Assembly (NCBI GenBank): GCA_014239265.1
Contig: JAAZZH010000003.1
Span: 3,953-67,952, forward strand
Reading direction: 5' to 3'
Source: Actinomycetota bacterium
GTDB lineage: Bacteria > Actinomycetota > Acidimicrobiia > Actinomarinales > Actinomarinaceae
Length of the DNA stretch: 64,000 bases
The notes under the pieces were generated by a model. That model saw nothing but the letters and a program-made list of their open reading frames with translations, searched no databases and was not told where the DNA came from. Shown here piece by piece: positions 1 through 64,000 of this stretch; within the stretch, counting starts at the first letter, position 1, and every line of letters begins with the position of its first letter. Both the position numbers and the translations under genes were made by a program.

Positions 1-1001
1 TAGCATTAACTATTGCTGAATGTCCAATGAGAAATCAAATTGAGACTGAGATTAAAAGAAAACTATTACTTATGGAAAATGTGGACACTGTAGAAATAGA
101 AGTATCCGCAATGAGTAAAAAAGATAGAAGCTCTGTCATGGAAAAGGCAAGGAAGAAAGCTAGAGATAATGCTCCAGAAACAAAAATTGATCCCCAAACA
201 AGAGTTATCGCTATTGGTAGTGGTAAAGGTGGGGTTGGTAAATCTACAATTTCCACAAATATTGCATTAGGTCTTGAAAAACAAGGCTATAAAACTGGAC
301 TATTAGATGCTGATATATGGGGATTTTCTATCCCCCGTCTACTAGGTATCAAAGCTCGTTTAGAGGCAGATGATGATAAAAATATAATCCCTTATAAAAA
401 AGGAAATCTTGAAGTTGTCTCTACAGGACTTATTACTGAAGATGAAGATACAGCCCTAATGTGGCGGGGATTAATGTTAAGTAAAGCACTAGAACAGTTT
501 TTAAGCGATGTCTCCTGGAGTAAGTTGGATTACTTAATTATTGACCTACCTCCAGGTACCGGAGATATACAAATGGCACTTGGAAGATTGTTGCCACAGG
601 CTGAATTAATTGTAGTAACAACTCCACAAGTAACTGCCCAAAAAGTTGCAACCAGAGTAGCTGACATGGCAAAAAGAAGTTTTATTCCACTTTTAGGAGT
701 AATTGAAAATATGTCATATTTTGAAACTAATACTGGAGAAAAGTATGAAATATTTGGCGAAGGTGGTGGCGAAAAACTTGCAGAGCAGTTTGCAATTCCT
801 CTCTTAATGAAAATTCCACTCAGTGAGGATACAACTACAGAGGCGGATAAAGGAATACCTTTAATTGAGCAGGAAAAAGATACACCCACAAAATCCTCCC
901 TCAATGAACTCGTTGATAAAATAACTTCAGCTCTACCCCCAATTGTCGATGAGACATGTACTGGTCGTATTGCAAAAGTGTTTGAAGAACTAAGTAAATA
1001 A
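1..1001 (+). CDS. mrp: Mrp/ApbC (NBP35-type) Fe-S cluster carrier ATPase, probably 5'-truncated by the window edge
   Basis: Deviant Walker A GSGKGGVGKST and DLPPGTGD signature. The frame stays open upstream of the tracked ATG (27) back to base 3 and encodes a DUF59-like piece (ALTIAECPM...VDTVEIEV). Confidence 0.85.
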   Translation, partial: ALTIAECPMRNQIETEIKRKLLLMENVDTVEIEVSAMSKKDRSSVMEKARKKARDNAPETKIDPQTRVIAIGSGKGGVGKSTISTNIALGLEKQGYKTGLLDADIWGFSIPRLLGIKARLEADDDKNIIPYKKGNLEVVSTGLITEDEDTALMWRGLMLSKALEQFLSDVSWSKLDYLIIDLPPGTGDIQMALGRLLPQAELIVVTTPQVTAQKVATRVADMAKRSFIPLLGVIENMSYFETNTGEKYEIFGEGGGEKLAEQFAIPLLMKIPLSEDTTTEADKGIPLIEQEKDTPTKSSLNELVDKITSALPPIVDETCTGRIAKVFEELSK

Positions 1002-1006
1002 GCTGT

Positions 1007-2302
1007 ATGGAAAATATATCTGTAAATGCTTTAGTAGATTCATATGAAAATCATCTACCGAGAGAGATACAATTAGAAATCGCAAAAAGTATCCTTGCTG
1101 AATCTTTTGGTAAAACTGAAGCTTTGCAAGAGTTTGCTAAAAAAATAGATAGCTTTTCATTAAGTCGTCAAAAAAGAGTCATCAACTGTACTGGTACATT
1201 GTTACATACGAACCTTGGTAGAGCTCAAAGCAGGATGTCTTTTAGTGGACATGCAACAAATGTGGAGTATGATCTAGAAAAACAAGAACGTGGCATCCGT
1301 AACAATTATTTAACTTCAAGCATGAACATACTTCTTAACTCTGAAGATGTTTGTTTTGTGAATAATAATGCATCATCATTATTTCTTACTCTTCAAGCTC
1401 TAAAGAAAGAAAATAAAATAGAGGCAGTAATCATCTCAAGAGGTGAAATAATTGAAATTGGAGGATCCTATAGGCTTCCAGAAATTATTCAAGAGACGGG
1501 TATGAAATTAGTTGAAGTTGGTACAACAAATAAGACTCATCCAAAAGACTACAAAAAAGCCCTCAAAGAAAATCCGAATTCTCTTGTTTTAAAAGTTCAT
1601 AGATCCAATTTTTCTCTCTCGGGATTTGTGGAGGAAGTTTCTATTAAGGAATTAAAAACCATTGCTGATGAATTTAATGTCTTGTTAATTCATGATTTAG
1701 GGAGTGGATTAGTTATAGACAGAAAATTTTTAGAAATGCAAAATATTTCTTACTTCGACAAAGAGATAAGCGTTCAAGAGTCTCTAGAAGATGGATCAGA
1801 TATAGTCATGTTTTCTGGAGATAAATTATTTGGTTCAATACAATCTGGAATAATCGCTGGTTCAGAAGATATCATTACAAAAATTAAAAAATATCCACTA
1901 TTTAGAACATTTCGGTGCTCTCCAGTTGTAACTTATGAGCTTCAAAAAACTACAGAACTCTACTTGTCCAAGGAGGAAAAAAGTATACCTTTTTGGTTAT
2001 TTTTGAGTACATCTAGACAAGAGTTGGATGAACGAGTTCAAAATGTTTCAAAACAAATATCCCTCGAACATTCTATTATTGAAGACTTTTCACTTATTGG
2101 TGGTGGAAGCATGCCTGATGTAAAAATTTCATCTTCTGTGATTTCAGTTAATGATAAAGAGTATGGGGAAGCTCAGAATATGTTGTCAAAACTAGATATA
2201 CCAATCGTTCCTAGAACTAAAGACAATAACTTAATCTTTGATTTAAGATCTTCATTTGTTGAAGATGATACCCATATCATTAATGCGCTAAATAATCTAT
2301 GA
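1007..2302 (+). CDS. selA: L-seryl-tRNA(Sec) selenium transferase (selenocysteine synthase)
   Basis: RVINCTGTLLHTNLGRA and FSGDKLFGSIQSGII (PLP-lysine) motifs typical of SelA. Lies 5 nt after mrp and shares an ATGA overlap with selB. Confidence 0.85.
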   Translation: MENISVNALVDSYENHLPREIQLEIAKSILAESFGKTEALQEFAKKIDSFSLSRQKRVINCTGTLLHTNLGRAQSRMSFSGHATNVEYDLEKQERGIRNNYLTSSMNILLNSEDVCFVNNNASSLFLTLQALKKENKIEAVIISRGEIIEIGGSYRLPEIIQETGMKLVEVGTTNKTHPKDYKKALKENPNSLVLKVHRSNFSLSGFVEEVSIKELKTIADEFNVLLIHDLGSGLVIDRKFLEMQNISYFDKEISVQESLEDGSDIVMFSGDKLFGSIQSGIIAGSEDIITKIKKYPLFRTFRCSPVVTYELQKTTELYLSKEEKSIPFWLFLSTSRQELDERVQNVSKQISLEHSIIEDFSLIGGGSMPDVKISSSVISVNDKEYGEAQNMLSKLDIPIVPRTKDNNLIFDLRSSFVEDDTHIINALNNL

Positions 2303-3969
2303 CGGTAATAGCCACAGCAGGACATGTTGATCATGGAAAATCAACTCTAGTAAATTTTCTAACTGGACAAGAGACTGATAAACTAGCTGAAGAAAGAAGT
2401 CGTGGCTTAACAATAAATCTTGGATATACATTCTATGAGTATGCAGATCAAATAATCTCCATCGTTGACGTACCGGGGCACAGGGATTTCTTTAAAAACA
2501 CTGTTGCAGGTTTTTCAAATGCCGATGCGGTACTATTCGTCATCGACAGTACTCAAGGTTGGTCTGAACAGTCTGAGCAACACTTTAATGCTTTGATTGG
2601 GTTATCAAAATTGAACATCCTGTTCATCTTTACAAAATTAGATATGAAAGAATCAAATGTTGATGAACAATGGTTAATTGATAAAGTATCAAACATAAAG
2701 GACTTAAATTATAAGATTCTTAAATTTAATAAAAACTCAACAGATAAAGTCTCATTTATCGAAGATATACAAACATTTGTATCAACATGCACTAATGAGT
2801 ATTCATCTTTTTGGATTGATAGAAGTTTTTTAATTGATGGAATTGGTCGGATAGTAACGGGAACTGTTGGTTCAGGTTTTTCTCTTAGTGGTCCATTTAT
2901 TACTACAAGTGGTGAAAAACTAGAAGTAAAGAGTATTGAAAGCGTAAATAAAGAATACACTCAAGAAACTGGCTCACAACGAGTGGCTGTCTCTCTTAAA
3001 AAATCTAGTGGGGTAATACCTAAAAGAGGAGACTTATTATCAAATACTGTGTTGGCTGAATCTATTCACATTTTTATAAAACTAGATACTGAGAGTTCCA
3101 ACGAGATCAGAAATAATACCTTAAAGTTATTTGCTGGAACTTCTAATCATCTAGTTGAAAAAATCTGTCCTCTAAGGATTGGTAAGGAGACTTATGCTAT
3201 CGCAAAGTTAAGTAAACCTGCTGTCCTGCCGATGAAAGAAAAGATGGTACTACATAATATAGATATGGATTCCTTCATTGCCTGTGAATTTATGATGCCA
3301 ATTAATAATAAAAATCTTATAAAACATCTGATTAGAGAATCCAAAAAAAAAGCTTCTTACAATACCCTATATGACTTACTTTATTTTCTACCTTTTAAAT
3401 ATAGTGATCACTCGCTAAGGATTGGACAAATGTTTACTGATGAAGCTAATTTAAATCTGTTAAATCAGAATATAAAAGATAATGCAGAAAACATAAACAA
3501 ATTTGGTATCAAAAAATATCTACACGAAAAATTCTATATTGAAGAAGGAAATGTTCAATATCTCTTTGATGCATTTGATGATATATCTGTTAAAGAAAAT
3601 CAAATTAAGCTAAATAGTGATAATACAGAAGAGGACAAAAAAATACTTAAGCTAATTTCTAAAGAACTTGGTAGCGAATTAAAGGTTCCAGATATAAATC
3701 TTCAAAAATTTGATAGGGAGATTGTCAAAAATCTATTCTTAGAAGATAAGTTGATTAGAATTTCAAAGAATATTCTCTACACGGATAACCATTTTAAAGA
3801 ACTACTCAAAATTATTGACCAGCTACCAACAACATTTACTATTGCTGAATTTAAATCACTCAGTGGACTTTCTAGGAAATACACAATTCCAATATTGGAA
3901 ATTCTAGATAGTAAACAGATTATAAAAAAGATAGATTCTGAAGGAACACGGGAAAAACTAATCAGCTAA
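2299..3969 (+). CDS. selB: Selenocysteine-specific elongation factor
   Basis: N-terminal translational GTPase motifs (AGHVDHGKSTL, DVPGH, TKLD) plus a long C-terminal extension as in the SelB SECIS-binding region. Translationally coupled to selA. Confidence 0.85.
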   Translation: MTVIATAGHVDHGKSTLVNFLTGQETDKLAEERSRGLTINLGYTFYEYADQIISIVDVPGHRDFFKNTVAGFSNADAVLFVIDSTQGWSEQSEQHFNALIGLSKLNILFIFTKLDMKESNVDEQWLIDKVSNIKDLNYKILKFNKNSTDKVSFIEDIQTFVSTCTNEYSSFWIDRSFLIDGIGRIVTGTVGSGFSLSGPFITTSGEKLEVKSIESVNKEYTQETGSQRVAVSLKKSSGVIPKRGDLLSNTVLAESIHIFIKLDTESSNEIRNNTLKLFAGTSNHLVEKICPLRIGKETYAIAKLSKPAVLPMKEKMVLHNIDMDSFIACEFMMPINNKNLIKHLIRESKKKASYNTLYDLLYFLPFKYSDHSLRIGQMFTDEANLNLLNQNIKDNAENINKFGIKKYLHEKFYIEEGNVQYLFDAFDDISVKENQIKLNSDNTEEDKKILKLISKELGSELKVPDINLQKFDREIVKNLFLEDKLIRISKNILYTDNHFKELLKIIDQLPTTFTIAEFKSLSGLSRKYTIPILEILDSKQIIKKIDSEGTREKLIS

Positions 3970-4215
3970 TACTAAGTTTCTCTTTCTTTCAACTTCATTC
4001 ATGCCACCCCAGACGCCAAATGGTTCTGAAATTTCGTACGCTTCTTCTAGACATTCAAATCTTACAGGGCATCCATTACATACTGATTTTGCTTTTACTT
4101 CTCTTTTTTCTCTATCCTCTTTTTTTTCAAATGTAGCAGGTGGGAAGAAAAGATTACTGCTGTGTTGTCTACAAAGTGCATCGTACTGCCATGTCGAAGT
4201 GTTTATTTGTAACAT
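3958..4215 (-). CDS. whiB: WhiB-family Fe-S transcriptional regulator
   Basis: Four-Cys pattern C15...C46-x2-C49-x5-C55 (CNGCPVRFEC), a GVWGG turn and a basic C-terminal tail. Confidence 0.85.
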   Translation of the reverse strand: MLQINTSTWQYDALCRQHSSNLFFPPATFEKKEDREKREVKAKSVCNGCPVRFECLEEAYEISEPFGVWGGMNEVERKRNLVLAD

Positions 4216-4221
4216 ACATAG

Positions 4222-4249
4222 ACAATATTTAAGAAACTAGAAATGGCAA
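4222..4249 (-). promoter_or_regulatory. Candidate whiB promoter (TTGCCA-16 nt-TATTGT) predicting a leaderless transcript
   Basis: -35 at 4249-4244 and -10 at 4227-4222 on the minus strand. The A of the whiB ATG (4215) lies 7 nt past the -10, and there is no SD. Confidence 0.3.
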
Positions 4250-4274
4250 AAGGTTTTTTTCGCGAAGTTTTGGT

Positions 4275-5432
4275 CTATATTGTCAGATTTCCGTCATTCT
4301 CTTGAATTTTATACGACTGGCCTTCGGTATATTTTACCTCCGAGTCAGATTCTACTCTGATCTGTTTTTCATCAACACTTACTAAAACTGCACTACCATC
4401 GAGCTGTTTAATAAAAATTGCCTCTGCGTCTACATAAGAAGTCATTGCGCTTGTATCTGTTGTTAGGCGAGAGCGTATAACTGTCGGGATGGCTACAAAG
4501 TAAAAGAATGCCAAACCGATTGATATAAAACCTAATAGGAACTTATTCACATTGATGACATAATCACTAAACATAACAATTGAGGAGACGACAAGAATGC
4601 CAAATGCCACGACTCCTAAAACTGAAAAATATCCCCTTGAAAGAATTTTTATATATATTAAGTAAGCTATGAGGAATATTGCAATTCCGATATAGCTAAT
4701 CCCAAACTCCTGAAATGGTAGAGACGAGACTATGACTAAGAGACCTCCAATGAAGGCCATTATTCCTGGACCAATGGCAAACAATTCAAGGCCAATTAAA
4801 GCAAAACCTAAAACAAAAAACATATAGGTGAATATTGGTTCTGAAATTGAAATATAGAATCTCTCCATTAGCGAAGGTTTTAGAAAATTAATTGCTTCGA
4901 ACGTGTCTTCTTTAATTGAAAGCTGTACATCATTAGAAAAACTTTCTGAATTATTTATATTTTCTAGAAATGCTCCTATGGAGCCAACAACTAGATAATC
5001 GTTGAAAATTCCCTCCTCGTCTACAATTGTTATTTTTTTTTCTGAAATGTCACAGGTGTGCAGAGAGCAAAATTTATCTTCTAACTCAGTTGTGAATGGA
5101 ACATTAATTATTTCAGTTCCCGGAACATAGCCGAGTATGTCAAATCCAGATGTAATTGCATAGTCTATTTCAATCGAATATGGACCAACCCACATCGCTT
5201 TGACGAAATCTTTATCTGTAATAAGCTCCTCGAAATCAGATACAGCTTTCTCGCTATATTTTGTAGAACTATATTGAATTACTAGTAGGTCATTTTGAGT
5301 GTATTGAGTTTCTTCAATATGTCGTTCAATTGAACGTACATGAGCTGAAGAAAAAACTCCATCAATCTCAAATATATTTAACTGACTTACGCTAATTACT
5401 AGAAGCGCAATTGAAGATAGTATATTAATCAT
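4275..5432 (-). CDS. NfeD-like membrane protein (degenerate N-domain, multi-TM core, C-terminal OB-like tail)
   Basis: Signal/TM segment, a soluble N-domain, about 5 hydrophobic helices, and the tail DGSAVLVSVDEKQIRVESD...YKIQENDGNLTI resembling the NfeD C-terminus. No clear catalytic Ser. Confidence 0.4.
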   Translation of the reverse strand: MINILSSIALLVISVSQLNIFEIDGVFSSAHVRSIERHIEETQYTQNDLLVIQYSSTKYSEKAVSDFEELITDKDFVKAMWVGPYSIEIDYAITSGFDILGYVPGTEIINVPFTTELEDKFCSLHTCDISEKKITIVDEEGIFNDYLVVGSIGAFLENINNSESFSNDVQLSIKEDTFEAINFLKPSLMERFYISISEPIFTYMFFVLGFALIGLELFAIGPGIMAFIGGLLVIVSSLPFQEFGISYIGIAIFLIAYLIYIKILSRGYFSVLGVVAFGILVVSSIVMFSDYVINVNKFLLGFISIGLAFFYFVAIPTVIRSRLTTDTSAMTSYVDAEAIFIKQLDGSAVLVSVDEKQIRVESDSEVKYTEGQSYKIQENDGNLTI

Positions 5433-5476
5433 TCTTCTTCCATTTTAAAATTACAGGGTACTATTCTTTTAAAATT

Positions 5477-5803
5477 GTGAAGATTTTTATAATAAGTGAT
5501 AATAACTGGGTCAAAGAATCCGTAGAAAAATATCTCGATTTTGAGAGCATTATTAATACAAGTTCAGAGATTGAAGATGTAAATGATGTTTATGACTACA
5601 TTTTTGTTGATATGCAGGTTAAAAGTAATGGTGGCCCTTCACTTATTAGGGAGCTAAAGAGAAATGATCTCACGGATAATTCGAAATTTATCTTACTCGC
5701 TGATAGAGAAGCAGATGAGTTTCAAGCCAAGAGAGTCGGAGCAGATTATTTTATTGTTAAACCAATATCAAAAGCCGCTATGAACCAAGTTTTTAGTAGT
5801 TAA
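5477..5803 (+). CDS. Stand-alone CheY-like receiver domain protein (GTG start)
   Basis: IFIISDNN ... YIFVDMQV..NGGPSLIRELK ... FIVKPIS matches the acidic pocket, phospho-Asp and conserved Lys positions of REC domains. No output domain and no kinase nearby. Confidence 0.5.
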   Translation: MKIFIISDNNWVKESVEKYLDFESIINTSSEIEDVNDVYDYIFVDMQVKSNGGPSLIRELKRNDLTDNSKFILLADREADEFQAKRVGADYFIVKPISKAAMNQVFSS

Positions 5804-6362
5804 TAGTCTTTTTTAGTCTTGTAAAAAATTCTTTTTCATACTCACTAAATTCCCTTGAGGTTAGGTCATAAACAAAAAATCTATTCAATAAAACAGCAAA
5901 TTCTAATGAAAGTGTTTTTGCTGTTTCCATATCCTTAATTCCAACCTCCAGGAGAAGCTTTGAAAGTACTTTATTTTGAAATAACTTAAATCTAGCTTTG
6001 TAATTTACAATAAAGTACTGCGAATAGAGATTTAAACATAAAATTTTGTTTTCTTTCATAAGTTTTATATAAATTTCATAAAAATAAACAACCTTTGCTT
6101 TAGGATCATCTGGTTCATTCTTATTAAATTCGTTAAGAACATAATTTCTTAAATAAACTAAAAGATCATAGTAAAAATGCTCTGGGCTACTGTTGAAATG
6201 GTTATAAATGCTTGTTTTCGAGACTTTGGTGTATTCGGCTAGTGAGTTTAGAGATAAACTAGAAATAGGCTTTGTGCTTAACAATTTGATTCCAGCTTTT
6301 AAAAGCTCTTCATGAACTTCATCATATTTTTGTTGAGCCCTTACAACTCTTTCATCTACCAA
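5793..6362 (-). CDS. TetR-family transcriptional regulator
   Basis: N-terminal HTH SLNSLAEYTKVSKTSIYNHFNS typical of TetR_N. About 190 aa, all-helical. Confidence 0.7.
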   Translation of the reverse strand: MVDERVVRAQQKYDEVHEELLKAGIKLLSTKPISSLSLNSLAEYTKVSKTSIYNHFNSSPEHFYYDLLVYLRNYVLNEFNKNEPDDPKAKVVYFYEIYIKLMKENKILCLNLYSQYFIVNYKARFKLFQNKVLSKLLLEVGIKDMETAKTLSLEFAVLLNRFFVYDLTSREFSEYEKEFFTRLKKTINY

Positions 6363-6473
6363 TATTTCCCCCTTTTTAGGTTACTTTGAAAATTTTAAAA
6401 CACAAAATTATTACTTGAAATTAAAAAAATCCTCCCTATTTAAACAAATATGCTTTAAAATTCAATATATAAA

Positions 6474-7730
6474 TTGAGTACAAACTTAGACATCATTTTT
6501 TACATACTAATATTTGTCTGTTTAGTGTTTTCTGCGCTACTTTCTGGGTCAGAAACAGCTATAACCTCTGTTCCTAGAGAAAAAATTCATCAACTTGATG
6601 ACTCTAGAAAAAATAAAAGAATAAAGAGAGCAAAAGATGATATCGAAAAAACAATAGGTGGTATTTTAGTCGCCAACAACTTTGTTAATATTTTGATGGC
6701 ATCATTAGCAACTATTCTTTTTGTCAGAAGCTTTGGTGAAAGTACTGGCAGTATTTTAGCAACACTCTTTATTACTATTCTTGTATTAATTTTTGGTGAA
6801 GTTACGCCTAAGACCATTGCAACAAGAAAGCCTGTCGAGTTTCTTTCTAGAACTTCATTATTGATTGATTATCTTGCAAGAATTTTTGCACCTTTTACGA
6901 ATCTAATAACAAACTCTATAAATAGGTATACGTCAAAGAGTGTTGGGGATATGGATGGTGATGGAGAGATAACTGAAGCTGACATTCAGGCTCTAACTGC
7001 TCTTGGAGAACAAGAAGGACAAATTTTACCTGCAGAAAGAGAAATCATTGACTCTCTTTTAGAATTCTCTGACAGGCCCATTAAGGAAATCATGACTCCT
7101 CGTGTTGATGTTTTATTTGTTTCGCTTCCCCTTTCAATGAAAGCTGTAACAGAGATTGTGGATGAAAAAAGAATTTCTAGAGTTCCAGTATCTAAAACTG
7201 AATCATTAGATGACACATTTGGTGTCGTTTATGTCAAAGATTTACTCAACTTAACTGCACCGACAGAAAGTGTAGAGATTGAAAGTTTAATCAAAGATGC
7301 TATTTATTTGCCTGAATATACAACAGTCCTTTCTGCATTAAATATCCTCAGAGAAAACAAATCAAGTTTTGCATGTGTGATTGATGAAAATGGTGGTATT
7401 GAAGGCGTTGTAACTATAAAAGATGTCCTTTCAGAGTTTGTGGGTGATCTTCCAGATGAACATGATCAAAGATTCTCCGGAATCAGAAGACTTGGTCCAG
7501 GCCAGTGGCGCATTGACGGGAAGACCGACATCGATGATTTTGAGGAATTTTTTGGTCTTGAGGAAAATGATAAAGATGTTGCTACTGTTGGGGGGTTATA
7601 TCTTAGCCACAGTGAACAGCTTCCATCAGAGGGTGAAAAAATTACAATCAACGGACTTGAGATAACTGTTGTGGAATTGGACAGTAGAAGAATTGAATCT
7701 GTTGTTGTTAAAAAAATAGCAAAGAAATAA
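6474..7730 (+). CDS. CNNM/DUF21-CBS-CorC_HlyC family transporter-associated protein (TlyC/CorC-like)
   Basis: N-terminal 4-TM DUF21 (SGSETAITS), a central CBS pair (IMTPR..., VIDENGGIEGVVTIKDV) and a C-terminal CorC_HlyC domain. Confidence 0.8.
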   Translation: MSTNLDIIFYILIFVCLVFSALLSGSETAITSVPREKIHQLDDSRKNKRIKRAKDDIEKTIGGILVANNFVNILMASLATILFVRSFGESTGSILATLFITILVLIFGEVTPKTIATRKPVEFLSRTSLLIDYLARIFAPFTNLITNSINRYTSKSVGDMDGDGEITEADIQALTALGEQEGQILPAEREIIDSLLEFSDRPIKEIMTPRVDVLFVSLPLSMKAVTEIVDEKRISRVPVSKTESLDDTFGVVYVKDLLNLTAPTESVEIESLIKDAIYLPEYTTVLSALNILRENKSSFACVIDENGGIEGVVTIKDVLSEFVGDLPDEHDQRFSGIRRLGPGQWRIDGKTDIDDFEEFFGLEENDKDVATVGGLYLSHSEQLPSEGEKITINGLEITVVELDSRRIESVVVKKIAKK

Positions 7731-7757
7731 TAAATTAAAATCCACTAAAGTTTAAGT

Positions 7758-8039
7758 ATGAGAGAATTATACGCACTTATCCCACTTCTTGGCGGATGGT
7801 TAGTATACGGCCTAATAGCTTCATTATTTCTCAAAAGAGCAAGCAGCAGGGATTACTTGCTACTTATAACCTCAGGCCTCTTGGGGGGACTCATAGGGGG
7901 TTCCATTGGTGCTGGAATGGATATTCCTCAAAATCTATGGTGGATGCGTGAATTACTGAAAATTGGAGTCACAATAGTTGCAATGTATACAATTCAGATA
8001 ATCAGACTACAAGTCTATAACTTCAGAAATAAAACTTAA
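7758..8039 (+). CDS. Small Gly-rich membrane protein (GlsB/YeaQ/YmgE-like)
   Basis: Three predicted TM segments with the GGLIGGSIGAG motif. Confidence 0.4.
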   Translation: MRELYALIPLLGGWLVYGLIASLFLKRASSRDYLLLITSGLLGGLIGGSIGAGMDIPQNLWWMRELLKIGVTIVAMYTIQIIRLQVYNFRNKT

Positions 8040-8314
8040 TTCTTAGGAACTCTTGCTGCTTTTAGAAGATTTCCATTTTCGTCAATAAGCCCGTATCTTT
8101 TTGATAAAAGTTTTGTATTAAAGGCGAATAAATTTTTTCTCCATGTCGCAATATATCCATGTCCGCCAGCTTCATCGAGCTTAGCAAATGCACTGTCTAG
8201 ATCTTTTGTTGACTCTGCAACAACCACAGGTAGTGATTCATATGTTGCGTCATAATCTTCAGAGGATTCTATTTTTGAGGAAAGTAGTAATGTGTCAAGA
8301 AGTGGATTACTCAT
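8036..8314 (-). CDS. Hypothetical protein, last gene of the mannitol operon
   Basis: 92-aa ORF whose start overlaps the ptsH stop by 8 nt. I recognise no family. Confidence 0.4.
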   Translation of the reverse strand: MSNPLLDTLLLSSKIESSEDYDATYESLPVVVAESTKDLDSAFAKLDEAGGHGYIATWRKNLFAFNTKLLSKRYGLIDENGNLLKAARVPKN

Positions 8315-8591
8315 TATCTAATAACTCCTCAAATTTAGATAAAAATATGTCTTCATCTTCACCGTCTAAAGTTAAAGTAAAAGGTTTGTCTTTTGCGATT
8401 CCTAAGCTCAAAATTCCAATCATACTTTTCCCATCCTTTTCAACAAGTTCTTCCTCTCCTGTTTGGGGGTTTTTTTTATTAAACTTTACTGTGACTGTTC
8501 CATTAAACTCTTGGGCGATTTTAACAAATAAGCTTGCAGGTCGTGCATGTAAACCTACCTCATCTGTAACAACTAATTCTTTCTCTAACAT
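8307..8591 (-). CDS. ptsH: Phosphocarrier protein HPr
   Basis: Active-site GLHARPAS (His15) and GKSMIGILSLG (Ser46 region). Abuts the mtlD stop with a 0-nt spacer. Confidence 0.85.
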   Translation of the reverse strand: MLEKELVVTDEVGLHARPASLFVKIAQEFNGTVTVKFNKKNPQTGEEELVEKDGKSMIGILSLGIAKDKPFTLTLDGEDEDIFLSKFEELLDNE

Positions 8592-9671
8592 TTATGAACC
8601 TAGCCTTTCAATGTAGCTCTTACTATAATTTTCTAATTCCCAAAAGTCATTATAGATATTACTTTTTCCCTTTTCTAATACGTCTTCTTTAAAATTACTA
8701 AAACCTTCAACTTTCAGATAATTTCCTGAAGTAATAATGTCTAAAATTGTTCTGAATGTATCTATATTTTTATCATGAGAAATTAAGAGTCTAAGGGGGT
8801 ATTCAAATCTCTCATCTTTTGAAAATTTAATTTCAGGATTTCTAGCAATACGTGCGACCTCATCCTTAATTTCAGGCAGTGCGAACCTGTCAATAATGGT
8901 ATTAGTAAATTCATCTAAGTTCTCGTTAGATTGTGACAAAAGGGAGTAGGCCACCGCCAAACTATTTACTGATGCTTTTGCAAACTCTCTTCCATCTTTA
9001 CTGGCAATAACTTCATGGATAAAAGTATGACCATTAGCTAATCCGTAATAAGCAAGTTGTAGATGTAGCCCATTTAATAGCCAAAGTTTTTTATAGAATT
9101 CATTTTCATAGTTTTTATAAGATATAATTTCTGATTTTCTTAAAGGTTGTAAGCCTGTGGAAACGTCTAATATTATTGATCCATATGTTTCTACTATTAC
9201 ATTTAAAGATGTAGGGGGCTGAGGGGGTACAATTTTATCAACAACAGCGTCAATAATTTTTAACTTTGTATTAAGAGATTTAATATTGGAACTTGCATTA
9301 CTAGATGCTTTGTACATGTTTTCAAATGCTATAAATATTTGCTCTTTCTGATTATCTAGTAACGCAATTCTTTCATAGATTCCTTGTACGAATTTAGGTC
9401 CAACAGAAGTAGTTACAATATCAGCATTGAGAAGTGTTTCATTTAAGTATTCTGAATCATCTAAATTGATAGCTTCTACATCTTGTACCACTTCTTGGGT
9501 TGCTCCTTCAATACTTAATGATGTTACAGTGTATCTTCCTTCTTCATTAATTTGTTTAACGAGATCAGTGTTTACATCCACAAAAATCACTCTGTAATCA
9601 TTAGCTTGCAAAGTAGGAGCTACGAAACCACGACCTATATTTCCTGCACCAAAGTGAACAGCTAGCTTCAT
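8592..9671 (-). CDS. mtlD: Mannitol-1-phosphate 5-dehydrogenase
   Basis: N-terminus MKLAVHFGAGNIGRGF and overall length typical of MtlD. Operon context. Confidence 0.8.
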   Translation of the reverse strand: MKLAVHFGAGNIGRGFVAPTLQANDYRVIFVDVNTDLVKQINEEGRYTVTSLSIEGATQEVVQDVEAINLDDSEYLNETLLNADIVTTSVGPKFVQGIYERIALLDNQKEQIFIAFENMYKASSNASSNIKSLNTKLKIIDAVVDKIVPPQPPTSLNVIVETYGSIILDVSTGLQPLRKSEIISYKNYENEFYKKLWLLNGLHLQLAYYGLANGHTFIHEVIASKDGREFAKASVNSLAVAYSLLSQSNENLDEFTNTIIDRFALPEIKDEVARIARNPEIKFSKDERFEYPLRLLISHDKNIDTFRTILDIITSGNYLKVEGFSNFKEDVLEKGKSNIYNDFWELENYSKSYIERLGS

Positions 9672-10111
9672 AGACTCATTGATAAAAGGTTAAAAATATT
9701 CTCTATTGAAGTCTCTTTCCAAAGTTTTTTTGCATCATCTTCTTCTTCAATAGCATCAGCTAGTGCAGACAAAACTCCCATGTGATCATTGGAATTAGCA
9801 GCGATACCCACAATAACATATGCTATTTCTTCATTCCAAAGAACTCCCTCAGGTACCTGAATAACGCTAATCCCGGTGTGGTTTACGTACTTTGACCCTT
9901 CAGCCATACCGTGAGGGATTGCAACTCCATTTCCGATGTAGGTTGCAAAGGATTGTGTTTCTAATTTCTCAAGCATGGAGTCGATGTACTCTTTTTTGAT
10001 ATAGCCATTCTCTAAAAGAATTTCACCTGCCATAATTGTGGCCTCTTCTTTAGATGAAAAAGCTTGATCTGTAAATATAGACTCTTTAATTAAAACTTCA
10101 TTTTGATTCAT
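9668..10111 (-). CDS. mtlF: PTS mannitol-specific EIIA component
   Basis: PTS_EIIA_2 fold with GVAIPHG active-site His. ATGA-type overlaps on both sides. Confidence 0.8.
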   Translation of the reverse strand: MNQNEVLIKESIFTDQAFSSKEEATIMAGEILLENGYIKKEYIDSMLEKLETQSFATYIGNGVAIPHGMAEGSKYVNHTGISVIQVPEGVLWNEEIAYVIVGIAANSNDHMGVLSALADAIEEEDDAKKLWKETSIENIFNLLSMSL

Positions 10112-10428
10112 GAAGAGAAGATTTCATTACCCTCTGATAAGTCTGAAATAAGCTTTTTTAATGATGGATCATTCATAAACATTGTAAATTGAACGATTAC
10201 AGCATTTTCAGGTGCTGCAGCTTTTGCTGCTCCAGAAAGTCCGGTGTGACAAACAACTATATCTGAGTCACTTGGGATCTGTGTTGCTGGCGCATGAACT
10301 ATTTCTACGTCTAATCCTGCTTTTTTTGCTTTTTTAATTAAACCATTTTTAACCATTAAGCTTGACCCAGCCCCTGCTTCACAGGCTAAACATATTTTTT
10401 TAACTTCTGATGCTTGTATTGAACTCAT
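10108..10428 (-). CDS. PTS mannitol-specific EIIB component
   Basis: KICLACEAGAGSSLM matches the E. coli MtlA EIIB Cys motif (VACDAGMGSS). Start moved to the ATG at 10428, which has GGAGGAG 2 nt upstream; the tracked start at 10473 lies inside a terminator hairpin. Confidence 0.7.
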   Translation of the reverse strand: MSSIQASEVKKICLACEAGAGSSLMVKNGLIKKAKKAGLDVEIVHAPATQIPSDSDIVVCHTGLSGAAKAAAPENAVIVQFTMFMNDPSLKKLISDLSEGNEIFSS

Positions 10429-10437
10429 TTCTCCTCC

Positions 10438-10478
10438 AAATAAAAAAATTGACCTGGGACTTTTACATCCCAAGTCAA
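10438..10478 (-). terminator. Intrinsic terminator-like hairpin between the EIIC and EIIB genes
   Basis: Minus strand: TTGACTTGGGA-tgtaaaag-TCCCAGGTCAA (11 bp, one G-U) followed by TTTTTTTATTT, then immediately the GGAGGAG SD of the EIIB gene. Confidence 0.55.
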
Positions 10479-10498
10479 TTATAACTTAATAGTTTAGG

Positions 10499-11560
10499 TT
10501 AGACAGTAGGTATATTGCTTTCGATAGTATCTTCTACACCTGAGTCTGTTTCTTTGATTGGACGAGCTCTTAGTAAGATAACACCAACTACAGCAGATGC
10601 TGCTGTTGCGATTGCTACTCCACCTAGAACTGCAAATGCCCCACCTTTTGGAAGCATCGCAATGTATGCGAAAATACTTCCTGGTGACGGAGGTCCTACT
10701 AGGCCTGCTCCGGTTGCTACGAACCAAAGGTCAGCTGAAATTCCACCAGCCCACATTGCGATGATCATAATTGGATGACCAAGAACATATGGGAAATAGA
10801 TTTCGTGAATTCCTCCAAAGAAATGGATAATTATTGAGCCAGGTGCGGATTCTTTCCACATTCCTGTACCAGCAAACCAGTATGCAAGAAGTAAACCAAG
10901 ACCTGGGCCTGGGTTAGTTTCTAGCAAAAAGTAAATTGATTGACCAGTTTCTGCTGACTCAGCTGCTCCAAGAGGTGTTAACACACCTTGGTTGACAGCA
11001 TTGTTTAAGAACAATACCTTTGCAACTTCAATAGGAATGTCAGCTAACGGAACTAGACCACTGTCTACTAACGCTGCTGCACCATTTCCTAATGCATTTG
11101 TAATTGCTTCAAGTATTGGACTGATAATGTTAAAAGCTAGAACAGCAAGACCCCAACCCAAAATACCAAGTGAAAAGTTATCATATAACATTTCAAAACC
11201 TTCTGGTATATTGTCTTGTAATCTACTATCTATTTGCTTAAGTATCCAAGCTGCTGCTGGACCAACGGCCATAGCACCTAAGAACTGCGGTGAAGATGTT
11301 GCAACAATAATTGCTGTTGTAACGACTGCACCAATCACACCACCTCTATGACCATGAACCATTTTTCCACCTGTGTAACCTAACAGAAGCGGAAGAAGAG
11401 TAAGTATCATAGGACCAACCATTTGGACCAAATCTTCATTTGGTAGCCAACCAGTCGGAATATAAAGTGCTGTAATCAAACCCCAAGCGATGAAAGCACC
11501 AATGTTAGGAATAACCATTCCTGACATAGCACCGCCAACGCGTTGTATGGATTCTTTCAT
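10499..11560 (-). CDS. mtlA: PTS mannitol-specific EIIC component
   Basis: Collinear with the E. coli MtlA N-terminal domain (PNIGAFIAWG..IPTGWLPNE, LFLNNA.N.G, HFFGGIHEIYFPYVL). Confidence 0.85.
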   Translation of the reverse strand: MKESIQRVGGAMSGMVIPNIGAFIAWGLITALYIPTGWLPNEDLVQMVGPMILTLLPLLLGYTGGKMVHGHRGGVIGAVVTTAIIVATSSPQFLGAMAVGPAAAWILKQIDSRLQDNIPEGFEMLYDNFSLGILGWGLAVLAFNIISPILEAITNALGNGAAALVDSGLVPLADIPIEVAKVLFLNNAVNQGVLTPLGAAESAETGQSIYFLLETNPGPGLGLLLAYWFAGTGMWKESAPGSIIIHFFGGIHEIYFPYVLGHPIMIIAMWAGGISADLWFVATGAGLVGPPSPGSIFAYIAMLPKGGAFAVLGGVAIATAASAVVGVILLRARPIKETDSGVEDTIESNIPTV

Positions 11561-11744
11561 ATTACAATCCCCCTAACGATCGTTTGTGTTGATTTTCAAC
11601 TATCCCAGTATAAAAGTTGTTTTTACTGTTTCACTTTGACTTTTGTTCATCTAAAATTATATATGTAACTAAATTTCTTATCTAAGGTCATTTTTTACAC
11701 AATTTTTAGCAAATTAATACTAAATTGTTAAAAAAGGAGTTTTT

Positions 11745-12131
11745 TTGAAGAATATCGCCATTTCATTGATTTTGTTAGCTTTTTTAGGATTATTGTCTCT
11801 TGGGGCGACAGGATCTTTGGTTACGGAAACTTCAGGCGTATTTAATAAGGTACAAGGAGAAGTTTTTCAAGAATCCTCGAGCGAAGTTATCTTAGAAGGC
11901 AATCAATTGTTCATATCTATAAATCAAAAAGATAAAGAGAATTCTGAAAAAGCTGTTATTGATTGTTTAAATTTTTATTCTGGAAAATATCCACAACTTG
12001 ATGAATATACTTGTGATTTAGTGGTTAGAACTAACATCATCATCGATAATAGTTGTAATTATCTAACTGGTGTGCTTGTTAAAAAAGATTCTGAAGAATC
12101 TATAACTTTAGATTACAACACGAACTGCTAG
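11745..12131 (+). CDS. Secreted hypothetical protein (TTG start)
   Basis: AAGGAG SD 5 nt before the TTG, an N-terminal signal peptide and 4 Cys. No family recognised. Confidence 0.45.
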   Translation: MKNIAISLILLAFLGLLSLGATGSLVTETSGVFNKVQGEVFQESSSEVILEGNQLFISINQKDKENSEKAVIDCLNFYSGKYPQLDEYTCDLVVRTNIIIDNSCNYLTGVLVKKDSEESITLDYNTNC

Positions 12132-12400
12132 TCAAATAACGAACCTAGTAGGCTATCTCCTTCAACCTCAATCTCAGCGAGAGTTTCCCCTACGTTTACC
12201 ATCGAGCCCTCGTCTACATTAAGCTTTATGATTTTTCCATCAAAGGGACTGTCTAAATCCATATCTACTTTATCTGTTGCAATTTCAGCTATGACATCGC
12301 CTTTTTTTACCTCATCTCCAACACTCACCTTCCAAGTTAAAAGTTCTGCTTCCGTCATCTGATCTGACATTGCAGGTAAAATAATGTTTTCATTACTCAT
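12128..12400 (-). CDS. Free-standing lipoyl-domain protein (no E2 catalytic domain)
   Basis: 90 aa with the lipoyl attachment motif EIATDKVDMDL and flanking beta-barrel pattern. Overlaps the E1 beta stop by 8 nt. Confidence 0.75.
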   Translation of the reverse strand: MSNENIILPAMSDQMTEAELLTWKVSVGDEVKKGDVIAEIATDKVDMDLDSPFDGKIIKLNVDEGSMVNVGETLAEIEVEGDSLLGSLFD

Positions 12401-13385
12401 TATCGATCATCTCCTTTATTTTTATCACAATATCCTCTTCTTGAGGTATTACAGTTGTTTCTAAATGTTTTGCTGAAGGCATGGGACTATGTAGTCCTGA
12501 TAAAAGTACTGGTGGTTTTTTTAAAGAAGTAAAAGCACGTGAAGAAGCAACTTCAGAGATTAATGTAGCTCCAATTGAGCTACTGCCCGGTGCTTCTTGA
12601 CAAACCAAAAGATTATGTGTTTTTTCAACTGAAGTAATAACTGTCTCTGTATCTAGGGGTGAAAGTGTTAACAAGTCAATTACTTCTATCGAGTATTTCT
12701 TTAGTGAATCATCGTTAACGGCATTCATCACCGTATTGACCATATTGGAGTATGAAGCAACAGTGATATCTGTTCCTTCTTGAACAACTTTTGATTTTCC
12801 AAGAGCAGAAGAATCTGCTGGCAAAGCTCCTAAGGTAACGTCAGATTTAAGCTTATAAATTAATTTATGCTCCATAAAAATAATAGGATTTGGGTCAACA
12901 AATGAAGCCAGTAAAAGGTCATAAGCATTTTGCGGATTTGATGGAGTCACTACTTTTAACCCAGGTACATGACAAAACCAGGATTCTAAGGATTGACTAT
13001 GTTGAGCAGCAGCTCCTGTTCCAGCTCCACTGGCACCTCTTACAATCATGGGTACGTTAACAGCTCCACCATACATAAAATGTAATTTTGCTGCTTGATT
13101 AACAATTGGATCCATTGCGTTAACAATAAAATCACTGAATTGCATTTCAACAATTGGCATTGAACCAGTAATTGCTGCGCCAACAGCTAATCCAGCTATG
13201 ACATCTTCTGAAATGGGTGTATCTTTAATTCTGCCTTCTCCGTATTTTTCTAATAAGCCATCTGTCACACCAAAAGCTCCACCATATACACCAATATCTT
13301 CTCCAGCAATAAAGGTCGTTTTATTACTATCAAGACATTGCGAAAGTGCTTCTCGTATTGCTTGACCTGTTGTCAGTTCAGGCAT
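12393..13385 (-). CDS. TPP-dependent 2-oxoacid/acetoin dehydrogenase E1 component, beta subunit
   Basis: Transketolase-like Pyr and C-terminal domains (GEDIGVYGGAFGVT, FSDFI..A.D.I.NQAAK). 8-nt overlap with the alpha subunit. Confidence 0.85.
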   Translation of the reverse strand: MPELTTGQAIREALSQCLDSNKTTFIAGEDIGVYGGAFGVTDGLLEKYGEGRIKDTPISEDVIAGLAVGAAITGSMPIVEMQFSDFIVNAMDPIVNQAAKLHFMYGGAVNVPMIVRGASGAGTGAAAQHSQSLESWFCHVPGLKVVTPSNPQNAYDLLLASFVDPNPIIFMEHKLIYKLKSDVTLGALPADSSALGKSKVVQEGTDITVASYSNMVNTVMNAVNDDSLKKYSIEVIDLLTLSPLDTETVITSVEKTHNLLVCQEAPGSSSIGATLISEVASSRAFTSLKKPPVLLSGLHSPMPSAKHLETTVIPQEEDIVIKIKEMIDNE

Positions 13386-14331
13386 ATGAATCTTCCTCCA
13401 AGTTCGTCTTAGGACTTTCAGGAGACTGGAGTGCTTTTTTAACAGAGTCTCGAATTACTTCTTTTACCTCAGCCTCGATTTCTTTTAATGTTTCCAAATC
13501 TATATTTTCTTCAGTTAACTTTCCAATAAATCGTTTTAGGGGATCTTTTTCTTCTTTCCAAAAAGCAATCTCATCTGAAGTCCTATAAAGATTACGATCA
13601 GATTTTGAGTGACCTCTGTATCTATATGTGACAGATTCAATAAACATTGGCTTTCCAGATTTTTGGATTGTATTTTTAAATTCTGATACAGTATTGTAAA
13701 CTTCCTCAACATCATTACCATCAATAGAGATACTTTCAATTCCATATGATTCTGCTCTTTGTGCTATTGATCCACCAGCAACAGCATTTTCTGAAGCCAT
13801 AGACATCCCATATTGATTATTTTCACATACAAATAAAACTGGTAAATCCCATAGCGATGCCAAATTTAATGCCTCATGAAATGATCCCTCGTTCACTGCT
13901 CCGTCACCAAAAAAACAAAGGACAATATTATCAAGTTTTTGCATTTTTAGGGATAAAGCAGCGCCAACAGATATAGTTAAACTACCGGCAACAATTCCAT
14001 TTGCTCCTAAGTTTCCATTGGATAAGTCTGCAATATGCATGGATCCGCCTCTTCCACGACAATACCCATCTTCTCTTCCCAGCAGTTCGGCAAACATTTT
14101 ATAAGGATCTGCTCCTTTTGCTAGACAATGTCCATGTCCCCTGTGGGTTGAAGTAATTAAATCTTCGCGCTTAAGAGCAAGGCAAGCCCCAGTTGCTGTA
14201 GCTTCTTGACCGATTGATAAATGCATTGTTCCATGTAACAATCCTCTGGAAAACATTTCCTCTAAAGCTTCCTCAAATAATCGTATGAGTAGCATCATTC
14301 TATAAAGTTCTAATTTATTTTCTTTGTCCAC
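13378..14331 (-). CDS. TPP-dependent 2-oxoacid/acetoin dehydrogenase E1 component, alpha subunit
   Basis: HLSIGQEA, THRGHGH, GGSMH and the TPP-binding GDGAVNEG...NN motifs. Confidence 0.85.
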   Translation of the reverse strand: MDKENKLELYRMMLLIRLFEEALEEMFSRGLLHGTMHLSIGQEATATGACLALKREDLITSTHRGHGHCLAKGADPYKMFAELLGREDGYCRGRGGSMHIADLSNGNLGANGIVAGSLTISVGAALSLKMQKLDNIVLCFFGDGAVNEGSFHEALNLASLWDLPVLFVCENNQYGMSMASENAVAGGSIAQRAESYGIESISIDGNDVEEVYNTVSEFKNTIQKSGKPMFIESVTYRYRGHSKSDRNLYRTSDEIAFWKEEKDPLKRFIGKLTEENIDLETLKEIEAEVKEVIRDSVKKALQSPESPKTNLEEDSYA

Positions 14332-14341
14332 GTAAGCCTCT

Positions 14342-15592
14342 TTAATTATTTTGTTTATTACGTAATTTATTTATTAAGTTATCTGGCAACTCTAGGGAAG
14401 CTCTAGGGATTGGTTCTCCTTGTTTTACTTCTCCAACTACCGTTGCTCCTTCAATTAAGCCAAGGGGGGCTAGCCCATCTGTTTCGGAGTAAGGATAAGC
14501 AACCCCATATGAAGAAAATCCTCCAATCCCATCAATCTGGTCTCCTGGTTTTAAATCTTTTTTGGCGTGACCTATGACTTCAGAAATCCACGTTGTTGGC
14601 TGTAGCCCGGGCTCATTATTTATTATCGCCATGCCTACACTTCTAGGGGCCTCGACAGATGCGAGATGGTACGGCCTGTAAAGAGTGTAATATGGGCCTT
14701 CTCCCATTGATAGATATGCCATTTCTTCGATAATTGTAGGATTATCTGTAGTTACAATAGAAAAGACACCTGGTGCAGGGCCAAAGGCAAAGTCAACACG
14801 TCCTGATTCTTTAAGAACCCCTCCGTCTGATTCTGGTATTAAATTCCTGTTTAGATCTGATACTTCACTGACGGGACCGTTCATCCCTACTTTATCTAAG
14901 GGCATTCCTATACCATTGGATAATGCAGTCATTTCAATCATTGTTTTACTTCCATCTACAAAGCTAGCTAACATTTTAGGATTCATATTTTTCTGCATAG
15001 CTCTATCATGTAAAGACTCAGGTGTAGCGGTTTGGTCTAGTGGATTATTCTTACCCTTTCCAATACAAACTACTTCAAAGCCGATATCAACCGAAAAATC
15101 GTAGAGTTCTTTACACGCAACAGGTTCATCTCCGTTTGCAACACTGTAAACAACCCCTTTTTCTTTAGCTTGTTGAGCTAAATAAAGTCCTATTGTTATG
15201 TCTGTTTCGACATTTAGCATCAGAATATGTTTTCCTGCGTCTATACAGTTTGAAGCAACCTCTGCACCAACCCAGGGAACTCCTGTGGCTTCAAAAACTA
15301 TATCAATAGGAAGTTCTGCGAGGTCTTTTGCATTGCTAACAATGCCTCCATGACCCTTGGAAATTGATGAGCTTGCATCTTTATTATGACCAATACTTGT
15401 AACACCAGCAAGACGGAGTGCATTTTCTGCTCTTTTTTCATCAATGTCTGCACAGGCAACTAGTTCCATTCCAGGTATGCGGCCAATTTGTGCCGCTAAA
15501 CCAGAGCCCATTTGTCCGGCACCTGCTAGTCCAACTCTAACGGGTCTGCCTAATTCTTTTTGTCTCTTGATAAGTTCTTGTGTAAAATTCAT
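14342..15592 (-). CDS. NAD(P)-dependent oxidoreductase, homoserine-dehydrogenase-like N-terminus plus C-terminal SAF-like domain (COG4091-type)
   Basis: Rossmann motif VGLAGAGQMGSG and the C-terminal GATVVGEVKQGEPIPRASLEL (SAF-like). Start abuts the srlB stop (0-nt spacer). Confidence 0.6.
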   Translation of the reverse strand: MNFTQELIKRQKELGRPVRVGLAGAGQMGSGLAAQIGRIPGMELVACADIDEKRAENALRLAGVTSIGHNKDASSSISKGHGGIVSNAKDLAELPIDIVFEATGVPWVGAEVASNCIDAGKHILMLNVETDITIGLYLAQQAKEKGVVYSVANGDEPVACKELYDFSVDIGFEVVCIGKGKNNPLDQTATPESLHDRAMQKNMNPKMLASFVDGSKTMIEMTALSNGIGMPLDKVGMNGPVSEVSDLNRNLIPESDGGVLKESGRVDFAFGPAPGVFSIVTTDNPTIIEEMAYLSMGEGPYYTLYRPYHLASVEAPRSVGMAIINNEPGLQPTTWISEVIGHAKKDLKPGDQIDGIGGFSSYGVAYPYSETDGLAPLGLIEGATVVGEVKQGEPIPRASLELPDNLINKLRNKQNN

Positions 15593-15949
15593 TTACTTAA
15601 TCTCTATTCTGTCATTTATCTTTATCTCAGGCGTGTTTGTAAAGCTACAGCTCACATCACCTGGCAGTGCTGCTTCAGTTGCTGAATCTAGCTTTAAAAC
15701 AAGATGTCCCAAATTTGTAAAATTTTCGTTAGCGACAGGTCCAACAGCGGTAACTATTAATTCTTCGTTAGATAAATTAATTTTTGTTCCAACTACGATT
15801 TCACCAACTACATCCTGAAGCTCATGTACAACGGCCACATCTTGGAGTTCTTCAGGAGCATTATCTCCAAAAAAAACTACGATTCCCTCTTCTAAAAATA
15901 AGTGGGCTTGATCTCCAATTTTTACAACTTTTGAAGAGTAGATCGACAC
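15593..15949 (-). CDS. srlB: PTS glucitol/sorbitol-family EIIA component
   Basis: Collinear with E. coli SrlB (ITAVGPVANENFTNLGHLVLKLD vs VTAVGSVAEDNLRELGHVTLRFD). Confidence 0.8.
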   Translation of the reverse strand: MSIYSSKVVKIGDQAHLFLEEGIVVFFGDNAPEELQDVAVVHELQDVVGEIVVGTKINLSNEELIVTAVGPVANENFTNLGHLVLKLDSATEAALPGDVSCSFTNTPEIKINDRIEIK

Positions 15950-16326
15950 TATATTTCAGTAATCTGATCTTCAGATACTCCTGAAACAAAATTTTCTTCT
16001 CTTATGAATTGAGCTAATGGACCAGCGGGTGAAGTATCGTGAATATCTATAGTTGGAACACCTTTCATAGGGTAGACCCCAATTCTTGCAGTTCCCCCAC
16101 AATCAATTACAGCACATGCCATGGCTTTGAAACCGCCTTCAGGAGATGATTTGAAACCATCGAAAGCTTCTGCACCTGTCATATCGGCAATTTTTTGAGC
16201 TACAGGATGAATGCCTCCACCGGTGATACAAACTACATATTTTCTTTCATCTGTAGGTTTGACCTCTAAAGGTCCTCCCCAGCCACCTTTGCCTCTTTCA
16301 ATTTTTACTTTTTTATATTCAGCCAT
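15949..16326 (-). CDS. PTS glucitol-family EIIB domain protein (equivalent to the N-terminal half of SrlE)
   Basis: IERGKGGWGGPLEVKP...VIDCGGTARIGVYP...PTIDIH...GPLAQFI matches E. coli SrlE residues 1 to about 120. Confidence 0.8.
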   Translation of the reverse strand: MAEYKKVKIERGKGGWGGPLEVKPTDERKYVVCITGGGIHPVAQKIADMTGAEAFDGFKSSPEGGFKAMACAVIDCGGTARIGVYPMKGVPTIDIHDTSPAGPLAQFIREENFVSGVSEDQITEI

Positions 16327-16345
16327 TTTTACTCCTTAAATTATC

Positions 16346-16377
16346 TGTGACGCTTTGATTTTACACAAAGCGTCACA
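16346..16377 (-). promoter_or_regulatory. Perfect 12-bp-stem hairpin in the EIIC2-EIIB intercistronic spacer
   Basis: TGTGACGCTTTG-attttaca-CAAAGCGTCACA. There is no U-run after it on the coding (minus) strand. The SD AAGGAG of the EIIB gene follows about 10 nt downstream. Confidence 0.5.
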
Positions 16378-16403
16378 AAAAATATAATTATTGTCTTATG
16401 TGT

Positions 16404-16928
16404 TTACAAGCCTAATGCAAACAAATAACCAACAACAACTGAAATCGGTCCAGTAATCATTCTACTTGTTAGAACGGCTGGTACACCAATCTCTACTGTT
16501 TCCGGTTCCGCCTCACCTAATGCGAGACCAACTGGAACGAAATCACAACCAACTTGTGGGTTGATTGCAAATAATGCCGGTAGTGCCATAGCAACATCGA
16601 TATTTCCACGTCCAATCTCAGTTCCAACTAGTACACCAACTATTTGAGCTATTACAGCTCCTGGTCCTAGTAATGGAGACAAGAAAGGAATTGAACATAC
16701 GATACAGACAAGCATCAAGCCAGTTAAGCTAGAAGCGAATCCTTTAATTCCTTGAGCTATATAATCACCAATTCCTGTTGAAAGGATTAACCCAATTACA
16801 CCGGCAACGAATGCCATGAATGGAATTATTGTTTGGATACATAACTGTACAGCATCACGACCCGCTTGAAATAATTTTCCAACTACTCCACCAACGGACC
16901 TACCTATTTTTTCGATCATACTTTGCAT
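16404..16928 (-). CDS. PTS glucitol-family EIIC2 membrane component (equivalent to the C-terminal half of SrlE)
   Basis: LFQAGRDAVQ..IIPFMAFVAGVIG...PFLSPLLGPGAVIAQIVGVLVG...LPALFAINPQVGCDFVPVGL is collinear with the E. coli SrlE C-terminal half. Confidence 0.8.
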   Translation of the reverse strand: MQSMIEKIGRSVGGVVGKLFQAGRDAVQLCIQTIIPFMAFVAGVIGLILSTGIGDYIAQGIKGFASSLTGLMLVCIVCSIPFLSPLLGPGAVIAQIVGVLVGTEIGRGNIDVAMALPALFAINPQVGCDFVPVGLALGEAEPETVEIGVPAVLTSRMITGPISVVVGYLFALGL

Positions 16929-17470
16929 TATTCAGCACCGACCTTTCTTGAAGACATAATTGAATAGATAATGTCTGTTGTGACACCTCTAATCAAAATA
17001 ACAACAAGCCCAGCGAGTAAGTATCTTACTGCTAATGGCGTTACTAATTCTGGAGCTGCGATCTCAACTCCTGCTGCAATTCCCAACCATACGAATAACT
17101 CTCCACCATTTGCATGTGGAAAGATTCCTGTAATTGGATGAACAAAACTAACAGCAGCATCGTAAAATGCTGGTTTGTTTTTTTCTGGTAAGAATGTCCC
17201 GAATGTATAGCAAACTGGGTTTGTCAGCATAAACACAGCTACAAACGGTAGCAATGTATATCGAACTGGAACGTACATCCAGCCCTCCTGAGCAGCCCAC
17301 TTGGCAAAGTTTTCAACTTTATCTTCACCAATGAATTTGACCAATGCATTTACTGCAGTCAAAAACACCACTATCAACGGGATAATACCAGTAGTCAAAC
17401 TGACAAATACATCTGCTGACGTTCTAAAAACACCAATAAATGCATCAGCCATACTAACTAACGTGTCCAT
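16928..17470 (-). CDS. srlA: PTS glucitol-family EIIC component
   Basis: About 180-aa polytopic protein of SrlA type. AAGGGGGA SD, and a 1-nt overlap with the next gene. Confidence 0.75.
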   Translation of the reverse strand: MDTLVSMADAFIGVFRTSADVFVSLTTGIIPLIVVFLTAVNALVKFIGEDKVENFAKWAAQEGWMYVPVRYTLLPFVAVFMLTNPVCYTFGTFLPEKNKPAFYDAAVSFVHPITGIFPHANGGELFVWLGIAAGVEIAAPELVTPLAVRYLLAGLVVILIRGVTTDIIYSIMSSRKVGAE

Positions 17471-17491
17471 TTTTCCCCCTTCTTTTTATTT

Positions 17492-17902
17492 CTAATTAGA
17501 AACACTTTCTGAATCTTCATTAATTTTTTTGATTAACGTGTCAGCTGCCATAGCTGCTGCATCATAAAGTGGATCTTTTCCATCAGAGTCCGTAAACTCT
17601 AACAAACTTTTATTGATTAACTCTTGTACCTGTTTTCCTTTTGCAAAGACAGTAGTTCCTTTTAAAGTGATTGCATCAACGATTATTTTTTGAGGATTTG
17701 CAGAGATAGCTAAATAAACTCTTTTACGACCCCATTTAGGTTGGTTTGTGCCAATAGCAACTGTTAAATTATCACCATGAAGTTCTTTAACTACATTCAA
17801 AAAGCTAACTGCTTGTTTTTTAGCAAGTTGCATTTGTAGAACCCACATACCAGCAAGTCCTAAAAATAATGCTCCTAATGCAATAGGTGAATCTAAAATA
17901 AT
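17492..17902 (-). CDS. gutM: Glucitol operon activator GutM-like protein (start extended to a probable ATT codon)
   Basis: The core ...GRKRVYLAISANPQKIIVDAITLKGTTVFAKGK... resembles E. coli GutM (RVVVAIALDDQQRIVDTLFMKGLTVFARPQK). The frame is open 21 codons upstream of the tracked ATG (17848); 18 of these follow the proposed ATT and encode the expected N-terminal TM helix. AAGGA lies 6 nt before ATT at 17902. Confidence 0.6.
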   Translation of the reverse strand: MILDSPIALGALFLGLAGMWVLQMQLAKKQAVSFLNVVKELHGDNLTVAIGTNQPKWGRKRVYLAISANPQKIIVDAITLKGTTVFAKGKQVQELINKSLLEFTDSDGKDPLYDAAAMAADTLIKKINEDSESVSN

Positions 17903-18020
17903 TGTTGTTCCTTACTTCCTACTTGTATTTTATATGTGAAGGGTTTTGGTTTGCAATTTTTACAAGTAAAAATTTTAATTTTACTGTAACGGGTTCAGGC
18001 TTGAATGCTATAGAAGTTTG

Positions 18021-18716
18021 CTAGTTTTCATCAGTAATTATTTTTTCAAGTTCAAAAATATCCTCGATAAAAGTTACTTTCATATTTTTTGGGTCTCCAG
18101 GAACTATTACTGCTTCTCTCCCAACATATTTAGAAACACATTCGGTCGTGTCCACAGCCTGCCAGTTGTCTATTTTTGCTAATTCGTAAGACTTCCATAA
18201 TTCATCAGCTGGAAAAACTTGAGGGGTTTGAATTTCTACAATTGTTTCCTCTTGAGAGTGATTTGTATCCGTATCACTCTTAATTGATAAATTTTTAGAA
18301 TTGAATCCTGGTGCTGATGCGCCATCTCTTTTTGCCACTTCAATAAGTTCATCTAGTAGATATAAAGGCAATAGAGGTCGTGCTCCGTCATGAATTAATA
18401 TCATGTCATCTTCGGAAACATTTCCTGAATTTTTTAGATACATAAGCCCTTCATATTCACTCTCATGTCTAGTTTTTCCACCAGTTGTTATGCCGACTAA
18501 TTTATTGGTTTCTACAAGCTCAATAACCGTATTTGTTTTTTCCCAATCCTCTTCACGTATTACAAGAAGAATTGAATCAACATATGTAGACTTTTCAAGA
18601 GTTTCTAAGGGCCAGCAGAGTGCTGGTTTTCTACCAACTGGAAAATATACTTTATTTTCCTCATCACTAAATCTATGACTAGAGCCACCAGCTAAGAGTA
18701 TTGCATGAGTCTTCAT
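18021..18716 (-). CDS. ispD: IspD-family cytidylyltransferase (MEP cytidylyltransferase or other polyol-phosphate cytidylyltransferase)
   Basis: LLAGGSSHRF, GGKTRHES, ILIHDGARPL, QTPQVF and NMKVTFIEDI motifs. ATGA overlap with the ptsI stop. Confidence 0.75.
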   Translation of the reverse strand: MKTHAILLAGGSSHRFSDEENKVYFPVGRKPALCWPLETLEKSTYVDSILLVIREEDWEKTNTVIELVETNKLVGITTGGKTRHESEYEGLMYLKNSGNVSEDDMILIHDGARPLLPLYLLDELIEVAKRDGASAPGFNSKNLSIKSDTDTNHSQEETIVEIQTPQVFPADELWKSYELAKIDNWQAVDTTECVSKYVGREAVIVPGDPKNMKVTFIEDIFELEKIITDEN

Positions 18717-20344
18717 ATCTCTAATTTGTTAATCTTATCTCTAACTTCTTGACTGTTTGTCGATTTCAGTATTTCAGATTTAAGATCTTCAGTGTTCATT
18801 GATTTTAATTTAATCAGTTTTTCAAAAACAAAAGGTGCAGCAGATGAAGACATACTAAATTTTCGGAGTCCTAATACATATAAAGCTACTGCAGAAATTG
18901 GGTCTGAAGCCATCTCTCCACACACAGAAACTTCTTTACTTTGTTCTTTGCTTACACTGAAAACATTTTCTAATACTCTTAATATTGCAGGGTGTAGAGA
19001 ATCTTGATATTCAATTAGATTAGGATTTCCTCTATCCGCAGCCATAATGTACTGTGTTAAGTCATTCGTTCCAATAGAGAAAAAATCAACATGTTGTGCA
19101 AAATCTTCTACGAGAATTGTTGAAGAGGGAGTTTCAATCATAATCCCAACTTCGGGCATTTTTTTTCCTAAGTTTTCAGCGATTTCTTCAATTATAATTT
19201 TGCTTTTTAAAAAGTCTTCTATGGTTGAAATCATTGGAAACATTATCTTTACACGATGAGCATCCCTAGATGTAAGGATTGATTCGATTTGAGATCTATA
19301 TAGTTCTTCGATTTGAAGAGATAAACGAATGCCTCTTACACCTAAAAATGGATTTTCTTCAACAGGCAAACTTAGGTAATCTACTTGTTTATCTCCACCT
19401 ATGTCTAAGGTCCTGTAGGTAATTGTTCCGCTAAATTTATCTTGTATTTTCTCTAATATATCCCTCTGTTCATCAATGGTCGGAATGGATGACCTATCTA
19501 AATAAATAAACTCGGATCGGAAAAGTCCAATGGAGTTTAAAAAAGCATGACTAAATGACTCTATCTCTTCCCCAGAGCCAACATTGATTAAAAACTCAAA
19601 ATCTTGGTTTTTGTATTCAGATAAAGTAAAACTATTTTTAACTTCCTCTTCTCGTTTTTTTGTCTCATTCAAACTCTCTATTACATCTTTATCTGGATTA
19701 ATATTTAACTTTCCAGTAGCCCCATTAAGTGCAATTAAGTCATCATTCTTTATCTCTTCTATGCTTTCTCCAACACCAATAACACATGGGATGCCCAAGT
19801 TTTTTGCAACAATAACTGCATGAGAAGTTGGGCCACCATCTCTAAGGATAATGCCAGTAACGTTTGCCATATTCATTGAGGATGTATCCGCAGGTGTTAA
19901 GTCATCTGCGACTAAAACAGAGTTTTCTTTTAGTTCAACTTTTATCTCTTTCTCCTGCATTGTATTTATTAAATGTTTACCAACTGAAATTATGTCTTCC
20001 GCTCTTTGTTTGAAATACTCATCTTCCATGCTTGCTAATATATTTGAACTAGAGTCGAAGATATTATAAATTTCTTTTACTGATGATTGATTTTCAGCTG
20101 TAATTTGTCCTGTGATTTCTGGGTCTTTAAGAATTAAAATATAGGCATCTAATACTTCGGCTTCTTCATTTCTGTTATTATTTTTAAAATCTTCAATCTG
20201 TGACTGAAATTTTGAAGTAAGTTTTTTAACTGCCTCATTAAATGCAATTTTACTCTCTGCGTTAAGGTCAATCTTATTTTGATAAACGAAGGCATTTCCA
20301 ATACAACTTCCTATAGATACACCATTTCCGTTAACACTTTTCAT
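18713..20344 (-). CDS. ptsI: Phosphoenolpyruvate-protein phosphotransferase (PTS Enzyme I)
   Basis: GGPTSHAVIVAKNLGIPCV (phospho-His region), FFSIGTNDLTQY, CGEMA. Confidence 0.9.
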   Translation of the reverse strand: MKSVNGNGVSIGSCIGNAFVYQNKIDLNAESKIAFNEAVKKLTSKFQSQIEDFKNNNRNEEAEVLDAYILILKDPEITGQITAENQSSVKEIYNIFDSSSNILASMEDEYFKQRAEDIISVGKHLINTMQEKEIKVELKENSVLVADDLTPADTSSMNMANVTGIILRDGGPTSHAVIVAKNLGIPCVIGVGESIEEIKNDDLIALNGATGKLNINPDKDVIESLNETKKREEEVKNSFTLSEYKNQDFEFLINVGSGEEIESFSHAFLNSIGLFRSEFIYLDRSSIPTIDEQRDILEKIQDKFSGTITYRTLDIGGDKQVDYLSLPVEENPFLGVRGIRLSLQIEELYRSQIESILTSRDAHRVKIMFPMISTIEDFLKSKIIIEEIAENLGKKMPEVGIMIETPSSTILVEDFAQHVDFFSIGTNDLTQYIMAADRGNPNLIEYQDSLHPAILRVLENVFSVSKEQSKEVSVCGEMASDPISAVALYVLGLRKFSMSSSAAPFVFEKLIKLKSMNTEDLKSEILKSTNSQEVRDKINKLEI

Positions 20345-20418
20345 TATTTCATCAAGTTACACGGAAAAAAAGGTTTTTGCAATGTTGGATTACTTCAAAA
20401 TCACATTATTTTTAATAT

Positions 20419-20883
20419 ATGAAATATTTACTTCTAAATTTCAAAGAGATGCCAACATATGGTTGGATTGAATACTCTGAAGAAAAAGGGCTCGTTCTAT
20501 CTGAGCAAGAGATGTTCGGTAGTTTTCTAGACATAAAAGATTTGGTCAACAACAATACTTGTATCGTTGTTGATACACTCGCAACCGATGAACCTACTCT
20601 TTCCATCTCACTGGAGAATATACTAAAGTCAAATTACTCTATTACAACACAAAAGGTAACCAACGCTTTAAAAAAGATTGACTCTACAGGTAAAGTGGTC
20701 AGTCATCTCAATAGGGAAAACTATCAGAGACTTTCAACTCCGATTAAGGCAAGTGGCCGTTCAATCATTGAATACTTTGATGATTACTCTTCATGGGATT
20801 TTGAAAAATACTTAAAGTTAAACAACCACTCCTATAAAGATTATCAAACTTTTGAGGCTGAATTAATCCTGAAGTCAAAGTAG
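20419..20883 (+). CDS. Hypothetical protein with weak resemblance to the C-terminal half of IspD-family enzymes
   Basis: The only sizeable ORF covering this 0.5-kb stretch. The segment VTNALKKIDSTGKVVSHLNRENYQRLSTP loosely parallels IspD V.DT.K......I..TVDR..LW..QTP. No nucleotide-binding N-terminus. Confidence 0.35.
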   Translation: MKYLLLNFKEMPTYGWIEYSEEKGLVLSEQEMFGSFLDIKDLVNNNTCIVVDTLATDEPTLSISLENILKSNYSITTQKVTNALKKIDSTGKVVSHLNRENYQRLSTPIKASGRSIIEYFDDYSSWDFEKYLKLNNHSYKDYQTFEAELILKSK

Positions 20884-21695
20884 ATTTGACCAATACCTAC
20901 TAATAAAACTAAAATAAAGCCTACTAACTGTTTAGAGGATAAGTTCTCATTAAGTAAAAAAGCTCCCAAGATAACCCCCGTAACTGGTTCTAAATAAGAA
21001 ATTGTGCTGACAGCTATAGGTTTAATTACTTTTACAACGTACCAATAGGTTGTAAGGCCTACACCTGTCAAAAAGAATCCAAGAAAAATACTGACTGCAA
21101 AATTTTCAATCAACCACTCTCTTGATTCATAAGTAAACTTAATAAGAATAATAGAAGCAACTAACAGCTGAGAAAAAGCCACTTTTAGTCCTCCTAGTTG
21201 TGAACTAAATTTTTCCCCAATAATTATTATCAAAGACAAACTAATAGCACTTATTAGTCCATAAAAAATTCCCTCCAGCGAAATAATATTTGAAATATCT
21301 AAAAGAAAATACAGACCAATAAAGCCGATAGAAATTAGAAAAACTTGATAACTTTTTGGTTTATTCCCACGTAAGAATTCAAATAGTAAAACAAAAAGAG
21401 GGTACGAAAAAACTAATCCTATGCCGACTGCAATAGAGTTTAATTCAATTGACTCAAACATTGTCACCCAATGAATCGCAAGAAGTGGTCCTAAGATTAA
21501 TCCTGGTTTAATGAGCTCTTTTATATTGAGATTTTTTCTTAACAATAAAGTAGCGAGGAAAAATGTTCCTAGAAATGTTCGTATTCCGACAAGAGATATA
21601 GAGGTAATATCAGATGTCCGTATTATTAATGGAATTGTTCCCCAAGAAATAGCTAATAAAATTATTCCCGAATAGGCTTTTGTTGTCGGTTTCAT
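20844..21695 (-). CDS. EamA/DMT-family transporter
   Basis: 10-TM protein with two EamA-like halves. Confidence 0.75.
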   Translation of the reverse strand: MKPTTKAYSGIILLAISWGTIPLIIRTSDITSISLVGIRTFLGTFFLATLLLRKNLNIKELIKPGLILGPLLAIHWVTMFESIELNSIAVGIGLVFSYPLFVLLFEFLRGNKPKSYQVFLISIGFIGLYFLLDISNIISLEGIFYGLISAISLSLIIIIGEKFSSQLGGLKVAFSQLLVASIILIKFTYESREWLIENFAVSIFLGFFLTGVGLTTYWYVVKVIKPIAVSTISYLEPVTGVILGAFLLNENLSSKQLVGFILVLLVGIGQIYFDFRINSASKV

Positions 21696-23051
21696 TTACT
21701 CAGATTGATTTGAGTAATTTGTAAATTGAGTATATTCCTTGCTGAAATAGAGGTCAACTTTACCAGTTGAACCTGATCTGTTTTTAACAATATTAATTTC
21801 TGCAACACCTGGTTTTTCAGTCGCAGGATTATAATAATCATCTCGATAAATCATCATTACAATGTCGGCATCTTGCTCAATTGCACCAGACTCTCTTAAA
21901 TCTCCTAGTCTTGGTCTCTTGTCTTCTCTAGCTTCTGCTGCCCTGTTTAGCTGAGAAAGGGCAATTATTGGTACTTTTAATTCTCTTGCTAAACCTTTTA
22001 AATTTCTGCTGATTTCAGCAATTTCTTGTTGTCTATTGTCGCCGGAATTGCCTTGCATTAGCTGAATGTAGTCAACGACTATTAAGTCTAGTTTCTTAGA
22101 TGCTTTTAGCCTTCTAGATTTTGCTCTAATGTCTGTAACAGTAATGACGGAAGCATCATCAAAATACAGTGGCATTGTGTTTACTTTCGATGCAGCTTCG
22201 ACAACTCTTGACCATTTTTCTGGACCAAGTTGACCTTTTCTTGCATCTCCGGAGGCTACTTTTGCTTCTGAGAATAAAACTCTTTGAACTAATTCTTCTT
22301 TTGTCATTTCAAGAGAGAAAAAAGCAACTGTTTTATTTTCTTTCGCAGCATTAGTTGCAATATTAAGTGCTAGAGATGATTTACCCATGCTTGGTCGAGC
22401 AGCAATAATGATTAAGTTACCATCTTGTAATCCAGCTAAGGTGTTATCTAGATCAACGAAGTGGGTTGGTAAACCCGAAAGTCCGGTACCTTGATTTTCA
22501 ATTTCCTCGATCTGCTCGATTGCTTCATTTAGAAAATCTGCAACACCAATTAAACCGTCACCAATAGCATCATCTGAGGCATTAAATATTGATTGCTCTG
22601 CTTCATCCATAACTGAAGAGATGTCTTTATCTAAGGTGTATGCAAGCAGTTCGATTCTTCCACTGGCTTTTAGTAACTTTCTTCTATTCGAGTGTTCTAG
22701 TACAATTTCAATATATCTTTCAAAGTTTGCTGAACTGGGAACATTTTCAACCAAACGGGCAATATATGAAGCATTTAAACTTGTCGTATTCTTATTTTTG
22801 AATACGACTTCAGAAACCGTCACACTGTCGATAGGTTTTCCAGAATCAAATAATTCCTTCATAGCCTCAAATATTTTTTCATTATTTGGGCTATAGAAAT
22901 CTCCGGGCTTTATTGCCTCCATTAGTCTATTTGAGGCATCCCTTGATAAAAGTGCGCTACCTAAAAGAGCTTCTTCTGCTTCAATACTACTTGGTGGAGC
23001 TTTTTGAACTCCAAATGAGTCACTGGATGAAACTGCTTCTGGTCCAGCCAT
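21696..23051 (-). CDS. dnaB: Replicative DNA helicase
   Basis: PPSSIEAEEALLGS N-terminus, Walker A ARPSMGKSS, LSQLNR. Conserved position after rplI. Confidence 0.92.
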   Translation of the reverse strand: MAGPEAVSSSDSFGVQKAPPSSIEAEEALLGSALLSRDASNRLMEAIKPGDFYSPNNEKIFEAMKELFDSGKPIDSVTVSEVVFKNKNTTSLNASYIARLVENVPSSANFERYIEIVLEHSNRRKLLKASGRIELLAYTLDKDISSVMDEAEQSIFNASDDAIGDGLIGVADFLNEAIEQIEEIENQGTGLSGLPTHFVDLDNTLAGLQDGNLIIIAARPSMGKSSLALNIATNAAKENKTVAFFSLEMTKEELVQRVLFSEAKVASGDARKGQLGPEKWSRVVEAASKVNTMPLYFDDASVITVTDIRAKSRRLKASKKLDLIVVDYIQLMQGNSGDNRQQEIAEISRNLKGLARELKVPIIALSQLNRAAEAREDKRPRLGDLRESGAIEQDADIVMMIYRDDYYNPATEKPGVAEINIVKNRSGSTGKVDLYFSKEYTQFTNYSNQSE

Positions 23052-23503
23052 TATTTTGTTTCAGGAACTATTTCCAAAGTTACGTCAAAATTGACATCTA
23101 AACTTAGTTGTATTTTGACTGTATGTAAACCAATCTCTTTTACCTGATTTTCTACAATAACCTGATTTTCTTCTAATTTAAATGTTGAAAATTTTTCAAT
23201 TGATTCAATTATTTGAGCATTAGTTACAGCCGCATATAATGTTCCTTCATCAGTTGAGTTTTGAGCTATAACTAAATGTGCATCTGCTAGTGCTTGCTGA
23301 ATAGAATCAGCTAGTTGGCTGCTTTCTTCAAGTACTGCCTGTCTCTTTTCTTGCATTCTCTCAGCAATTGTTACATTTTTTGCTGTAGCTACCATAGCCA
23401 TATTTTTTGGTATTAAGTAGTTGCGAGCATAACCTTTAGCAACATTTATAATATCGCCCTTGCGACCTAACTTGGATATGTCTTGTTTAAGTATTAACTT
23501 CAT
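23051..23503 (-). CDS. rplI: 50S ribosomal protein L9
   Basis: MKLILKQDISKLGRKGDIINVAKGYARNYLIPK is the canonical L9 N-terminus. Confidence 0.92.
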   Translation of the reverse strand: MKLILKQDISKLGRKGDIINVAKGYARNYLIPKNMAMVATAKNVTIAERMQEKRQAVLEESSQLADSIQQALADAHLVIAQNSTDEGTLYAAVTNAQIIESIEKFSTFKLEENQVIVENQVKEIGLHTVKIQLSLDVNFDVTLEIVPETK

Positions 23504-23790
23504 CGTCTGTTATAAGATTGTTTGTAAGTACTTGTTGTTACATATGGAAGTAGCGCAAGTTCTCTTGCAACTTTAACAAGACGTGCTACTTTAGCTTGTT
23601 CCTGTTTTGTAATTCCTGTAATCAAACTTGATCTTATTTTACCTCTGTCTGATACGAATTTTTCTAATAGCTTTACATCTTTATATGTAGCTCTTGAAAT
23701 TTGTTCTTTTGTTACTCTTCTTGGTTTCGGTGCCTCATATTTTGAAGCCTTAAACTTTGGAGCTCTTTTTTGACCTTGTGCTTGTCCCAT
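23500..23790 (-). CDS. rpsR: 30S ribosomal protein S18
   Basis: YKDVKLLEKFVSDRGKI..S..TG...KQ..........AR.LALLPY. Confidence 0.92.
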   Translation of the reverse strand: MGQAQGQKRAPKFKASKYEAPKPRRVTKEQISRATYKDVKLLEKFVSDRGKIRSSLITGITKQEQAKVARLVKVARELALLPYVTTSTYKQSYNRR

Positions 23791-23801
23791 TTACATACCT
23801 C

Positions 23802-24227
23802 CTAAAATGGTGCTTCGTTCTCTTCAAAATTATCTCTAGCTTTTGGCATATCTGAAGATCCTGAAGAGCCTGAATCTACACTTGCTGTTGCCCACTTTAG
23901 AGCTGGTCCGATTTCATCAATCACAATGGAGACTTTTGATCGATTTCCACCTTGCTGATCTTCCCAAGTTGAATAATTAAGTTTTCCAACAATTATTACT
24001 CTCATACCTTTTGTTAAAGATGAACTTACATTTTCAGCTTGTTGTCCAAAAACTACACCGCTGAAGTATTGTGGGTCATCATCAACATTTACCCATTCAC
24101 CATCCGTAAATCTTCGTTTTTTAGGTCCTGCAAAGTTGATATCAAGGACTGACATTCCCGAATTTGTTGTTCTTAGTTCAGGATCCATTGTTATGGTTCC
24201 AACTATTGTTACTGTATTATCTACCAT
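23802..24227 (-). CDS. ssb: Single-stranded DNA-binding protein
   Basis: OB-fold N-terminus (NTVTIVGTIT.DPELR) and the acidic C-terminal tip ...EENEAPF. Confidence 0.9.
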   Translation of the reverse strand: MVDNTVTIVGTITMDPELRTTNSGMSVLDINFAGPKKRRFTDGEWVNVDDDPQYFSGVVFGQQAENVSSSLTKGMRVIIVGKLNYSTWEDQQGGNRSKVSIVIDEIGPALKWATASVDSGSSGSSDMPKARDNFEENEAPF

Positions 24228-24237
24228 GTTTATACCT

Positions 24238-24543
24238 CTAGCTTTCCATCTTTAAGACTTTGTGTCTAATCACATCATCAGATATTTTTAGCACTCTATC
24301 AAGTTCACTTGGCACTGTTGGAGGTGCTTCAAAGGTTGTTATAGAATAGATACCTTCATTAAAAGTTTCTATTTGATAAGCAAGTTTTCTTTTTTGCCAA
24401 ACACCTTGCTCTGAAATTGAACCACCATTGGTAGTAATTATTTCAGTAATATTATTGTGAATTTCTTCAACAAGACTGTCGTCTGCTGTAGGTCTTACGA
24501 TTGAGACCAAGTCATATTTAGTCATTTTCTCTCCTATGGACAC
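24238..24543 (-). CDS. rpsF: 30S ribosomal protein S6
   Basis: YDLVSIVRP..., WQKRKLAYQI and the rpsF-ssb-rpsR-rplI order. Confidence 0.9.
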   Translation of the reverse strand: MSIGEKMTKYDLVSIVRPTADDSLVEEIHNNITEIITTNGGSISEQGVWQKRKLAYQIETFNEGIYSITTFEAPPTVPSELDRVLKISDDVIRHKVLKMES

Positions 24544-24545
24544 TT

Positions 24546-24572
24546 GTACGTGGCTTCTTTTGAAGCAGGTAC
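24546..24572 (-). promoter_or_regulatory. Hairpin in the rpsF 5' leader (possible S6:S18 autoregulatory leader)
   Basis: Minus strand GTAC-CT-GCTTC-AAAA-GAAGC-CAC-GTAC directly upstream of the rpsF SD (AGGAGAG). A TATAAG -10-like box lies just upstream. Confidence 0.3.
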
Positions 24573-24597
24573 CTTATAATTTAATACTAGAAATAGC

Positions 24598-25461
24598 TTA
24601 TGACAGAATTTTTTTAATTTCTTTTTTCCATTCTTCTAGGGATTCTTGTAAATCTGCTCCCATGGCATAAGAATGATCTTCAGTTGGAAATTCATTATTT
24701 TGGACCTCAGATTTATAATTCTTAAGTGCCTCAACAGTGTCTTCATATTGCTTTGAATATCTTTTAACAAATTTAGCATCTACATATTCCTTTGACTTCA
24801 TTCCCAAAATATCGTGAAGTACAAGTACCTGTCCATCTGTGAATTTACCAGCACCTATACCAATTGTTGGTATGGTAATTGCATCAGAAATTGATTCAGC
24901 AACTATAGAGGGTACACCCTCAAGTACCATTGAAAAGCAACCTAGTTCTTGTAGAAGGAGGGCATCTTCAAATAATTTCTTAGCCAACTCGAGTGTTTTA
25001 CCCTGTACCTTGTAGCCACCCATCATGTTTTTGGACTGGGGAGTAAGTCCTAGATGACCCATTACTGGTATTTCTGCATTTACTAAGGCCTCTATGGTGT
25101 CTTTTCTTTTTGACCCACCTTCAACTTTTACAGCATCAGCTTTTCCTATTTGTATAAACTTTGCTGCATTCCTTAAGGTGTCTTCTGCTCCTATGTGATA
25201 GGACATATAAGGCATGTCAGCCACTACGAGTGAATTTGGCTTTGCATTACTCACTGCCTTTACATGATGTAGCATTTCTTCAACTGTAACTGAAAGCGTG
25301 TCTTCGTGACCCAAGACTACTTGAGCAAGAGAATCTCCAATTAAAATAACATCAATATCTGCTTCGGAAGCAGCTTTTGCTGAGGGGTAATCATAGGCCG
25401 TAACCATTGAGATATTCTGATTGTTTTTTAAATTTACAATATAAGGTACTGTTTTTTTCAT
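24598..25461 (-). CDS. panB: 3-methyl-2-oxobutanoate hydroxymethyltransferase
   Basis: MVTAYDYPSA, ILIGDSLAQVVLGH, KVEGG and GHLGLTPQS motifs. Confidence 0.9.
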   Translation of the reverse strand: MKKTVPYIVNLKNNQNISMVTAYDYPSAKAASEADIDVILIGDSLAQVVLGHEDTLSVTVEEMLHHVKAVSNAKPNSLVVADMPYMSYHIGAEDTLRNAAKFIQIGKADAVKVEGGSKRKDTIEALVNAEIPVMGHLGLTPQSKNMMGGYKVQGKTLELAKKLFEDALLLQELGCFSMVLEGVPSIVAESISDAITIPTIGIGAGKFTDGQVLVLHDILGMKSKEYVDAKFVKRYSKQYEDTVEALKNYKSEVQNNEFPTEDHSYAMGADLQESLEEWKKEIKKILS

Positions 25462-25605
25462 TTTTCCTCTCTCCGCTTTAAAAGTCGAAGGATTAATATA
25501 ATTTTATTATTTTTACATAATTAAGCAACTCTTAATTTAATAACTGAGATATATATCATTTTTTGTAGTTTACGATTCTAATTATTATGCAATAACATTC
25601 ATAAT

Positions 25606-26244
25606 ATGAAGTTTTTAAAATTCGCACTCTTATTAATATTGATATCATGCACAGCAACATTAGAAACTGCTGAGAAAGAGATAATTATGACAACTGAAAA
25701 TGAAAAATCAACTGATACTGGAAATCAAAAAGCATATTTTGCCGGTGGATGTTTTTGGTGCATGGAGCCACCTTTCGAAGCATTAGACGGAGTTCTCGGT
25801 GCAACTTCTGGATATATGGGTGGCACAACGGAAAATCCTACCTACGAAGATGTCGTAACTGGAGAAACTGGGCATGCAGAAGTTGTGGAAATATTATATG
25901 ATCCAAATGTCGTCACTTACGAAGAGCTTCTTGAGGTGTTTTGGAGAAATATTGATCCAACTGCTCTGAATTATCAGTTTGCAGATGTTGGCTCACAATA
26001 TAGAACTGAAATTTTTACTGTAGGAGAAGATCAAATGCAGGCTGCTGAAACCTCTAAAAAAGAACTTGGTGATTCAGGAAAATTTGATAAACCTATAGTG
26101 ACTGCAATCTCTGCTGCACCTAAATTTTATATTGCTGAGGAATATCATCAGGATTTCTATAAAAAACAAGCCATGCGATATGAAATGTACGCAAAGGCTA
26201 GCGGACGAAAAGGATATATTGAAGATACCTGGGGTGACGACTAA
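25606..26244 (+). CDS. msrA: Peptide-methionine (S)-S-oxide reductase, lipoprotein-type signal
   Basis: AYFAGGCFWCMEPPF active site, GHAEVV and YHQ.F. The N-terminal LILISC is a lipobox-like signal. Confidence 0.88.
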   Translation: MKFLKFALLLILISCTATLETAEKEIIMTTENEKSTDTGNQKAYFAGGCFWCMEPPFEALDGVLGATSGYMGGTTENPTYEDVVTGETGHAEVVEILYDPNVVTYEELLEVFWRNIDPTALNYQFADVGSQYRTEIFTVGEDQMQAAETSKKELGDSGKFDKPIVTAISAAPKFYIAEEYHQDFYKKQAMRYEMYAKASGRKGYIEDTWGDD

Positions 26245-27206
26245 TCACGAATAGTTTTATATAGTGTTTCTTTCCACTCGTCACTATCAATTTCCCAAAT
26301 AACGTTAATATTTCTTTCCGTGTAGCTCCAATGCTCATCTATATGAGGCTCACTTTCGCCAACATGTAGTTGATCAACAATAGTCATTCCTCTAGCGGGT
26401 CCATCTATCACAACTTGAACGTTGTGTCTTGAGACTTTTGTTGTCACAGCTGGATTTAATGCTACTGCCATCGCTACAGGATCGGGTAGTCCAAGACCTG
26501 GATCTCCCAACCAATTTTGGCTTGAATCAAGAGCATGTTTATTACAATCTATTGTGAAATCTGCTTTTTCAGTCTTAAAGCTATATGCAAGCTCCATTTC
26601 CTCTTCAGTTAGATTTGCTTCGCCTCTACATAATTCCCAGCCCACCATGGCAATATCATGATGCTTCGATTTAAAAACTATATCTGCGGCTTCAGGGTCA
26701 CACCATATGTTGTATTCAGCTGCCGGAGTTACATTTCCAACTGTATTTGAAGCCCCACCCATGATTACGATATTTTTCAGTTTTAAAAAAGAATCAGGAT
26801 ATTTTTTTATGAAATTAGCCACATTTGTTAATGGACCTAGGGTAACTAAAGTTATTTCGTCGGGATGTTGATTAATGTGATTATTTAGAACCTCAATAAA
26901 ATCTTCATTAGTTTCTTGAAGTTTTGGTGCAGGGTAGTTCATGTTGCCCATTCCATCGGGTCCATGAAACCAATCCGCATGTTCTCTTTTTTTTACAAGG
27001 GGCGCATCTGCACCAACATAAACTGGAACATCTTTCTTACAAAGCTCAACGGTATACCTAGCGTTTATACTTCCCTGTTCAACAGACATGTTTCCCGAAA
27101 CAACGCTGATTCCTAAAACTTCAACATCCTCCCACTCGAGGGCCATTAATAATGCGACAGCATCATCAGATGCAGTATCTGTATCTATAAAGTATTTATT
27201 TTTCAT
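26241..27206 (-). CDS. Inosine/uridine-preferring nucleoside hydrolase family protein
   Basis: N-terminal DTDTASDDAVAL (DxDxxxDD) plus NIWCDPEAA. Confidence 0.85.
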   Translation of the reverse strand: MKNKYFIDTDTASDDAVALLMALEWEDVEVLGISVVSGNMSVEQGSINARYTVELCKKDVPVYVGADAPLVKKREHADWFHGPDGMGNMNYPAPKLQETNEDFIEVLNNHINQHPDEITLVTLGPLTNVANFIKKYPDSFLKLKNIVIMGGASNTVGNVTPAAEYNIWCDPEAADIVFKSKHHDIAMVGWELCRGEANLTEEEMELAYSFKTEKADFTIDCNKHALDSSQNWLGDPGLGLPDPVAMAVALNPAVTTKVSRHNVQVVIDGPARGMTIVDQLHVGESEPHIDEHWSYTERNINVIWEIDSDEWKETLYKTIRD

Positions 27207-27275
27207 ATGTTATTAAAGGATATCAAAAGTATTTAAAAGATTCTTTTAAATAAATAAGTAGTTTTGAAATCTGGG

Positions 27276-28133
27276 TTATTGAGTATTCGCTTTTTTTAAA
27301 TTTATAAAGTTTGCAAAGATAATTAATGCTGCACCCAGGTAGATAAACATATCACCTTGTTCTGAATAAAACATAACTCCTATTAATACAACAATTGGTA
27401 ATCTTAACAAATCAATCGGAGCAACTACTGTTGGCGGTGCAAGTGATAAAGCTGTTGTTATACAGTAGTGAGCACCTAAACCAGCAAATCCAATTACTAC
27501 AATCCATACAATATTTTCTGTTGTTGGTATATCTAATCTTCCATCTAGAAGGGATGTAATAAGACCAAATATTAATTGCATTGCAGTTAAGAAAAAAAGA
27601 ATAGTTAAAGTTGATTCGGTTCTTGTAAGTCGTCTTGTGTAAATATTTGTTAACGCAAAAACAATTGCAGAAATAGCTGCAGCAATTAACCCTAGATTGA
27701 TACTTTCAATATCTGGTCTAACTGTGATCAATACCCCGATAAACCCTATACATACTGAGATTATTTTAAATTTATCCATTTGTTCATTAAGCATTAAATA
27801 TGAAAATAGAACTATCCATATTGGCATTGTAAATTCTAATGAGGTGACTTCTGCAAGAGTTATTGATGCTAGTGCATAAAGCCAAAGATTCTGACCAGTA
27901 AAATGGGCGACATTTCTTTTTAAGTGTGTACTTATTTCCTTTAAATTTATTTCATGCAGTTGATTCTTCTTTACTAGAAAAAACAAAATAATAGATACCC
28001 CTATTACACTTCGATAAAATAAAATTTCAAAAGTATCTATTTGGAGTGAAATCTCTTTTCCTGCAACAGCCATTGAGGTGAGGCAAAAAACTCCCCCGAC
28101 CATCCATAAAGAGCCCTTTATCGTATCAGTCAC
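27276..28133 (-). CDS. EamA/DMT-family transporter
   Basis: 10 TM, duplicated EamA architecture. Confidence 0.7.
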   Translation of the reverse strand: MTDTIKGSLWMVGGVFCLTSMAVAGKEISLQIDTFEILFYRSVIGVSIILFFLVKKNQLHEINLKEISTHLKRNVAHFTGQNLWLYALASITLAEVTSLEFTMPIWIVLFSYLMLNEQMDKFKIISVCIGFIGVLITVRPDIESINLGLIAAAISAIVFALTNIYTRRLTRTESTLTILFFLTAMQLIFGLITSLLDGRLDIPTTENIVWIVVIGFAGLGAHYCITTALSLAPPTVVAPIDLLRLPIVVLIGVMFYSEQGDMFIYLGAALIIFANFINLKKANTQ

Positions 28134-28136
28134 AAC

Positions 28137-28709
28137 CTATAAACTTCCACAATATTTTCTTAAAATACCTGTAGGGTAGCTCTCGCTAACAACGAAATCT
28201 GGATCGGGTGTTAGGGTGTTCTGGGATTTTGAGGATAGGAGATCTCTGTATTCATCAGATGTTCTCCAGTATTTGATGCTGTACTCTTGATTATCCTCCC
28301 ACCACTGAACCTCCTCTTGAATTGTCCAAATATTATCAATAGATATCAAATGTTTTTCAAGGGCAGTATTAGCATTTTTTGAATCTAAGAAATTGTTATA
28401 AAAGCCATCAATTACACTCTGCAGCTCTGAATTATTGATTACATAATTAGTAATTACATTATCTAATCCATCAAGACCAATTTTGTTAATCCTTAAAGCT
28501 TCATTAACATAATCTAACTTTGTGGCATCGACATATGAATAAGTCCTGTAGATTTCACTTTCATAAGCTTCAATTTGAATCTCATCAAATACTCTTTCAA
28601 CCTCATCAGCTAGTTGAATACAATTGTTAATTTTTGTATCTGAAGAAGATTCGACACTAGTACAAAAAATAAAAAATAAAAATAAAACTAAATACTTTTT
28701 ATTGGTCAT
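28137..28709 (-). CDS. Hypothetical lipoprotein/secreted protein
   Basis: Signal peptide ending FIFCTS. Overlaps the upstream MFS gene by 11 nt and lies 3 nt before the DMT gene. Confidence 0.4.
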   Translation of the reverse strand: MTNKKYLVLFLFFIFCTSVESSSDTKINNCIQLADEVERVFDEIQIEAYESEIYRTYSYVDATKLDYVNEALRINKIGLDGLDNVITNYVINNSELQSVIDGFYNNFLDSKNANTALEKHLISIDNIWTIQEEVQWWEDNQEYSIKYWRTSDEYRDLLSSKSQNTLTPDPDFVVSESYPTGILRKYCGSL

Positions 28710-29877
28710 TGTGCCACCCTTTATTAAAGGGTAGAAGAAATATCGGAATAATGGTAAAGACTAGAAATAGATTTTGTGCAGTATTTAATGAGTAGGCTTC
28801 AATAAAATAACCCGTGACTGTCGACCCAATAGCAATGCCGGAACCTACAGAGCTGGCCAACCAAGAGAATGCCTCAGTTAGCTTTCCGCTTTCTGTGACA
28901 TTTGATACGTAACTATTTGCAAGTAAAAATATAGGGCCTATTCCCAATCCGCAAAGAAAACCAGAGAAGATAATAAGATTCCTAGTTTCAAAAAAATAAA
29001 ATGTGGAAACTGACAATGCAAGAAGTAAAAATACAAAATTATAATTTTTTAAACTCTTCGTATTTTTAAAAAAGTATCCATAAAGCAATGCACTAACTAG
29101 TGCTGTAAAACCGTTAACAAGATAATAAAAGGCGGTTAAGTTTTTTATATTCCCGATATCTTCTTTAGCAACAACAAATACCGAGATACTACTTAAACAG
29201 GCACCAAGAAAAACTAGTGAAACTAGAAGTACTGTTTTATTTTTTGAAAACCATACAGAAGTATTATTAGAAGCCATTTCTTTTATGTTTCCAATATCAA
29301 TACTGTTCAAGAAAACGACTCCAATGGTTCCAGCAATGGAACTGACTGCAGCAATATACAAAGCGACTATTGGATTTATATAGTTTGATACGGTTGCAAA
29401 CACTGATGGACCAATTAAAAAATTTAACTCATCAATTGAAGACTCAATTGCTTGTACTTTTTGATTATCCTCTTCTTTTGTAATAGCTTTCCAATTTCTA
29501 CGGGTATATGCACCAATGTTTGGAACAGAGATACCCAAAAGTATTGAAAGAAAAATATATATAAACTTACTTTGATAATCACCAAGAGTAATTAACAAAG
29601 AAGCTGTTACAAACCCAGTTAAGAGAACGCTTACAATTTTTTTTTGACCGAGCTTATCTACCAATCTGCCATTTACAGGTTGTACTAATGCATTTGAGAT
29701 ACTAAAACTTGCAGCCATTGCCCCACCTATTGCGTAGGAACCTGTTTTGTAATTTCCAAATATAACCATACCTACTTGAAGCATTGAAAAGGGAGCTCGA
29801 CCAAGTGCTCCAAAAAATATTAAATTTTTAGCGCCATTAAGACTTATTAATTTTTTATAAGTTGCTTCCATAGCCAT
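28699..29877 (-). CDS. MFS transporter
   Basis: 12-TM organisation with a GRLVDKLGQKK loop 2-3 motif. Confidence 0.65.
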   Translation of the reverse strand: MAMEATYKKLISLNGAKNLIFFGALGRAPFSMLQVGMVIFGNYKTGSYAIGGAMAASFSISNALVQPVNGRLVDKLGQKKIVSVLLTGFVTASLLITLGDYQSKFIYIFLSILLGISVPNIGAYTRRNWKAITKEEDNQKVQAIESSIDELNFLIGPSVFATVSNYINPIVALYIAAVSSIAGTIGVVFLNSIDIGNIKEMASNNTSVWFSKNKTVLLVSLVFLGACLSSISVFVVAKEDIGNIKNLTAFYYLVNGFTALVSALLYGYFFKNTKSLKNYNFVFLLLALSVSTFYFFETRNLIIFSGFLCGLGIGPIFLLANSYVSNVTESGKLTEAFSWLASSVGSGIAIGSTVTGYFIEAYSLNTAQNLFLVFTIIPIFLLPFNKGWHNDQ

Positions 29878-29922
29878 TAGTACATTGTTGTATGTAAATA
29901 AAGATACCTATAGAAAAGTTAA

Positions 29923-30909
29923 TTAACTTAGTAAATCTAACAGCATATTCATGAATTTATCATTGCTAGATTTTGTAATTACCCGAACATTTTTATTCTT
30001 ATCTTCAATATCAAAATAATCTACTATGGTCTGACCCCTAGTGATTCCATCTCTTGTATCAACTATTACATGTAGGTCTTGAGATTCCTCAATTATTGAA
30101 TTATCCAGTGCGATAGCCATGGTTATTGGATCAGGTAAATCAAATCCGTAGAAGTCATACCATTCTTTTGTAAGATTTATTAGGACTTTTTGAATATCGA
30201 CTGAGAAATCAGCCAACTTAGTGTTTAAAGACCTAAGTTGTTCAATCTCATCCTCTTTAAGCATTGCGTATTTATATGAGTTATCCCATCCAACCATTGT
30301 GAGTTGTAGGTCTGAGTCAAAAACTATTTTTGCTGCTTCCGGGTCAACCCATATATTAAACTCAGCGGCGGCGGATACATTCCCTGTTCCATCAGAAGTT
30401 CCTCCCATGACATAGCAGTGGTCAATCTTCGAACTAATAGAGGGGTCTTTCTTTATTGCTAAAGCTATGTTGGTTAGTGGGCCCAGTGTAACAAGTGTTA
30501 TTTCCCCAGGATTATTGTTAATTGTTTTAATAAGATAATCTACAGCTCCTGTTTCTTCATATTTTGATGATTTAGAAACAATCCCAATATCACCCATTCC
30601 ATCTACCCCATGCACTGACTGAGCGCTTGCTGATACTGGACTTAAAGATTTAACATGTTCTGTAAATTCTTCAAGAGTATGAATTTCAATATAATCACGC
30701 ACTAAAGGCTTCTCTGCACCTGCATAAACTTTTACATCCTGTTCAGCTATTTCGATTGTTGAAAGAGTATTTGTTATCCCTTGTGCAAGGGGTACATTCC
30801 CTGAAACAACTGTTATCCCTAAAACTTCAGTCTGGGGATGCAGGAGAGCCAAAAGTATAGCTACTGCATCATCTGAACCTGTATCTGCATCAATGATAAA
30901 TTTTTTCAT
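29923..30909 (-). CDS. Inosine/uridine-preferring nucleoside hydrolase family protein (second paralogue)
   Basis: DADTGSDDAVAI and NIWVDPEAA. Start abuts the stop of the QNG1-like gene (0-nt spacer). Confidence 0.85.
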   Translation of the reverse strand: MKKFIIDADTGSDDAVAILLALLHPQTEVLGITVVSGNVPLAQGITNTLSTIEIAEQDVKVYAGAEKPLVRDYIEIHTLEEFTEHVKSLSPVSASAQSVHGVDGMGDIGIVSKSSKYEETGAVDYLIKTINNNPGEITLVTLGPLTNIALAIKKDPSISSKIDHCYVMGGTSDGTGNVSAAAEFNIWVDPEAAKIVFDSDLQLTMVGWDNSYKYAMLKEDEIEQLRSLNTKLADFSVDIQKVLINLTKEWYDFYGFDLPDPITMAIALDNSIIEESQDLHVIVDTRDGITRGQTIVDYFDIEDKNKNVRVITKSSNDKFMNMLLDLLS

Positions 30910-31893
30910 TTAGTACATAGTCGTAATCGTTAAATGATGGGGTCTATGAGTAGCGTGATACTGTTTCCATAACCTGTAATCAAGCTGGGGAATGATTATA
31001 GATTTTTCAGCAGGCCTTCTCTTATTAATCTCCTCAGTCAGTTTTGCTGTTATATATAAACTGGTACTCCTTATTTCAATTTCTTCAAGAGAGTCTCGGT
31101 CTATGATTTCGCCATTGGTGATTTTGTTTCGTAACTCCTCTGAGTATTCGACTATTTTCATGACCTCTAAAGCAACCGGAACAATGTAATCAGCAAAAGC
31201 ACTCATCGAGTGCATATCCTCAATATAGAAATCTCCTGTTCCTGAAAGTTCGGCATGTATGCCCCAAAATGCTAGCTGAGCAAGCTTATAAAAATGGACA
31301 TTATATTTTTCATCATATTGAGAAGTATCATCAAATCGTGGGAATTCTGAAGTGAGCCTTTCAATAAGTCCTTCCCCATTATCGTATAGTTTTTTTGGTC
31401 CAGCATTAATAAAATTAATCCAGTCACCTTCATAGTCAGCAGCTAGTTTTGCTCCCACATTCAAGAGTATGTCTAGTCTTTCTGACATCATTGGCATTTC
31501 AATATTGCCCTTAAATATATTTTTAAGCTGTTTGTCATTTAGACCTGAAAGTACGTTGCCATCATATAGCTGTACTCCAGATGATATAGCCTCCTGAATT
31601 TGAACATACATTGCTTCACTATCAGAGAGCACTTTACCTTCACGTATGATTTCATATTTAGTGCTGTTGTCAAAATCTGTAAAAGCAAAGTTAAGTGTAT
31701 TAATCAACATTGTTGTTCTTATGTACTCATCAGGATTATTTTTAGATATATTTTGCTCTGGTGGTGGAAAGTCTTCGTAAGCAATCCAATCAGCCACATT
31801 CATAATCTGATCTAAGTTCAGGTTTATAGTTTGGAGATTCTCAATAACTGGATTCAATGAGCTAAGTACTTTAGAGTCCCAATCAATATTCAT
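30910..31893 (-). CDS. QNG1/DUF2419-family protein (queuosine-nucleotide/nucleoside glycosylase-like, queuine salvage)
   Basis: Collinear with remembered human QNG1 (C9orf64). NTLNFAFTDF vs DTLNFSFW; MPMMSERLDIL vs MPLVEERHRIL; FYKLAQL vs FYKRAQI; SAFADYIVPVAL...YSEEL vs TMFADYRLPQVL...YSDDL; EIEIRS vs EVEIRG; LDYRLW vs LDYYLW. Confidence 0.8.
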   Translation of the reverse strand: MNIDWDSKVLSSLNPVIENLQTINLNLDQIMNVADWIAYEDFPPPEQNISKNNPDEYIRTTMLINTLNFAFTDFDNSTKYEIIREGKVLSDSEAMYVQIQEAISSGVQLYDGNVLSGLNDKQLKNIFKGNIEMPMMSERLDILLNVGAKLAADYEGDWINFINAGPKKLYDNGEGLIERLTSEFPRFDDTSQYDEKYNVHFYKLAQLAFWGIHAELSGTGDFYIEDMHSMSAFADYIVPVALEVMKIVEYSEELRNKITNGEIIDRDSLEEIEIRSTSLYITAKLTEEINKRRPAEKSIIIPQLDYRLWKQYHATHRPHHLTITTMY

Positions 31894-31900
31894 AGTTCAA

Positions 31901-32809
31901 ATGATACTAGCCAAAAATAGTGTTGAAAGATATACTTTCAACATGAATTCAAAAATTTGTGTTATTGGCAGTTCAAATATTGATCAAATAGCATATACCC
32001 AAAATATTCCATCAGACGGTGAGACATTGTTTGGAGATTCGTTTCAAATGGGTTTTGGTGGGAAGGGAGCTAATCAAGCTGTTATGGCTGGGTTGCTTGG
32101 AGCTGATGTATATATGATTACTTGTTTAGGCGATGATGTTTATAAAGAGATGACGATAACCAACTACCAAGCAAATAATGTAAATACCGATCACGTACAA
32201 CTGGTTAGAGGGTCTAGTGGTGTTGCCCCTATTTGGGTCGACTCAACCGGACAAAATAGAATAATTGTTATCCCTGGAGCAAATAATGAAATAGATGCTC
32301 AAAAAGCAATATCTTCAATGACAGAAATTGGAAACATTTCAGTTCTAGTTGGCCAGTGTGAAATTCCTATGGAGGTTAATCATCAAGTTTTCGAATTTGC
32401 AAAAGGTAATTCTATCACGACAATTTTTAATCCTGCTCCAGCAAGAAAACTTGAAAAAGACTTTTTGGAGCATGTCACCTGGCTAATCCCTAATGAAAAT
32501 GAGTTTGAGTTAATAAGCAGTATGGAACCTAATGATGAAAACTTCTTAAGATTCAAGAAAGAAATTCCTTGTAATTTAATTGTCACCCTTGGTGAAAAAG
32601 GAGCTGTTTTAGTTGGTGATGATAAAACTCATCATTTTAGTGCACCAACAGTGGACGCAGTTGATACCACTGGAGCGGGTGATTCATTTATTGGAACCTT
32701 TGCATACGAGTTGTCAGAATCAAATTCCCCAGAGGAATGTATAAAAAAAGCAATACAAAAAGCTAGTCAATCAGTTACAAAAAAAGGTACTCAGTCTTCT
32801 TATAGCTAG
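31901..32809 (+). CDS. rbsK: Ribokinase
   Basis: GGKGANQAV and DTTGAGDSF motifs. The true start may be the ATG at 31943 (MNSKICVIGSSNIDQ), which fits the family N-terminus better. Confidence 0.85.
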   Translation: MILAKNSVERYTFNMNSKICVIGSSNIDQIAYTQNIPSDGETLFGDSFQMGFGGKGANQAVMAGLLGADVYMITCLGDDVYKEMTITNYQANNVNTDHVQLVRGSSGVAPIWVDSTGQNRIIVIPGANNEIDAQKAISSMTEIGNISVLVGQCEIPMEVNHQVFEFAKGNSITTIFNPAPARKLEKDFLEHVTWLIPNENEFELISSMEPNDENFLRFKKEIPCNLIVTLGEKGAVLVGDDKTHHFSAPTVDAVDTTGAGDSFIGTFAYELSESNSPEECIKKAIQKASQSVTKKGTQSSYS

Positions 32810-32825
32810 ACTTTATTTACAACTT

Positions 32826-33596
32826 CTATTGATCAATAGTTAAGCTTGATTCTAAAATAATATTTGTTGCATTACTAACAGCGTCCAAATACGTGTCTTT
32901 ATTAAGAGCTTCTTTTCTAGATTGATCACCATATATTACAAGAAGTGCTCCAGTTCTAACTCGTCTATAGTTTCCTACTACGAATAAAGCTGAAACTTCC
33001 ATTTCGGAACAAAGGACACCACCACGTACCCAAGCTTCCCATTTTTGATTTAAATCATAAGAGACTGGCTTGGAGTCAGGGTCATGTTGCCCATAAAAAG
33101 AGTCTTTTGTTTGAACAATGCCTATGTGATAAGTGCTTCCCTTATCTTTTGCAGCTTGTTCTAGCGCGAAAACCATGTCAGCTGAACCGACAGCAGGATA
33201 TTCGATTGGCATATACTCCAAAGATGTTCCTTCCTGTCTCACAGCACCATTGGCTATTACTAGATCCCCAACTCTGGTATGTTCCTGCATGGCTCCAGAT
33301 GTGCCTAGCCTAATCATTGTTTTGACACCAATGTTTGCTAACTCCTCAACACCTATAGCTGTTGATGGACATCCCATTCCGGTGGACATTACACTAACTG
33401 GCCTGCCTTTATAGGTGCCTGTGTATGTTTTATACTCTCTATTAAAAGCAACTTCTTTTGCGTCATCAAAATGTCCCGCAATAAACTCAACTCTCCCAGG
33501 ATCTCCCGGCAGAATTACAAAATCTGCAACATCTTCTGGCTCAAGTCCAATGTGATATTGTTTTTGTCCATCTAGCATTGATTTTTTTTCTGTCAT
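32826..33596 (-). CDS. udp: Uridine phosphorylase (PNP/UDP-1 family)
   Basis: Collinear with E. coli Udp (ILPGDPGRVE, STGMGCPSTAIGVEEL, RLGTSGA, EYPAV, EMEVSAL). Confidence 0.82.
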   Translation of the reverse strand: MTEKKSMLDGQKQYHIGLEPEDVADFVILPGDPGRVEFIAGHFDDAKEVAFNREYKTYTGTYKGRPVSVMSTGMGCPSTAIGVEELANIGVKTMIRLGTSGAMQEHTRVGDLVIANGAVRQEGTSLEYMPIEYPAVGSADMVFALEQAAKDKGSTYHIGIVQTKDSFYGQHDPDSKPVSYDLNQKWEAWVRGGVLCSEMEVSALFVVGNYRRVRTGALLVIYGDQSRKEALNKDTYLDAVSNATNIILESSLTIDQ

Positions 33597-33686
33597 GTTT
33601 GAAATGATAATAAATCATTTATAAAAGGTCACTAAAATTTTTTAGAAATCTGTAGAAATTACTGTTAAAAGTGATAGTTTAATGAT

Positions 33687-34886
33687 ATGAATATTCCTGA
33701 AATTAAATTTCCAAATCTTGATGCAGATTTTATAAAAAACCCTTATCCACACTTAAAGATTTTAAGGGAGTCCTCTCCTTTACACAAAGATATAAATAGT
33801 AATCTAGTTCTAGTTACAAGATTTGAAGATGTTAAAGGTGTTCAAACTAGTAAAGCTTTTTCATCATCTGAGCCCGAAGACTTACAAACCTTTAAAAAAA
33901 CAAATGAAAGCGGGGGGGATTACCCCTACTTTTGGAAAACAGAAGAATTTTCACTTTTAAATCTTGAGGGTCAGTTACATGGAGATCTTCGAGGATTGGT
34001 TGCGAAAGCTTTTTCAACTAGGCAGGTTCAAGAGCTGAGACCTTTTATGGAGGGAAAGTCAAGTGAGCTTTTAAACAATTTGAAAGGCAGTAGTTTTGAC
34101 TTGTTAGCAGATTATGCACAGCCATATTCTGTTTCTGTTATTGGTAAATTATTGGGGGTTCCTGAGGAACAATATGACAATTTTTTAGATTGGTCTAACA
34201 AAATTGTTAAGATGTACGATCTAGAAGTTTCAAATGAAAGCTCACAGGAAGCTGAAATTGCAGCTAAAGAATTTTATTTCTACATAAGTGAATTAATTGA
34301 TGAAAAAGTAAAAAATCCTGGTGATGATATGATTTCTAGGCTTTCACAGGTGACAGAAAATGATCAAAGACTAACTAAAGATCAGATTATCTGTACGGTC
34401 ATACTTCTTTTAAATGCAGGACATGAAGCTACTGTAAACACAATTGGAAATTCTATTGTGGCATTAAGGCAAAATGATATTGATACAAAAGATCTTGATA
34501 AAAGATACGAAATAAAAAAAATAATAGAAGAATTAATACGCTGGGATAGCCCTCTCCAATTTTTTCAAAGGTGGGTTTTAGAAGATACAAGCTTGGGTGG
34601 ATATAAGTTGAAAAAGAATTCGAAAATTGCAATTCTCCTAGGGTCAGCAAATAGAGATGAGCTTGCATTTGAAAATGGTGAAGAAATCAATTTTCAAAGG
34701 GATAACTTAAGTCACACAAGTTTTGGAGGTGGAGTCCACTTCTGCTTAGGTGCCCATCTAGCAAGACTTGAATTAGAAGTCTCATTCACGAATCTTTTCA
34801 AAAATACCATATCGTTACTAAGTGAACCCGAACGTACAGGTGCATTTGGAATAAGAGGGTATAAAGAAATTATCGTCTCTATTTAA
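33687..34886 (+). CDS. Cytochrome P450
   Basis: Heme-binding loop FGGGVHFCLGAHLARLE, I-helix LLLNAGHEAT, and the ExxR motif in EELIRWDSP. Confidence 0.88.
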   Translation: MNIPEIKFPNLDADFIKNPYPHLKILRESSPLHKDINSNLVLVTRFEDVKGVQTSKAFSSSEPEDLQTFKKTNESGGDYPYFWKTEEFSLLNLEGQLHGDLRGLVAKAFSTRQVQELRPFMEGKSSELLNNLKGSSFDLLADYAQPYSVSVIGKLLGVPEEQYDNFLDWSNKIVKMYDLEVSNESSQEAEIAAKEFYFYISELIDEKVKNPGDDMISRLSQVTENDQRLTKDQIICTVILLLNAGHEATVNTIGNSIVALRQNDIDTKDLDKRYEIKKIIEELIRWDSPLQFFQRWVLEDTSLGGYKLKKNSKIAILLGSANRDELAFENGEEINFQRDNLSHTSFGGGVHFCLGAHLARLELEVSFTNLFKNTISLLSEPERTGAFGIRGYKEIIVSI

Positions 34887-35308
34887 GAGTCTATTTTATT
34901 TATCTCTTCTAGAAGATCGCCTATATTTTGTACAGTTGAGCTAAACATTCCTGCTGTAAATAAGTTCCTGTATCTTCTCTCCTCTGCTGTAAGAGCAATT
35001 ACAGGTTTGTTATTAGCGTACATATATCCTATTTCTGAAGCTGTCCCTGAATCTATATCCTGACCGGTCACAAGTGCAACTACTAAATCTGATTCATTTA
35101 AAGCTTGAACATCGGTTTGGAATATAATATCTTTTGTTGATTGAGACATTTCGTTATTCTTTAACTCTTCAGGATCGATGCCTGTTTGGTCCCTATGTGG
35201 AAGAAAACAATCATACCCGTTTCCTTCAAGAACTCCTGCTATCTCTTCAAGATATTTTTTTTCATGTACGTTAAAAAGTGGTCCTGCAATGTATATTTTT
35301 TTAATCAT
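34883..35308 (-). CDS. Nucleoside 2-deoxyribosyltransferase-family protein
   Basis: IYIAGPLF N-terminal motif and DSGTASEIGYMYA (catalytic Glu region). Confidence 0.7.
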   Translation of the reverse strand: MIKKIYIAGPLFNVHEKKYLEEIAGVLEGNGYDCFLPHRDQTGIDPEELKNNEMSQSTKDIIFQTDVQALNESDLVVALVTGQDIDSGTASEIGYMYANNKPVIALTAEERRYRNLFTAGMFSSTVQNIGDLLEEINKIDS

Positions 35309-35399
35309 ATTATTTAAACTAAAAGCTTTTCGCTAATTCAACAAGGCAAAAAAATAGTATTTTTCTACCAATTATCTCAATAAGTCTTAAACTCTTTTT

Positions 35400-36566
35400 A
35401 TGGGTACTTCTAAAAAATACGGTATGAATACCAAAGCTATTCATACCAAAAAAAGAGTTGAGCTTCCAACGGGTGACGTAATGCCACCAATACATCTATC
35501 GACAACCTTTGAAAACACTCAACCTGGTGAATATGAATACTTCTATGGAAGGAGTGGTAACCCAACTAGAGAACTTTTTGAAAGAACAATGGCATCTCTC
35601 GAAGGTGTGGAAGATTTTGAATCTATGCACTCATTTGGAATGGCCTCAGGAATGGCAGCTGTAACACTAATTGGTGAGCTGGTCGAACCTGGTGAAAATG
35701 TTGTGATTACCAGAGACGTATACGGAGGTACTACTAGATTTTTTTCACAGGTAATGACAAAAAGGGGTATTGAAGTAAACTTTTGTGATCTTTATGATGA
35801 AGAAAAGCTAACCTCTTTAATTAATGAAAAGACAAAGTTGGTGTGGTTTGAATCCCCTTCTAATCCAAGAATAAATATTTTTGATATTTCTAAATATGCA
35901 GAGATAGTTCACAAAAGCAATGCCTATTTAGTTGCCGATGGTACATTTACCTCACCATTTATAACAAGACACCTTGAACATGGTGTAGATATTGTGTTTC
36001 ATTCAACGACAAAATATATAGGTGGGCATAGTGATACTCTAGGTGGTGTTGTAACAACAAATAATGAAAAGGTCTGGGAAATCTTATTTGAGTACCAAAA
36101 AACAAGCGGTGCGATTATGTCACCATTCGATGCTTATCTCTGCCAAAGAGGTTTGTATACGTTAGGACCTAGACTTGCCATGCACTCTGCAAATGCCCAT
36201 AAGTTGGCTGAATACTTAGAAAACTCTGAACATATTAAAGAAGTTTTTTATCCAGGGCTACAAAGTAATCCTCATTACTTAATAGCTGAAAAACAAATGG
36301 ACATGTTTGGTGGAATGTTAAGTTTCAATGTTGAAGACAATATAAATCTCAAATTATTTTGGGAGAACTTAGAACTTTTTAAATTAGCAGTAAGTTTAGG
36401 TGGCGTTGAATCATTAATCGAATTGCCTAGGCTAATGACTCATGATTCTGCTGAAGGGACTGAGGCATCAATTGATGATGATCTTGTACGAATCTCTGTG
36501 GGATTAGAAAATACAGAAGACCTTATAAGTGATTTAGAGTCCGCATTAAATGCTGCAAAGAAATAA
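35400..36566 (+). CDS. Cys/Met-metabolism PLP-dependent enzyme (cystathionine gamma-synthase / beta- or gamma-lyase type)
   Basis: YGRSGNPTR and HSTTKYIGGHSD (PLP Lys); length about 390 aa. Confidence 0.8.
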   Translation: MGTSKKYGMNTKAIHTKKRVELPTGDVMPPIHLSTTFENTQPGEYEYFYGRSGNPTRELFERTMASLEGVEDFESMHSFGMASGMAAVTLIGELVEPGENVVITRDVYGGTTRFFSQVMTKRGIEVNFCDLYDEEKLTSLINEKTKLVWFESPSNPRINIFDISKYAEIVHKSNAYLVADGTFTSPFITRHLEHGVDIVFHSTTKYIGGHSDTLGGVVTTNNEKVWEILFEYQKTSGAIMSPFDAYLCQRGLYTLGPRLAMHSANAHKLAEYLENSEHIKEVFYPGLQSNPHYLIAEKQMDMFGGMLSFNVEDNINLKLFWENLELFKLAVSLGGVESLIELPRLMTHDSAEGTEASIDDDLVRISVGLENTEDLISDLESALNAAKK

Positions 36567-37509
36567 ACTTAATCCTTTCTCACTTGCTTTAATAAGTATT
36601 TTCACTACATTTTTACTATTTGTATTCTTTGGTTATAACGGATGGGGACCAGCGGCACCAAATGAGCAAGCTATTGGTGAAATTTCTAGATGGTGTGAAC
36701 GTGTAAGTAGTGGATTCTTTAGAGAGCCAGCAAATACCTTAGGAAACTTAGGATTTGTAGTTGTAGGCTTGTATATGTTTTTCAGACTTTCAAAAGATGC
36801 AACACAGGGAAATGCCCCTCTATTTGGATCATTTAAGATTGCTCTTCTTTATGCCTCAGCCTCAACCTTTTTAGGTCCAGCTTCAATGGCTATGCATGGA
36901 ACTCATACTAGATTTGGAGCGTGGTTAGACAATGTGTCAATGATTTCTTATGTTCTTATTTTGTGGATTTACAACTTAAAGAAACTCACAAAATTTTCTT
37001 CAAGGACATTCTTTATAATATATTCAACTCTTTTGACATATTACGCCTATAGCTATTGGTATCTTGATAGCGGATTAGGGGTTGGTGTTGACTTATTTGA
37101 ACTTAGTATTGGTTTGTGGATTGCCACTGAGGTACTAGTGAAATTGCCAAACATCTATGGGAGACTACTTTCTGGTTTAACCGTCTTATTAACTCAACAG
37201 CTATTTGGTAGCTCTGTCATTGATTCTTTACAGAACCTACAGGAAAACTGGGAGATGCTTTTATATTTTATTCCAGCATTAATTCCTAATTTAGAAGGAG
37301 GTACTAAAAGAAAGTACACTCCGTGGTTCTTTATTGGTGTTGCTTCATTCTTTGGGGCACTTATAATCTGGGAAACTGGTGTTCCAGACCATCCATGGTG
37401 TGAGCCAGATTCATGGCTACAGGCACACATGGTTTGGCATTTACTTTGTGCAGCAGCAACTTTAAGTTTCTTTAATTTTTTTAGAACCGAAAGAACGATT
37501 ACGGTCTGA
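36550..37509 (+). CDS. Alkaline-ceramidase-family (ACER/YPC1-like) 7-TM putative hydrolase
   Basis: RWCE....F.REPANTLGNLGFV resembles the ACER motif DWCEENY...AEF.NT.SN, and the C-terminal HMVWH resembles the ACER His motif. Confidence 0.5.
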   Translation: MLQRNKLNPFSLALISIFTTFLLFVFFGYNGWGPAAPNEQAIGEISRWCERVSSGFFREPANTLGNLGFVVVGLYMFFRLSKDATQGNAPLFGSFKIALLYASASTFLGPASMAMHGTHTRFGAWLDNVSMISYVLILWIYNLKKLTKFSSRTFFIIYSTLLTYYAYSYWYLDSGLGVGVDLFELSIGLWIATEVLVKLPNIYGRLLSGLTVLLTQQLFGSSVIDSLQNLQENWEMLLYFIPALIPNLEGGTKRKYTPWFFIGVASFFGALIIWETGVPDHPWCEPDSWLQAHMVWHLLCAAATLSFFNFFRTERTITV

Positions 37510-40024
37510 GATACATTAGGTCTTTTTGATTTAGCTCAACTATTTCTCGAGAAAAGTAATTTGTGTACATATCATTCGATATCCAGTTATCAACCTGGTC
37601 ATCATAGTATTTAGACATCACATGACCAGACTGACCTGATGGAAGTACAGTTCGTGAATTATCTAAATTACTAAGGTCAACAACCATTCTCATAGAAGGA
37701 TAACTTCCTATTGTGAAATCGTCACCGAAACCCCAATCTGTCGAGTTAATAGAAAAGTTTGATCCGCTTGAAGAAACAGGGCCAATATTTACAAGATTTG
37801 TGAGTATTGGAATTCCGGCTTCCCCAAGTAAATTTGTAGGATAAGTAATAGTGTGTATTTCTCCCCACTCCCAATCATCACTATCTGTAGAGTTAAAAAT
37901 TTCAATAATTGATTTATCAGAAATAGCTAAAGTTCTCTCTAAAATATCGGTCAAGTTTTCTTTTTCGGGTGTATTTATATCATCCCAAATAATGTGATTT
38001 GGATCTTTTAATAATGTCCTAAATATTTCAGAAGTAGAATCAGAATTACCTGGTTGTAAAGATAGTTCATTCCCAGCGTTATCAAAAACAACTAGTTCTT
38101 CAAAAGTTTGCCCAACAAGAGATTTATAGAATACCGCCCAAGCGGCCGCTCCTGTTGAATCAATATTCATTTCAAACTTATCGTCACTTATTGCCCATTC
38201 TTTTAGTTCTGTCAACACTTGCGAATCAATATACACATTATTGAAAACATAAGGTAAAACATACGCAGCTGAGTAATCAAAGTTATCAATTTGCATTGCC
38301 TGCATGTCATCTACAGAAATTTTATTTATCATATATTGGTTAATTACTCGCTCAATGGCTTTGGCCCTATAGCCCCTAGCGTAATAATTTGGCCATGGCT
38401 GATCTGGATGAACAGATTGATTTGCGGTAATGATATAACCTGAAGAAGGATTCAAAGAATATGGAAGGTCTTCAAATACTACAAACCCCTGCCAATCATT
38501 TTCACTAAACCAACCTTCAATTGGCAAGTCTCCGTAAAGTCCTTCTTTTCTAATTGGTAATTTTCCAGGTGACTGATATGCTATGTTTCCATCTCTGTCG
38601 GCATACAGCAGATTCTGAGCAGGAACGTGAAACTTTCTAGTCGCTTCTCTAAATTCTTCCCAGTTAGATGCATAGTTAAATTCTCTAATTCCTACAAAGG
38701 TTTCCCCAGGCACTAGTGCCGACCAAGAAAGAGAAACTGCAAAATCATTAGGTAACTTGATGCGTGCCTCTTCTCTAAAAGTGCTTTCTCCCTCTTCTGA
38801 TATTAGGTTTATAGGGAAGCTTCTGTCTGAAACTACGGGTCCATGGTGTGTTTCTCTAACTTCAATAACTATTGGTTCTGAGCCTGCAACTTCAATTATC
38901 TCAGTTGTTCTCTCCATATCAATCCAAACATCATCAACTTGGTACTGGTTTTCGTTGTTTGGATTAATTTTTTCAATGAATAAGTCTTGTACATCTGGAC
39001 CCATATTTGTGAAACCCCAAGCAATATCACTGTTATAACCAATTATTACATATGGGGAACCAGCAAATGAAAATCCTGCTGAGTCTAGCTCACATTCTCT
39101 ATTTTTAGGAAAGCAATGTAATCCATTTTCGTACCATATAGCAGGCAATTGCACCGATAGGTGTGGGTCGTTAGCTAATAATGGCAACCCTGTATCTGTG
39201 AGTGTCCCATCAACCACCCAGGAATTTGAGCCTAATGATTGATTAGTTTGCATGTTTTTAGTTACATATTTAATAAAAAATGATTGTGTCATCTGCTGAA
39301 AACCATTTGCTTTTCCACTGGAAGCAAATGAGCCTTTTCCTTCCCATTCTTCAACAATGTAAGGATGGCTTTCTGGATATGGTGGAGTTAGTAAATTATA
39401 AATTTCCGGTGTCAAGGTGTTATATGTTTTTGAATTTGCTATTTCAGAAGTGAAATTGCCATTTAAATCATATGCCATCATCTTTGCCCAAGCTAGTGGA
39501 TAGTAGGGTTCATATGTGCCAACAACATAGTCAGGGTTTATAAACTGTAAGACAAAATGTTCGAGGCTCAATCTATTTTGTGGGCGTGATTCAATATATG
39601 CATTAACTCCATTTGTATAGTTAATTAAATCTTGTTTAAATTTTGGTTCTAAGTTTTCGTATTCTTCAAGTGCGATTTTGTGAAAACCAAAAGTCCTAAA
39701 AAGTAAGTCGGCTCCAACACCAGGTTCCCCAATTAGAGACGCCAGTCGACCAGTACTTAGGTGACTCCAGAATTCAAGTTGCCAAAATCTATCCTGTGCG
39801 TGCACGTACCCTTGAGCAAAAAGAATATCATCTACATTTGTTCCATATATATGAGGTATACCTCTTTCATCTCTTATGATTTCGACAAAGTCAGTAAGGG
39901 GAAGTCCAGTAACATCGATTTCATGATCTGGAAGAGGCATTCTAAAAATTACTATTCCTACAATTATGATTAGTGCCTGTATGCCAATAATTGTGACTAT
40001 TAGCCACTTAAAGAATTTTCTCAT
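37499..40024 (-). CDS. Penicillin-acylase-family Ntn hydrolase (penicillin amidase / acyl-homoserine-lactone acylase type)
   Basis: About 840 aa with an N-terminal TM/signal. DRFWQLE in the alpha chain and the predicted autoprocessing site G-SNSWVV (nucleophile Ser). Confidence 0.8.
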   Translation of the reverse strand: MRKFFKWLIVTIIGIQALIIIVGIVIFRMPLPDHEIDVTGLPLTDFVEIIRDERGIPHIYGTNVDDILFAQGYVHAQDRFWQLEFWSHLSTGRLASLIGEPGVGADLLFRTFGFHKIALEEYENLEPKFKQDLINYTNGVNAYIESRPQNRLSLEHFVLQFINPDYVVGTYEPYYPLAWAKMMAYDLNGNFTSEIANSKTYNTLTPEIYNLLTPPYPESHPYIVEEWEGKGSFASSGKANGFQQMTQSFFIKYVTKNMQTNQSLGSNSWVVDGTLTDTGLPLLANDPHLSVQLPAIWYENGLHCFPKNRECELDSAGFSFAGSPYVIIGYNSDIAWGFTNMGPDVQDLFIEKINPNNENQYQVDDVWIDMERTTEIIEVAGSEPIVIEVRETHHGPVVSDRSFPINLISEEGESTFREEARIKLPNDFAVSLSWSALVPGETFVGIREFNYASNWEEFREATRKFHVPAQNLLYADRDGNIAYQSPGKLPIRKEGLYGDLPIEGWFSENDWQGFVVFEDLPYSLNPSSGYIITANQSVHPDQPWPNYYARGYRAKAIERVINQYMINKISVDDMQAMQIDNFDYSAAYVLPYVFNNVYIDSQVLTELKEWAISDDKFEMNIDSTGAAAWAVFYKSLVGQTFEELVVFDNAGNELSLQPGNSDSTSEIFRTLLKDPNHIIWDDINTPEKENLTDILERTLAISDKSIIEIFNSTDSDDWEWGEIHTITYPTNLLGEAGIPILTNLVNIGPVSSSGSNFSINSTDWGFGDDFTIGSYPSMRMVVDLSNLDNSRTVLPSGQSGHVMSKYYDDQVDNWISNDMYTNYFSREIVELNQKDLMYLRP

Positions 40025-40056
40025 AAATCTCCCCCTTCTTCTAATTAGATTAGGTG

Positions 40057-40461
40057 TTATAAGTTAAGGTTGTCTATCCAGTTTGATATTTCTTTTACAG
40101 TATTTAAATAAACATCCAGTGCATGTTCATCTGAATCATATGAAGATCTACTGGGGTCAATAAAAGAATTGTGAAGTCTATTTCTTGCGTTCGGAAAAAC
40201 TGGACAAGTTTCTTCTGCAGAGTCGCAGACTGTGAGCACATGGTCAAATTCCTGATTAATAAAATCATTAACTAATTTAGGATACTGCTGACTAATATCG
40301 TGGCCAATCTCTGCCATAGCTTTTACAGCATATGGATTTACTTGAGTTTCAGGATGGGTTCCTGCTGAGTAAATTTCAGCATCTGGGTATTTATTTTTAA
40401 GTAAGCCCTCCGCAATTTGAGATCTACAAGTGTTTCCAGTACAAATAACAATGATTCTCAT
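40057..40461 (-). CDS. arsC: Arsenate reductase / LMW protein-tyrosine-phosphatase family
   Basis: IVICTGNTCRSQIAEG P-loop plus downstream Cys residues (TVCDSAEETCP) as in thioredoxin-coupled ArsC. Confidence 0.72.
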   Translation of the reverse strand: MRIIVICTGNTCRSQIAEGLLKNKYPDAEIYSAGTHPETQVNPYAVKAMAEIGHDISQQYPKLVNDFINQEFDHVLTVCDSAEETCPVFPNARNRLHNSFIDPSRSSYDSDEHALDVYLNTVKEISNWIDNLNL

Positions 40462-40792
40462 AGATTTATTCTATTCGTTTTATTACTCTAAATTTATGTA
40501 TTCAGAAGCAAATAAAGAAAAAAAATTTACTGAACAGATTGAAAAGTGGATTATGTACTTTTTATATGTGTTATTTGGTGGTTTGTTTTTCTTAATTTCT
40601 CTTCAGGGGTCTTGGAGTGAAGCGGTAATCTTACTACCTGTTGCAGCTTTTACAATACCTCTGACAAAATGGGGAATGCGCTGGCAAAATGAAAGGTACA
40701 TTAGAAGCGCACAAAATCAGGACGATTTAAAAATAGTAATGGCGAAATTAGAAGAAATTGAAGTTAGAATTTTAAAATTGGAGGAAAAATGA
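40430..40792 (+). CDS. Small 2-TM hypothetical protein
   Basis: ORF with two hydrophobic helices and a coiled C-terminus. The tracked start overlaps the arsC 5' end, so the real start may be the internal ATG (MYSEANKE...). Confidence 0.35.
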   Translation: MFPVQITMILIDLFYSFYYSKFMYSEANKEKKFTEQIEKWIMYFLYVLFGGLFFLISLQGSWSEAVILLPVAAFTIPLTKWGMRWQNERYIRSAQNQDDLKIVMAKLEEIEVRILKLEEK

Positions 40793-41274
40793 TATCACTA
40801 GAGTTAATGGCAAGCCATATGGCATGGGCTAACCAAGAAATTTACAAAGAAGTGCAAAAATTAGATGATAAAGTTCTGGACTATTATGTTGTCGATCCTG
40901 AGTGGACTGTTAAAACAATCATGATTCACATCGCAGGAGCTGCACATTTATATGGGCAGAGATTAAATGGTGATCCTTTTTCCCGTTTTGAATTAAAAAA
41001 CACTGAAGGTTCAGAAATGATAGATGAGCTTCTTGCAGAACTTAACAGAATAGATAAAAGTTTAATAGAAAATGTTAACAGGGAAGATGGGGAATTTAGC
41101 TACACAACTTCAAAAGGTGAACAAACTGCAAAAGTCTCCGAGGTTCTCTCTCAGATGATTTTTCACGCAGGCGAGCACAGAGCACAGATTGTTGCTGCAT
41201 TAGATAAACATAATGAAAGATCAATTAATTTAGATAACTATTCAGTTTGGGGTTATACCAAAAGTTTGAGTTAA
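40789..41274 (+). CDS. DinB-family (DinB_2-like) metal-dependent protein
   Basis: Four-helix pattern with His triad candidates (IHIAGAAHLY, FHAGEHRAQI). ATGA overlap with the upstream ORF. Confidence 0.6.
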   Translation: MISLELMASHMAWANQEIYKEVQKLDDKVLDYYVVDPEWTVKTIMIHIAGAAHLYGQRLNGDPFSRFELKNTEGSEMIDELLAELNRIDKSLIENVNREDGEFSYTTSKGEQTAKVSEVLSQMIFHAGEHRAQIVAALDKHNERSINLDNYSVWGYTKSLS

Positions 41275-41295
41275 TGAAGAAAAGTTAGTATTGAT

Positions 41296-42132
41296 TTATA
41301 AATCTAGGCCTAACTCTTCTGCCGTATAACTCCATAATTTTTCCCTCAAGTCATCTTTATAAACAAGTTTGTTAAGTTTTTTTGTTGCGGGCTTTCCGTA
41401 AATACCAAAAACACTGGGTGCATATGTTTTTTTAGCTGATGTGTGTTTTGAGTTAATTGCTTTGAGAATGGGTTCCGTTCCTGTGTTAATGTTTGTAGAT
41501 ATATAAGTGAAGGCTGATTTCCTTATATTTGTAACTTTATACGGCCTAGATTGTCTTGATTTTGTTATACCTGGATGAGCAATTGCGACAGAAACTTTAT
41601 TACTAGTTCTTTTTTCAAGTTCATAAGCAAACATTGACCTATACAAATTGGTTAAGTTGTATCGAGTACTTGAAGAAAAATTTTCCTTTCTGTGAAGATT
41701 TTCTAGTTGTATTTTTCTTGCGAGGTACATTGAAAGGCTTGAAACCTGTACAATCCTTCCCTCGTTCTCAAGAAGATTATCTAGAAGTTTTAAGGTGAGT
41801 CGGTATGTGCCAAAATAATTCACTGCAATCATAGACTCGAATCCCTCTTCTGTAAGATTGAAATCTTGATAAATTAATCCAGCATTATTGTACAAAACAT
41901 TCACTCCGCTATAAGATTGAGAAATTTCATTAGAAAAATTATCTATACTTATAGAATCTGAGAGATCTAACTCTATAAATGTTGCATTTTCTCCTAAAAA
42001 CTTTTCAGCCTGTTGTCCTTTTGTTTTATCCCTACAAGCAAGAATAACCTTGTAGTTATCATGAACTAATCTCTGAGCAACAGAGAGCCCTAAACCTTTG
42101 TTTGCACCCGTAACAATTGCTAGTTTTTTCAT
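41296..42132 (-). CDS. Short-chain dehydrogenase/reductase
   Basis: TGANKGLG cofactor motif, NNAG, and YxxxK (YELEK). Confidence 0.8.
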   Translation of the reverse strand: MKKLAIVTGANKGLGLSVAQRLVHDNYKVILACRDKTKGQQAEKFLGENATFIELDLSDSISIDNFSNEISQSYSGVNVLYNNAGLIYQDFNLTEEGFESMIAVNYFGTYRLTLKLLDNLLENEGRIVQVSSLSMYLARKIQLENLHRKENFSSSTRYNLTNLYRSMFAYELEKRTSNKVSVAIAHPGITKSRQSRPYKVTNIRKSAFTYISTNINTGTEPILKAINSKHTSAKKTYAPSVFGIYGKPATKKLNKLVYKDDLREKLWSYTAEELGLDL

Positions 42133-42167
42133 AATTTTTTAACTCCTTCAATTCTATACTTAAAGGA

Positions 42168-42389
42168 ATGTATTATTTGTTAGCCTCTGGATTAGTTTTA
42201 ATTATTTTCAGATATTTTAATCTCATACCAAGTCTGTCGAATAAATTTTGGAGATATGTTGATTATTTATTACTAATTTCTGCTTTTGTGACTCTTTTAT
42301 CAAGGATTCCACCATTCTTTTCTGGAATACTTCTGAGTGCAGTTGTTTTTTTTGCTTGGAGAAAAGGCTGGCTTGATAAATTCCGTTAG
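42168..42389 (+). CDS. Small 2-TM hypothetical membrane protein
   Basis: ORF only. Hydrophobic, and fills the spacer. Confidence 0.3.
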   Translation: MYYLLASGLVLIIFRYFNLIPSLSNKFWRYVDYLLLISAFVTLLSRIPPFFSGILLSAVVFFAWRKGWLDKFR

Positions 42390-43474
42390 GGAATTATCTC
42401 CAGTAAAACTTCAACAGGCTGACTAACCCAAACATCAAACTCAGCAATCATCTCATCAGCTGATTTTCCAAAATTAGATTTGAAAGCTTCTTCAAATCCA
42501 AGATCTTCAATTTGTGTCCAAAAGTCAACTCTGAACGTCTCTTCACTTGTGGTGTGAACCAAATAAGCGACAAACCAAGTTAAAACATCGTAGCTTTGGA
42601 ATGATTCGTTATACCCTAACTCTCTTAAGCTTCTTCCATCATTGAGGTATGTACTAATTGTCTGAGCTTTATACTCCATTTCTTGTTTGAGGTATCCTGG
42701 ATCGATTCCTGGTTCTTTTGAATACCAGTACTGTGCCATATATTCTGCTCCACCCTCCATCAAAAATGGAACCTGTACTTCATCACCATTGAAATACACA
42801 TTACGATTACTAGTTCTCCAATCACCATCTGTATCTGTACTTGGAATAGATAGGTTTGCGTGCTGATAAACATGGAAGTATTCATGAAGAACTACTTTTT
42901 TATAGTCATCTTCTTCAGGACCTGGATACTTGGCAGACATGACAAGCGCGTTAAAGTAATATCCTAAATAATCTCTAATATATGAACTAACAGCAGCTCC
43001 TCCATCATCAATGTATCTATAAAATGGAGACCAGCCATTACCACTTCCATAAGGATCTCCGTTTGCACAATCCCATTCTTTATTCCAAGTTGGGTCTTTT
43101 TCAGATCGTACTTCACACCATTTTTCGTCTAATGATATTACTTCATCACGACCAGAACCAACAATCCAAATTTCAAGTGGTCCATAGTTTCCCCAATATC
43201 CTATAGCCTTGTCAACCCACTCAACAGTGATGTCAATAGTTGCTTGTGAAACGTCAGAGGCAGCATATACTTCCGGCTTAGCATCTGTAGCTCCCCAAAA
43301 AATTGAATTTACTGAATCTTCTTTTACTAATTTTGATTCCTCAAGTACCTGATTTTCTTCTTCAGCAAATTCCTCTTGAACTGTTTGTGTTTTCTCATCA
43401 ACTGAAGATGGTAGAGATTCCTCTGAACCTCCACAAAAAGATACTAAAAGTAATAAAATTAATGTTTTTTTCAT
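42386..43474 (-). CDS. Secreted lipoprotein with an HExxH motif (putative metallopeptidase)
   Basis: Signal peptide ...LLLVSFCGG, an acidic linker and HEYFHVYQH. Confidence 0.5.
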   Translation of the reverse strand: MKKTLILLLLVSFCGGSEESLPSSVDEKTQTVQEEFAEEENQVLEESKLVKEDSVNSIFWGATDAKPEVYAASDVSQATIDITVEWVDKAIGYWGNYGPLEIWIVGSGRDEVISLDEKWCEVRSEKDPTWNKEWDCANGDPYGSGNGWSPFYRYIDDGGAAVSSYIRDYLGYYFNALVMSAKYPGPEEDDYKKVVLHEYFHVYQHANLSIPSTDTDGDWRTSNRNVYFNGDEVQVPFLMEGGAEYMAQYWYSKEPGIDPGYLKQEMEYKAQTISTYLNDGRSLRELGYNESFQSYDVLTWFVAYLVHTTSEETFRVDFWTQIEDLGFEEAFKSNFGKSADEMIAEFDVWVSQPVEVLLEIIP

Positions 43475-43608
43475 CTGTAATACTTATTATTTTTTAACAA
43501 CCAATTGATTGCTAAAAACAATCCAATAATAGCAACCAATACTGTAAAATTTGGAAAGTTCCAAAGGAAAATTAAGGAAAATATAACTGTAAGGAAAATT
43601 ACTAACAA
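43471..43608 (-). CDS. Candidate 45-aa two-TM micro-protein (TTG start), not in the ORF track
   Basis: (M)LVIFLTVIFSLIFLWNFPNFTVLVAIIGLFLAINWLLKNNKYYR. Its TGA stop overlaps the ATG of the downstream lipoprotein gene (ATGA), and it fills the otherwise empty 140-nt spacer. Confidence 0.35.
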   Translation of the reverse strand: MLVIFLTVIFSLIFLWNFPNFTVLVAIIGLFLAINWLLKNNKYYR

Positions 43609-43616
43609 TTTTTCAG

Positions 43617-44903
43617 CTAACTATCTTTTGTTATTTCTATAACCTGCCCAGAAAGATTTTTTAGATTTTTGTTATTAAAATTTACAATCCACAGAAGTAC
43701 ATATAAAACTCCTACTATAAAAAATAATAAAGCATAACCTCTTCCAGGTCCGGTTCCTACCAGGGGAGACAAGATATCTGCATTTTCTGGATAAAAAGTG
43801 AATTCTAAGTAGTCTCCTAATGGCCCAGCAATAATAACCCCTAGAGGACGTAACATTTGAGCAATCGTACCTCTGAGTGCCAAAGCTCTACCTCTAATAT
43901 CTTCAGTTGTAATGGATAGCCATGCTCCAGAAGATACAGTATATTGGACTGTTCCACTCACTCCATTGATTATACCGTGAATGCATAAGAGAAATATACT
44001 TGGCCTTATTGACCCTAAAATTAAACTTAATCCACTTAACAGTCCCATATATATAGCAACCTTTAAATTTCCCTGAAGTTTATCAGCCAATCGTAAAGAA
44101 ATAATTGAACCAAGTAGAAAAGCCAAACCAATACTCGACTCAACAATACCAAGCCCTCTTGCATCAGTAAAGCTCAGAATCATTGGGGGTAGCAGTACTG
44201 AAGTAAAACCCCACAAAAAGTTAGCTATCGAGAGAATGGAGACTAAAGCGAGTAAGCCTTTTTGTTTTTTTAGCCAGCTATAAGCTTCAACTAAGTCAAA
44301 ATAAACATTTCTAAAACTTAATTTATCCTTAACTTCCACTTTCTTACTTTTGAAGAAAGTTATAGTTGCTATCCCAAAGATACACGTAATAATGTCAACA
44401 AGTATTACTCCTGGTAAACCAAAGAATGCGTAAATAAAAGCTCCTCCTATTGGCGCAATTAGAACAGAAATTGCTTCTGCGCTTTCAAATAAAGCTGATA
44501 CTTTTGTTACTTCATTCTTTTTAACAACATCCCCCAAGAATGCACTCCAAGTTGTCCAGTGAGCTATTTCAAAAATTCCAAAAGCAAGTGCAAATGGTAT
44601 CAAAAGAGTTAGTGTCAAAATATTATTCAATGCAAGATATCCAACAATGCACATCAATACTGCAATTGTTAAATCGAAAATAATTATTAATCTTTTTCTG
44701 GGAAACCTATCTGCGAGCACTCCTCCAAAGGGTCCAGTAACAACACCAACTATTGCAACAGTGAACAAAATCGTAGAAAGGGCACTAGCTCTTCCTGTCG
44801 TTTCATATACCCAAACTCCAATAGCAAAAAAAGACATACCTGAACCTGTCCAAGATATTGTTTGTCCAAACCAAAGTAAATATATTTTTTTATCCATAGC
44901 CAA
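43617..44903 (-). CDS. MFS transporter
   Basis: 12 TM with a GVLADRFPRKR loop motif (enterobactin-exporter/MFS_3-like). Confidence 0.7.
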   Translation of the reverse strand: MAMDKKIYLLWFGQTISWTGSGMSFFAIGVWVYETTGRASALSTILFTVAIVGVVTGPFGGVLADRFPRKRLIIIFDLTIAVLMCIVGYLALNNILTLTLLIPFALAFGIFEIAHWTTWSAFLGDVVKKNEVTKVSALFESAEAISVLIAPIGGAFIYAFFGLPGVILVDIITCIFGIATITFFKSKKVEVKDKLSFRNVYFDLVEAYSWLKKQKGLLALVSILSIANFLWGFTSVLLPPMILSFTDARGLGIVESSIGLAFLLGSIISLRLADKLQGNLKVAIYMGLLSGLSLILGSIRPSIFLLCIHGIINGVSGTVQYTVSSGAWLSITTEDIRGRALALRGTIAQMLRPLGVIIAGPLGDYLEFTFYPENADILSPLVGTGPGRGYALLFFIVGVLYVLLWIVNFNNKNLKNLSGQVIEITKDS

Positions 44904-44952
44904 TCAATTTTAACTGAATCTAAAATAAGAGAAGTTGTAAAAAAGGAATGAA

Positions 44953-45942
44953 ATGAGCATTGCTCTTATTACGGGTGGATCAGGGCACGTTGGAGCTAAC
45001 TTAGTAAGAGAACTAACCGCACAAGATTATAAGGTACGGTGCATAGATTTTGATGGAGATCATCGAGCCTTTGAAGGGTATGATGTTGAGCTTATTACAG
45101 GCAGTGTCACCGATATTGACACTTTAGATAAAGCATTTGAGGGAGTCGATGTAGTTTTTCATACTGCAGCAATTATAAGTTTGGAGAGAAAAAATAAAAG
45201 TCTTATTCGCTCTGTAAATGTTGAGGGAACAAAGAATGTGTGTAAAATGTCACTCAAGCACAGTATCAGAAAGTTAATTCATTTTTCTTCTGTTGATGCG
45301 TTTATACGTGAACCATTAGAGGACCCTCTGTTGGAAGACAGATCACTTGTTGTGGACCAAAATGCTGTTCCTTATGATTTATCAAAAGCAGATGCACAGA
45401 GAATTGTTTTAGAGTATTGCGATAAGGGTCTTGATGCATCCATAATCCACCCTTCAGGAATTTTTGGTCCCAACGACTTTAAGCCAAGTTTGTTTGGGCA
45501 GGAATTTATAAAAATTGCTAATAGCAAAAGACCTTTCAGTATCAATGTTGGATATGACTATGTTGATGTTCGTGATTTGAGTAAAACAGCAGTGAACTGT
45601 ATTTCGAAGGGAGTCTCTGGTCAAAATTATATTGTTGGAGGTAACTATATGGATTTTGTCTACATGGCCGATGTTATGTCTCAAGAATTAGGAAGAAAAC
45701 TTATAAGAGGAACTCTTCCATTTGCAAGCATCTACCTTTCTCTTCCGATGTATTATTTACTTTCATTTATTACAAAAACACCAAGAGCTATCACTCTTGA
45801 TTCAATTCATACAATAAAAGTGCAAAATAAAAATATTCCAAGCCAATTATCCAAAGATCAACTTGATCACACTCCCCGCCCTATTGAGGAAACGATTACG
45901 GATACTCTTAAGTTTTTCAACGATGTTGGGGCCATAGCGTAA
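44953..45942 (+). CDS. NAD-dependent epimerase/dehydratase (3-beta-HSD-like extended SDR)
   Basis: ITGGSGHVGANL Rossmann motif and YDLSK catalytic YxxxK. Confidence 0.8.
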   Translation: MSIALITGGSGHVGANLVRELTAQDYKVRCIDFDGDHRAFEGYDVELITGSVTDIDTLDKAFEGVDVVFHTAAIISLERKNKSLIRSVNVEGTKNVCKMSLKHSIRKLIHFSSVDAFIREPLEDPLLEDRSLVVDQNAVPYDLSKADAQRIVLEYCDKGLDASIIHPSGIFGPNDFKPSLFGQEFIKIANSKRPFSINVGYDYVDVRDLSKTAVNCISKGVSGQNYIVGGNYMDFVYMADVMSQELGRKLIRGTLPFASIYLSLPMYYLLSFITKTPRAITLDSIHTIKVQNKNIPSQLSKDQLDHTPRPIEETITDTLKFFNDVGAIA

Positions 45943-46079
45943 ATTTAGTCTAAGAGTGACCGATATCCTAGCTATTAAAAGATAAGGAATCAAAAAAAAA
46001 CTATTTTTTCATGCTTTCAGGTTGAAATTTTTTGCATTTCTCCATAGGTTGAAGATAAGAACAACTAAGGGGGAATCTT

Positions 46080-47045
46080 GTGTTGAGTAAGGAAGCTGTA
46101 AAAGCAAAAAAGAAATATTCAAAGCTAGGAACGGTTATTAAGTTGCTAGTAGTTGATCCTAAAAAAATAAAAATGTGGAAAGTTAAATTACAGAGGTTGA
46201 ATTTTAATCTCATAGGAAAAATCAATCCAAAGTCGGATGGCGCTCACAAGGAAGAACTCACTCTTGGTGGTATTAGAACATGGAAAATAACTACTCCTAA
46301 TTCAGATCCTGAAAAAATATTACTTTATTATCACGGAGGTGCCTATCAAGTAGGCAGTCCAGAGGGTTACTACCCTATGTTGACTCATTTAGCCAGAGAA
46401 ACGGGTTTTACAATCTATATACCAGATTACAGACTCGCTCCAGAACATTACTATCCTGCTCAAGTTGAAGATGGGGTTAAAACATTTGAAGCATTAATCA
46501 ATGACTTAGGATACTCTCCGGGGCAAATAGCTTTTGGAGGAGATTCTGCAGGTGGCAACATGTCCCTTGTTACACTTTTAAAGCTAAAAAGCGAAGGAAA
46601 GAGTCTGCCAAGTGCAGTCTTTTGCATATCGCCTTGGGCTGATCCAGCTGCTACTGGAGATTCTTACAATGACGAGATGTGTTCCAAAGACTTATTGCTG
46701 GGTCCTATTTTTACAAAGATGTGGAGTGATTTTAACCTTGATGGCTTTGCGGGATATTTTGTTCAAGATGAAGACTTAGATTCTGAAAATCCTTACATAT
46801 GTCCGATAAAGGGTGACTACACAAACTCTCCTCCCATTATGGTACAGGTTGGTGCTCATGAATTACTGCTCTCAGATTCTCGAACCTTAAAAAATGTCTT
46901 TGAAAGAGATGGTGTAACTTACGAGTACAAAGAATGGGATGAATTGTGGCATGTATTTCAACTTGAAGCGGAAATGCCTGAAACTATAGAATCATTTAAA
47001 ATGTTTGGAAGTTTTTTAAATAAATATATTGGGGTTCCTGTTTAA
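46080..47045 (+). CDS. Alpha/beta hydrolase, hormone-sensitive-lipase-like esterase (GTG start)
   Basis: HGGAY oxyanion motif and GDSAGGN nucleophile elbow. AAGGGGGA SD 5 nt before the GTG. Confidence 0.8.
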   Translation: MLSKEAVKAKKKYSKLGTVIKLLVVDPKKIKMWKVKLQRLNFNLIGKINPKSDGAHKEELTLGGIRTWKITTPNSDPEKILLYYHGGAYQVGSPEGYYPMLTHLARETGFTIYIPDYRLAPEHYYPAQVEDGVKTFEALINDLGYSPGQIAFGGDSAGGNMSLVTLLKLKSEGKSLPSAVFCISPWADPAATGDSYNDEMCSKDLLLGPIFTKMWSDFNLDGFAGYFVQDEDLDSENPYICPIKGDYTNSPPIMVQVGAHELLLSDSRTLKNVFERDGVTYEYKEWDELWHVFQLEAEMPETIESFKMFGSFLNKYIGVPV

Positions 47046-47061
47046 GACTAGTTACAGCTAG

Positions 47062-47331
47062 TTAGTCAATCTCATTAACTGAGAGGAAAGAGTTTCCTAT
47101 CATTATTGAGTCTTCTCCGAGTTGTTTAGCTTTTCGTGCAATAATTCTTACAATATCTTTAGATTTATCAACATCACAGATAATCGAGAGTTCGACTGAT
47201 TCCTCGGCCATGCCTTTCCACATTCCTTCAAGTTTTAGTATTGACCAACTGTCAACAACTTTAAGGAGTTGTGGTTTAGACTGTTCAACAACTTCTGGGA
47301 CTGTTCTTATCTTAAGCTCTACATCAAACAT
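47062..47331 (-). CDS. Hypothetical 89-aa protein
   Basis: ORF downstream of the CDF-like gene. Alternating beta/alpha pattern; no family recognised. Confidence 0.35.
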   Translation of the reverse strand: MFDVELKIRTVPEVVEQSKPQLLKVVDSWSILKLEGMWKGMAEESVELSIICDVDKSKDIVRIIARKAKQLGEDSIMIGNSFLSVNEID

Positions 47332-47412
47332 TTTGTTAAGTATGACATTAATTTAGTACTAACGAGTTTATTTTATTATTTTCTTCAAAAGAATTCGACT
47401 TCAAAAAAAAGA

Positions 47413-47979
47413 TTAACTTCTGTGCTCTCTAAATTCTTTAAATAACCATGGAATCATAAATAACGCAGCAACTGGATCAAAGTACCAGAGACCAAAGAAG
47501 TAATTAACGCCGACGCCAACTAAGACCAATACTGAAAGATTTAAGCAAAATAATGTCTCCTTTGCCTCAGCAATAATGACTTTATTATTTAATTCTTTAC
47601 CAAGTTTTAATTTTCGATAACCCAATGGTCCTTCAACAAGAATGGATACACAGGCGATGATTATTCCATAAATAGAAACTTCAGGTTTATTTGTATTTAG
47701 AAAATCCAATGCTGACTTTGCAAGGATAAATACAATCAATACTAAAAAAGAATAGGCAATTAACTTTTCTGCACGATCATGAACTTTTTTATTGGTTGAA
47801 GAAATTCCCCAGATAGCAATTATGGATGCAAAGATTTCAATAAAACTATCTAAACCAAAACTAAGTAATGTTGTGGAGTTGCTCTCAACGCCAAAATATA
47901 ATGCAAATACTCCTTCTAATAAGTTGTAACAAATAGTAAATACTATAAGTTTTTTAGATAAAATTATTGATTCTTTCAC
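47413..47979 (-). CDS. Cation-diffusion-facilitator-like membrane domain protein lacking the cytoplasmic C-terminal domain
   Basis: 5-6 TM with FGLDSFIEIF (TM2 D/E motif) and IIAEAKETLF. Ends about 10 aa after the last TM. Confidence 0.5.
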   Translation of the reverse strand: MKESIILSKKLIVFTICYNLLEGVFALYFGVESNSTTLLSFGLDSFIEIFASIIAIWGISSTNKKVHDRAEKLIAYSFLVLIVFILAKSALDFLNTNKPEVSIYGIIIACVSILVEGPLGYRKLKLGKELNNKVIIAEAKETLFCLNLSVLVLVGVGVNYFFGLWYFDPVAALFMIPWLFKEFREHRS

Positions 47980-48037
47980 AAGAATTAGTATAAATGGAGT
48001 AGTTAACTACGAATATTTCAATTAGTAAGGTTATTTT

Positions 48038-48478
48038 TTACTTAAAGCGTTCATAGCACGCTATATAAACTTTTGGCGTAATCGTTGTAATGACTTTTGT
48101 TACAGTTTCTACCGGAAAATCTGCGAGTCTTCTAAACCTTAAACATGATTTCCCCATATCTAATTTACCAACCTCTTTAATCGCATCTATTGAAAAAGAG
48201 GCAAACAGTTCATCATCACAATACACTCCATGTAGGTATAGGGCAAAGTGCTGTTTTTGTGCCGCTAATGACATAACGCTGAGTGGTTTTTTGTTATATG
48301 TAATTGGATAGTCTTTTAAAGGTATTTCATAATTTATCATCCCCCAATCCATAGTTTCTTTAATGCCTTTTGGAAGGTTGTTTCTAATCAATTGACGAAC
48401 TGTTTTAATGACTTTGCGTTTTTCTGGTTCCAACTCTTTTAAATATTGTTGGACGGTTGTAGCTGATGAACTTACCAT
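48038..48478 (-). CDS. DUF1801 (YdhG-like) domain protein
   Basis: N-terminal VQQYLKELEPEKRKVIKTVRQLI...MDWGMINY pattern typical of the family. Confidence 0.5.
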   Translation of the reverse strand: MVSSSATTVQQYLKELEPEKRKVIKTVRQLIRNNLPKGIKETMDWGMINYEIPLKDYPITYNKKPLSVMSLAAQKQHFALYLHGVYCDDELFASFSIDAIKEVGKLDMGKSCLRFRRLADFPVETVTKVITTITPKVYIACYERFK

Positions 48479-48515
48479 ATATATCTAATTCTATCTCTGT
48501 ATAAATTAAGGTTAA

Positions 48516-48773
48516 TTATCGACGCTCAAGGTAAACAATGATTGCAGCTGCAGAACTAATCTGAATTAATGTGGAAAACAGGTTTTCCACTCCAAGAATA
48601 TTGGCAATTATTCCTCCCAAGAAAGAACCTGTAATACCTATTACTGCAGTCCTTCCCCACGTCATCGGATTTGGACCAGGAATAAGGATTCTTGCCAATG
48701 CACCAATAATAAGTCCTACTACTGCGAACTGAAATATAACTATAAATGTAAGTCCAAGAAAAAATGTTCCCAT
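48516..48773 (-). CDS. GlsB/YeaQ/YmgE-family stress membrane protein
   Basis: GLIIGALARILIPG...IGITGSFLGGIIANILG signature; 85 aa. Confidence 0.7.
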   Translation of the reverse strand: MGTFFLGLTFIVIFQFAVVGLIIGALARILIPGPNPMTWGRTAVIGITGSFLGGIIANILGVENLFSTLIQISSAAAIIVYLERR

Positions 48774-48806
48774 ATTTTAAATTGTAAATTACTCAGGTTT
48801 ATATTT

Positions 48807-49460
48807 TTATTTTGAGTTTTTTGAAAATTTGGTTGTAAATAGTTTTGATGAAATTAAGCTTCCTATGACTGGTGCTAACACATAAAAGTAGATCTCCCTT
48901 GTCTTGCCACTTACTAAAGCAGGTCCAATACTTCTCGCAGGATTTAGTGAACCTCCTGTGTATTCTCCAATTAATAGTGCGGAGATAAATACTGTTCCCC
49001 CAATAGCAATTCCATAAATATTATTTTCTTTTCGTGTTACTTGTAAGATTACAAACATCAAAAGACCAGTACAAAAAGCCTCCAGAAAAAAGCCTTGGCC
49101 GACATCAACCGAAAGAGTCGTTACGCCAAAGCTATGCATTCTTCCAAATAGTGCTACATGCGTCTGGGATGCAAGCATTCCACCTAAGATTTGTATTCCA
49201 ATATAAAAAACTGAATCTTTAATTGATATTTCTTTATTCAATAAAAATCCAATTGTTACAGCGGGATTAAAGTGTGCACCAGAGAATCTACCCAACAAGT
49301 AAACAAAAATTGTTATGGTTAGTCCAAAAATTATAGGTATCAGAGCTGAAGATAGGTTTTCTAACTCTGAAAGTATAATGGCGCCACATCCAAAAAAAAC
49401 TAAGGCATAGGTTCCTATGAATTCAGCTAGGATTGCAGGAACAGTTGTTTTGAATCTCAT
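48807..49460 (-). CDS. aqpZ: Aquaporin/MIP-family channel
   Basis: Two NPA boxes (HFNPAVT, LNPARS) and six TM. Confidence 0.88.
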   Translation of the reverse strand: MRFKTTVPAILAEFIGTYALVFFGCGAIILSELENLSSALIPIIFGLTITIFVYLLGRFSGAHFNPAVTIGFLLNKEISIKDSVFYIGIQILGGMLASQTHVALFGRMHSFGVTTLSVDVGQGFFLEAFCTGLLMFVILQVTRKENNIYGIAIGGTVFISALLIGEYTGGSLNPARSIGPALVSGKTREIYFYVLAPVIGSLISSKLFTTKFSKNSK

Positions 49461-49606
49461 AAGAACACAATAATTGAGTTATGATTTTGGTATGTTAAAC
49501 GGAAAGCCTTTCAGAGAAACTGTAATTGATTTATTAAGAGTTTTTATATTTATTATCGTTGTTTATTATCTAATAGATATTCTTGTAAAAAATTAATTTA
49601 AAAAAT

Positions 49607-50875
49607 TTAGATATCGTTAATAAATGTATCTTGAAAACTTTGTCTATTCACTAACTCAACCACACCAGATTCAGTTACTGCAACCACACCTGACTTTGGC
49701 ACTCTGTTGTAATTACTGGCCATAGCAAAGGTGTATGCACCAGTTGAAGTTGACATTAATATATCACCTGACTGAGTGTCGCTGGGTAACATTGCCTCTT
49801 TTACAAGTAAGTCACCACTTTCACAGTGTCTTCCAGAAACTGCATGCACCATGTCTTCCTCATTTTTTCCACCAGAGATATTGAAGAGTTTGTGTTCACT
49901 ACCATATAATGCTGGCCTTGGGTTATCAGACATGCCACCATCAACAAGAATATAGGGTTTCTCTCCACGATCATCTTTAAGTGCACCAGCAGTGTAAAGA
50001 ATAACGCCAGGATTATTAACTAATGCTCTTCCCGGCTCAATCATGACTCTGTAATCATCTTGCCAGTGTTCTTGTATACCAGCATGAATAGCATCAGCAT
50101 AGACTTTTAATTCATGGTCTACTTCATCACCTGCATAGGGTGAAAAGAATCCACCTCCAGCATCAAAGACAACTTCTGCTTGAATAGCAGCACGATGCTT
50201 ATAGAGAAACTCTGCACACTCACTCATTGCTTTTTGATAACGTTCAGGATCTTTTATCTGACTACCAATATGGACATGAATGCCTGAAAATAACAAGGAC
50301 GGTGCATCATAAATTTGTTTCAGGGCCTCTTCAGCAAAACCAATAGAGATACCAAACTGTTGGTCATATCCTGTGGTCAGTACCATTGGATGTGTTTCAG
50401 CTCCCACATCTAAATTGATACGCATAATAACTGGTTGTTGTCTGCCTAATTTAGAGGCCGCAGCTTCCAACATGGGAATCTCATAACGATTATCAATAGA
50501 GATGTGTCCACCTTCGTTTTGCATGAAAAACTCAATTTCTTCAAGGCTTTTATATGTACCGTTAAATAGCGTGTTTTCTAAGGTCCCCGTGACTGCTTGT
50601 ACAGTTGCCATCTCTCCACCTGAGACAACATCTACTCCCCAACCTTTTTCATGTAATTCTTTTACCAGAGCCTTACAGATAAATGCTTTTGCAGCGTATC
50701 GAAAAAGAGTCTCTGAACCAAAAGCATTTGAGAAGTGATCAATATTATCTTTGAGGTGCTCCCAGTCGTACACATACAATGGTGTTCCGTATTCTTTACC
50801 AACATCAAGCAATGAAGTATCTCCTATGTGAGCGACTCCATCTTTAAATGAAAGATTAGAGGGTAAGTAATTCAT
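49607..50875 (-). CDS. lysA: Diaminopimelate decarboxylase
   Basis: YAAKAF (PLP Lys region), HVHIGSQ, GGGF and CESGD motifs. Confidence 0.88.
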   Translation of the reverse strand: MNYLPSNLSFKDGVAHIGDTSLLDVGKEYGTPLYVYDWEHLKDNIDHFSNAFGSETLFRYAAKAFICKALVKELHEKGWGVDVVSGGEMATVQAVTGTLENTLFNGTYKSLEEIEFFMQNEGGHISIDNRYEIPMLEAAASKLGRQQPVIMRINLDVGAETHPMVLTTGYDQQFGISIGFAEEALKQIYDAPSLLFSGIHVHIGSQIKDPERYQKAMSECAEFLYKHRAAIQAEVVFDAGGGFFSPYAGDEVDHELKVYADAIHAGIQEHWQDDYRVMIEPGRALVNNPGVILYTAGALKDDRGEKPYILVDGGMSDNPRPALYGSEHKLFNISGGKNEEDMVHAVSGRHCESGDLLVKEAMLPSDTQSGDILMSTSTGAYTFAMASNYNRVPKSGVVAVTESGVVELVNRQSFQDTFINDI

Positions 50876-51657
50876 TTTTTAAGACGACGCTTTATCCATG
50901 CAATATCTTTTTTCTGTGCCTCAACGCCACCTGGAGTTTCAACAATAATGTCTGATTTACAGTTCTTAATAACGTACTCAAGCTCTGCTTTTGGAATATT
51001 ACCTTTACCTAAATTCTCATGTCGATCTCTGCTGCTTTCAAATCCATCTTTAGAGTCATTGAAGTGAACCAGGTCTATCTGTTTAGTGAGTTTTTTAAAT
51101 CCTTTTACTGCTTTTTCTGTGGGGATACCTCCAGCCCATGTGTGGCAAGTATCTAAACAAAGTCCAACATTCAAGTCACCAATCACTTCCCAGAGTCGTT
51201 CAATAGAGTCCATATAACGAGCAACAGAGTTTTTTCCTCCAGCAGTATTTTCTACCAATACTCGCATACCTGTGTCTTCTACAAATTCAATGGCTTTTCT
51301 CCAGTTATCGTATCCCTCTGCAATATCTCCACCTTCACCAACAGAACCTCCGTGAACGATAACCGCTTTAGCTCCAAATGAAGCTGCTACTTTACATGTG
51401 TCTTTAAGTAATTTTCTACTGGGATGTCTTACTTTATTGTTAGGTGTTGCCACGTTAATTAAGTAGGGTGCATGTACATATATAGGGCCTTTGTAGGCTT
51501 GCAATGCATCAATATCTTCACGGGGTTTAGGGCTCTTCCACATTTGAGGGCTAGAAACAAATATTTGGAATGTATCACCTTTGCGGAGTTTAATCTCCTC
51601 AATTGCATTTTTTGAAGGTATATGTGAACCAATATTCATGGGTATATTATAAAGCAA
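50872..51657 (-). CDS. nfo: Endonuclease IV (AP endonuclease, TIM-barrel)
   Basis: Collinear with E. coli Nfo (HAPYLINV, VENTAG, CLDTCH, HFNDSK, DRHENLGKGNI). The likely true start is the ATG at 51639 (MNIGSH...). Confidence 0.85.
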   Translation of the reverse strand: MLYNIPMNIGSHIPSKNAIEEIKLRKGDTFQIFVSSPQMWKSPKPREDIDALQAYKGPIYVHAPYLINVATPNNKVRHPSRKLLKDTCKVAASFGAKAVIVHGGSVGEGGDIAEGYDNWRKAIEFVEDTGMRVLVENTAGGKNSVARYMDSIERLWEVIGDLNVGLCLDTCHTWAGGIPTEKAVKGFKKLTKQIDLVHFNDSKDGFESSRDRHENLGKGNIPKAELEYVIKNCKSDIIVETPGGVEAQKKDIAWIKRRLKK

Positions 51658-51679
51658 TTATAAGTTGTAAAGAAAGAAA

Positions 51680-53269
51680 TTATCCCATTACCTGTTCTGA
51701 ACCAACCAGGATATACACACACTGTGGATTGGCAAACTGTTCATTATTATCTACAACAGTAATTTCCAGTGCATTATTTACATTTTTAATTTCTACACTT
51801 GCACCCTGAGCTGTGCTTAAATCAAGATCAAGGCAGATATTCACTACTTTAATATCTGCAGCGGTAGCACCTTCAACTAACCATTTCTTTGTTGGAGCTT
51901 GTGTTGGTCCAGTATTTAGTGAGGTTATTGTGTAATTCGTCGTTACACGTTCTGTGAAAATAAGGACTCCACCTTTTCGACTACTAAAATTACCAAATGC
52001 CAACAATTGTCGACCATTAGATAAATCAAGAAAATCAGGGTCACCTCCTGGTGGAAGGTACTCTACTTGAGACCAAGTAACTCCATCAGGTCCTTTTCTA
52101 TACTCCATGTAATCATATGTAGGCCAGATCCACTCTACAACTCCTGTTGCATTGAGCTTAATTGCTGGGTTTGTAGTAACGTCTGTATCTCCACCATAAG
52201 AACGATCTACCTGGACACCCCAAGTAAGACCATCACTTGAAGTTGCTACACATGCTCTTCTGTTGAAGGAACCTGAAGGACTCACTAACTCTTGAACATG
52301 AAAAATCCAAGAACCATCATTGAGTTGCGTAATTGTAGGATCTCCTAACGGTCCAAAAGAGTTTCCATCACTATCCTTACAGTCTGCTTGTAAAAACCTT
52401 GGAATATCCACTTTTTGAAAATTTACTCCATCTGAGGATTCATACTTAACTAAAGAGTCTCCTGTTGATGAAAGCTCCCAACCCCATGCAGATACTTTTC
52501 CATCAAATACTAAGGCTTCAATAGGAGACCTAACTGGAACTCGAACACCAGACTCTACAACCCATGTTCTCCCACCGTCACTAGACACCGCAGAGTGAAT
52601 TAGGTTATCGTACCCACTTATACCTGCTTGCGGTTCATTACCATTCTTAAAATATACCCTGAGTATCCCTTCACTAGTTTCTACTATTGATGGATCGGCA
52701 ATGTTTCCTAGACTATTTTCTAAACTTCTTATCGAACCTAGGTAAGAAAGGTGCATTGAGCTTAAGGTAGTTTCTTGAATTATTGGACTTCCTTGACCGG
52801 GTTGGTTGCTTTCTCCTAAAGGAGGTTTACTGCCTGCACTTCCCGGCTGACCTCCTGGCATACCAGGGTCTGGCGGAGGCGGTATATTGCACCCTTTAAA
52901 GGATTCTTTGTATTGCTCCTGAATTGACCCTCCTGAAAGAAAATCTTTCTCCATCTGTCTAATAACATCAGCTCCTGCTTTATCTACTAAACAAATTTGT
53001 TCTCTTGCAAGTAAATTAAAAAAGATGCCTTGGGGGAACTCATTTAATAATTCTTTAACGATGTCTTCAATTGACACTGTATCTGAGGAAGTTTTTTTAA
53101 TGTCTGTGTTTTCAGACTCCACACTACCTTGTGTTTCTTTTTGGGTGGTTGCTTTATCATTTTCAGTACTTTGATCTGACACAGGTTGTGAACTGTCACC
53201 TCCACCAGCACAGGCAACAACTATAAGAAAACTTACTACTGCGGTTACTGATCTGGTATTTTTTTTCAC
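51680..53269 (-). CDS. Surface lipoprotein with a BNR/Asp-box (sialidase-fold) beta-propeller
   Basis: Lipobox VVAC, a polar linker, a Pro/Gly linker, then Asp-boxes SSDGGRTW, SSDGLTW and GPDGVTW. Confidence 0.55.
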   Translation of the reverse strand: MKKNTRSVTAVVSFLIVVACAGGGDSSQPVSDQSTENDKATTQKETQGSVESENTDIKKTSSDTVSIEDIVKELLNEFPQGIFFNLLAREQICLVDKAGADVIRQMEKDFLSGGSIQEQYKESFKGCNIPPPPDPGMPGGQPGSAGSKPPLGESNQPGQGSPIIQETTLSSMHLSYLGSIRSLENSLGNIADPSIVETSEGILRVYFKNGNEPQAGISGYDNLIHSAVSSDGGRTWVVESGVRVPVRSPIEALVFDGKVSAWGWELSSTGDSLVKYESSDGVNFQKVDIPRFLQADCKDSDGNSFGPLGDPTITQLNDGSWIFHVQELVSPSGSFNRRACVATSSDGLTWGVQVDRSYGGDTDVTTNPAIKLNATGVVEWIWPTYDYMEYRKGPDGVTWSQVEYLPPGGDPDFLDLSNGRQLLAFGNFSSRKGGVLIFTERVTTNYTITSLNTGPTQAPTKKWLVEGATAADIKVVNICLDLDLSTAQGASVEIKNVNNALEITVVDNNEQFANPQCVYILVGSEQVMG

Positions 53270-53326
53270 CTAGTTTGATTATATACAATTCTTTTTTCAG
53301 AAAAAATTACGATTTCAGTAATTTGA

Positions 53327-55747
53327 TTATTTTGAAGGCAGAAAGCCTAGAAGCCTATTAGAAAACTTATACTCGCCAACCCAGAAATGATATCCGTCCC
53401 AACTAATTCCTGATGCCATCTTTGTACCCATATTTGTTTTATCAGTTCTTCCTCCAAAGCTCATCGTTGGGGAGCTACCAGCTAAAGCATCTGAAATTGA
53501 GTTCCAACCAATAATCTTGTCGTCGCTTGGGATAAAGAATCCTTTTTCATTGAAGCTTACTTCTGACGGGCAGTCCTGACCTGGTACAGTTTGGTATGAA
53601 GGTGCACTTAGAGAAGAAAGTTCTAACACTTTGAAACTTGATCCACCTGGATAACAACCAATTGCTAAATGTGTATCATTCATATCTATTCTTCCTAAGT
53701 TTGTAAGATTTGGAAGTGAATATGTAGGGTTGTCAGATTTTTCAGGAACACCCTCCCAAATATAAATTGTATCCGAGCCTGAATCTGCAACTGCAAAATA
53801 ACTGCCGTTATAAGCTATTCCTCTTACACCTTGAAATGTGATATTGCCAATAGACTTTTCATTTAAATCAAAACTGTAATTACCTGTGTTGATTGTATCT
53901 TCAATATCGCTCCATCCAAATACACTGTTACCGCCTGCTAAATAAATCTCTTTACCGTGAACAACTAAGTCCCAAGGTGGTTGATCGAACCTTCGCATGA
54001 CTATATCTGGTGTAGCACCAGAACTTCCAGGAAGCTGTTTCCAGATTGAAAGCGATCTATCGAAATCAGATGAGACAAAAAGCATTGAGCCATTAGAGTC
54101 AATTATTGGATTTTGAATAATAAATTCGTCTATCAAAGGGTAGTCTGTCGGTTCATTAGCAAGCAATGCCCAGTCTGGTTTCTCTGTTGGAGAAGTAGGA
54201 ATTGTATCAAAAACAGATATTCGGTTTCCATTATATTCAGCAACAAATAATTTACCATCTACAACTGTTGCTCCTCCATCATCTCCGCCAGCCCATCTAT
54301 GGCCTTCTCCTGGATTAGCTATTTTTACATTTACCTGTAACTCTTGCGTACTGGTAAAAAGTTCATCATAAAAATACATAGTCTCTCCACCTGCAGCAAT
54401 ACCATAAATTTTTGAATCATGAATAGTGCCTGCGAGCCAGTTGTCTATACAGGCATCTGGGTCTCTTGAAGATGTTGGCCATGAAGTCCAAACATGAGTT
54501 GAGCGAGTTCCGTTTGACCCTATACATGGACCATTTGCATTTTCATCACCAAGCATTACATAGTTACCATCTGAAAGAATAGACCTAGGAGTACCAACTT
54601 GACTCGATGTTAAAACAACATCTGGCGATGTGGATGGACCTGGAAAAGAGTTCCAAAATAAAACTGCTTTTGCGACAGTTGCTGTAACAACAACTTTCGT
54701 GCCATCTGACCAAACACCCCAAGGCCACGAGTCACCAAAATTTACATAGTTAGTAATTGGGAGTGCATAATCAGCAGTCTGGCCGGAAGATGTAGGAAAA
54801 GATGTCCAAACAAGGACTCTATTATTATCTGAATCCGCTACTAGTACTTTTCCATCGGGAGTAATAATTACTTGACCTGGAAAATCCATATTGTTTAAAC
54901 CAGTTCCAGAATTATGTGTTGTAAAATTTGCTTGTCCTAAAACTAAATCTGGCGGTGTGTTTGATGATGGAATAGTGTTCCAGATTAATACTCTATTGTT
55001 AAATCTGTCAGTAACGGCTAACTTTCCATAATTTGCTGAAATTGAGACAGGGTGATTTAACTTGTTAGCACCTCCTGCATTATCAAACCCATACCCGGAA
55101 AGTAGAATGTCTCCTGTTTCATTTAACCCATAGCCAGTTTTTCCATTTGAGGTAGCAACAGAGTAACTTGGAGAGTATTCATAAATACTCAAGTCATACC
55201 ATGAACCCGTGTTTTTTTCGTCATCACGATCTTGTTTAGAGTTCCCTGAGGGAGGTGTTGCCTCGTCACCATTATTATCGCCTCCTCCTGCAGGTGGTTG
55301 AGCTACATTGTTTGAACTACTTGGATCTTCAAAACATGCAATCACGATTCCTGACTCAAAACTATCTGGGTTTAAATCAGTGACTATATTTTGATAAATC
55401 TCTGTTGGCAATGACTTAGAGATGCACTCTAAAACCTCATCTTCTGCTTCTTTTAAGATTTCTACAGCTTTTTCTATATCAACACCACCATTTTGAGGTG
55501 GTGGTGGATTGTCTCCTCCTTGAGGTGGTGGCGGATTGTCTCCTCCTTGAGGTGGTGGCGGATTTTCTTGTTTTTTATCATTCTCTGGTAAATTTTCCTC
55601 TCCAGGAGGAAGTGAAGAAGGCATATTTTCCAAATCTGGAGGGTCTGTGGGAAGCGGATTTTCTATAATTTCTGAAGTATTTTCTGGACTAGAGCAGGCT
55701 TGAAAGAGTAGAAAGAGTATTAACCCTATATTTATTGACTTTTTCAT
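53327..55747 (-). CDS. Large surface lipoprotein with a Pro-rich tandem repeat and NHL-like beta-propeller repeats
   Basis: Lipobox-like LFQAC, NPPPPQGGD x about 3, and recurrent D..NNRVL.W / NGNRISVF motifs. Confidence 0.55.
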   Translation of the reverse strand: MKKSINIGLILFLLFQACSSPENTSEIIENPLPTDPPDLENMPSSLPPGEENLPENDKKQENPPPPQGGDNPPPPQGGDNPPPPQNGGVDIEKAVEILKEAEDEVLECISKSLPTEIYQNIVTDLNPDSFESGIVIACFEDPSSSNNVAQPPAGGGDNNGDEATPPSGNSKQDRDDEKNTGSWYDLSIYEYSPSYSVATSNGKTGYGLNETGDILLSGYGFDNAGGANKLNHPVSISANYGKLAVTDRFNNRVLIWNTIPSSNTPPDLVLGQANFTTHNSGTGLNNMDFPGQVIITPDGKVLVADSDNNRVLVWTSFPTSSGQTADYALPITNYVNFGDSWPWGVWSDGTKVVVTATVAKAVLFWNSFPGPSTSPDVVLTSSQVGTPRSILSDGNYVMLGDENANGPCIGSNGTRSTHVWTSWPTSSRDPDACIDNWLAGTIHDSKIYGIAAGGETMYFYDELFTSTQELQVNVKIANPGEGHRWAGGDDGGATVVDGKLFVAEYNGNRISVFDTIPTSPTEKPDWALLANEPTDYPLIDEFIIQNPIIDSNGSMLFVSSDFDRSLSIWKQLPGSSGATPDIVMRRFDQPPWDLVVHGKEIYLAGGNSVFGWSDIEDTINTGNYSFDLNEKSIGNITFQGVRGIAYNGSYFAVADSGSDTIYIWEGVPEKSDNPTYSLPNLTNLGRIDMNDTHLAIGCYPGGSSFKVLELSSLSAPSYQTVPGQDCPSEVSFNEKGFFIPSDDKIIGWNSISDALAGSSPTMSFGGRTDKTNMGTKMASGISWDGYHFWVGEYKFSNRLLGFLPSK
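55493..55568 (-). repeat. 27-bp tandem repeat, about 2.8 copies, in-frame (encodes GGDNPPPPQ units)
   Basis: Units at 55493-55519 and 55520-55546 differ by 1 nt. The third unit decays after 18 nt. Confidence 0.85.
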
Positions 55748-55907
55748 ATATATTCTATTATACGAAAATTTAATGAAATATAAATATTTAATAAATAATC
55801 AGTAGACTTATTAGTAAGACTTCCTTTTGTGTCTTGAACCATTCAAGCAGGGCACGATAAACCAAAAATTACAGCCACAGGGGAGTCATTTGTATTTTTC
55901 CGTAAAT

Positions 55908-57185
55908 TTAATTATTAATATGTATTGTTACGTCTTTTTTAGGAAAAGGGATGGGTGCCGGATTAATTATTAGCGGTTCAGTGGATGAAATCTCCTCAAT
56001 ATTAGAAACCAGCTTATATATGACATTCTTAAATAAATAACTAGCAAAGAATTTTCCAATACATGTATGTGCTCCTCCAGAAAATGGATAATAAGCCTCA
56101 TTTGGTTCATCTATATTTAAAAATCTCCTTGGATCACACTCTTGAGGATTATTAAAATATCGCTCATCATTGTGCAAAACTAACGGACCAATAGCTACAT
56201 AAGTTCCTGCATCTAATTCATAGTTGTCAACAACGGTATCTCTCATGACGTATCGTAAAGAGAAAGGGACAGGGGGGTACATTCGCATTGTCTCTGAGAA
56301 TAAAGATTCACCCTTGATACCATTTTTTAAATCTGAAGTATCAGTAAGTGACATCCCTTTTGCTTCCTCTCTTAACTCTTTATAAAAAGCTTTATCTGTA
56401 GAAAGGTGGTGAATAGCAGTAGTCAAGGTACTGGTTGTGGTGTCATGTGCAGCAAGAAGTAAAAATATCATATGCTCTGCAATCTCATAATTGCTTAAGC
56501 CAGCCTCATGTTTATTTGTTTTAACTAATTCAGCAAACAATGTATTTGACTCAGTATTTACATTTTTCGCCTTGTTTTCAAAATACTTCAGTAAAGACTG
56601 TCTCGCTTTAAGGCCTCTTCTTAATTTTGTAAAAGGAAGTGGAACTCTGACTACAGAGGTTGCAGATTTTATTGCATCTGTGAATAACTTCTCTAATTCT
56701 TTTTGTCGAGAGGTGTCAACTTCATCAAAAAATAATTGAAGTGAGATTTTGAACATCAACTCCTTCATAGCTGAATACAGATTAATTGCTTTACGTTCTT
56801 GAAGCTCTTCAATCCATGTGTCGAGTAGGGGTTGTACAATCTCTAAATAGTTAGCGAGAGCATCTCTCCTGAAAGAATCTTGAAGTAGGCCACGATGGAA
56901 CCTGTGGTCATCAAAATCTCTTAACATCAAACCATTTTCAAATGTTTTCCCTAAAGAAAACTCCCAACCATGTTTAGATGAAAAATTATCTTCAGCATCT
57001 AAAAAAATATGCTTAGTAGCACTAGGGGTCATAAACATGGTTACTCTTTTGTGCAAAATAGAGATCTCAAAAATGTCTCCATATTTTTCCTGAAGGTTTT
57101 TGACCATAGACAGAGCATTGTTGTTAAATTTTATAGAGTGACCAAAGAAAGGGTTTCCTTTATCTAAAGGGGGCTTAATCATCAT
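55908..57185 (-). CDS. Cytochrome P450
   Basis: Heme loop FSGGAHTCIGKFFA, I-helix LLAAHDTTTS, and the ExxR motif in ETMRMYPP. Confidence 0.88.
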   Translation of the reverse strand: MMIKPPLDKGNPFFGHSIKFNNNALSMVKNLQEKYGDIFEISILHKRVTMFMTPSATKHIFLDAEDNFSSKHGWEFSLGKTFENGLMLRDFDDHRFHRGLLQDSFRRDALANYLEIVQPLLDTWIEELQERKAINLYSAMKELMFKISLQLFFDEVDTSRQKELEKLFTDAIKSATSVVRVPLPFTKLRRGLKARQSLLKYFENKAKNVNTESNTLFAELVKTNKHEAGLSNYEIAEHMIFLLLAAHDTTTSTLTTAIHHLSTDKAFYKELREEAKGMSLTDTSDLKNGIKGESLFSETMRMYPPVPFSLRYVMRDTVVDNYELDAGTYVAIGPLVLHNDERYFNNPQECDPRRFLNIDEPNEAYYPFSGGAHTCIGKFFASYLFKNVIYKLVSNIEEISSTEPLIINPAPIPFPKKDVTIHINN

Positions 57186-57221
57186 ATATTTACAACTTTA
57201 AATAAATTAAGTCCAGAAAGC

Positions 57222-57304
57222 AAAAATCCCAGTTGATCTTGCGACCCTCCGGGATTTTCTACACTATTTCATTTTCGGTCTTGCGACTTCTTTTTCTTTA
57301 GTGT
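57222..57304 (-). ncRNA. Candidate ~83-nt small RNA / 5' leader, copy 1
   Basis: Minus strand: promoter TTGCCA-17-TAAATT (57339-57311). Then 6-bp outer stem ACACTA/TAGTGT enclosing GTC-GCAA-GAC. Then AAAATCCC-GGAG-GGTC-GCAA-GATC-AACT-GGGATTTTT (terminator). Confidence 0.4.
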
Positions 57305-57310
57305 TTAATA

Positions 57311-57339
57311 AATTTACCTAATAATGGTCAGTTTGGCAA
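57311..57339 (-). promoter_or_regulatory. Candidate sigma-A-type promoter of the sRNA-like module, copy 1
   Basis: TTGCCA (57339-57334), 17-nt spacer, TAAATT (57316-57311). The only two substitutions between R1 and R2 lie in this spacer. Confidence 0.35.
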
Positions 57340-57418
57340 GAAAATTGAGCTTGTTTTTTTCGCGAACTTTTATACATAATACTTATATTTTTTTAAGTTA
57401 TTTGAATAATATTCACTT

Positions 57419-57898
57419 ATGGAAGTACGGATTGTAACTAAAACTGACTGGTCTAAGGTAAGAGAAATTTATCAACTTGGAATTGATACAGGTGTTGCAA
57501 CATTTGAAACCTCTCCTCCTGTTGAATTTCAAACATGGATAAATAAAGTTGATAAAGAGAATGGGTTTGTATGTATCAAAAATGAGGAATTACTCGGTTG
57601 GGCAACATTAAGTAAAGTTTCATCAAGATGTGCTTATGAAGGGGTGGGTGAAGTTTCAATTTATGTAGATCCTAAATATCAGAAACAATTAGTTGGGGAA
57701 GCCCTCTATGAGACTCTTGAGCGTTCTGCTCTGAAAACTGGGTATTGGACTTTACAAGCACAGCTATTTACACAGAATGTTGCTTCAAAGGCTTTTTTTG
57801 AAAAACATGGTTTTAGAGAAGTTGGCATAAGAAAAAAGATTGGTCAGCTTAATGGTGAGTGGGTAGATAATTATCTGTTTGAGAAAAACTTCAACTAA
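57419..57898 (+). CDS. GNAT N-acetyltransferase of the phosphinothricin/methionine-sulfoximine acetyltransferase (PAT/MddA) type
   Basis: IYQLGIDTGVATFET, GWATLSKVSSRCAYEGVGEVSIYV, N..S..FFEKHGF and G.....W.D pattern typical of PAT-family GNATs. Confidence 0.78.
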   Translation: MEVRIVTKTDWSKVREIYQLGIDTGVATFETSPPVEFQTWINKVDKENGFVCIKNEELLGWATLSKVSSRCAYEGVGEVSIYVDPKYQKQLVGEALYETLERSALKTGYWTLQAQLFTQNVASKAFFEKHGFREVGIRKKIGQLNGEWVDNYLFEKNFN

Positions 57899-58053
57899 AA
57901 GCAAAAATCCCAGTTGATCTTGCGACCCTCCGGGATTTTCTACACTATTTCATTTTCGGTCTTGCGACTTCTTTTTCTTTAGTGTTTAATAAATTTACCT
58001 AACAATGGTGAGTTTGGCAAGAAAATCATTAATCTATTTTTCGCGAACATTTT
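57898..58053. repeat. Direct repeat copy 2 (R2) of the ~156-bp module
   Basis: See R1. Starts at the last base of the PAT stop codon and ends within the stop codon of the 58052-58525 ORF. Confidence 0.92.
57903..57985 (-). ncRNA. Candidate ~83-nt small RNA, copy 2 (transcribed part identical to copy 1)
   Basis: Same promoter (58020-57992), hairpins and terminator as copy 1. Points into the 3' end of the PAT gene (antisense). Confidence 0.4.
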
Positions 58054-58525
58054 AGATATTTAATTCATTTAGTAGGCTCTCTAACTCGTCTGCCTCAATG
58101 TTTTCGACAAATACAGAATAGGTCTCATCATTAAATGTAAATTTAACATAGTCTTCATGCAGAACTGCTTCCTGCAGGTCTTGTATGTCTTTAATAACTG
58201 TAAGAAGTTTTTCAGAAGTTCTCATTGCTATTTTATGTTCTGATATTTCAAGAACTGGCTGAAAAATACTTTGTACAGCAGTAAAGAGTTGGAAACCCCC
58301 AACGAGTAAAATGAGATAGTATAGAACTTCCTCACGGATGTTTGACCCAAATTCATTCAGTGAAATATAATTTTTTAAAAAATTCCTAAAAGGGCCATTA
58401 AAAATATTATCAATAGACACATAAGTAAGAGAAAAGCCAGTAAGAAGTATCGGCAGCATCTTCTGCGGTGATCTATAAAGTTTTCTGTTCATTATTTTAT
58501 TTCTTTTCCTATCAGAATAACTCAA
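58052..58525 (-). CDS. Hypothetical membrane protein
   Basis: Basic N-terminus, two TM segments and an acidic C-terminal domain. The start codon is ambiguous (several ATGs). Confidence 0.4.
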   Translation of the reverse strand: MSYSDRKRNKIMNRKLYRSPQKMLPILLTGFSLTYVSIDNIFNGPFRNFLKNYISLNEFGSNIREEVLYYLILLVGGFQLFTAVQSIFQPVLEISEHKIAMRTSEKLLTVIKDIQDLQEAVLHEDYVKFTFNDETYSVFVENIEADELESLLNELNI

Positions 58526-58526
58526 T

Positions 58527-59240
58527 TTGGCTATTGTTTTTGTAATGGAAATTGTACTTATAAGACATGGTCAACCAGAGTGGTTAAAAAATGATCAATA
58601 TAATCTCGATCCTGGTTTAACTGAAAAAGGAACTAAGCAGGCTCTACTATCTTCTAGTATTTTTACTAAGGGGGAAGTTGATAAAATATGGGTATCCCCA
58701 CTTTTACGCGCCCAACAAACTCTTGCGCCGTTTAAAGAAGCCGGTATAGCTGAAGATATTAGTGTTCACGACTGGCTGCAGGAAATGCGAGACAATGAAG
58801 AAGTAGACCTCGTTGGTAAGTCAAATAAAGAAATTGAAGAATTTTTCATTGAGCGTAATAGTAGGTCTTTTGAGGAATGGTTGGTCAGCAATCATGGTGA
58901 GTATATGAAAACTTTTAGTGAAAATATAATTACAAAGCTTGGTGAAAATCTTTCAGAGCTTGGAATAGTCAGTATTGACAGCAGATATGATAGACTTTTT
59001 AATCTTGAAAAGAATGAGACAGAAAAACTCATGATTATCTCTCATGCGGGAACAATGTCTGTACTTATTTCTTATTTTTTAAATGTGCCTTTGTATCCAT
59101 GGACGTGGAGACAGTTTCTACCAAGACATGCGGGTCATACAATTTTGAAATCTACAAAAATTTCATCAGGTCATTTCTTCAGATTAAAAGAATTCAATAA
59201 TGTATCTTTTATGGATGGGGACGAACTTAAAACTTACTAG
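58527..59240 (+). CDS. Histidine phosphatase (phosphoglycerate-mutase-like) family protein
   Basis: LIRHGQPEW (RHG motif) and ISHAGT. The tracked TTG start may be replaced by the ATG six codons downstream (MEIVLIRHG). Confidence 0.75.
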   Translation: MAIVFVMEIVLIRHGQPEWLKNDQYNLDPGLTEKGTKQALLSSSIFTKGEVDKIWVSPLLRAQQTLAPFKEAGIAEDISVHDWLQEMRDNEEVDLVGKSNKEIEEFFIERNSRSFEEWLVSNHGEYMKTFSENIITKLGENLSELGIVSIDSRYDRLFNLEKNETEKLMIISHAGTMSVLISYFLNVPLYPWTWRQFLPRHAGHTILKSTKISSGHFFRLKEFNNVSFMDGDELKTY

Positions 59241-59241
59241 T

Positions 59242-60225
59242 TTAATTATTAATAATTTCCTTAGTAACAGGACTAACACCTAAGCCGCCAATCATATAAC
59301 CAAAAAGTAGTGGCACGGTAACAAGTCCCCCTAGACCATAGAATCTCCAAACCATCTCTTGCTCAAAGTAAATACTTGCAGCAAATAGGTAAAGAACGAA
59401 AAGGAGACCATAAGAGCCTGCAACTAGAGAAGTAGCTATTTGCATTTTTTGTTTACTTTCTGAGTTGTAATACCAATTAGTGATTCGAGAAGCTAAATAA
59501 CCAAATAATACTCCCCAAAATATTTTTGCAGCCATAAGTTCTAGATCACCAAGTACAGAGTGGAAAGATAGATATAAAAATGACATGGTGTACATCATGA
59601 ATATTTGATTTTTAGTAGGTTTAAATCTAATGATGAAAACGAATATCAGACTTGCTAGTAATGCCTGGAAAAATAATGAACCTGCTGCAAGTTCTTCAAT
59701 CCCGTACCAAAAGAATTCTCCAACATTCAGGTAAGGGTGTAGAAACTGTGTAATAAATGTAATCAAACTAAAAGCAGCACCGACTGTAATTACAGCAGGA
59801 GTATCTAGGCTTTCTTTATTTGGTCTAGAAGCAAATACGTAGGCCAACATCAAAAAAGCACCGAGAAAAAGCATTAGGTGGGATGGAGACACTAATGGTT
59901 CAACTCCCTGTTCTATTCCAAGAAAGGTATGCCAAAGCAAATCGAGTCCACCACCAATTCCAAAAATAACTGCACCCAAAACACCAATGTCTATTCTGTA
60001 ATCTTTTATTGAATTTTTAATATACATTGTGGAAAGTACAGAAAACGCATATCCGGAATACAACACAGCATGCCATGGCGTAAAAAAAGTTTCTAAATCT
60101 CCATTGAGGTAACTGTGAGCGCTTGCATCAATCCATGTTCCTATAAGGAACCAGCTCATAGAAAAAATCATTAAGTTTCTGTGTTTTGAGTTGTTTATTG
60201 GTACGGGTGCTAATTTATCAAACAT
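59242..60225 (-). CDS. Polytopic membrane protein of unknown function
   Basis: About 9 TM with several conserved-looking His at helix ends. No family recognised. Confidence 0.45.
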   Translation of the reverse strand: MFDKLAPVPINNSKHRNLMIFSMSWFLIGTWIDASAHSYLNGDLETFFTPWHAVLYSGYAFSVLSTMYIKNSIKDYRIDIGVLGAVIFGIGGGLDLLWHTFLGIEQGVEPLVSPSHLMLFLGAFLMLAYVFASRPNKESLDTPAVITVGAAFSLITFITQFLHPYLNVGEFFWYGIEELAAGSLFFQALLASLIFVFIIRFKPTKNQIFMMYTMSFLYLSFHSVLGDLELMAAKIFWGVLFGYLASRITNWYYNSESKQKMQIATSLVAGSYGLLFVLYLFAASIYFEQEMVWRFYGLGGLVTVPLLFGYMIGGLGVSPVTKEIINN

Positions 60226-60248
60226 TTTTATATTTTCTATATTATTAG

Positions 60249-61439
60249 ATGGTAATACAAATAACTAGCATGAAACACTTTAAAAGAACTTTAACCTTGC
60301 GCAACTCAATCTTTTTGGGATTGAGTTCAATGATTGGTGCCGGTTTATTTATAAATATTGCACCTGCAGCAATTATTTCTTCTTATTCTTTATTGTTTGG
60401 GTTACTAGTTGCTAGTACTTTAGCATTCTCGAATGCTAGCTCTTCTGCACAGCTCGCAAGACTCTATCCCAAGACAGGTGGTACCTATGCATATGCCAGA
60501 AAAGTTTTAGGGAACTCTAGCTCACTTATTGCGGGTACAACTTTTATCATTGGTAAAATTATTAGCTCCATTGCTATAGCTTTAACTTTTGGACACTATT
60601 TATATCCATCATCACACAAGATTGCAGGTATAACTTTAGTTTTTATTGTTGGTACTGTTAGTTATTTTGGTGCAGCGAAGACTGCCTCTGTTGCAAAATG
60701 GTTTGTCTATTCTGTATTGGGTATTCTTCTGTTCTACATTTTTTCTGTAGTTTCTTCAGATAATTTTAATTTTGTTATCCCTATTACAAAAGGATTAACA
60801 TTTGAGTCATTACTTTTAAGCAGTAGTATTTGGTTTTTTGCATTTACTGGTTATTCTCGCTTGGCAACATTTGGTGAGGAAGTCGAGAATCCAGAAAAAA
60901 TTATTCCAAAAGCAATTCTTACGGGTCTTGGGATAACTGTATCGATATACTTCTTAACTACTTATGTCACATTGGGAATTATTAATCCGGACATAATTCA
61001 AAACTCTTTAACCCCGCTTAAAGTTGCTTTTGATATATCACGATTTTCTAATTTTTCATTTCTAATTTCCATAGCCTCAACAATTGCAACAGCTTCCGTG
61101 CTGCTAGCACTCATACCGGGGATAAGCAGAGTGGTTGTTGCCATGTCTAGAGATAACTATCTACCTAACTCTCTTAGTAGTATCCACAGTAAATATAACT
61201 CAGCTTATATTGCAGATATTCTTGTCTCTATTGTTGTAGTGGTTGGAATATTGTATTTTGATGTAGTTGAAGCAATAAAACTAAGCTCTTTCTTTGTTCT
61301 CTTGTATTATTCAATTACAAACTATTCTGTAATCAAAATTGAAGAATCTAAAAGACTTTACCCTGTGATAACTGCATATTTTGGACTTTTTGGATGCTTA
61401 TTGCTTGCATCCTCACTTTTTATAAATTTGATTAAATAA
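60249..61439 (+). CDS. APC-superfamily amino acid/polyamine permease
   Basis: SMIGAGLF N-terminal motif and 11-12 TM. Confidence 0.75.
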   Translation: MVIQITSMKHFKRTLTLRNSIFLGLSSMIGAGLFINIAPAAIISSYSLLFGLLVASTLAFSNASSSAQLARLYPKTGGTYAYARKVLGNSSSLIAGTTFIIGKIISSIAIALTFGHYLYPSSHKIAGITLVFIVGTVSYFGAAKTASVAKWFVYSVLGILLFYIFSVVSSDNFNFVIPITKGLTFESLLLSSSIWFFAFTGYSRLATFGEEVENPEKIIPKAILTGLGITVSIYFLTTYVTLGIINPDIIQNSLTPLKVAFDISRFSNFSFLISIASTIATASVLLALIPGISRVVVAMSRDNYLPNSLSSIHSKYNSAYIADILVSIVVVVGILYFDVVEAIKLSSFFVLLYYSITNYSVIKIEESKRLYPVITAYFGLFGCLLLASSLFINLIK

Positions 61440-61441
61440 CT

Positions 61442-61472
61442 TCACAATAAATAAAGTTTGTGATTTTTTTTT
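61442..61472 (+). terminator. Rho-independent terminator of the permease gene
   Basis: TCACAA-taaataaagt-TTGTGA followed by nine T. Weak AT-rich stem. Confidence 0.5.
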
Positions 61473-61496
61473 CACAAATAAATTATTCTTGTGAAA

Positions 61497-61871
61497 TTAG
61501 TGTTGTTTAGAGTTGGTTAGCTTGATGATAGCTCTACCTTCATCAGGTCCTCGCATCATCATCTTTGCCATAAGACCATATTTCTTAGTTATTGCTTTTA
61601 TACCATTCTGCTTCTCTACTTGGTCTTCAACAATTGTTGCATAGAGGTCTAAGTCCTCTGAAAGTTTTTGTGAGCCTGACTGATTAGTTTCGTGAATCGT
61701 TGCTTTCCCATTATTTCTAATTCGCTTAACTTTTCCGGAGACCTTACCTGTTGTCACATATAAGGCATCCTCGATCCCAACAACCCAAACAGCTGTCGAT
61801 ACTGGAGTGTTGTCTCGCCTGTAGGTAATTAGGTTAATGTACTGAACAGTTGAAAAATCAGTTAATTTCAT
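61497..61871 (-). CDS. PPOX-class (pyridoxamine-5'-phosphate-oxidase-fold) probable F420-dependent enzyme
   Basis: Split-barrel pattern YINLITYRRDNTPVSTAVWVV...ALYVTTGKVSGKVKRIRNN typical of actinobacterial PPOX-class proteins. Confidence 0.6.
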   Translation of the reverse strand: MKLTDFSTVQYINLITYRRDNTPVSTAVWVVGIEDALYVTTGKVSGKVKRIRNNGKATIHETNQSGSQKLSEDLDLYATIVEDQVEKQNGIKAITKKYGLMAKMMMRGPDEGRAIIKLTNSKQH

Positions 61872-61885
61872 AAGACAACCATAGG

Positions 61886-62011
61886 TTAAAAATTATTTAA
61901 TAGTAGCTCAGGTAGCTGAACGAGTCTTCTTGCCAGATAACCATCGGATACAAATAAGTAAATAATGAATATTGCAGTTATGATTATCCTCATCAAGATT
62001 CTGTTATTCAT
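61886..62011 (-). CDS. Candidate 41-aa single-TM micro-protein, not in the ORF track
   Basis: MNNRILMRIIITAIFIIYLFVSDGYLARRLVQLPELLLNNF. Fits the 150-nt gap on the same strand, 10 nt after the acyltransferase stop and 14 nt before the next start. Confidence 0.3.
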   Translation of the reverse strand: MNNRILMRIIITAIFIIYLFVSDGYLARRLVQLPELLLNNF

Positions 62012-62021
62012 AAATAGCTCT

Positions 62022-63095
62022 CTATTTATTTCTAAGTCCAAAAAGTGGTCTCAGAAATTTTATATTTTTAATGGCATGGTAAATCGTCAAGCTTAAAAAA
62101 ACTATTAAGAATAGAACTAGAGGGAATTTAATAATTGGATGGATATTTACGCCTGCAAAGTAAGACATTAATGCCATCTGGACGGGTAGGTGTACGATAT
62201 AAACCGGATAAACAGCTGTCTTGTAGTAGGTGAGCTGAGGTGAATTTGTATTTAAATAGGTCGCGCCCAATCCGAGCATTGCGAGTATAAAATTAAATGA
62301 CTCAAATGCAATTAAGCGATTATCAAGAGCTAGGCCACTTTCAAAACTATTTATTAATCTATAAAAATACAAACTAAATCCTAAAAATAGATGTATTTTC
62401 CAATTTCTTTTATTTGAATTCCAGAAACTATCACCCTGAGAAACAAGGACAATACCCATAAAAAACCATATAAATCCCAAGACAAAACCATGACTGGTAT
62501 TTGCGTATGAAGCATAGTCTATATTGTTGAACAAATGTCCCTCTAAAATTACTGGGATAGAAAACACAAATACTCCAGCAGGTTTGTCTAAAAGCTTTGA
62601 AATAATATTTACTTTTGAATCTTTATTTGAAATTAGATTCAGTAAAGGAATAAGCACCAAGCAGTAAAAAAGAATATTTTTTAAAAACCATAGATGAATG
62701 CCATCAAAAATTGTATACATGCCTATCCAAAGATATTCATCCGACCACCCCTCATAATAAGTTGCAGCTATTGCGACAGAGGCAGCTCCAAAGGTAAGCG
62801 ATCCAAAAATATAAGGAAGCCCCAACATTTTTAATCTTTCTTTTAAGATTTGAGATTTACCTCTTTTTTGAAAAGATAAACGGAGGGCAATTCCAGCTAT
62901 CAAAAAAACAAGGGGAATTCTCCAGGTGTTCAGAAAGCTGAGAATAATCCATAAACTATCTGTGACTCGTTTGTTTTGAACAAATGCGATATATGGAGCA
63001 ATAGAAGTAAAAGAAATTCCAAGGTGATAAAAAATAAGTAAGAACATTGCAATAGATCTCAATGCATCAATATCATATCTTCTTTGGCTAGGCAT
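62022..63095 (-). CDS. Acyltransferase-3 family integral membrane O-acyltransferase
   Basis: N-terminal RRYDIDALRSIAMFLLIFYHL motif and 10 TM. Confidence 0.7.
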   Translation of the reverse strand: MPSQRRYDIDALRSIAMFLLIFYHLGISFTSIAPYIAFVQNKRVTDSLWIILSFLNTWRIPLVFLIAGIALRLSFQKRGKSQILKERLKMLGLPYIFGSLTFGAASVAIAATYYEGWSDEYLWIGMYTIFDGIHLWFLKNILFYCLVLIPLLNLISNKDSKVNIISKLLDKPAGVFVFSIPVILEGHLFNNIDYASYANTSHGFVLGFIWFFMGIVLVSQGDSFWNSNKRNWKIHLFLGFSLYFYRLINSFESGLALDNRLIAFESFNFILAMLGLGATYLNTNSPQLTYYKTAVYPVYIVHLPVQMALMSYFAGVNIHPIIKFPLVLFLIVFLSLTIYHAIKNIKFLRPLFGLRNK

Positions 63096-63126
63096 ATAAG
63101 CGTATTCTATTGAGTTTTATATTTTA

Positions 63127-63483
63127 CTAATCGGCATACTTTTCGGCACCGGCAAAATGGATTGATACATAATCTTCATCTCCAACAACCCAACTATCAT
63201 GTGGTTTTTGTGAAACATAAAAAAGATCTCCTGCTGTAATTTCCCTCACGGGTTCACCTTCAATTGCAACTGTTGCAGTGCCTGAAATAACCATTCCTAA
63301 ATGTTCCGTCTCACAAAATTCTGTGCCTGAGAGTGGAGAGACGTCCACAGACCATTTCCACCCTTTGTAATAAGTAGCTTTACCTATCGTCATGCCGGGT
63401 AAGTTAATGACTTCGTATTTTCCTTTATCGAATTCTCTGACTTCATCAGGGTTGTCAAACCTTTTTATTATGTAATCATCCAT
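63127..63483 (-). CDS. Cupin-domain protein
   Basis: 118 aa with a beta-barrel pattern: TEHLGMVISGTATVAIEGEP...AGDLFYV. Confidence 0.6.
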   Translation of the reverse strand: MDDYIIKRFDNPDEVREFDKGKYEVINLPGMTIGKATYYKGWKWSVDVSPLSGTEFCETEHLGMVISGTATVAIEGEPVREITAGDLFYVSQKPHDSWVVGDEDYVSIHFAGAEKYAD

Positions 63484-63485
63484 TT

Positions 63486-64000
63486 CTATAGTGGGGAGTC
63501 TCCTTCGTTAAAATCTCTAAATAGACTAGCTGCAAACACGGGTCCCATATATGCTAACGTCTCACCATCAAATAAATCAGATTCTGCTTCACTATCTAGT
63601 GCTGCTTGTAGTTTCTCTACTGCGGCATCCATAGCTTCTTTTGAGTCCCAAAAGTTCCAACTAATAGCACTATTACCATCAAAGACTGCTCCTGTTATTT
63701 GAAGACCATCTGAATCTTCATAAATAGGTTCTACCTTTTCTTTTAAAAAGTTTAAGACTGCATCGGTATCTTTAGCGACACCCACAACTAATCTTAAGTA
63801 ACTTGGTTTTTCTTCACCTACGCCTATGCTTTTGTAGACATTTCCAAACACTGCATCACCTTCATAAATTACCGGTGGTGCGGCCATGAAAGATGCTGCA
63901 TCTGCCAAAGTTGCTTGAATTTTTTCAGCTACTGCTTCTACAGCCTCTTTACTTTCCCAGGCAGCCATATTAATAAATGAGGTTTCCCCAGTTATAGCAG
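63486..64000 (-). CDS. Tandem ABM/Dabb-like (ferredoxin-fold) repeat protein, probably 5'-truncated by the window edge
   Basis: Internal repeat: AAWESKEAVEAVAEKIQATL vs NFWDSKEAMDAAVEKLQAAL. The frame stays open upstream of the tracked ATG (63968) to the window end (..ITGETSFIN-M). Confidence 0.4.
   Translation of the reverse strand, partial: AITGETSFINMAAWESKEAVEAVAEKIQATLADAASFMAAPPVIYEGDAVFGNVYKSIGVGEEKPSYLRLVVGVAKDTDAVLNFLKEKVEPIYEDSDGLQITGAVFDGNSAISWNFWDSKEAMDAAVEKLQAALDSEAESDLFDGETLAYMGPVFAASLFRDFNEGDSPL

Follow-up and report, generated by a model that had tools for sequence, protein, structure and literature searches.

A candidate operon for 2-C-methyl-D-erythritol utilisation in a marine actinobacterium, combining a glucitol-type PTS, a DXR-II-family oxidoreductase and an acetoin dehydrogenase-like E1

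Relation to described systems

The gut/srl operon of E. coli and Salmonella (srlAEBD-gutM-srlR-gutQ) encodes the Gut-family PTS proteins SrlA, SrlE and SrlB together with GutM. We found the same components in a marine actinobacterium of the Actinomarinaceae, within a window of 64,000 nt of contig JAAZZH010000003.1 (assembly GCA_014239265.1). Here the minus-strand gene order is gutM-srlA-EIIC2-EIIB-srlB, followed by genes for a DRL/DXR-II-family oxidoreductase (DRL), E1 alpha, E1 beta and a 90-aa lipoyl protein. Unlike the gut/srl operon, this one lacks an SrlD SDR, SrlR and GutQ, carries srlE as two separate, permuted halves and continues downstream with the DRL and an E1/lipoyl system; the regulators in relatives are of the SorC type. 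We found no earlier description of this operon in the literature and, judging from its gene content, we lean towards a role in the utilisation of 2-C-methyl-D-erythritol (ME) or a very close analogue.

Acetoin dehydrogenase (AcoA/AcoB/AcoC/AcoL) likewise pairs a TPP E1 alpha/beta of the heterotetramer type with a lipoyl acceptor. Its reaction yields an acetyl unit and an aldehyde from a methyl alpha-hydroxyketone, and the E1 step proposed here would be alike. Window-type and true Aco E1 alpha proteins are sister clades with 41-44% identity, and one relative of the window cluster includes an AcoC-type E2 with lipoyl, E3-binding and alpha/beta-hydrolase domains. However, DRL-linked E1s group separately and have polar or basic residues substituted next to the catalytic ones, their clusters are linked to PTS and DRL genes and carry SorC-type sugar-binding regulators rather than AcoR/sigma-54 or LuxR-type ones, and all that the window keeps of an E2 is the lipoyl protein, with no E3. 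The layout of Thermus thermophilus pTF25b, in which acoA and an E1 beta gene precede an 82-aa lipoyl-only ORF (motif VESDKA, annotated as hypothetical), is E2-less as in the window, but its E1 belongs to the Aco clade and adjoins a TRAP transporter, with no DRL and no PTS.

The DXR-II/DRL family is known from Brucella abortus (3UPL/3UPY; Sangari et al. 2010; Carretero-Paulet et al. 2013, PMC3847144) and has been described solely as biosynthetic, converting DXP to MEP. The window DRL has the same fold but sits in an operon with a transporter and a cleavage complex, which implies a catabolic direction. A further comparison is with DXP synthase (DXS), a TPP enzyme that handles the same pair of C2 unit (hydroxyethyl-TPP) and GAP; the proposed E1 step would be the formal reverse of its carboligation half-reaction. 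DXS is single-chain and transketolase-like, starts from pyruvate decarboxylation and has no lipoyl group, whereas oxidative transfer of the C2 unit to lipoyl would make the proposed cleavage irreversible.

Gene content of the window

The island lies on the minus strand and begins with ptsI, encoding PTS enzyme I (18713..20344, an ORF call of 543 aa; PEP-utilisers_N, PEP-utilizers and PEP-utilizers_C domains in syntenic orthologues). It overlaps by 4 nt a gene for an ispD-like cytidylyltransferase (18021..18716, 231 aa; PF01128 IspD, 6.9e-33). Both genes are part of the story and were omitted from the first-pass annotation. The gutM-like gene (17492..17902; PF06923, 1.5e-13) gives 118 aa from an ATG at 17848 and probably 137 aa from an ATT at 17902. 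The latter is the probable true start, since it restores the N-terminal hydrophobic helix common to all GutM homologues and the equivalent start codon in a relative (L001) is GTG; the left boundary set earlier at 17902 falls on this codon.

The srlA-type EIIC (16928..17470, 180 aa; PF03608, 9e-66) scores 205 bits against NF049923, above the cut-off of 150. EIIC2 (16404..16928, 174 aa; PF07663, 2e-45; NF049924 model positions 157-329) is the C-terminal membrane half of the divided srlE, and EIIB (15949..16326, 125 aa; PF03612, 2e-52 over residues 1-116; NF049924 model positions 1-118) is its N-terminal half. The srlB-type EIIA (15593..15949, 118 aa; PF03829, 2.7e-31) is followed at a 0-nt spacer by the DRL, an NAD(P) oxidoreductase (14342..15592, 416 aa; PF21135 DRL_cat, 3e-60). 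After a 10-nt gap comes the TPP-binding, acetoin-dehydrogenase-like E1 alpha (13378..14331, 317 aa; PF00676, 8.6e-80; TIGR03182 at 356 bits, below the cut-off of 394), and 8-nt overlaps join it to E1 beta (12393..13385, 330 aa; Transket_pyr and Transketolase_C) and E1 beta to the free-standing lipoyl carrier (12128..12400, 90 aa; PF00364, 2.4e-20), whose best NCBIfam match is the AcoC lipoyl domain. The lipoyl-lysine, K44 in the motif ATDKV, is readable in the translation, as is the GDG...NN TPP motif of E1 alpha. The coordinates and spacings of the nine ORFs from gutM to the lipoyl gene had been given earlier and proved exact to the base, and Pfam and NCBIfam agree with every family assignment made for them. 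Purifying selection acts across all operon genes (dN/dS 0.01-0.12).

The first-pass annotation had also reported that the window holds no SrlD-type SDR, E2 core or E3, with which two kinds of search agree. Window-wide tblastn with E2 core, E3 and SorC regulator queries from related loci matched only the lipoyl domain, and NCBIfam scans of 29 further large window ORFs, with ORFs below about 250 aa mostly left out, gave no SrlD, E2, E3, dxs, dxr or ispE-H. The sole SDR found in the window (41296-42132) is generic and 25 kb off.

Conservation of the cluster and of its enzymes

We surveyed 80 loci with DRL homologues from Actinomycetota, Chloroflexota, Bacillota, Spirochaetota and Alphaproteobacteria. 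A gut-type PTS was present in 56 and the E1 pair in 51, while 47 had both, often contiguously; among loci with 8 kb or more of sequence on each side, the proportion with both was 33/45. Since the arrangement recurs across phyla, it is far beyond chance, and the view that the genes form one operon rather than a chance juxtaposition is upheld: the operon is widely conserved yet undescribed. GutM was found in 50 related loci, and a Chloroflexus MAG (L078) has the full PTS-DRL-E1-E2 cluster. The transport genes can be exchanged. In S. meliloti pRm41A an ABC transporter and a sugar kinase adjoin SorC-DRL-E1a-E1b-E2-LpdA-LipA, and on a Priestia plasmid an MFS transporter with an FGGY kinase takes the place of the PTS. 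Such replacement of transport while DRL and E1/E2(/E3) stay is what a catabolic route via a phosphorylated intermediate would be expected to show. On the other hand, Listeria has PTS and DRL with no adjacent E1, which counts against the use of ME.

IspD-like genes lie within 10 kb of the DRL in 31/80 loci, and the gene order in which they are linked to DRL clusters takes several forms; the PTS-DRL operon of Chloroflexota opens with genes for IspD and a small Zn-ribbon protein. The window gene scores 138 bits against TIGR00453, below the cut-off of 181, and lower still (85 bits) against the ribitol-5-P cytidylyltransferase model, and its product is predicted to convert MEP to CDP-methylerythritol. 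Together with DXR-II family membership, the IspD linkage points to a path from ME through MEP to DXP. In other Ca. Actinomarina genomes, ptsI-ispD-DRL occupies the same site without the PTS or E1, so that in this lineage the DRL may also be the housekeeping DXR, a point against an ME pathway.

The oxidoreductase had been labelled a SAF-domain (COG4091-type) protein. It is an oxidoreductase, but Pfam and PDB matches identify it as a DXR-II/DRL family member: it matches Brucella DRL (PDB 3upl/3upy) at E=2.9e-94 over residues 11-411, and the two proteins are 40% identical along their whole length. Of the key Brucella residues listed in PMC3847144, G121, E174, F178, K191, K193, T229, R320 and Y322 are kept, among them the substrate-binding K191, K193 and T229, and V351 is replaced by I; the fosmidomycin/substrate-anchoring and dimer residues are also kept, and Brucella DRL nests among cluster-linked homologues in the tree. 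Position 250, His in nearly all DXR-II proteins, is N in the window DRL, and positions 121, 174, 229 and 250 vary among other PTS-linked DRLs; a different specificity is thus possible, which weighs against ME. In addition, a second sugar cluster (SorC, SIS, Zn-ADH, DRL, FucI-like, FGGY, ABC), without E1 or IspD, includes DRL homologues whose key residues are identical, and therefore these residues do not fix the DRL substrate. Bacteria of the Ochrobactrum group carry a pair of DRL paralogues: the first lies beside pntAB in a housekeeping setting, the second in a cluster of PTS, E1a-E1b-AcoC-type-E2 and SorC genes, and two functional DXR-II paralogues have been reported in O. anthropi (PMC3847144).

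The E1 had been called acetoin/2-oxoacid-type, and a phylogeny places the DRL-linked E1 alpha proteins in a clade of their own, with genuine Aco E1 alpha as the sister group. Their signature residues are H33, T35, S177, K243, S244 and T251. At the positions of human F61, R59, G201 and M265 (E/V in Aco), the clade has T, H, S and K, respectively, and these invariant substitutions flank the catalytic residues. In E1 beta, human A122 is replaced by T and T123 is clade-specific, while the equivalents of human beta-E59 and beta-H128 are kept. The signature recurs in an independent locus. Such polar or basic substitutions point to a substrate that is more polar than acetoin or pyruvate, and anionic. 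A DXS- or transketolase-like arginine pair was sought in the E1 and none was found; E1 specificity is not readable from sequence, which also tells against a firm assignment to ME.

The free-standing lipoyl protein noted earlier is real in the window and has equal length in loci L001-L004, L085 and L086, with strong purifying selection (dN/dS 0.018 against L085). It is not a general trait of these clusters, since a full E2 with a 2-oxoacid_dh core is present in 35/40 relatives scanned, with an E3 as well in several. By its 36-49% identity to the N-terminal lipoyl domains of those full E2s, it is classed as an E2 remnant whose reduction is specific to this lineage.

A putative route from methylerythritol and its alternatives

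The first-pass annotation had outlined a logic in which a polyol phosphate is oxidised and then cleaved by a TPP enzyme, with the C2 unit placed on lipoyl, and had doubted that the substrate is sorbitol. The comparative evidence favours both suggestions, and SDR-type, SrlD-like dehydrogenases are essentially absent from DRL clusters. In the route we propose, ME would be imported by the PTS and arrive as MEP, which the DRL would oxidise and isomerise to DXP, as DXR-II run backwards. As a methyl alpha-hydroxyketone, DXP can be viewed as an acetoin analogue that carries a phosphate. E1 alpha/beta with TPP would attack its C2, C3-C5 would leave as glyceraldehyde 3-phosphate, and the C2 unit would pass oxidatively to the lipoyl-lysine as acetyl-dihydrolipoyl. 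An in-cluster E2 would then make acetyl-CoA in most organisms, and in several an in-cluster E3 would reoxidise the lipoyl group; in the streamlined lineage with the lipoyl domain alone, a housekeeping E2 core and Lpd encoded elsewhere would have to act in trans. The upstream IspD would divert part of the MEP into isoprenoid synthesis as a salvage branch. Two further points stand against this scheme. With no E2 core or E3 in the window, the fate of the acetyl-lipoyl group is unexplained; and the DXR equilibrium favours MEP, so that reverse flux would need the pull of irreversible oxidative cleavage. The transport step has a precedent in the sorbitol PTS of Salmonella, which is reported to transport ME, as a side substrate, according to the title of Testa et al. 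2004, as cited in PMC3994034.

The same architecture might serve another substrate, such as 1-deoxy-D-xylulose, 2-methylthreitol, a tetritol or a pentitol, with the DRL as a polyol-phosphate dehydrogenase or reductoisomerase and the E1 yielding acetyl- or glycolyl-lipoyl. We regard this as possible though rather unlikely. Uptake by phosphorylation joined to DRL and an E1/E2/E3 module does not itself name a substrate, DRLs with the same key residues are found in the second sugar cluster, and positions 250, 229 and 121 vary among PTS-linked DRLs; moreover, were 1-deoxy-D-xylulose imported, salvage would run in a line through PTS, DRL and IspD, with the E1 as a catabolic branch. However, if deoxyxylulose import gave DXP directly, the DRL would be superfluous in purely catabolic plasmid islands, ordinary pentitol and hexitol phosphates reach pentose-phosphate or glycolytic intermediates with no need for a dedicated C-C cleaving complex, and the IspD linkage and DXR-II membership point to MEP and DXP.

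It is improbable that the genes form a biosynthetic MEP-pathway cluster, in which the DRL would be the housekeeping DXR-II, the E1 a DXS-like carboligase or an ordinary pyruvate dehydrogenase, and the PTS an unrelated sorbitol transporter. The PTS- and E1-free ispD-DRL site of other Ca. Actinomarina, the lack of dxr-I or dxs among the scanned window ORFs, weak DXP_synthase_N and transketolase matches on E1 alpha, and the rescue of E. coli dxs mutants by aceE mutations, as reported in PMC3424233, would fit such a cluster. Against it, a carboligase can do without a lipoyl carrier, whereas the lipoyl gene is kept under the constraint given above, and relatives have a full E2, several with Lpd and LipA too. 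The DRL is wedged between srlB and E1 alpha, and clusters occur on accessory plasmids, accompanied there by sugar transporter, kinase and SorC regulator genes. The cluster is also present in the Chloroflexus MAG, and the MEP pathway is reportedly missing from Chloroflexus strains; the DXR-II of C. aurantiacus, an organism without that pathway, is active.

An ordinary sorbitol (glucitol) operon, with the DRL replacing sorbitol-6-phosphate dehydrogenase and the E1/lipoyl genes as an unlinked acetoin/pyruvate dehydrogenase remnant, matches the existing KEGG-style annotation, the NCBIfam glucitol/sorbitol calls for the PTS subunits (SrlA above its equivalog cut-off) and the sorbitol uptake listed in the Actinomarinales genome paper (PMC7771536), but is very improbable given the recurrence of PTS, DRL and E1 together across phyla, an E1 clade specific to DRL clusters, clusters without SrlD-like SDRs and a conversion of sorbitol-6-P to fructose-6-P that needs no cleavage complex.

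In conclusion, ME is a sugar alcohol of plants and algae, and the operon probably imports it. If this is true, ME catabolism may explain the odd scatter of DXR-II among bacteria.

Gene content of the operon and its surroundings

On the minus strand, the operon runs from gutM (17848-17492, counted from its ATG) through srlA (17470-16928), the C-terminal membrane half of srlE (16928-16404), the EIIB half of srlE (16326-15949) and srlB (15949-15593) to a 416-aa oxidoreductase (15592-14342, with a 0-nt spacer after srlB), E1 alpha (14331-13378, after a 10-nt gap), E1 beta (13385-12393, overlapping E1 alpha by 8 nt) and a 90-aa lipoyl protein (12400-12128, overlapping E1 beta by 8 nt). All genes and junctions claimed in the first-pass annotation were reproduced in our ORF table, and Pfam and NCBIfam confirmed the families. 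We also found two genes missing from that description directly upstream on the same strand, namely an ispD-like cytidylyltransferase gene (18716-18021) and ptsI (20344-18713), which overlap by 4 nt. All operon genes are under purifying selection (dN/dS 0.01-0.12).

The outer coordinate of gutM, 17902, is an ATT codon, and beginning there restores the N-terminal hydrophobic helix of all GutM homologues. No ATG, GTG or TTG codon follows the upstream stop before this conserved hydrophobic N-terminus begins; the close relative L085 is arranged identically, and the related locus L001 has GTG at the equivalent codon. The ATT at 17902 is probably the real gutM start. Between 11500 and 20900, promoter-like sites were no commoner than in shuffled sequence, and terminator-like sites (10, versus 5.1 +/- 2.4 in shuffles) were not informative. 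A promoter-like site at 17956-17927, in the gap between ispD and gutM, is conserved with L085 and does not by itself define the transcription units. No Rfam riboswitch or leader was found across the whole window.

The 416-aa product had been described as a Rossmann/SAF oxidoreductase. Its gene and position stand, and the generic identity gives way to the DRL (DXR-like) or DXR-II family on the strength of the DRL catalytic domain PF21135 (3e-60, 203 bits) and the Brucella abortus DRL/DXR-II structures PDB 3UPL/3UPY (E=2.9e-94 over residues 11-411, 40% identity); judged from these matches, the protein is a member of DXR-II. The residues that anchor fosmidomycin or substrate, serve dimerisation or are diagnostic of DXR-II have been listed by Carretero-Paulet et al. 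(PMC3847144). The window DRL retains K191, K193, T229, R320, Y322, E174, F178 and G121 (Brucella numbering) and departs at H250 (Asn) and V351 (Ile).

All four Pfam domains of the transporter are present (EII-GUT, EIIBC-GUT_N, EIIBC-GUT_C and PTSIIA_gutA; E-values 1e-31 to 1e-66) and SrlA scored above its NCBIfam equivalog cut-off, a domain content that assigns the transporter to the Gut family of PTS (TC 4.A.4). In the window srlE forms two genes in swapped order (15949-16928), the membrane half being followed by a 77-nt gap and the EIIB half. This permutation recurs in many DRL-linked loci, and Streptomyces and others retain the fused EIIB-EIIC order. When srlA and EIIC2 (16404-17470) were compared with L085:8124-9190, from a 92% relative, dS was 0.25-0.33, against 1.2-2.4 in neighbouring genes, which may reflect a recent recombination event or exceptionally strong constraint on the codons of the membrane subunits. 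Directly downstream lies a complete mannitol PTS (EIIC, EIIB and EIIA) with mannitol-1-phosphate dehydrogenase (8592-11560), and HPr follows the mannitol genes in the syntenic relatives L001 and L085; together with the gut PTS and the upstream ptsI, the mannitol PTS makes up a compact PTS island. A convergent 128-aa ORF (11745-12131) with a signal-peptide-like hydrophobic N-terminus separates the mannitol and gut operons.

The source organism is a low-GC (about 35%) marine actinobacterium related to Ca. Actinomarina. Near-identical synteny was found on TARA and other marine metagenome contigs (75-92% protein identity, with WhiB nearby), and the flanking order dnaB-eamA-...-ptsI-ispD-...-mannitol PTS-mtlD-HPr is common to Ca. 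Actinomarina single-cell genomes. Elsewhere the window carries the selenocysteine machinery genes selA and selB (1007-3969), a nucleoside-catabolism cluster of two nucleoside hydrolases, a ribokinase and a uridine phosphorylase (26241-33596), two cytochrome P450s (33687-34886 and 55908-57185), and two large adjacent ORFs of 529 and 806 aa (51680-55747) with no NCBIfam match.

The E1 subunits and the lipoyl carrier

E1 alpha has an E1_dh domain (8.6e-80), and E1 beta has Transket_pyr and Transketolase_C domains. The GDG...NN TPP motif of E1 alpha and the lipoyl-lysine K44 in ATDKV are legible in the translations, and the equivalents of the human catalytic residues alpha-H63, alpha-H263, beta-E59 and beta-H128 are conserved. 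A sequence search of the PDB pointed to a heterotetramer-type E1, with human PDH E1 as the best matches; this search cannot tell acetoin dehydrogenase (Aco) from PDH because, to our knowledge, no Aco E1 structure exists.

Using outgroups from plasmid records with annotated gene context, we found the window E1 alpha to be 48-61% identical to DRL-linked E1 alphas, 41-44% identical to true Aco E1 alphas (Klebsiella acoABCD with a LuxR-type regulator, E. faecalis with a sigma-54 activator, S. epidermidis, and Thermus acoA) and about 40% identical or less to PdhA-type E1 alphas. In a neighbour-joining tree, all DRL-linked E1 alphas formed one clade, sister to the Aco group. This clade also includes the E1 alpha of C. 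difficile L092 (51% identical to the window's), from an E1a-E1b-E2-Lpd operon under a SorC-type regulator with no adjacent DRL (L092:9004-14924). The proposed acetoin/2-oxoacid-type E1 is thus of the right heterotetramer type by its E1_dh and Transket_pyr domains and falls outside the Aco clade proper. Although it belongs to a sister clade, the window E1 appears to work like an acetoin-dehydrogenase E1.

We also identified signature positions that are invariant in the DRL-linked clade and never shared with the outgroups. In E1 alpha these are H33 (R59 in human PDH, P in Aco E1s), T35 (F61; F or L), S177 (G201; variable, A, Y, G or T), K243 (M265; E or V), S244 (S266; G) and T251 (A, S or N in Aco E1s), and in E1 beta T123 (A122 in human PDH; A, V, L, R, K or F in all outgroups). 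Except for T251, we take these residues to flank the human E1p active-site residues alpha-F61, alpha-H63, alpha-M200, alpha-H263 and beta-H128 (literature on PDB 1NI4 and 3EXE) and to be close to the two phosphorylation loops that line the substrate channel. The full signature is present in L101, a Brucella intermedia locus outside the set used for its derivation. The replacement of hydrophobic or acidic residues by polar or basic ones suggests that a larger, polar, anionic substrate would fit better than acetoin or pyruvate, and does not by itself identify that substrate. T123 is the sole clade-specific residue of E1 beta, in which no DXS- or transketolase-like phosphate-binding arginine pair is evident.

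The 90-aa product consists of a lipoyl domain only, with no acyltransferase core, PSBD or Lpd in the window; probes from related loci matched nothing of E2 and E3 there beyond the lipoyl domain, in agreement with the first-pass annotation. Since an E2 core and E3 are lacking, the window does not encode a complete complex. In every other locus the gene after E1 beta is a full E2, with a 2-oxoacid_dh core in 35 of 40 relatives and E3-binding and lipoyl domains in 38 of 40; one relative has an AcoC-type E2 with an alpha/beta-hydrolase. The 90-aa form is limited to the window and its marine relatives (L001-L004, L085 and L086, from independent samples). The free-standing carrier without an acyltransferase is therefore real here and is not a general trait of such loci, and its distribution marks it as a lineage-specific reduction. 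Strong purifying selection (dN/dS 0.018 versus L085) argues that the 90-aa protein is a working carrier and not debris. A similar E2-less layout occurs on Thermus thermophilus plasmid pTF25b (L094:4998-7188), where an 82-aa stand-alone lipoyl ORF with a VESDKA motif comes after acoA and E1 beta; this ORF is annotated as hypothetical, and a TRAP transporter adjoins.

DXR-II neighbourhoods across bacteria

A scan with a DRL alignment, taking one genome per species, gave 80 loci whose DRL proteins are 41-52% identical to that of the window; we surveyed these loci by tblastn with the window's proteins and by clustering of all their ORFs, covering 10-kb flanks of the relatives. Among all 80 DRL loci, a gut-type PTS was present in 56, E1 alpha/beta in 51, both in 47 and an IspD-like gene in 31; for the 45 loci with at least 8 kb on both flanks, the respective counts were 34, 36, 33 and 23. 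Carriers in Actinomycetota include Streptomyces, Nocardia, Mycolicibacterium, Amycolatopsis, Kocuria, Cryobacterium, Nocardioides, Klenkia and Rubrobacter, and those in Chloroflexota include Ktedonobacterales, Chloroflexus and Anaerolineae; others are Spirochaetes, Bacillota (Tepidanaerobacteraceae, Salinicoccus) and Alphaproteobacteria (Chelatococcus). The ORF clusters contained a SorC-type sugar-binding regulator in 52 loci and GutM in 50; HPr and PtsI are also conserved members, and E3 (Lpd) occurs in several loci. Probes from the related loci found no SorC regulator in the window.

The transporter differs between clusters. In S. meliloti pRm41A, an ABC sugar transporter and a sugar kinase are divergent from SorC-DRL-E1a-E1b-E2-LpdA-LipA, and a Priestia plasmid carries E1a-E1b-E2-Lpd-SorC-MFS-SorC-DRL-FGGY kinase. 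The invariant core is phosphorylating uptake, DRL and a TPP/lipoyl cleavage complex, with a swappable transport module. The presence of this core on accessory replicons under sugar-type regulators is characteristic of catabolism that proceeds via a phosphorylated intermediate. Reduced versions occur as well: in Listeria the cluster comprises SorC, DRL, GutM and SrlAEB, and E1 is not adjacent, and the C. difficile operon described above is another such case. PGAP annotation of the swapped and reduced versions is generic throughout. A megaplasmid of Ligilactobacillus salivarius (L090:9001-16572) has DRL, SrlB, SrlA, SrlE, GutM and SorC followed by fsa (fructose-6-phosphate aldolase) and tkt, with no E1 complex. 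Its FSA could in principle split DXP into hydroxyacetone and glycolaldehyde phosphate; we set fsa-tkt aside as an alternative DXP-cleaving module, as these genes are known to complete the pentose-phosphate pathway of L. salivarius.

The IspD-like protein of the window matched PF01128 (114.7 bits) and TIGR00453 (138 bits, below the cut-off of 181). Linked ispD genes follow PtsI in the window and Nocardia, DRL in the Nocardioides group and E2 in Kocuria and Pseudonocardiaceae; in L039 the E1 operon starts with ispD, and in Chloroflexota ispD opens the PTS-DRL operon with a small Zn-ribbon protein. Such repeated linkage in differing arrangements argues for functional coupling to MEP. In Actinomycetota and Chloroflexota, the gene after the cluster-linked ispD almost always encodes a Zn-ribbon-like protein of about 100 aa that has two CxxC pairs (for example L027:6640-6960, L037:6566-6880, L008:13304-13615 and L059:8760-9056, with about 24 more loci); this protein has no Pfam family match and is absent from the window.

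In a DRL tree, cluster-linked proteins were scattered over the whole family, and the Brucella DRL was sister to E1-linked Ensifer proteins. Brucella/Ochrobactrum have two DRL paralogues. An orthologue of the crystallised Brucella DRL (L099:9001-10317, 96% identity) stands beside pntAB in a housekeeping context, and the B. intermedia paralogue (L101:6365-19320, 76% identical) lies in a PTS/E1 cluster that includes a Gat-type PTS, DRL-E1a-E1b-AcoC-type E2 (with lipoyl, E3-binding and alpha/beta-hydrolase domains), SorC and HPr-PtsI-SrlB-SrlE-SrlA. Both DXR-II paralogues of O. anthropi are functional in complementation (PMC3847144), and by cross-species analogy the cluster-linked DRL of the Ochrobactrum group is probably one of these two. 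According to the same report, the DXR-II of C. aurantiacus is active although the organism has the mevalonate pathway only; a Chloroflexus MAG (L078) carries a full PTS-DRL-E1-E2 cluster. Both cases serve as natural experiments that link the cluster, indirectly, with DXR activity.

At the syntenic site of the window, Ca. Actinomarina single-cell genomes have ptsI-ispD-DRL (L043:1153-3614, L045:9281-11742 and L058:4263-6721) and no gut PTS, E1 or lipoyl genes. Their DRL keeps H250, and after it comes a 174-aa protein, YjbQ/UPF0047-like by eye. This arrangement indicates that the PTS/E1 cassette was gained or lost within the order.

A candidate route for methylerythritol catabolism

The operon is, as far as its sequence tells, built from known kinds of parts: a Gut PTS, a member of DXR-II and an E1 that is sister to the acetoin-dehydrogenase E1. 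Because DXR-II interconverts DXP and MEP and the upstream IspD uses MEP, the "polyol phosphate" suggested by the first-pass annotation becomes a specific candidate. What we observed directly is the identity of the genes, their compaction and conservation, the selection acting on them and the E1 signature; beyond this, we infer a route of five steps that begins with 2-C-methyl-D-erythritol (ME) and that we favour on balance. In the first step, ME would be imported by the Gut-family PTS and released as MEP. Precedent for this step comes from Salmonella, whose sorbitol PTS reportedly carries ME (Testa et al. 2004, as cited in PMC3994034), and PMC3994034 describes a dxr mutant that lives on supplied ME. 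In the second step, DRL would oxidise and isomerise MEP to DXP. In the third, E1 alpha/beta would attack DXP, which like acetoin is a methyl alpha-hydroxyketone, at its C2 carbonyl, freeing glyceraldehyde-3-phosphate while the hydroxyethyl unit is oxidatively moved to lipoyl-K44 as acetyl. The DXR reaction is reversible with its equilibrium toward MEP, and an irreversible E1 cleavage would pull the DRL step toward DXP. In the fourth step, acetyl-CoA would be made by E2 and the lipoyl group reoxidised by E3; both are encoded within the cluster in most taxa and would have to come in trans in the window's lineage. Corynebacteriales share lipoyl domains between complexes in trans. Finally, part of the MEP would be diverted to isoprenoid synthesis by IspD. 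The net reaction would be ME + PEP -> pyruvate + GAP + acetyl-CoA + two reducing equivalents.

The same logic may apply to another substrate, which we consider unlikely but a real contender. The linkage to IspD speaks for MEP, and the ME assignment is weakened by DRLs with the same residues in a second sugar cluster and by variation among the PTS-linked DRLs, which differ among themselves at positions 250, 229, 121 and 174. In this second context (L067, L074, L077 and L079, also L042 and L053; for example L079:7321-17453), DRLs with the same key residues occur with SorC, a SIS-domain isomerase, a Zn-dependent alcohol dehydrogenase, an L-fucose-isomerase-like protein, an FGGY kinase and a ribose-type ABC transporter, and with neither E1 nor IspD. 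The family residues thus do not fix the substrate, and this context looks like another undescribed sugar pathway using a DXR-II-like enzyme. The assignment is weakened as well by the Ca. Actinomarina DRL that stands without PTS or E1 and by Listeria, where E1 is not adjacent.

A biosynthetic or DXS-like reading of the operon is improbable. The ptsI-ispD-DRL sites of other Ca. Actinomarina suggest that the DRL of this lineage may also be a housekeeping DXR. NCBIfam scans of the 29 other large window ORFs found no dxs, dxr or ispE-H.

An ordinary sorbitol operon beside an unrelated dehydrogenase is still harder to credit. The genome paper on Actinomarinales lists the transporter as "sorbitol" (PMC7771536), in keeping with its Gut-family domains. 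However, the canonical srlAEBD-gutM-srlR-gutQ operon includes SrlD, SrlR and GutQ, and the absence of all three here means that the window operon is not a canonical gut operon. No SDR-type SrlD lies within or beside it, and NCBIfam found none among the 29 other large ORFs, as the first-pass annotation had maintained; the sole SDR of the window (41296-42132) is generic, and neither an SrlR/GutR repressor nor a GutQ isomerase was found in the window. With the window's SDR as a tblastn probe of limited sensitivity, SDR-like matches appeared in 4 of 84 related loci, none adjoining PTS genes. Chance juxtaposition is negligible, the pairing of PTS and E1 recurring across phyla as it would not if it were unique to this genome.

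Our literature searches turned up no account of methylerythritol breakdown, of a dehydrogenase complex that cleaves DXP or of the gene neighbourhood of DXR-II, nor any prior description in the literature on DXR-II after 2013, Listeria lmo0543-0546 and methyltetrol degradation. Carretero-Paulet et al. (2013; PMC3847144) asked why a second, non-homologous DXR should exist, with a patchy distribution, frequent redundancy with DXR-I and occurrence even where the MEP pathway is missing, and a 2026 review still called the distribution unexplained. The ME -> MEP -> DXP route offers a testable answer to this puzzle. Its predictions are a novel catabolic route and a novel reaction in which an acetoin-dehydrogenase-like complex cleaves DXP oxidatively and in a lipoyl-dependent manner. 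Tentatively, DXR-II may primarily, and perhaps ancestrally, be a catabolic MEP dehydrogenase in a widespread, unrecognised pathway for growth on ME that includes a lipoyl-dependent DXP dehydrogenase, with the DXR-II of Brucella/Bartonella recruited secondarily and the marine lineage using a free carrier and borrowed E2/E3. DXR-II has been considered as a target for drugs against Brucella and Listeria, and hence its physiological direction and context matter.

If the route is correct, its role would be growth on ME, and possibly on isoprene-derived 2-methyltetrols, in carriers ranging from soil actinomycetes and rhizobial plasmids to the streamlined Actinomarinales of the surface ocean, and the step that follows MEP oxidation would be a new activity that splits DXP to acetyl-CoA and glyceraldehyde-3-phosphate. 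The lipoyl-only E2 remnant would represent a naturally occurring minimal system of E1 plus carrier. The island has only two PTS transporters, and the one listed as the "sorbitol PTS" of Ca. Actinomarinales would be re-annotated; this would imply that methylerythritol-type compounds from phytoplankton, plants or isoprene oxidation serve as a relevant carbon source in the surface ocean and in soil.

What the first reader, a model, noticed from the sequence alone, without database searches (positions are those of the whole stretch)
57217..58053. Single PAT-type acetyltransferase gene bracketed by ~156-bp direct repeats (R-pat-R), a Campbell-type or cassette-like structure
R1 (57217-57372) and R2 (57898-58053) are in direct orientation with a period of exactly 681 bp. 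The first 129 nt differ at only 2 positions, and after a 10-nt variable patch TTTTTTCGCGAAC realigns in register. The only thing between them is a 159-aa GNAT of the phosphinothricin/methionine-sulfoximine acetyltransferase type, which gives antimetabolite resistance. Its stop codon runs into R2.

R-gene-R is what is left by integration of a circular R+gene element through homologous or site-specific recombination at a resident R. It is also what tandem duplication of an R-containing segment would leave. It predicts easy loss or amplification of pat by R x R recombination. No integrase or transposase is present, so the mechanism, if mobile, is not a described one.
Basis: seen in the sequence. 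Interest (0 to 1): 0.65.

Follow-up and report, generated by a model that had tools for sequence, protein, structure and literature searches.

The report
Small-RNA gene pair bracketing a swappable gene
The two 156-bp repeats around the acetyltransferase gene are two old copies of an undescribed, abundantly transcribed small-RNA gene of the marine bacterium Candidatus Actinomarina, and wild populations swap or lose the gene between them by ordinary recombination within those copies.

Summary
In detail: R1 (57217-57372) and R2 (57898-58053) are direct repeats with a 681-bp period, and only pat lies between them.

R is not an integration scar. On the minus strand each R is a full transcription unit. 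It has an invariant TTCGCGAA palindrome, a -35/-10 promoter, a structured RNA of about 88 nt with two GCAA-tetraloop hairpins, and an intrinsic terminator. It matches no Rfam family. In metatranscriptomes the transcribed part is 100-300 times deeper than the neighbouring genes, and the promoter part has no coverage.

Both copies occur at this one locus in about 25 Actinomarina species, including species without pat. A diagnostic patch shows they are old paralogues, homogenised by gene conversion.

The space between them is a variable slot. It holds pat (two allele classes), a lipoprotein gene, a membrane-protein gene, P450, remnants, or nothing. Contigs of the window's own species include single-R alleles without pat, exactly the R2 x R1 product. 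One pat allele is a between-species mosaic with both breakpoints inside R.

So the cassette-like behaviour is real. It works by homologous recombination on conserved RNA genes, not by a mobile element. The function of the RNA is unknown.

The parts
57217..57372 (-). R1: whole repeat unit (operator-like palindrome, promoter, RNA, terminator). This is the copy directly upstream of P450 (Rb lineage, AAAAAAA patch).
57898..58053 (-). R2: whole repeat unit. This is the copy directly downstream of ORF157 (Ra lineage, AAAAATA patch), with its promoter and transcribed part converted to the Rb type.
57217..57306 (-). Predicted R1 small RNA, about 88-90 nt. P1/P2 domain at 57264-57301; terminator stem with inner GGUC-GCAA-GAUC hairpin at 57223-57258; U-rich tail at 57217-57222.
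   Evidence: Covariance-model hit 57217-57311 at 113 bits; fold and covariation; RNA contigs with word depth 230-1900 here and 0 at 57308-57358
57898..57987 (-). Predicted R2 small RNA. P1/P2 domain at 57945-57982; terminator at 57904-57939. It also serves as terminator for ORF157 and sits tail to tail with pat.
   Evidence: Covariance-model hit 57898-57992; 88-nt RNA contig 57898-57985 in X5; adapter-joined ends at 57907-57909
57311..57339 (-). R1 promoter-like site: -35 TTGCCA (57339-57334), 17-nt spacer, -10 TAAATT (57316-57311).
   Evidence: TTGC and TAnATT are conserved while the spacer varies across species
57992..58020 (-). R2 promoter-like site: -35 TTGCCA (58020-58015), 17-nt spacer, -10 TAAATT (57997-57992).
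57356..57366 (-). R1 TTCGCGAAAAA: invariant palindrome TTCGCGAA (57359-57366) plus A tract, 19 nt upstream of the -35. Candidate regulator binding site.
58037..58047 (-). R2 TTCGCGAAAAA (palindrome at 58040-58047), starting 3 nt after the ORF157 stop.
57340..57355 (-). R1 lineage-diagnostic patch (AAAAAAACAAGCTCAA type). The matching R2 patch at 58021-58036 is AAAAATAGATTAATGA.
57419..57898 (+). pat: 159-aa GNAT of the PAT/ArsN1 clade, one of several alternative cargos of the slot. A -10-like TAATAT lies 6 nt before the ATG, suggesting a leaderless mRNA (inference).
   Evidence: expressed in X11
55908..57185 (-). Cytochrome P450 gene. Its start codon is 31 nt after the R1 terminator. In distant species this gene itself lies between the two R copies.
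58052..58525 (-). ORF157 (gene callers use the 135-aa start at 58459): Actinomarina-specific hypothetical protein. This is the conserved left border of the slot.

Best explanation
R is a self-contained small-RNA transcription unit on the minus strand. It consists of a TTCGCGAA palindrome (probably a regulator site), a -35/-10 promoter, a structured RNA of about 88 nt (stem P1, a 3-bp hairpin with a GCAA tetraloop, purine-rich conserved loops) and an intrinsic terminator that contains a second GCAA hairpin. Candidatus Actinomarina genomes carry two old paralogous copies, Ra and Rb, at one locus between ORF157 and the P450/lipoprotein genes. Selection on the RNA plus gene conversion keeps them nearly identical.

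Because these are the best-conserved stretches of the region across species, RecA-type homologous recombination uses them in two ways. Ra x Rb crossover deletes what lies between and leaves one chimeric R. Double crossover in the two copies swaps the cargo between strains and species. pat is simply the current cargo in this genome.

Shown here: the anatomy, conservation, compensatory changes, discrete abundant transcript, paralogy, the alternative alleles and the mosaic breakpoints. Inferred: the recombination pathway, the regulator site, and what the RNA does. My leaning is a regulatory small RNA under a shared transcription factor, and possibly also an attenuating leader for the gene directly downstream.
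For: RNA gene.
- The minus strand folds better than shuffles (z -2.6 and -3.9), against -1.0 for the plus strand.
- There is a promoter-like site in both copies.
- Across 67 distinct copies the transcribed part and TTCGCGAA are near invariant, while the promoter spacer and flanks diverge.
- 97.6% of cells are paired, and 4 pairs show compensatory changes (G-C to A-U in P2 and in the terminator, two in P1). Slid controls give 28-51% paired. RNAalifold finds the same structure.
- A 1-nt indel excludes the 22-aa plus-strand ORF.

Transcription.
- In metatranscriptomes X12 and X14 the word depth is 1000-1900 on the transcribed part, 3-8 on pat and ORF157, and 0 on the promoter part of the same repeat.
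- DNA runs X25 and X26 give a repeat-to-flank ratio of only 2-3, and there the promoter part is covered.

Old paralogues.
- R occurs in 25 Actinomarinales genome stretches, always at this locus.
- The patch rule holds in 56 of 56 first copies and 50 of 50 last copies. 38 first copies carry the Rb-type hairpin, which indicates conversion.

Slot and recombination.
- Layouts seen: R-P450-R, R-pat-R, R-R, R-pat remnant-R, three R copies, and R-lipoprotein-R.
- Single-R alleles occur in conspecific contigs of 1.8-61 kb (two over 50 kb), with the Ra-side and R1-side flanks. A run contig skips exactly 681 nt.
- L052 is 95-100% window-like outside the repeats. From the R2 terminator to the R1 promoter it is 93-100% like L059, whose flanks are only 65-85% identical to L052.
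Against: - All RNA evidence comes from unstranded assembler contigs of metatranscriptomes. R words are shared by several species, which inflates depth. The zero coverage of the equally shared promoter part controls for most of that.
- Covariation is modest because the RNA is so conserved: 4 of 22 pairs vary on both sides.
- No target, ligand or protein partner was identified. A duplex scan against gene starts in the window was uninformative.
- Single-R alleles could in principle be ancestral empty sites rather than deletions.
- Several pat or lipoprotein losses happened by internal deletion that kept both R copies. R x R crossover is therefore not the only route.
- The step that moved P450 from inside the pair (distant species) to outside it is not explained.
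Confidence: 0.8

Rival explanations
1. Site-specific or Campbell-type cassette. R is an attachment site, and R+pat is a small circular element that integrates at a resident R using a recombinase encoded elsewhere.
For: R-gene-R geometry with single-R alleles and alternative cargo. A three-R array with two slots in L046 resembles a cassette array.
Against: - No recombinase within about 10 kb on the P450 side or 6 kb on the ORF157 side.
- Both R copies exist without pat in all distant species.
- The copies are lineage-distinct paralogues with their own promoters.
- R is an expressed structured RNA.
- R is found only at this locus and not in viral contigs.
- Conversion tracts and mosaic breakpoints differ in extent, which fits homologous rather than site-specific exchange.
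Confidence: 0.07
2. R is mainly a cis-acting leader: a riboswitch-like or protein-controlled attenuator. Its terminator gates read-through into the gene directly downstream (P450, or the lipoprotein gene in other layouts). R2 in this window is an orphaned leader left when pat replaced the lipoprotein gene.
For: - An R terminator lies 17-33 nt upstream of the start codon of P450 or the lipoprotein gene in every layout.
- Unpaired nucleotides in a compact P1/P2 domain are conserved.
- An RNA contig runs from P450 into R1 in X10, where pat has no coverage.
- Short terminated leaders are typically abundant.
Against: - Orphan copies are kept intact across several species with nothing in sense orientation downstream.
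- The sequence of the terminator hairpin itself is invariant, which is unusual for an expression platform.
- Good -10 boxes sit 4-6 nt before the start codons (TGGTATAAT-N6-GTG for the lipoprotein gene). This suggests the downstream genes have their own leaderless promoters.
- No alternative antiterminator pairing was found, and there is no Rfam match.
Confidence: 0.3
3. R has no RNA-level function. It is only a conserved intergenic block (a bidirectional terminator plus a promoter), duplicated long ago and kept similar by gene conversion alone.
For: The hairpin with an A tract before and a T tract after can terminate the convergent ORF157 and pat transcripts. Conversion between the copies is evident.
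Against: Conversion inside a genome cannot explain near-invariance between species whose neighbouring genes are 65-85% identical at the nucleotide level, with ORF157 proteins only 44-75% identical. Compensatory changes preserve P1, P2 and the stem. Loop nucleotides are invariant.
Confidence: 0.08
4. Recent tandem duplication of an R-containing segment in this lineage.
For: Exact 681-bp period and 98% identity over 129 nt.
Against: The upstream patches differ and each is orthologous across species. Two copies are present in all species regardless of cargo.
Confidence: 0.02

Closest known systems
Paralogous small-RNA gene pairs under one regulator (PrrF1/PrrF2 of Pseudomonas, OmrA/OmrB of E. coli). 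From my own knowledge.
   Same: Two near-identical small-RNA genes in direct orientation at one locus. Each has its own promoter, a shared upstream regulator motif and an intrinsic terminator, and the pair evolves in concert.
   Different: The sequence and structure are unrelated and there is no Rfam family. No regulator or targets are known. Here a variable protein gene sits between the copies.
Flexible genomic islands and tRNA-direct-repeat cassette sites described in Ca. Actinomarinales (PMC7771536)
   Same: Same organisms. Direct repeats of an RNA gene flank small gene cassettes that differ between closely related genomes and move between genera.
   Different: Those repeats are partial tRNA copies left by site-directed insertion. 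Here both repeats are complete, expressed copies of a non-tRNA RNA gene that pre-date the cargo, and the breakpoints fit homologous recombination.
Integron gene cassettes with conserved attC repeats (for example Vibrio cholerae repeats). From my own knowledge.
   Same: Direct repeats of about 120-150 bp bracket single small genes. Cargo varies, empty sites exist, and L046 has a three-repeat array.
   Different: There is no IntI integrase and no attC-type imperfect palindrome with core sites. Only 1-3 copies are present. The repeat carries a promoter and terminator and is transcribed as a discrete RNA.
Riboswitch or attenuator leaders
   Same: A promoter, a compact conserved fold and an intrinsic terminator lie directly before an ORF. 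The same element stands before two different genes (P450 and the lipoprotein gene).
   Different: No known class matches. Orphan copies persist. No antiterminator was found. The downstream genes appear to have their own leaderless promoters.
PAT / MddA / ArsN1 GNAT acetyltransferases (the cargo)
   Same: GNAT fold families match. The closest models are ArsN1 family A and phosphinothricin N-acetyltransferase.
   Different: Scores are below the curated equivalog cut-offs (130 against 170, 54 against 300), so the substrate (methionine sulfoximine, phosphinothricin, arsinothricin or another) is open.

Membership tests
Bacterial small-RNA gene (independent transcription unit) | Own promoter upstream of a conserved non-coding segment | tested here: met
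   TTGCCA-17-TAAATT in both copies. TTGC and TAnATT are conserved with a variable spacer across 67 copies.
Bacterial small-RNA gene (independent transcription unit) | Intrinsic terminator at the 3' end | tested here: met
   A 10-bp stem plus an inner 4-bp GCAA hairpin, followed by UUUUUGCUUU. Adapter-joined fragment ends lie at the base of the U tract.
Bacterial small-RNA gene (independent transcription unit) | Discrete transcript detected | tested here: met
   Metatranscriptome contigs are confined to the predicted RNA at depth 1000-1900. The promoter part has 0 and neighbouring genes 3-8. DNA runs are flat, at 2-3 times the flanks. The strand was not measured.
Bacterial small-RNA gene (independent transcription unit) | Structure supported by compensatory changes | tested here: met
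   4 of 22 pairs changed on both sides, 97.6% of cells paired, slid controls 28-51%. The support is modest because divergence is low.
Bacterial small-RNA gene (independent transcription unit) | Trans-acting regulation of target mRNAs or proteins | not testable with these tools
   The duplex scan against gene starts in the window was uninformative.
Any Rfam family | Covariance-model match | tested here: not met
   No hit at gathering score in the window. No relevant hit at E<=10 around R. No hit at E<=1 in three divergent loci.
Riboswitch / transcription attenuator | Located in the 5' leader of the regulated gene in all copies | tested here: inconclusive
   R1 and all P450- or lipoprotein-proximal copies meet it, at 17-33 nt from the start codon. 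R2 and its orthologues face the 3' end of an antisense gene.
Riboswitch / transcription attenuator | Ligand- or protein-dependent switch between terminator and antiterminator | not testable with these tools
   No alternative pairing was evident by inspection.
Integron cassette / attC | Tyrosine recombinase IntI adjacent to the array | tested here: not met
   No recombinase domains in the ORFs scanned between 47 and 64 kb. None was seen in the called genes of related loci.
Integron cassette / attC | Repeat is a recombination site, not a gene, and its copies arise with each cassette | tested here: not met
   The copies pre-date the cargo and are lineage-specific paralogues.
Campbell-type integration scar (attL/attR) | The duplication is created by the insertion, so the empty site is the ancestral state in relatives | tested here: not met
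   All other species have two copies whether or not pat is present. Single-R alleles were seen only within the window's species.
Dispersed repeat (MITE / REP-like) | Many copies at unrelated loci | tested here: not met
   Only this locus in each of about 25 genomes, 2 copies in the 64 kb, none in viral contigs. A preprint reports that most complete genomes have only 2 internal repeats, with a median longest repeat of 152 bp.
Direct-repeat homologous recombination (deletion and allelic replacement) | Deletion product keeps one hybrid repeat with the outer flanks of both | tested here: met
   L048, L049, L051, L061 and L098. An X47 contig skips exactly 681 nt.
Direct-repeat homologous recombination (deletion and allelic replacement) | Mosaic alleles with breakpoints inside the conserved repeats | tested here: met
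   L052 compared with the window and with L059 in 60-nt windows, and segment identities.
PAT/ArsN1-type GNAT | Score above the curated equivalog cut-off | tested here: not met
   ArsN1a 130 bits against a cut-off of 170; PAT 54 bits against 300. The Pfam GNAT domains are met.

The most novel reading that the evidence does not exclude
The R RNA is a new class of regulatory RNA: a riboswitch-like or protein-binding attenuator, or a small RNA. It would belong to a TTCGCGAA-controlled regulon that also includes a WhiB-like transcription factor, in one of the most abundant bacteria of the surface ocean. Its duplicated genes would double as built-in homology arms that let a genome without mobile elements trade detoxification and surface-protein genes across species.
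Probability: 0.25. Interest if true: 0.7.

Novelty: new variant of a known kind. Interest (0 to 1): 0.55.

Why it matters
Actinomarina is among the smallest and most abundant marine bacteria. It has almost no repeats or mobile elements and no cultured representative. This locus provides three things.

- An undescribed, genus-wide, highly transcribed structured RNA with a candidate operator. That is a rare handle on regulation in these cells.
- A worked natural example of how streamlined genomes gain, lose and exchange single genes without integrases. They recombine on short, ultra-conserved RNA genes, and all the intermediates are visible in public metagenomes: full, empty, swapped, decayed and mosaic.
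- A caution for annotation. R-gene-R geometry alone does not indicate a mobile cassette.

Tried and rejected
- **Coding potential.** I rejected a 22-aa plus-strand ORF inside R, because a 1-nt indel in otherwise conserved copies breaks the frame.
- **Apparent insertion in L003.** The 100-nt 'insertion' in R is a scaffold gap of Ns.
- **Circular R+pat molecules.** The contigs of 736-787 bp that hold pat between partial R copies (L004, L005) have asymmetric ends. They are assembly-graph fragments, not circles.
- **Third, decayed R downstream of P450.** Only a 14-bit chance-level hit was found.
- **Target prediction.** RNAduplex of the R single-stranded part against 72 gene starts did not single out the neighbours.
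- **Lipoprotein cargo.** No Pfam, NCBIfam or PDB match.
- **Other checks.** tRNA/tmRNA scan: none in the window. Viral contigs: no R.
- **Strand and end mapping.** All RNA runs found are held only as assembler contigs, so this could not be done.
- **History of the layouts.** I could not reconstruct how P450 and the lipoprotein gene changed places between layouts.

Full report
**1. The observation**

R1 (57217-57372) and R2 (57898-58053) are direct repeats 681 bp apart. The first 129 nt differ at two positions. A 10-nt patch then differs, after which TTTTTCGCGAAC realigns in register. A 41-nt core occurs exactly twice in the window and never in 100 shuffles.

The only gene between the repeats is a 159-aa GNAT at 57419-57898 on the plus strand. 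The last base of its stop codon is the first base of R2. Its closest curated models are arsinothricin-resistance ArsN1 family A (130 bits, cut-off 170) and phosphinothricin acetyltransferase. PDB PAT-like chains match at about 1e-11.

On the minus strand the order is ORF157, R2, pat (antisense), R1, cytochrome P450. No integrase or transposase domain was found in the ORFs scanned between 47 and 64 kb. Homologues of ORF157 carry the names Candidatus Actinomarina and Actinobacteria, so the organism is one of the ultra-small marine Actinomarinales.

**2. What R is**

Read on the minus strand, each R has four parts.

- The palindrome TTCGCGAA followed by an A tract.
- 19 nt later, a promoter-like site: TTGCCA, 17 nt, TAAATT.
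- About 7 nt later, a conserved stretch of roughly 88 nt.
- A strong hairpin followed by UUUUUGCUUU.

The minus strand folds better than shuffled sequence (z -2.6 and -3.9). The plus strand does not (z -1.0).

I collected 85 copies (67 distinct) from related contigs and genomes. The transcribed part and TTCGCGAA are almost invariant between species whose ORF157 proteins are only 44-75% identical. The promoter spacer and everything outside R diverge, except for TTGC at the -35 and TAnATT at the -10. That is the conservation pattern of an RNA gene with a promoter.

The consensus structure has these elements:

- a 5-bp stem P1;
- a 3-bp hairpin with a GCAA tetraloop (RUC-GCAA-GAY);
- purine-rich conserved loops;
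- a 10-bp terminator stem that encloses a second hairpin, GGUC-GCAA-GAUC.

On 23 distinct sequences, 97.6% of cells pair and four pairs show changes on both sides. Sliding the partners gives only 28-51% pairing. RNAalifold predicts the same structure independently. A 1-nt indel in some copies rules out the short plus-strand ORF. No Rfam family matches at any threshold.

**3. Transcription**

In two metatranscriptomes (X12, X14) assembler word depth is 1000-1900 on the predicted RNA. It is 3-8 on pat and ORF157, and 0 on the promoter part of the same repeat. In two DNA metagenomes (X25, X26) the whole repeat, promoter part included, is only 2-3 times the depth of its flanks. Because the promoter part is shared between copies and species in the same way as the RNA part, it serves as an internal control.

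An 88-nt RNA contig in X5 spans 57898-57985, which are the predicted ends. Sequencing adapters are joined directly at 57907-57909, the base of the terminator.

Contigs carry no strand information. The strand is therefore inferred from the promoter, the terminator and the fold.

**4. The two copies are old paralogues, not an insertion scar**

A scan of one genome per species found the R core in 25 Actinomarinales genome stretches plus one chance hit, and nowhere else. All 25 lie at this same locus. Most distant species have ORF157, R, P450, R, lipoprotein gene, with no pat at all.

In every multi-copy locus the copy next to ORF157 has AAAAATA after TTCGCG (56 of 56). The other copy has AAAAAAA (50 of 50).

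In distant species the two copies also differ in the first hairpin: AUC..GAU in one, GUC..GAC in the other. In the window's wider clade, 38 first copies carry the second copy's hairpin type, and in the window itself its promoter as well. This is gene conversion.

A covariance model finds only two copies in the 64 kb. R is absent from viral contigs. A 2026 preprint on 84 complete Actinomarina genomes reports that most have only two internal repeats, with a median longest repeat of 152 bp. That fits R, but the preprint does not describe it.

**5. The slot between the copies is variable**

These states were seen:

- pat of the window type (window, L001/2/6/7, L037, L050);
- a pat allele 85% identical at the nucleotide level, in the same species background (L052-54, L068, L069, L086);
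- a second pat class about 60% identical at the protein level (L010-15, L040, L063-67, L070);
- a lipoprotein gene on the same strand as R (L038, L045, L056, L057, L071), homologous to the gene that follows the second R in distant species;
- a remnant of that lipoprotein gene (L073);
- a pat remnant made by an internal deletion, in contigs whose ORF157-homologue protein is identical to that of a pat-bearing contig (L016-20 against L021);
- two R copies 227 nt apart with nothing between them (L009, L033, L055);
- three R copies with two slots, holding a pat fragment plus a membrane-protein gene, and a pat of the second class (L046).

**6. Recombination on R**

Five contigs of the window's own species carry one R and no pat: L048, L049, L051, L061 and L098. 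Their ORF157 is 90-96% identical at the protein level. P450 is 98-99% identical in four of them and 89% in L098. Contig lengths run up to 61 kb. Each R has the ORF157-side flank and patch of R2 and the P450-side flank of R1. That is exactly the product of R2 x R1 crossover. A contig in run X47 skips exactly 681 nt.

L052 is 95-100% identical to the window in ORF157 and P450. From the R2 terminator through pat to the R1 promoter part it is 93-100% identical to L059, a species whose flanks are only 65-85% identical to L052. Both breakpoints of this exchanged tract lie inside the R copies.

R offers perfect identity runs of 36-44 nt across species where the flanking genes do not. It is the natural anchor for homologous exchange. 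This last step is inference from known requirements of RecA-type recombination.

**7. Mechanism and what remains open**

I conclude that R-pat-R is a swap-prone slot between two paralogous copies of a conserved small-RNA gene. Loss and exchange proceed by homologous recombination and need no element-encoded recombinase.

The function of the RNA is not established. An R terminator always sits 17-33 nt before the start codon of P450 or of the lipoprotein gene, and one RNA contig runs from P450 into R1. An attenuating-leader role is therefore possible.

Three observations point instead to an independent small RNA:

- those genes have good -10 boxes 4-6 nt before their start codons (TGGTATAAT-N6-GTG), typical of leaderless actinobacterial mRNAs;
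- orphan copies such as R2 stay intact;
- the terminator hairpin itself is invariant.

The same extended motif, TTCGCGAAAAAAAC, lies 9 nt upstream of the -35 of a WhiB-like gene elsewhere in the window. This hints at a shared regulator.

**8. Comparison and novelty**

The locus behaves like a miniature flexible genomic island, and the repeats look superficially like integron attC repeats or Campbell scars. It fails the defining tests for both:

- no integrase is present;
- the repeats pre-date the cargo;
- the repeats are expressed genes;
- they occur at a single locus.

It is closest to paralogous small-RNA gene pairs, combined with direct-repeat homologous recombination. The RNA family is undescribed in Rfam 15. 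I rate it a new variant of a known kind, of moderate interest.

Noticed in passing
window 4253-4266 (minus strand), upstream of the ORF at 3958-4215 (minus strand): A third copy of the extended motif AAAAcTTCGCGAAAAAAAC lies 9 nt upstream of a TTGCCA-16-TATTGT promoter-like site. That site would start a leaderless mRNA at the ATG of an 85-aa WhiB-like protein (Cys-X-Cys-X2-Cys-X5-Cys, GVWGG). In R the palindrome is 19 nt from the -35, one helical turn further. This may be a shared regulator site. In 830 kb of held loci the motif occurs only in R copies and here.
   Followed up: partly
window 55493-55573: Three tandem 27-nt units inside the 806-aa NHL-repeat lipoprotein gene (53327-55747, minus strand). 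They encode a PPPPQGGDN repeat near the N terminus.
   Followed up: no
L046 (MAG LRMED-058), original coordinates 705-2543: Three R copies with two slots. One slot holds a 46-aa 3' fragment of window-type pat fused to a 179-aa membrane-protein ORF on the R strand. The other holds a complete pat of the second class. The middle R has the divergent AUC..GAU hairpin type and a promoter like that of the L010 clade, which suggests an imported block.
   Followed up: partly
L023 3439-4179, L035 1068-1778, L085 and L097 4129-4836: In some distant species an AlkD-like 'DNA alkylation repair enzyme' gene (PF08713) sits between ORF157 and the first R. This is another variable element of the neighbourhood.
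   Followed up: no
L098 4409-5702: A single-R contig whose ORF157 is 96% identical to the window but whose P450 is only 89%. Its R carries the GAUUUAG-CAG variant typical of another clade. It looks like a between-species crossover located in R.
   Followed up: partly
window 57379 joined to 57897, in DNA run X26 (depth 2.4 against about 14): A low-depth contig joins the 7 nt after R1 directly to the base before R2. This would be a pat-less variant with the two R copies 8 nt apart, different from the 227-nt R-R layout of L009, L033 and L055. It rests on a single contig with a 27-nt side.
   Followed up: partly
L075 2854-2873; also L023, L032; window 57186-57216 and 57407-57418: The genes next to R appear leaderless: TGGTATAAT-N6-GTG for the lipoprotein gene, TAAATA or TATTTT a few nt before ATGATG of P450, and TAATAT-N6-ATG for pat. 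No Shine-Dalgarno sequence is visible.
   Followed up: partly
L087, L089-L094, L099, L100: Metagenome contigs with P450 homologues 56-57% identical have no R within up to 5 kb on either side. R is therefore restricted to part of the order, or these are paralogous P450 loci.
   Followed up: no
L045 1867-2139 and L038 32-802: The lipoprotein cargo has a lipobox signal peptide followed by a run of TTTQQE repeats. It has no Pfam, NCBIfam or PDB sequence match. It is a family of unknown function that is itself repeatedly lost (remnant in L073).
   Followed up: partly

Follow-up and report, generated by a model that had tools for sequence, protein, structure and literature searches.

A repeated module bordering gene cassettes in Candidatus Actinomarina probably encodes a new family of structured small RNAs

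A 64,000-nucleotide stretch of an Actinomarinaceae contig (the window) contains two copies of a module, here called R. We propose that R is probably the gene of a stand-alone, terminated small RNA acting in trans, and that the same module also terminates transcription and offers homology for recombination. A first-pass annotation of the window had described each copy as a complete small-RNA gene; the Rfam comparison, the homologues, the covariation of the stems, the folding energy and the conservation of the promoter all speak for a structured small-RNA gene. The proposal is built on the anatomy, conservation, covariation, strand, copy number and gene contexts of R. Candidatus Actinomarina is among the smallest and most abundant free-living marine bacteria, and R is one of the few visible regulatory parts in its genomes.

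A repeat search over the whole window returned a single direct repeat on the minus strand, 155 nt long, with 93% identity between its two copies (Table 1). Every small-RNA-gene motif listed in the first-pass annotation was found on the minus strand of copy 1. Aligned with each other, the copies are identical across 57217-57324 and 57898-58005. The annotation had counted two substitutions, both in the promoter spacer; that pair is there and the part predicted to be transcribed is indeed identical, but the total is 11 mismatches, nine of which lie between the TTCGCGAA box and the -35 hexamer.

Table 1 Features of the R copies and of the adjoining genes, in window coordinates.
Feature	Position	Strand	Basis
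R copy 1, whole module (upstream box, putative promoter, predicted RNA, terminator)	57217..57371	-	direct repeat, two-copy alignment, covariance-model match (112 bits)
R copy 2, whole module	57898..58052	-	repeat, two-copy alignment, covariance-model match (111 bits)
Upstream box TTCGCGAA and A-tract, copy 1	57354..57366 (box 57366-57359)	-	at least 97% conserved, 116 distinct copies
Upstream box TCGCGAAAA, copy 2	58038-58046	-	conserved box
Putative sigma-70-type promoter, copy 1 (TTGCCA 57339-57334, 17 nt, TAAATT 57316-57311)	57311..57339	-	promoter scan and conservation
Putative sigma-70-type promoter, copy 2	58020-57992	-	counterpart of the copy 1 promoter
5' domain of the predicted RNA (P1 around A-rich internal loops, and hairpin P2)	57261..57304	-	fold, compensatory changes
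Helix P1 (ACACUA with UAGUGU)	57304-57299 with 57266-57261	-	fold
Hairpin P2 (GUC-GCAA-GAC)	57287-57278	-	fold
3' domain (predicted terminator hairpin, 57259-57222, and tail UUUUUGCUUU)	57217..57259	-	fold, pairing conservation
Predicted RNA, copy 2 (same sequence as the copy 1 RNA)	57898..57985	-	two-copy alignment, covariance model
pat/GNAT acetyltransferase cassette between the two R copies	57419..57898	+	Pfam Acetyltransf_4, E = 1e-19
Cytochrome P450 gene downstream of copy 1	55908..57185	-	Pfam p450, E = 2e-55

Three blocks upstream of the predicted RNA are conserved among 116 distinct copies: the TCGCGAAAA box (at least 97%), the TTGC of the -35 and the TAnnTT of the -10. The spacer of 17-18 nt between the hexamers varies freely, and so does most of the sequence between the box and the -35. 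Hexamers kept around a freely varying spacer point to a promoter, as the annotation had predicted.

The TCGCGAAAA box occurs at three sites in the window, against 0.28 expected. The third, at 4257-4265 on the minus strand, lies upstream of an 85-aa WhiB-family gene (ORF 3958-4215); in that region (4240-4275, minus strand) a TCGCGAAAAAAAC box is followed by TTGCCA. Upstream of whiB orthologues of 67-85% identity the box and TTGCCA are kept while their flanks vary, and the distance from box to -35 is 10 nt, or one helical turn, shorter than in R. We infer that the TCGCGA box may be an upstream promoter element common to R and the whiB-like gene, either an activator site or an UP-like element. 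The arrangement suggests a common regulator for the whiB-like gene and the R RNAs.

Read from the minus strand, the 88-nt RNA folds with -26.9 kcal/mol (z = -4.56), and none of 200 shuffled sequences folds as well; the plus strand reaches only z = -1.55, so folding beyond the shuffled controls is a property of the minus strand. Likewise, a covariance model scores the window copies at 111-112 bits on the minus strand versus 12-13 bits on the plus strand, and the two R copies are its only matches in the window. The predicted 3' hairpin is made of an 11-bp stem, a 2x2 purine internal loop and an apical GGUC-GCAA-GAUC of 4 bp, followed by UUUUUGCUUU.

The stems covary among homologues, and both GNRA loops are kept. 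In 98 distinct sequences aligned to the covariance model, a fit that itself favours pairing, 99.0% of the cells of the RNA part form a standard pair (30-55% in slid controls) and 9 of 23 pairs have changed on both sides, values reached by none of 500 shuffles. RNAalifold run on a MAFFT alignment of 13 sequences, independently of the model, gave the same structure with four covarying pairs.

All five pairs of P1 show compensatory changes in the same 98 sequences. The consensus of P1 among relatives is CUAUC/GAUAG (CUA and two further pairs); in the lineage of the window it extends outwards instead through ACA/UGU. The ACACTA/TAGTGT helix of the first-pass annotation therefore holds for that lineage, but its outer ACA/UGU pairs are not conserved across relatives. 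Of the 98 sequences, 45 have G-C and 49 have A-U as the outermost pair of P2, and two pairs of the terminator stem alternate among G-C, A-U and G-U. In the 3' hairpin 99.9% of cells are paired and the loop is GNRA in all copies. Tetraloop variation stays within this class (GCAA, GAAA, GUAA, GGAA, GAGA); in two loci (L051 and L099) the change from GCAA to GAGA goes together with a change from U-A to C-G in the apical closing stem. The most divergent copy (L055) has both small helices replaced in a compensatory way.

The G-U pair of the apical stem is retained in 96 of 98 sequences, and on the opposite strand it would be a C-A mismatch. Because such G-U pairs are conserved, we assign the RNA to the minus strand. 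The alignment of copies holds no conserved reading frame, the window copy offering AUG-AAA-UAG only. Coding ORFs of 62-77 aa, picked up by an ORF scan in one subtype of R (subtype B, below), were rejected, as 1-nt indels break the frame between copies. An apparent 80-nt insertion in one copy (locus L005) turned out to be a run of N from scaffolding.

A pattern derived from the terminator hairpin was scanned over 185,579 species genomes. It returned 86 stretches, essentially all from single-amplified and metagenome-assembled genomes of Ca. Actinomarina/Actinomarinales (OCS155); the pattern was exact, and more distant relatives outside the order would therefore be missed. A covariance model trained on 13 copies and run on these loci found 121 true matches in 80 of the 86, which places homologues of R in many related genomes. 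Multi-contig assemblies and complete chromosomes hold two to four copies per genome, typically three.

Two subtypes can be told apart by their tails, UUUUUGCUUU in A and UUUUCACUUU in B; the 5' end of B also differs from that of A. In contigs of relatives with a P450 of only 68-88% identity, R is always present just upstream of that gene, with more copies nearby. P450 homologues bear the names Candidatus Actinomarina and Acidimicrobiaceae, and the public runs that hold the R locus are marine metagenomes. One contig binned as a Methanosarcinales archaeon MAG (L074, CAZRZP010000018.1) carries an R copy with Actinomarina neighbours (His_Phos, DNA-alkylation repair); its archaeal label is probably a binning error.

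Actinomarina genomes have a median intergenic spacer of 2-3 bp and are nearly repeat-free (PMC7771536; bioRxiv 10.64898/2026.04.03.716425). Keeping about three non-coding modules of 155 nt in such a genome therefore implies selection. In a survey of 84 complete Actinomarina genomes, most had only two internal repeats, the longest with a median of 152 bp, and these were left uninterpreted (bioRxiv 10.64898/2026.04.03.716425). They are probably copies of R.

No match to Rfam 15 was obtained at gathering thresholds anywhere in the window. With the limit raised to E = 10, only weak hairpin-type matches on the wrong strand appeared, the best being the rimP leader with 21-25 bits against a threshold of 47. 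The annotation, too, had been unable to place the RNA in a family, and the search agrees that R lies outside the known ones. A full-text literature search for small RNAs of Actinomarina or OCS155 found no description. We judge R to be a new RNA family, although of a kind already known, to be added to Rfam. It also provides a defined promoter architecture, with an upstream box common to a whiB-like regulator.

Yfr2-5 of Prochlorococcus and Synechococcus, PrrF1/PrrF2, Qrr and OmrA/OmrB are examples of multicopy small-RNA families in which each gene comes with its own promoter and intrinsic terminator, in some cases as tandem copies. R resembles them in its length of about 85 nt, its own conserved putative promoter and predicted Rho-independent terminator, as well as in its several near-identical paralogues per genome and its tandem pairs in a streamlined marine genome. 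Unlike them, it has A-rich unpaired parts and two GNRA-capped hairpins, is tied to gene boundaries and cassette borders, and shows no sequence or model similarity to them. With the 6C RNA (RF01066) R has in common that it is an actinobacterial small RNA, predicted to form two hairpins and a terminator; 6C is defined by C-rich loops, while the tetraloops of R are GNRA and its internal loops A-rich, and R gave no Rfam match at E = 10.

The surroundings of the window copies agree with their annotation: copy 1 points into the P450 gene, whose ATG is 32 nt away, and copy 2 ends where the convergent gene pat has its stop codon; at the other side, ORF157 (58052-58525, minus strand) has its stop codon where copy 2 begins.

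The 32-nt spacing suggested that R could be a leader of the P450 gene. In general terms, R would then be a cis-acting 5' leader of the attenuator or riboswitch type, with a promoter that drives the next gene and a terminator that is a stop overcome by a ligand or protein. Promoter, structured RNA, terminator and gene follow one another as in a classic attenuator. Nearly all copies point the same way as the next gene, and many lie only 18-38 nt before its start codon, as at the P450, the 5'-3' exonuclease and one lipoprotein family, which counts against the stand-alone reading. Furthermore, the R-exonuclease and R-P450 pairs persist though the upstream genes change.

Against a leader, the genes downstream of R (P450, 5'-3' exonuclease, lipoproteins, zinc-type dehydrogenase, membrane proteins) are functionally unrelated and form no coherent set, and they lie at distances between 18 and over 300 nt from R. 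Some copies are followed instead by a tRNA gene, a reversed GNAT gene or another R. Among 41 intervals between successive copies, 14 are gene-free tandem pairs of 183-227 nt, each member having its own box, putative promoter and predicted terminator. Conserved antiterminator pairing was not apparent in the consensus fold or, by inspection, in the alignment.

In genes downstream of R, a TAnnnT hexamer precedes the ATG or GTG by 6-9 nt and is conserved within each gene family. This spacing is the usual layout of leaderless actinobacterial mRNAs. Examples from genes next to R in the window are at 57400-57419 (TAATAT-TCACTT-ATG of pat), 57186-57200 and 55748-55775, and the pattern suggests that leaderless mRNAs are common in Actinomarina. 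Such -10 boxes are short motifs in AT-rich DNA, which weakens the stand-alone case. We nevertheless set the P450 leader aside in view of the tandem copies, those before tRNA or reversed genes, and the downstream -10 boxes. A leader thus appears unlikely, and R is probably a stand-alone gene on the strength of its sequence and contexts.

In five loci (L021, L035, L052, L070 and L086) a tRNA gene lies about 35-45 nt after a subtype B copy and is followed by a gene for an 86-aa membrane protein. From its anticodon loop, CTCGTAA, this is probably a tRNA-Thr. The extra copy that genomes carry outside the variable island described below precedes either a tRNA gene or the 5'-3' exonuclease gene; in the latter position it comes after metX, metY or metK according to species.

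Most copies begin within a few bases of the stop codon of the upstream gene and are co-oriented with it; the R terminator very probably also ends that gene. The hairpin is preceded by an A-run and followed by a U-run, so it would read as a terminator on both strands, and at pat it faces both convergent genes. A simple terminator scan did not flag it, presumably because of the internal loop.

Position and hairpin, together with the way R parts cassettes in the island, are also what would be seen if R served chiefly to punctuate the genome, as a portable element that terminates or insulates in both directions, was repeated as a remnant of cassette insertion and yielded a functionless RNA. Termination, however, needs only a hairpin of about 40 nt; yet the box, the -35, the -10 and the covarying, GNRA-capped 5' domain are conserved across the order, and tandem A-B pairs exist with nothing to insulate. 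We regard mere punctuation as distinctly unlikely. The terminator hairpin is itself more conserved in sequence than a terminator needs, a point that counts against the stand-alone RNA we favour.

DapZ and MicL are small RNAs of the 3'-UTR type that have their own promoter and use the terminator of the upstream mRNA. R is like them in beginning at or near an upstream stop codon in the same orientation, its terminator being the only one available to the upstream gene. It differs in that its promoter comes after the stop codon and not within the coding sequence, and in that the module follows many different genes; it is portable rather than bound to one mRNA.

The copies of the window belong to a variable island located between the His_Phos/ORF150 genes on one side and the lipoprotein and endonuclease-IV-like genes on the other. 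The genes called around it include a His_Phos phosphatase, a 150-aa protein, acyltransferases and a permease. In its simplest state the island reads ORF150, R(A), R(B). Fuller islands contain one or more single-gene cassettes, each set off by an R copy: a reversed GNAT gene, a 176-aa membrane protein, P450, dehydrogenase or lipoprotein. The window has ORF157, R, pat, R, P450. In 15 loci the P450 gene has an R copy on either side, in other loci the island has no P450 gene, and pat is missing from two related contigs (L013 and L014).

In one contig read from a public run (X57), 57329 is joined directly to 58011; 681 nt are missing, and 16 nt at the joint are common to both sides. This joint is a pat-less allele, in which one R separates ORF157 from P450, so natural populations are polymorphic for the presence of pat. 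A low-depth joint from 57379 to 57897 occurs in another run. We propose that the identical cores of about 110 nt make the copies substrates for homologous recombination, which would explain both the R-pat-R arrangement and the pat-less allele.

Could R instead be a recombination site at the DNA level, or a miniature mobile element of the attC, MITE or Correia type, with cassettes moved by site-specific recombination or transposition? The number of copies fits, n cassettes going with about n+1 R copies per island; the copies contain hairpins, and close relatives differ in cassette content. But the R sequence shows no terminal inverted repeats of the MITE or Correia type, its ends AAAGTTCGCG... 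and ...TTTTTGCTTT not being inverted repeats, and no target-site duplications. No integrase or transposase was found in the examined loci, and each genome has only two to four copies. The retained G-U pairs and GNRA loops indicate that selection acts on a single RNA strand, and the joint of the pat-less allele falls inside the 16-nt stretch common to both copies, as homologous recombination predicts. A recombination site or mobile element of this kind is thus highly improbable.

A phage origin or att site was likewise rejected: the sole match on viral contigs is a chance one inside a coding ORF, lacking the rest of R, and a scan for the promoter pattern came back empty. Integron attC sites and their cassette arrays resemble R in that repeated structured elements part single-gene cassettes whose content differs between strains. 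R differs from attC, having no integrase, no conserved attC core sites and no imperfect palindrome spanning the site; it has a putative promoter and an RNA-type structure instead, and the junction seen fits homologous recombination.

A further reading, possible but doubtful, takes the R copies as the joints of a cassette array without integrase, kept in part for the gain, loss and exchange of cassettes between strains. Its ground state would be the tandem small-RNA pair A-B, each added cassette bringing one R, and exchange would proceed through the portable homology block or, less likely, by an RNA- or hairpin-guided mechanism. If true, a small-RNA gene would double as the recombination module of a flexible island in a highly abundant ocean bacterium. 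In any case R marks the borders of a small cassette island, so that gene gain and loss there can be analysed in complete genomes.

We now outline how R, as the stand-alone small RNA that we favour, would work. Transcription would start about 7 nt after the -10, from a TTGC -35 and a TAnnTT -10 set 17-18 nt apart and aided by the upstream TCGCGA box and A-tract. The resulting RNA of about 85 nt would fold into a 5' domain, with a helix of 5-6 bp, A-rich loops and a 3-bp GNRA-capped hairpin, and a long 3' hairpin with a purine internal loop and a second GNRA cap, which together with the U-run would end the transcript. The same hairpin may terminate in both directions, stopping the upstream gene as well as a convergent one such as pat, and would insulate the next gene, which would use its own -10. 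The RNA may act in trans and either use its unpaired, A-rich stretches for base-pairing or bind a protein.

Each genome has about three copies of subtypes A and B, at least two of them in the variable island and one more upstream of the 5'-3' exonuclease or a tRNA gene; on this proposal, recombination between R copies would move the cassettes. Firing of the promoter, termination at the hairpin and cassette movement by recombination between copies are what we infer from these features. R is of interest mainly for its organism, for the extreme streamlining of the genome and for the link to cassette borders.

Public runs labelled as RNA that hold the locus consist of unstranded assembler contigs. 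In runs X25-X32, which carry a metatranscriptomic label, depth over 55700-58750 is flat across four adjacent genes on both strands. The shared repeat contig is 1.8-3.2 times as deep as its flanks in RNA runs and 1.6-2.9 times as deep in DNA runs, which is what copy number alone would give. For Actinomarina, these runs labelled as metatranscriptomes behave like DNA or are otherwise uninformative on expression. An apparent transcript boundary at copy 2 was discarded: coverage stopped there at 95% likeness, but at 85% the stop vanished, ORF157 being equally covered, and the ratio in DNA runs was the same. Oligo-dT libraries and other RNA runs yielded only a few single, strandless reads; one of those over R from the oligo-dT libraries starts exactly at 57217.

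A second conserved non-coding element, E2, is located at 55815-55895, between the stop codon of P450 (55908) and the ATG of an NHL-lipoprotein gene (55747); written on the minus strand, it reads ...GACTCCCCTGTGGCTGTAATTTTTGGTTTATCG...GGTTCAAGACACAAAAGGAAGTC... Its 54 distinct versions among Actinomarina loci all lie immediately upstream of a lipoprotein or endonuclease-IV-like gene, and many directly follow an R copy. It has a closing helix, GACUCC/GGAAGUC, and an inner helix that changes between CCUUG/CAAGG and CUUU/AAAG, which suggests that E2 is a structured RNA; RNAalifold gave no confident fold for it, and Rfam no match.

Pairing between R and E2 was considered and rejected. Duplex energies were no better than those of shuffled sequences (mean z = -0.6), and the complementarity seen by eye did not covary between lineages. 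Finally, the NHL-repeat lipoprotein gene contains, at 55493-55573, three tandem units of 27 nt that encode the repeated peptide NPPPPQGGD near its N-terminus.
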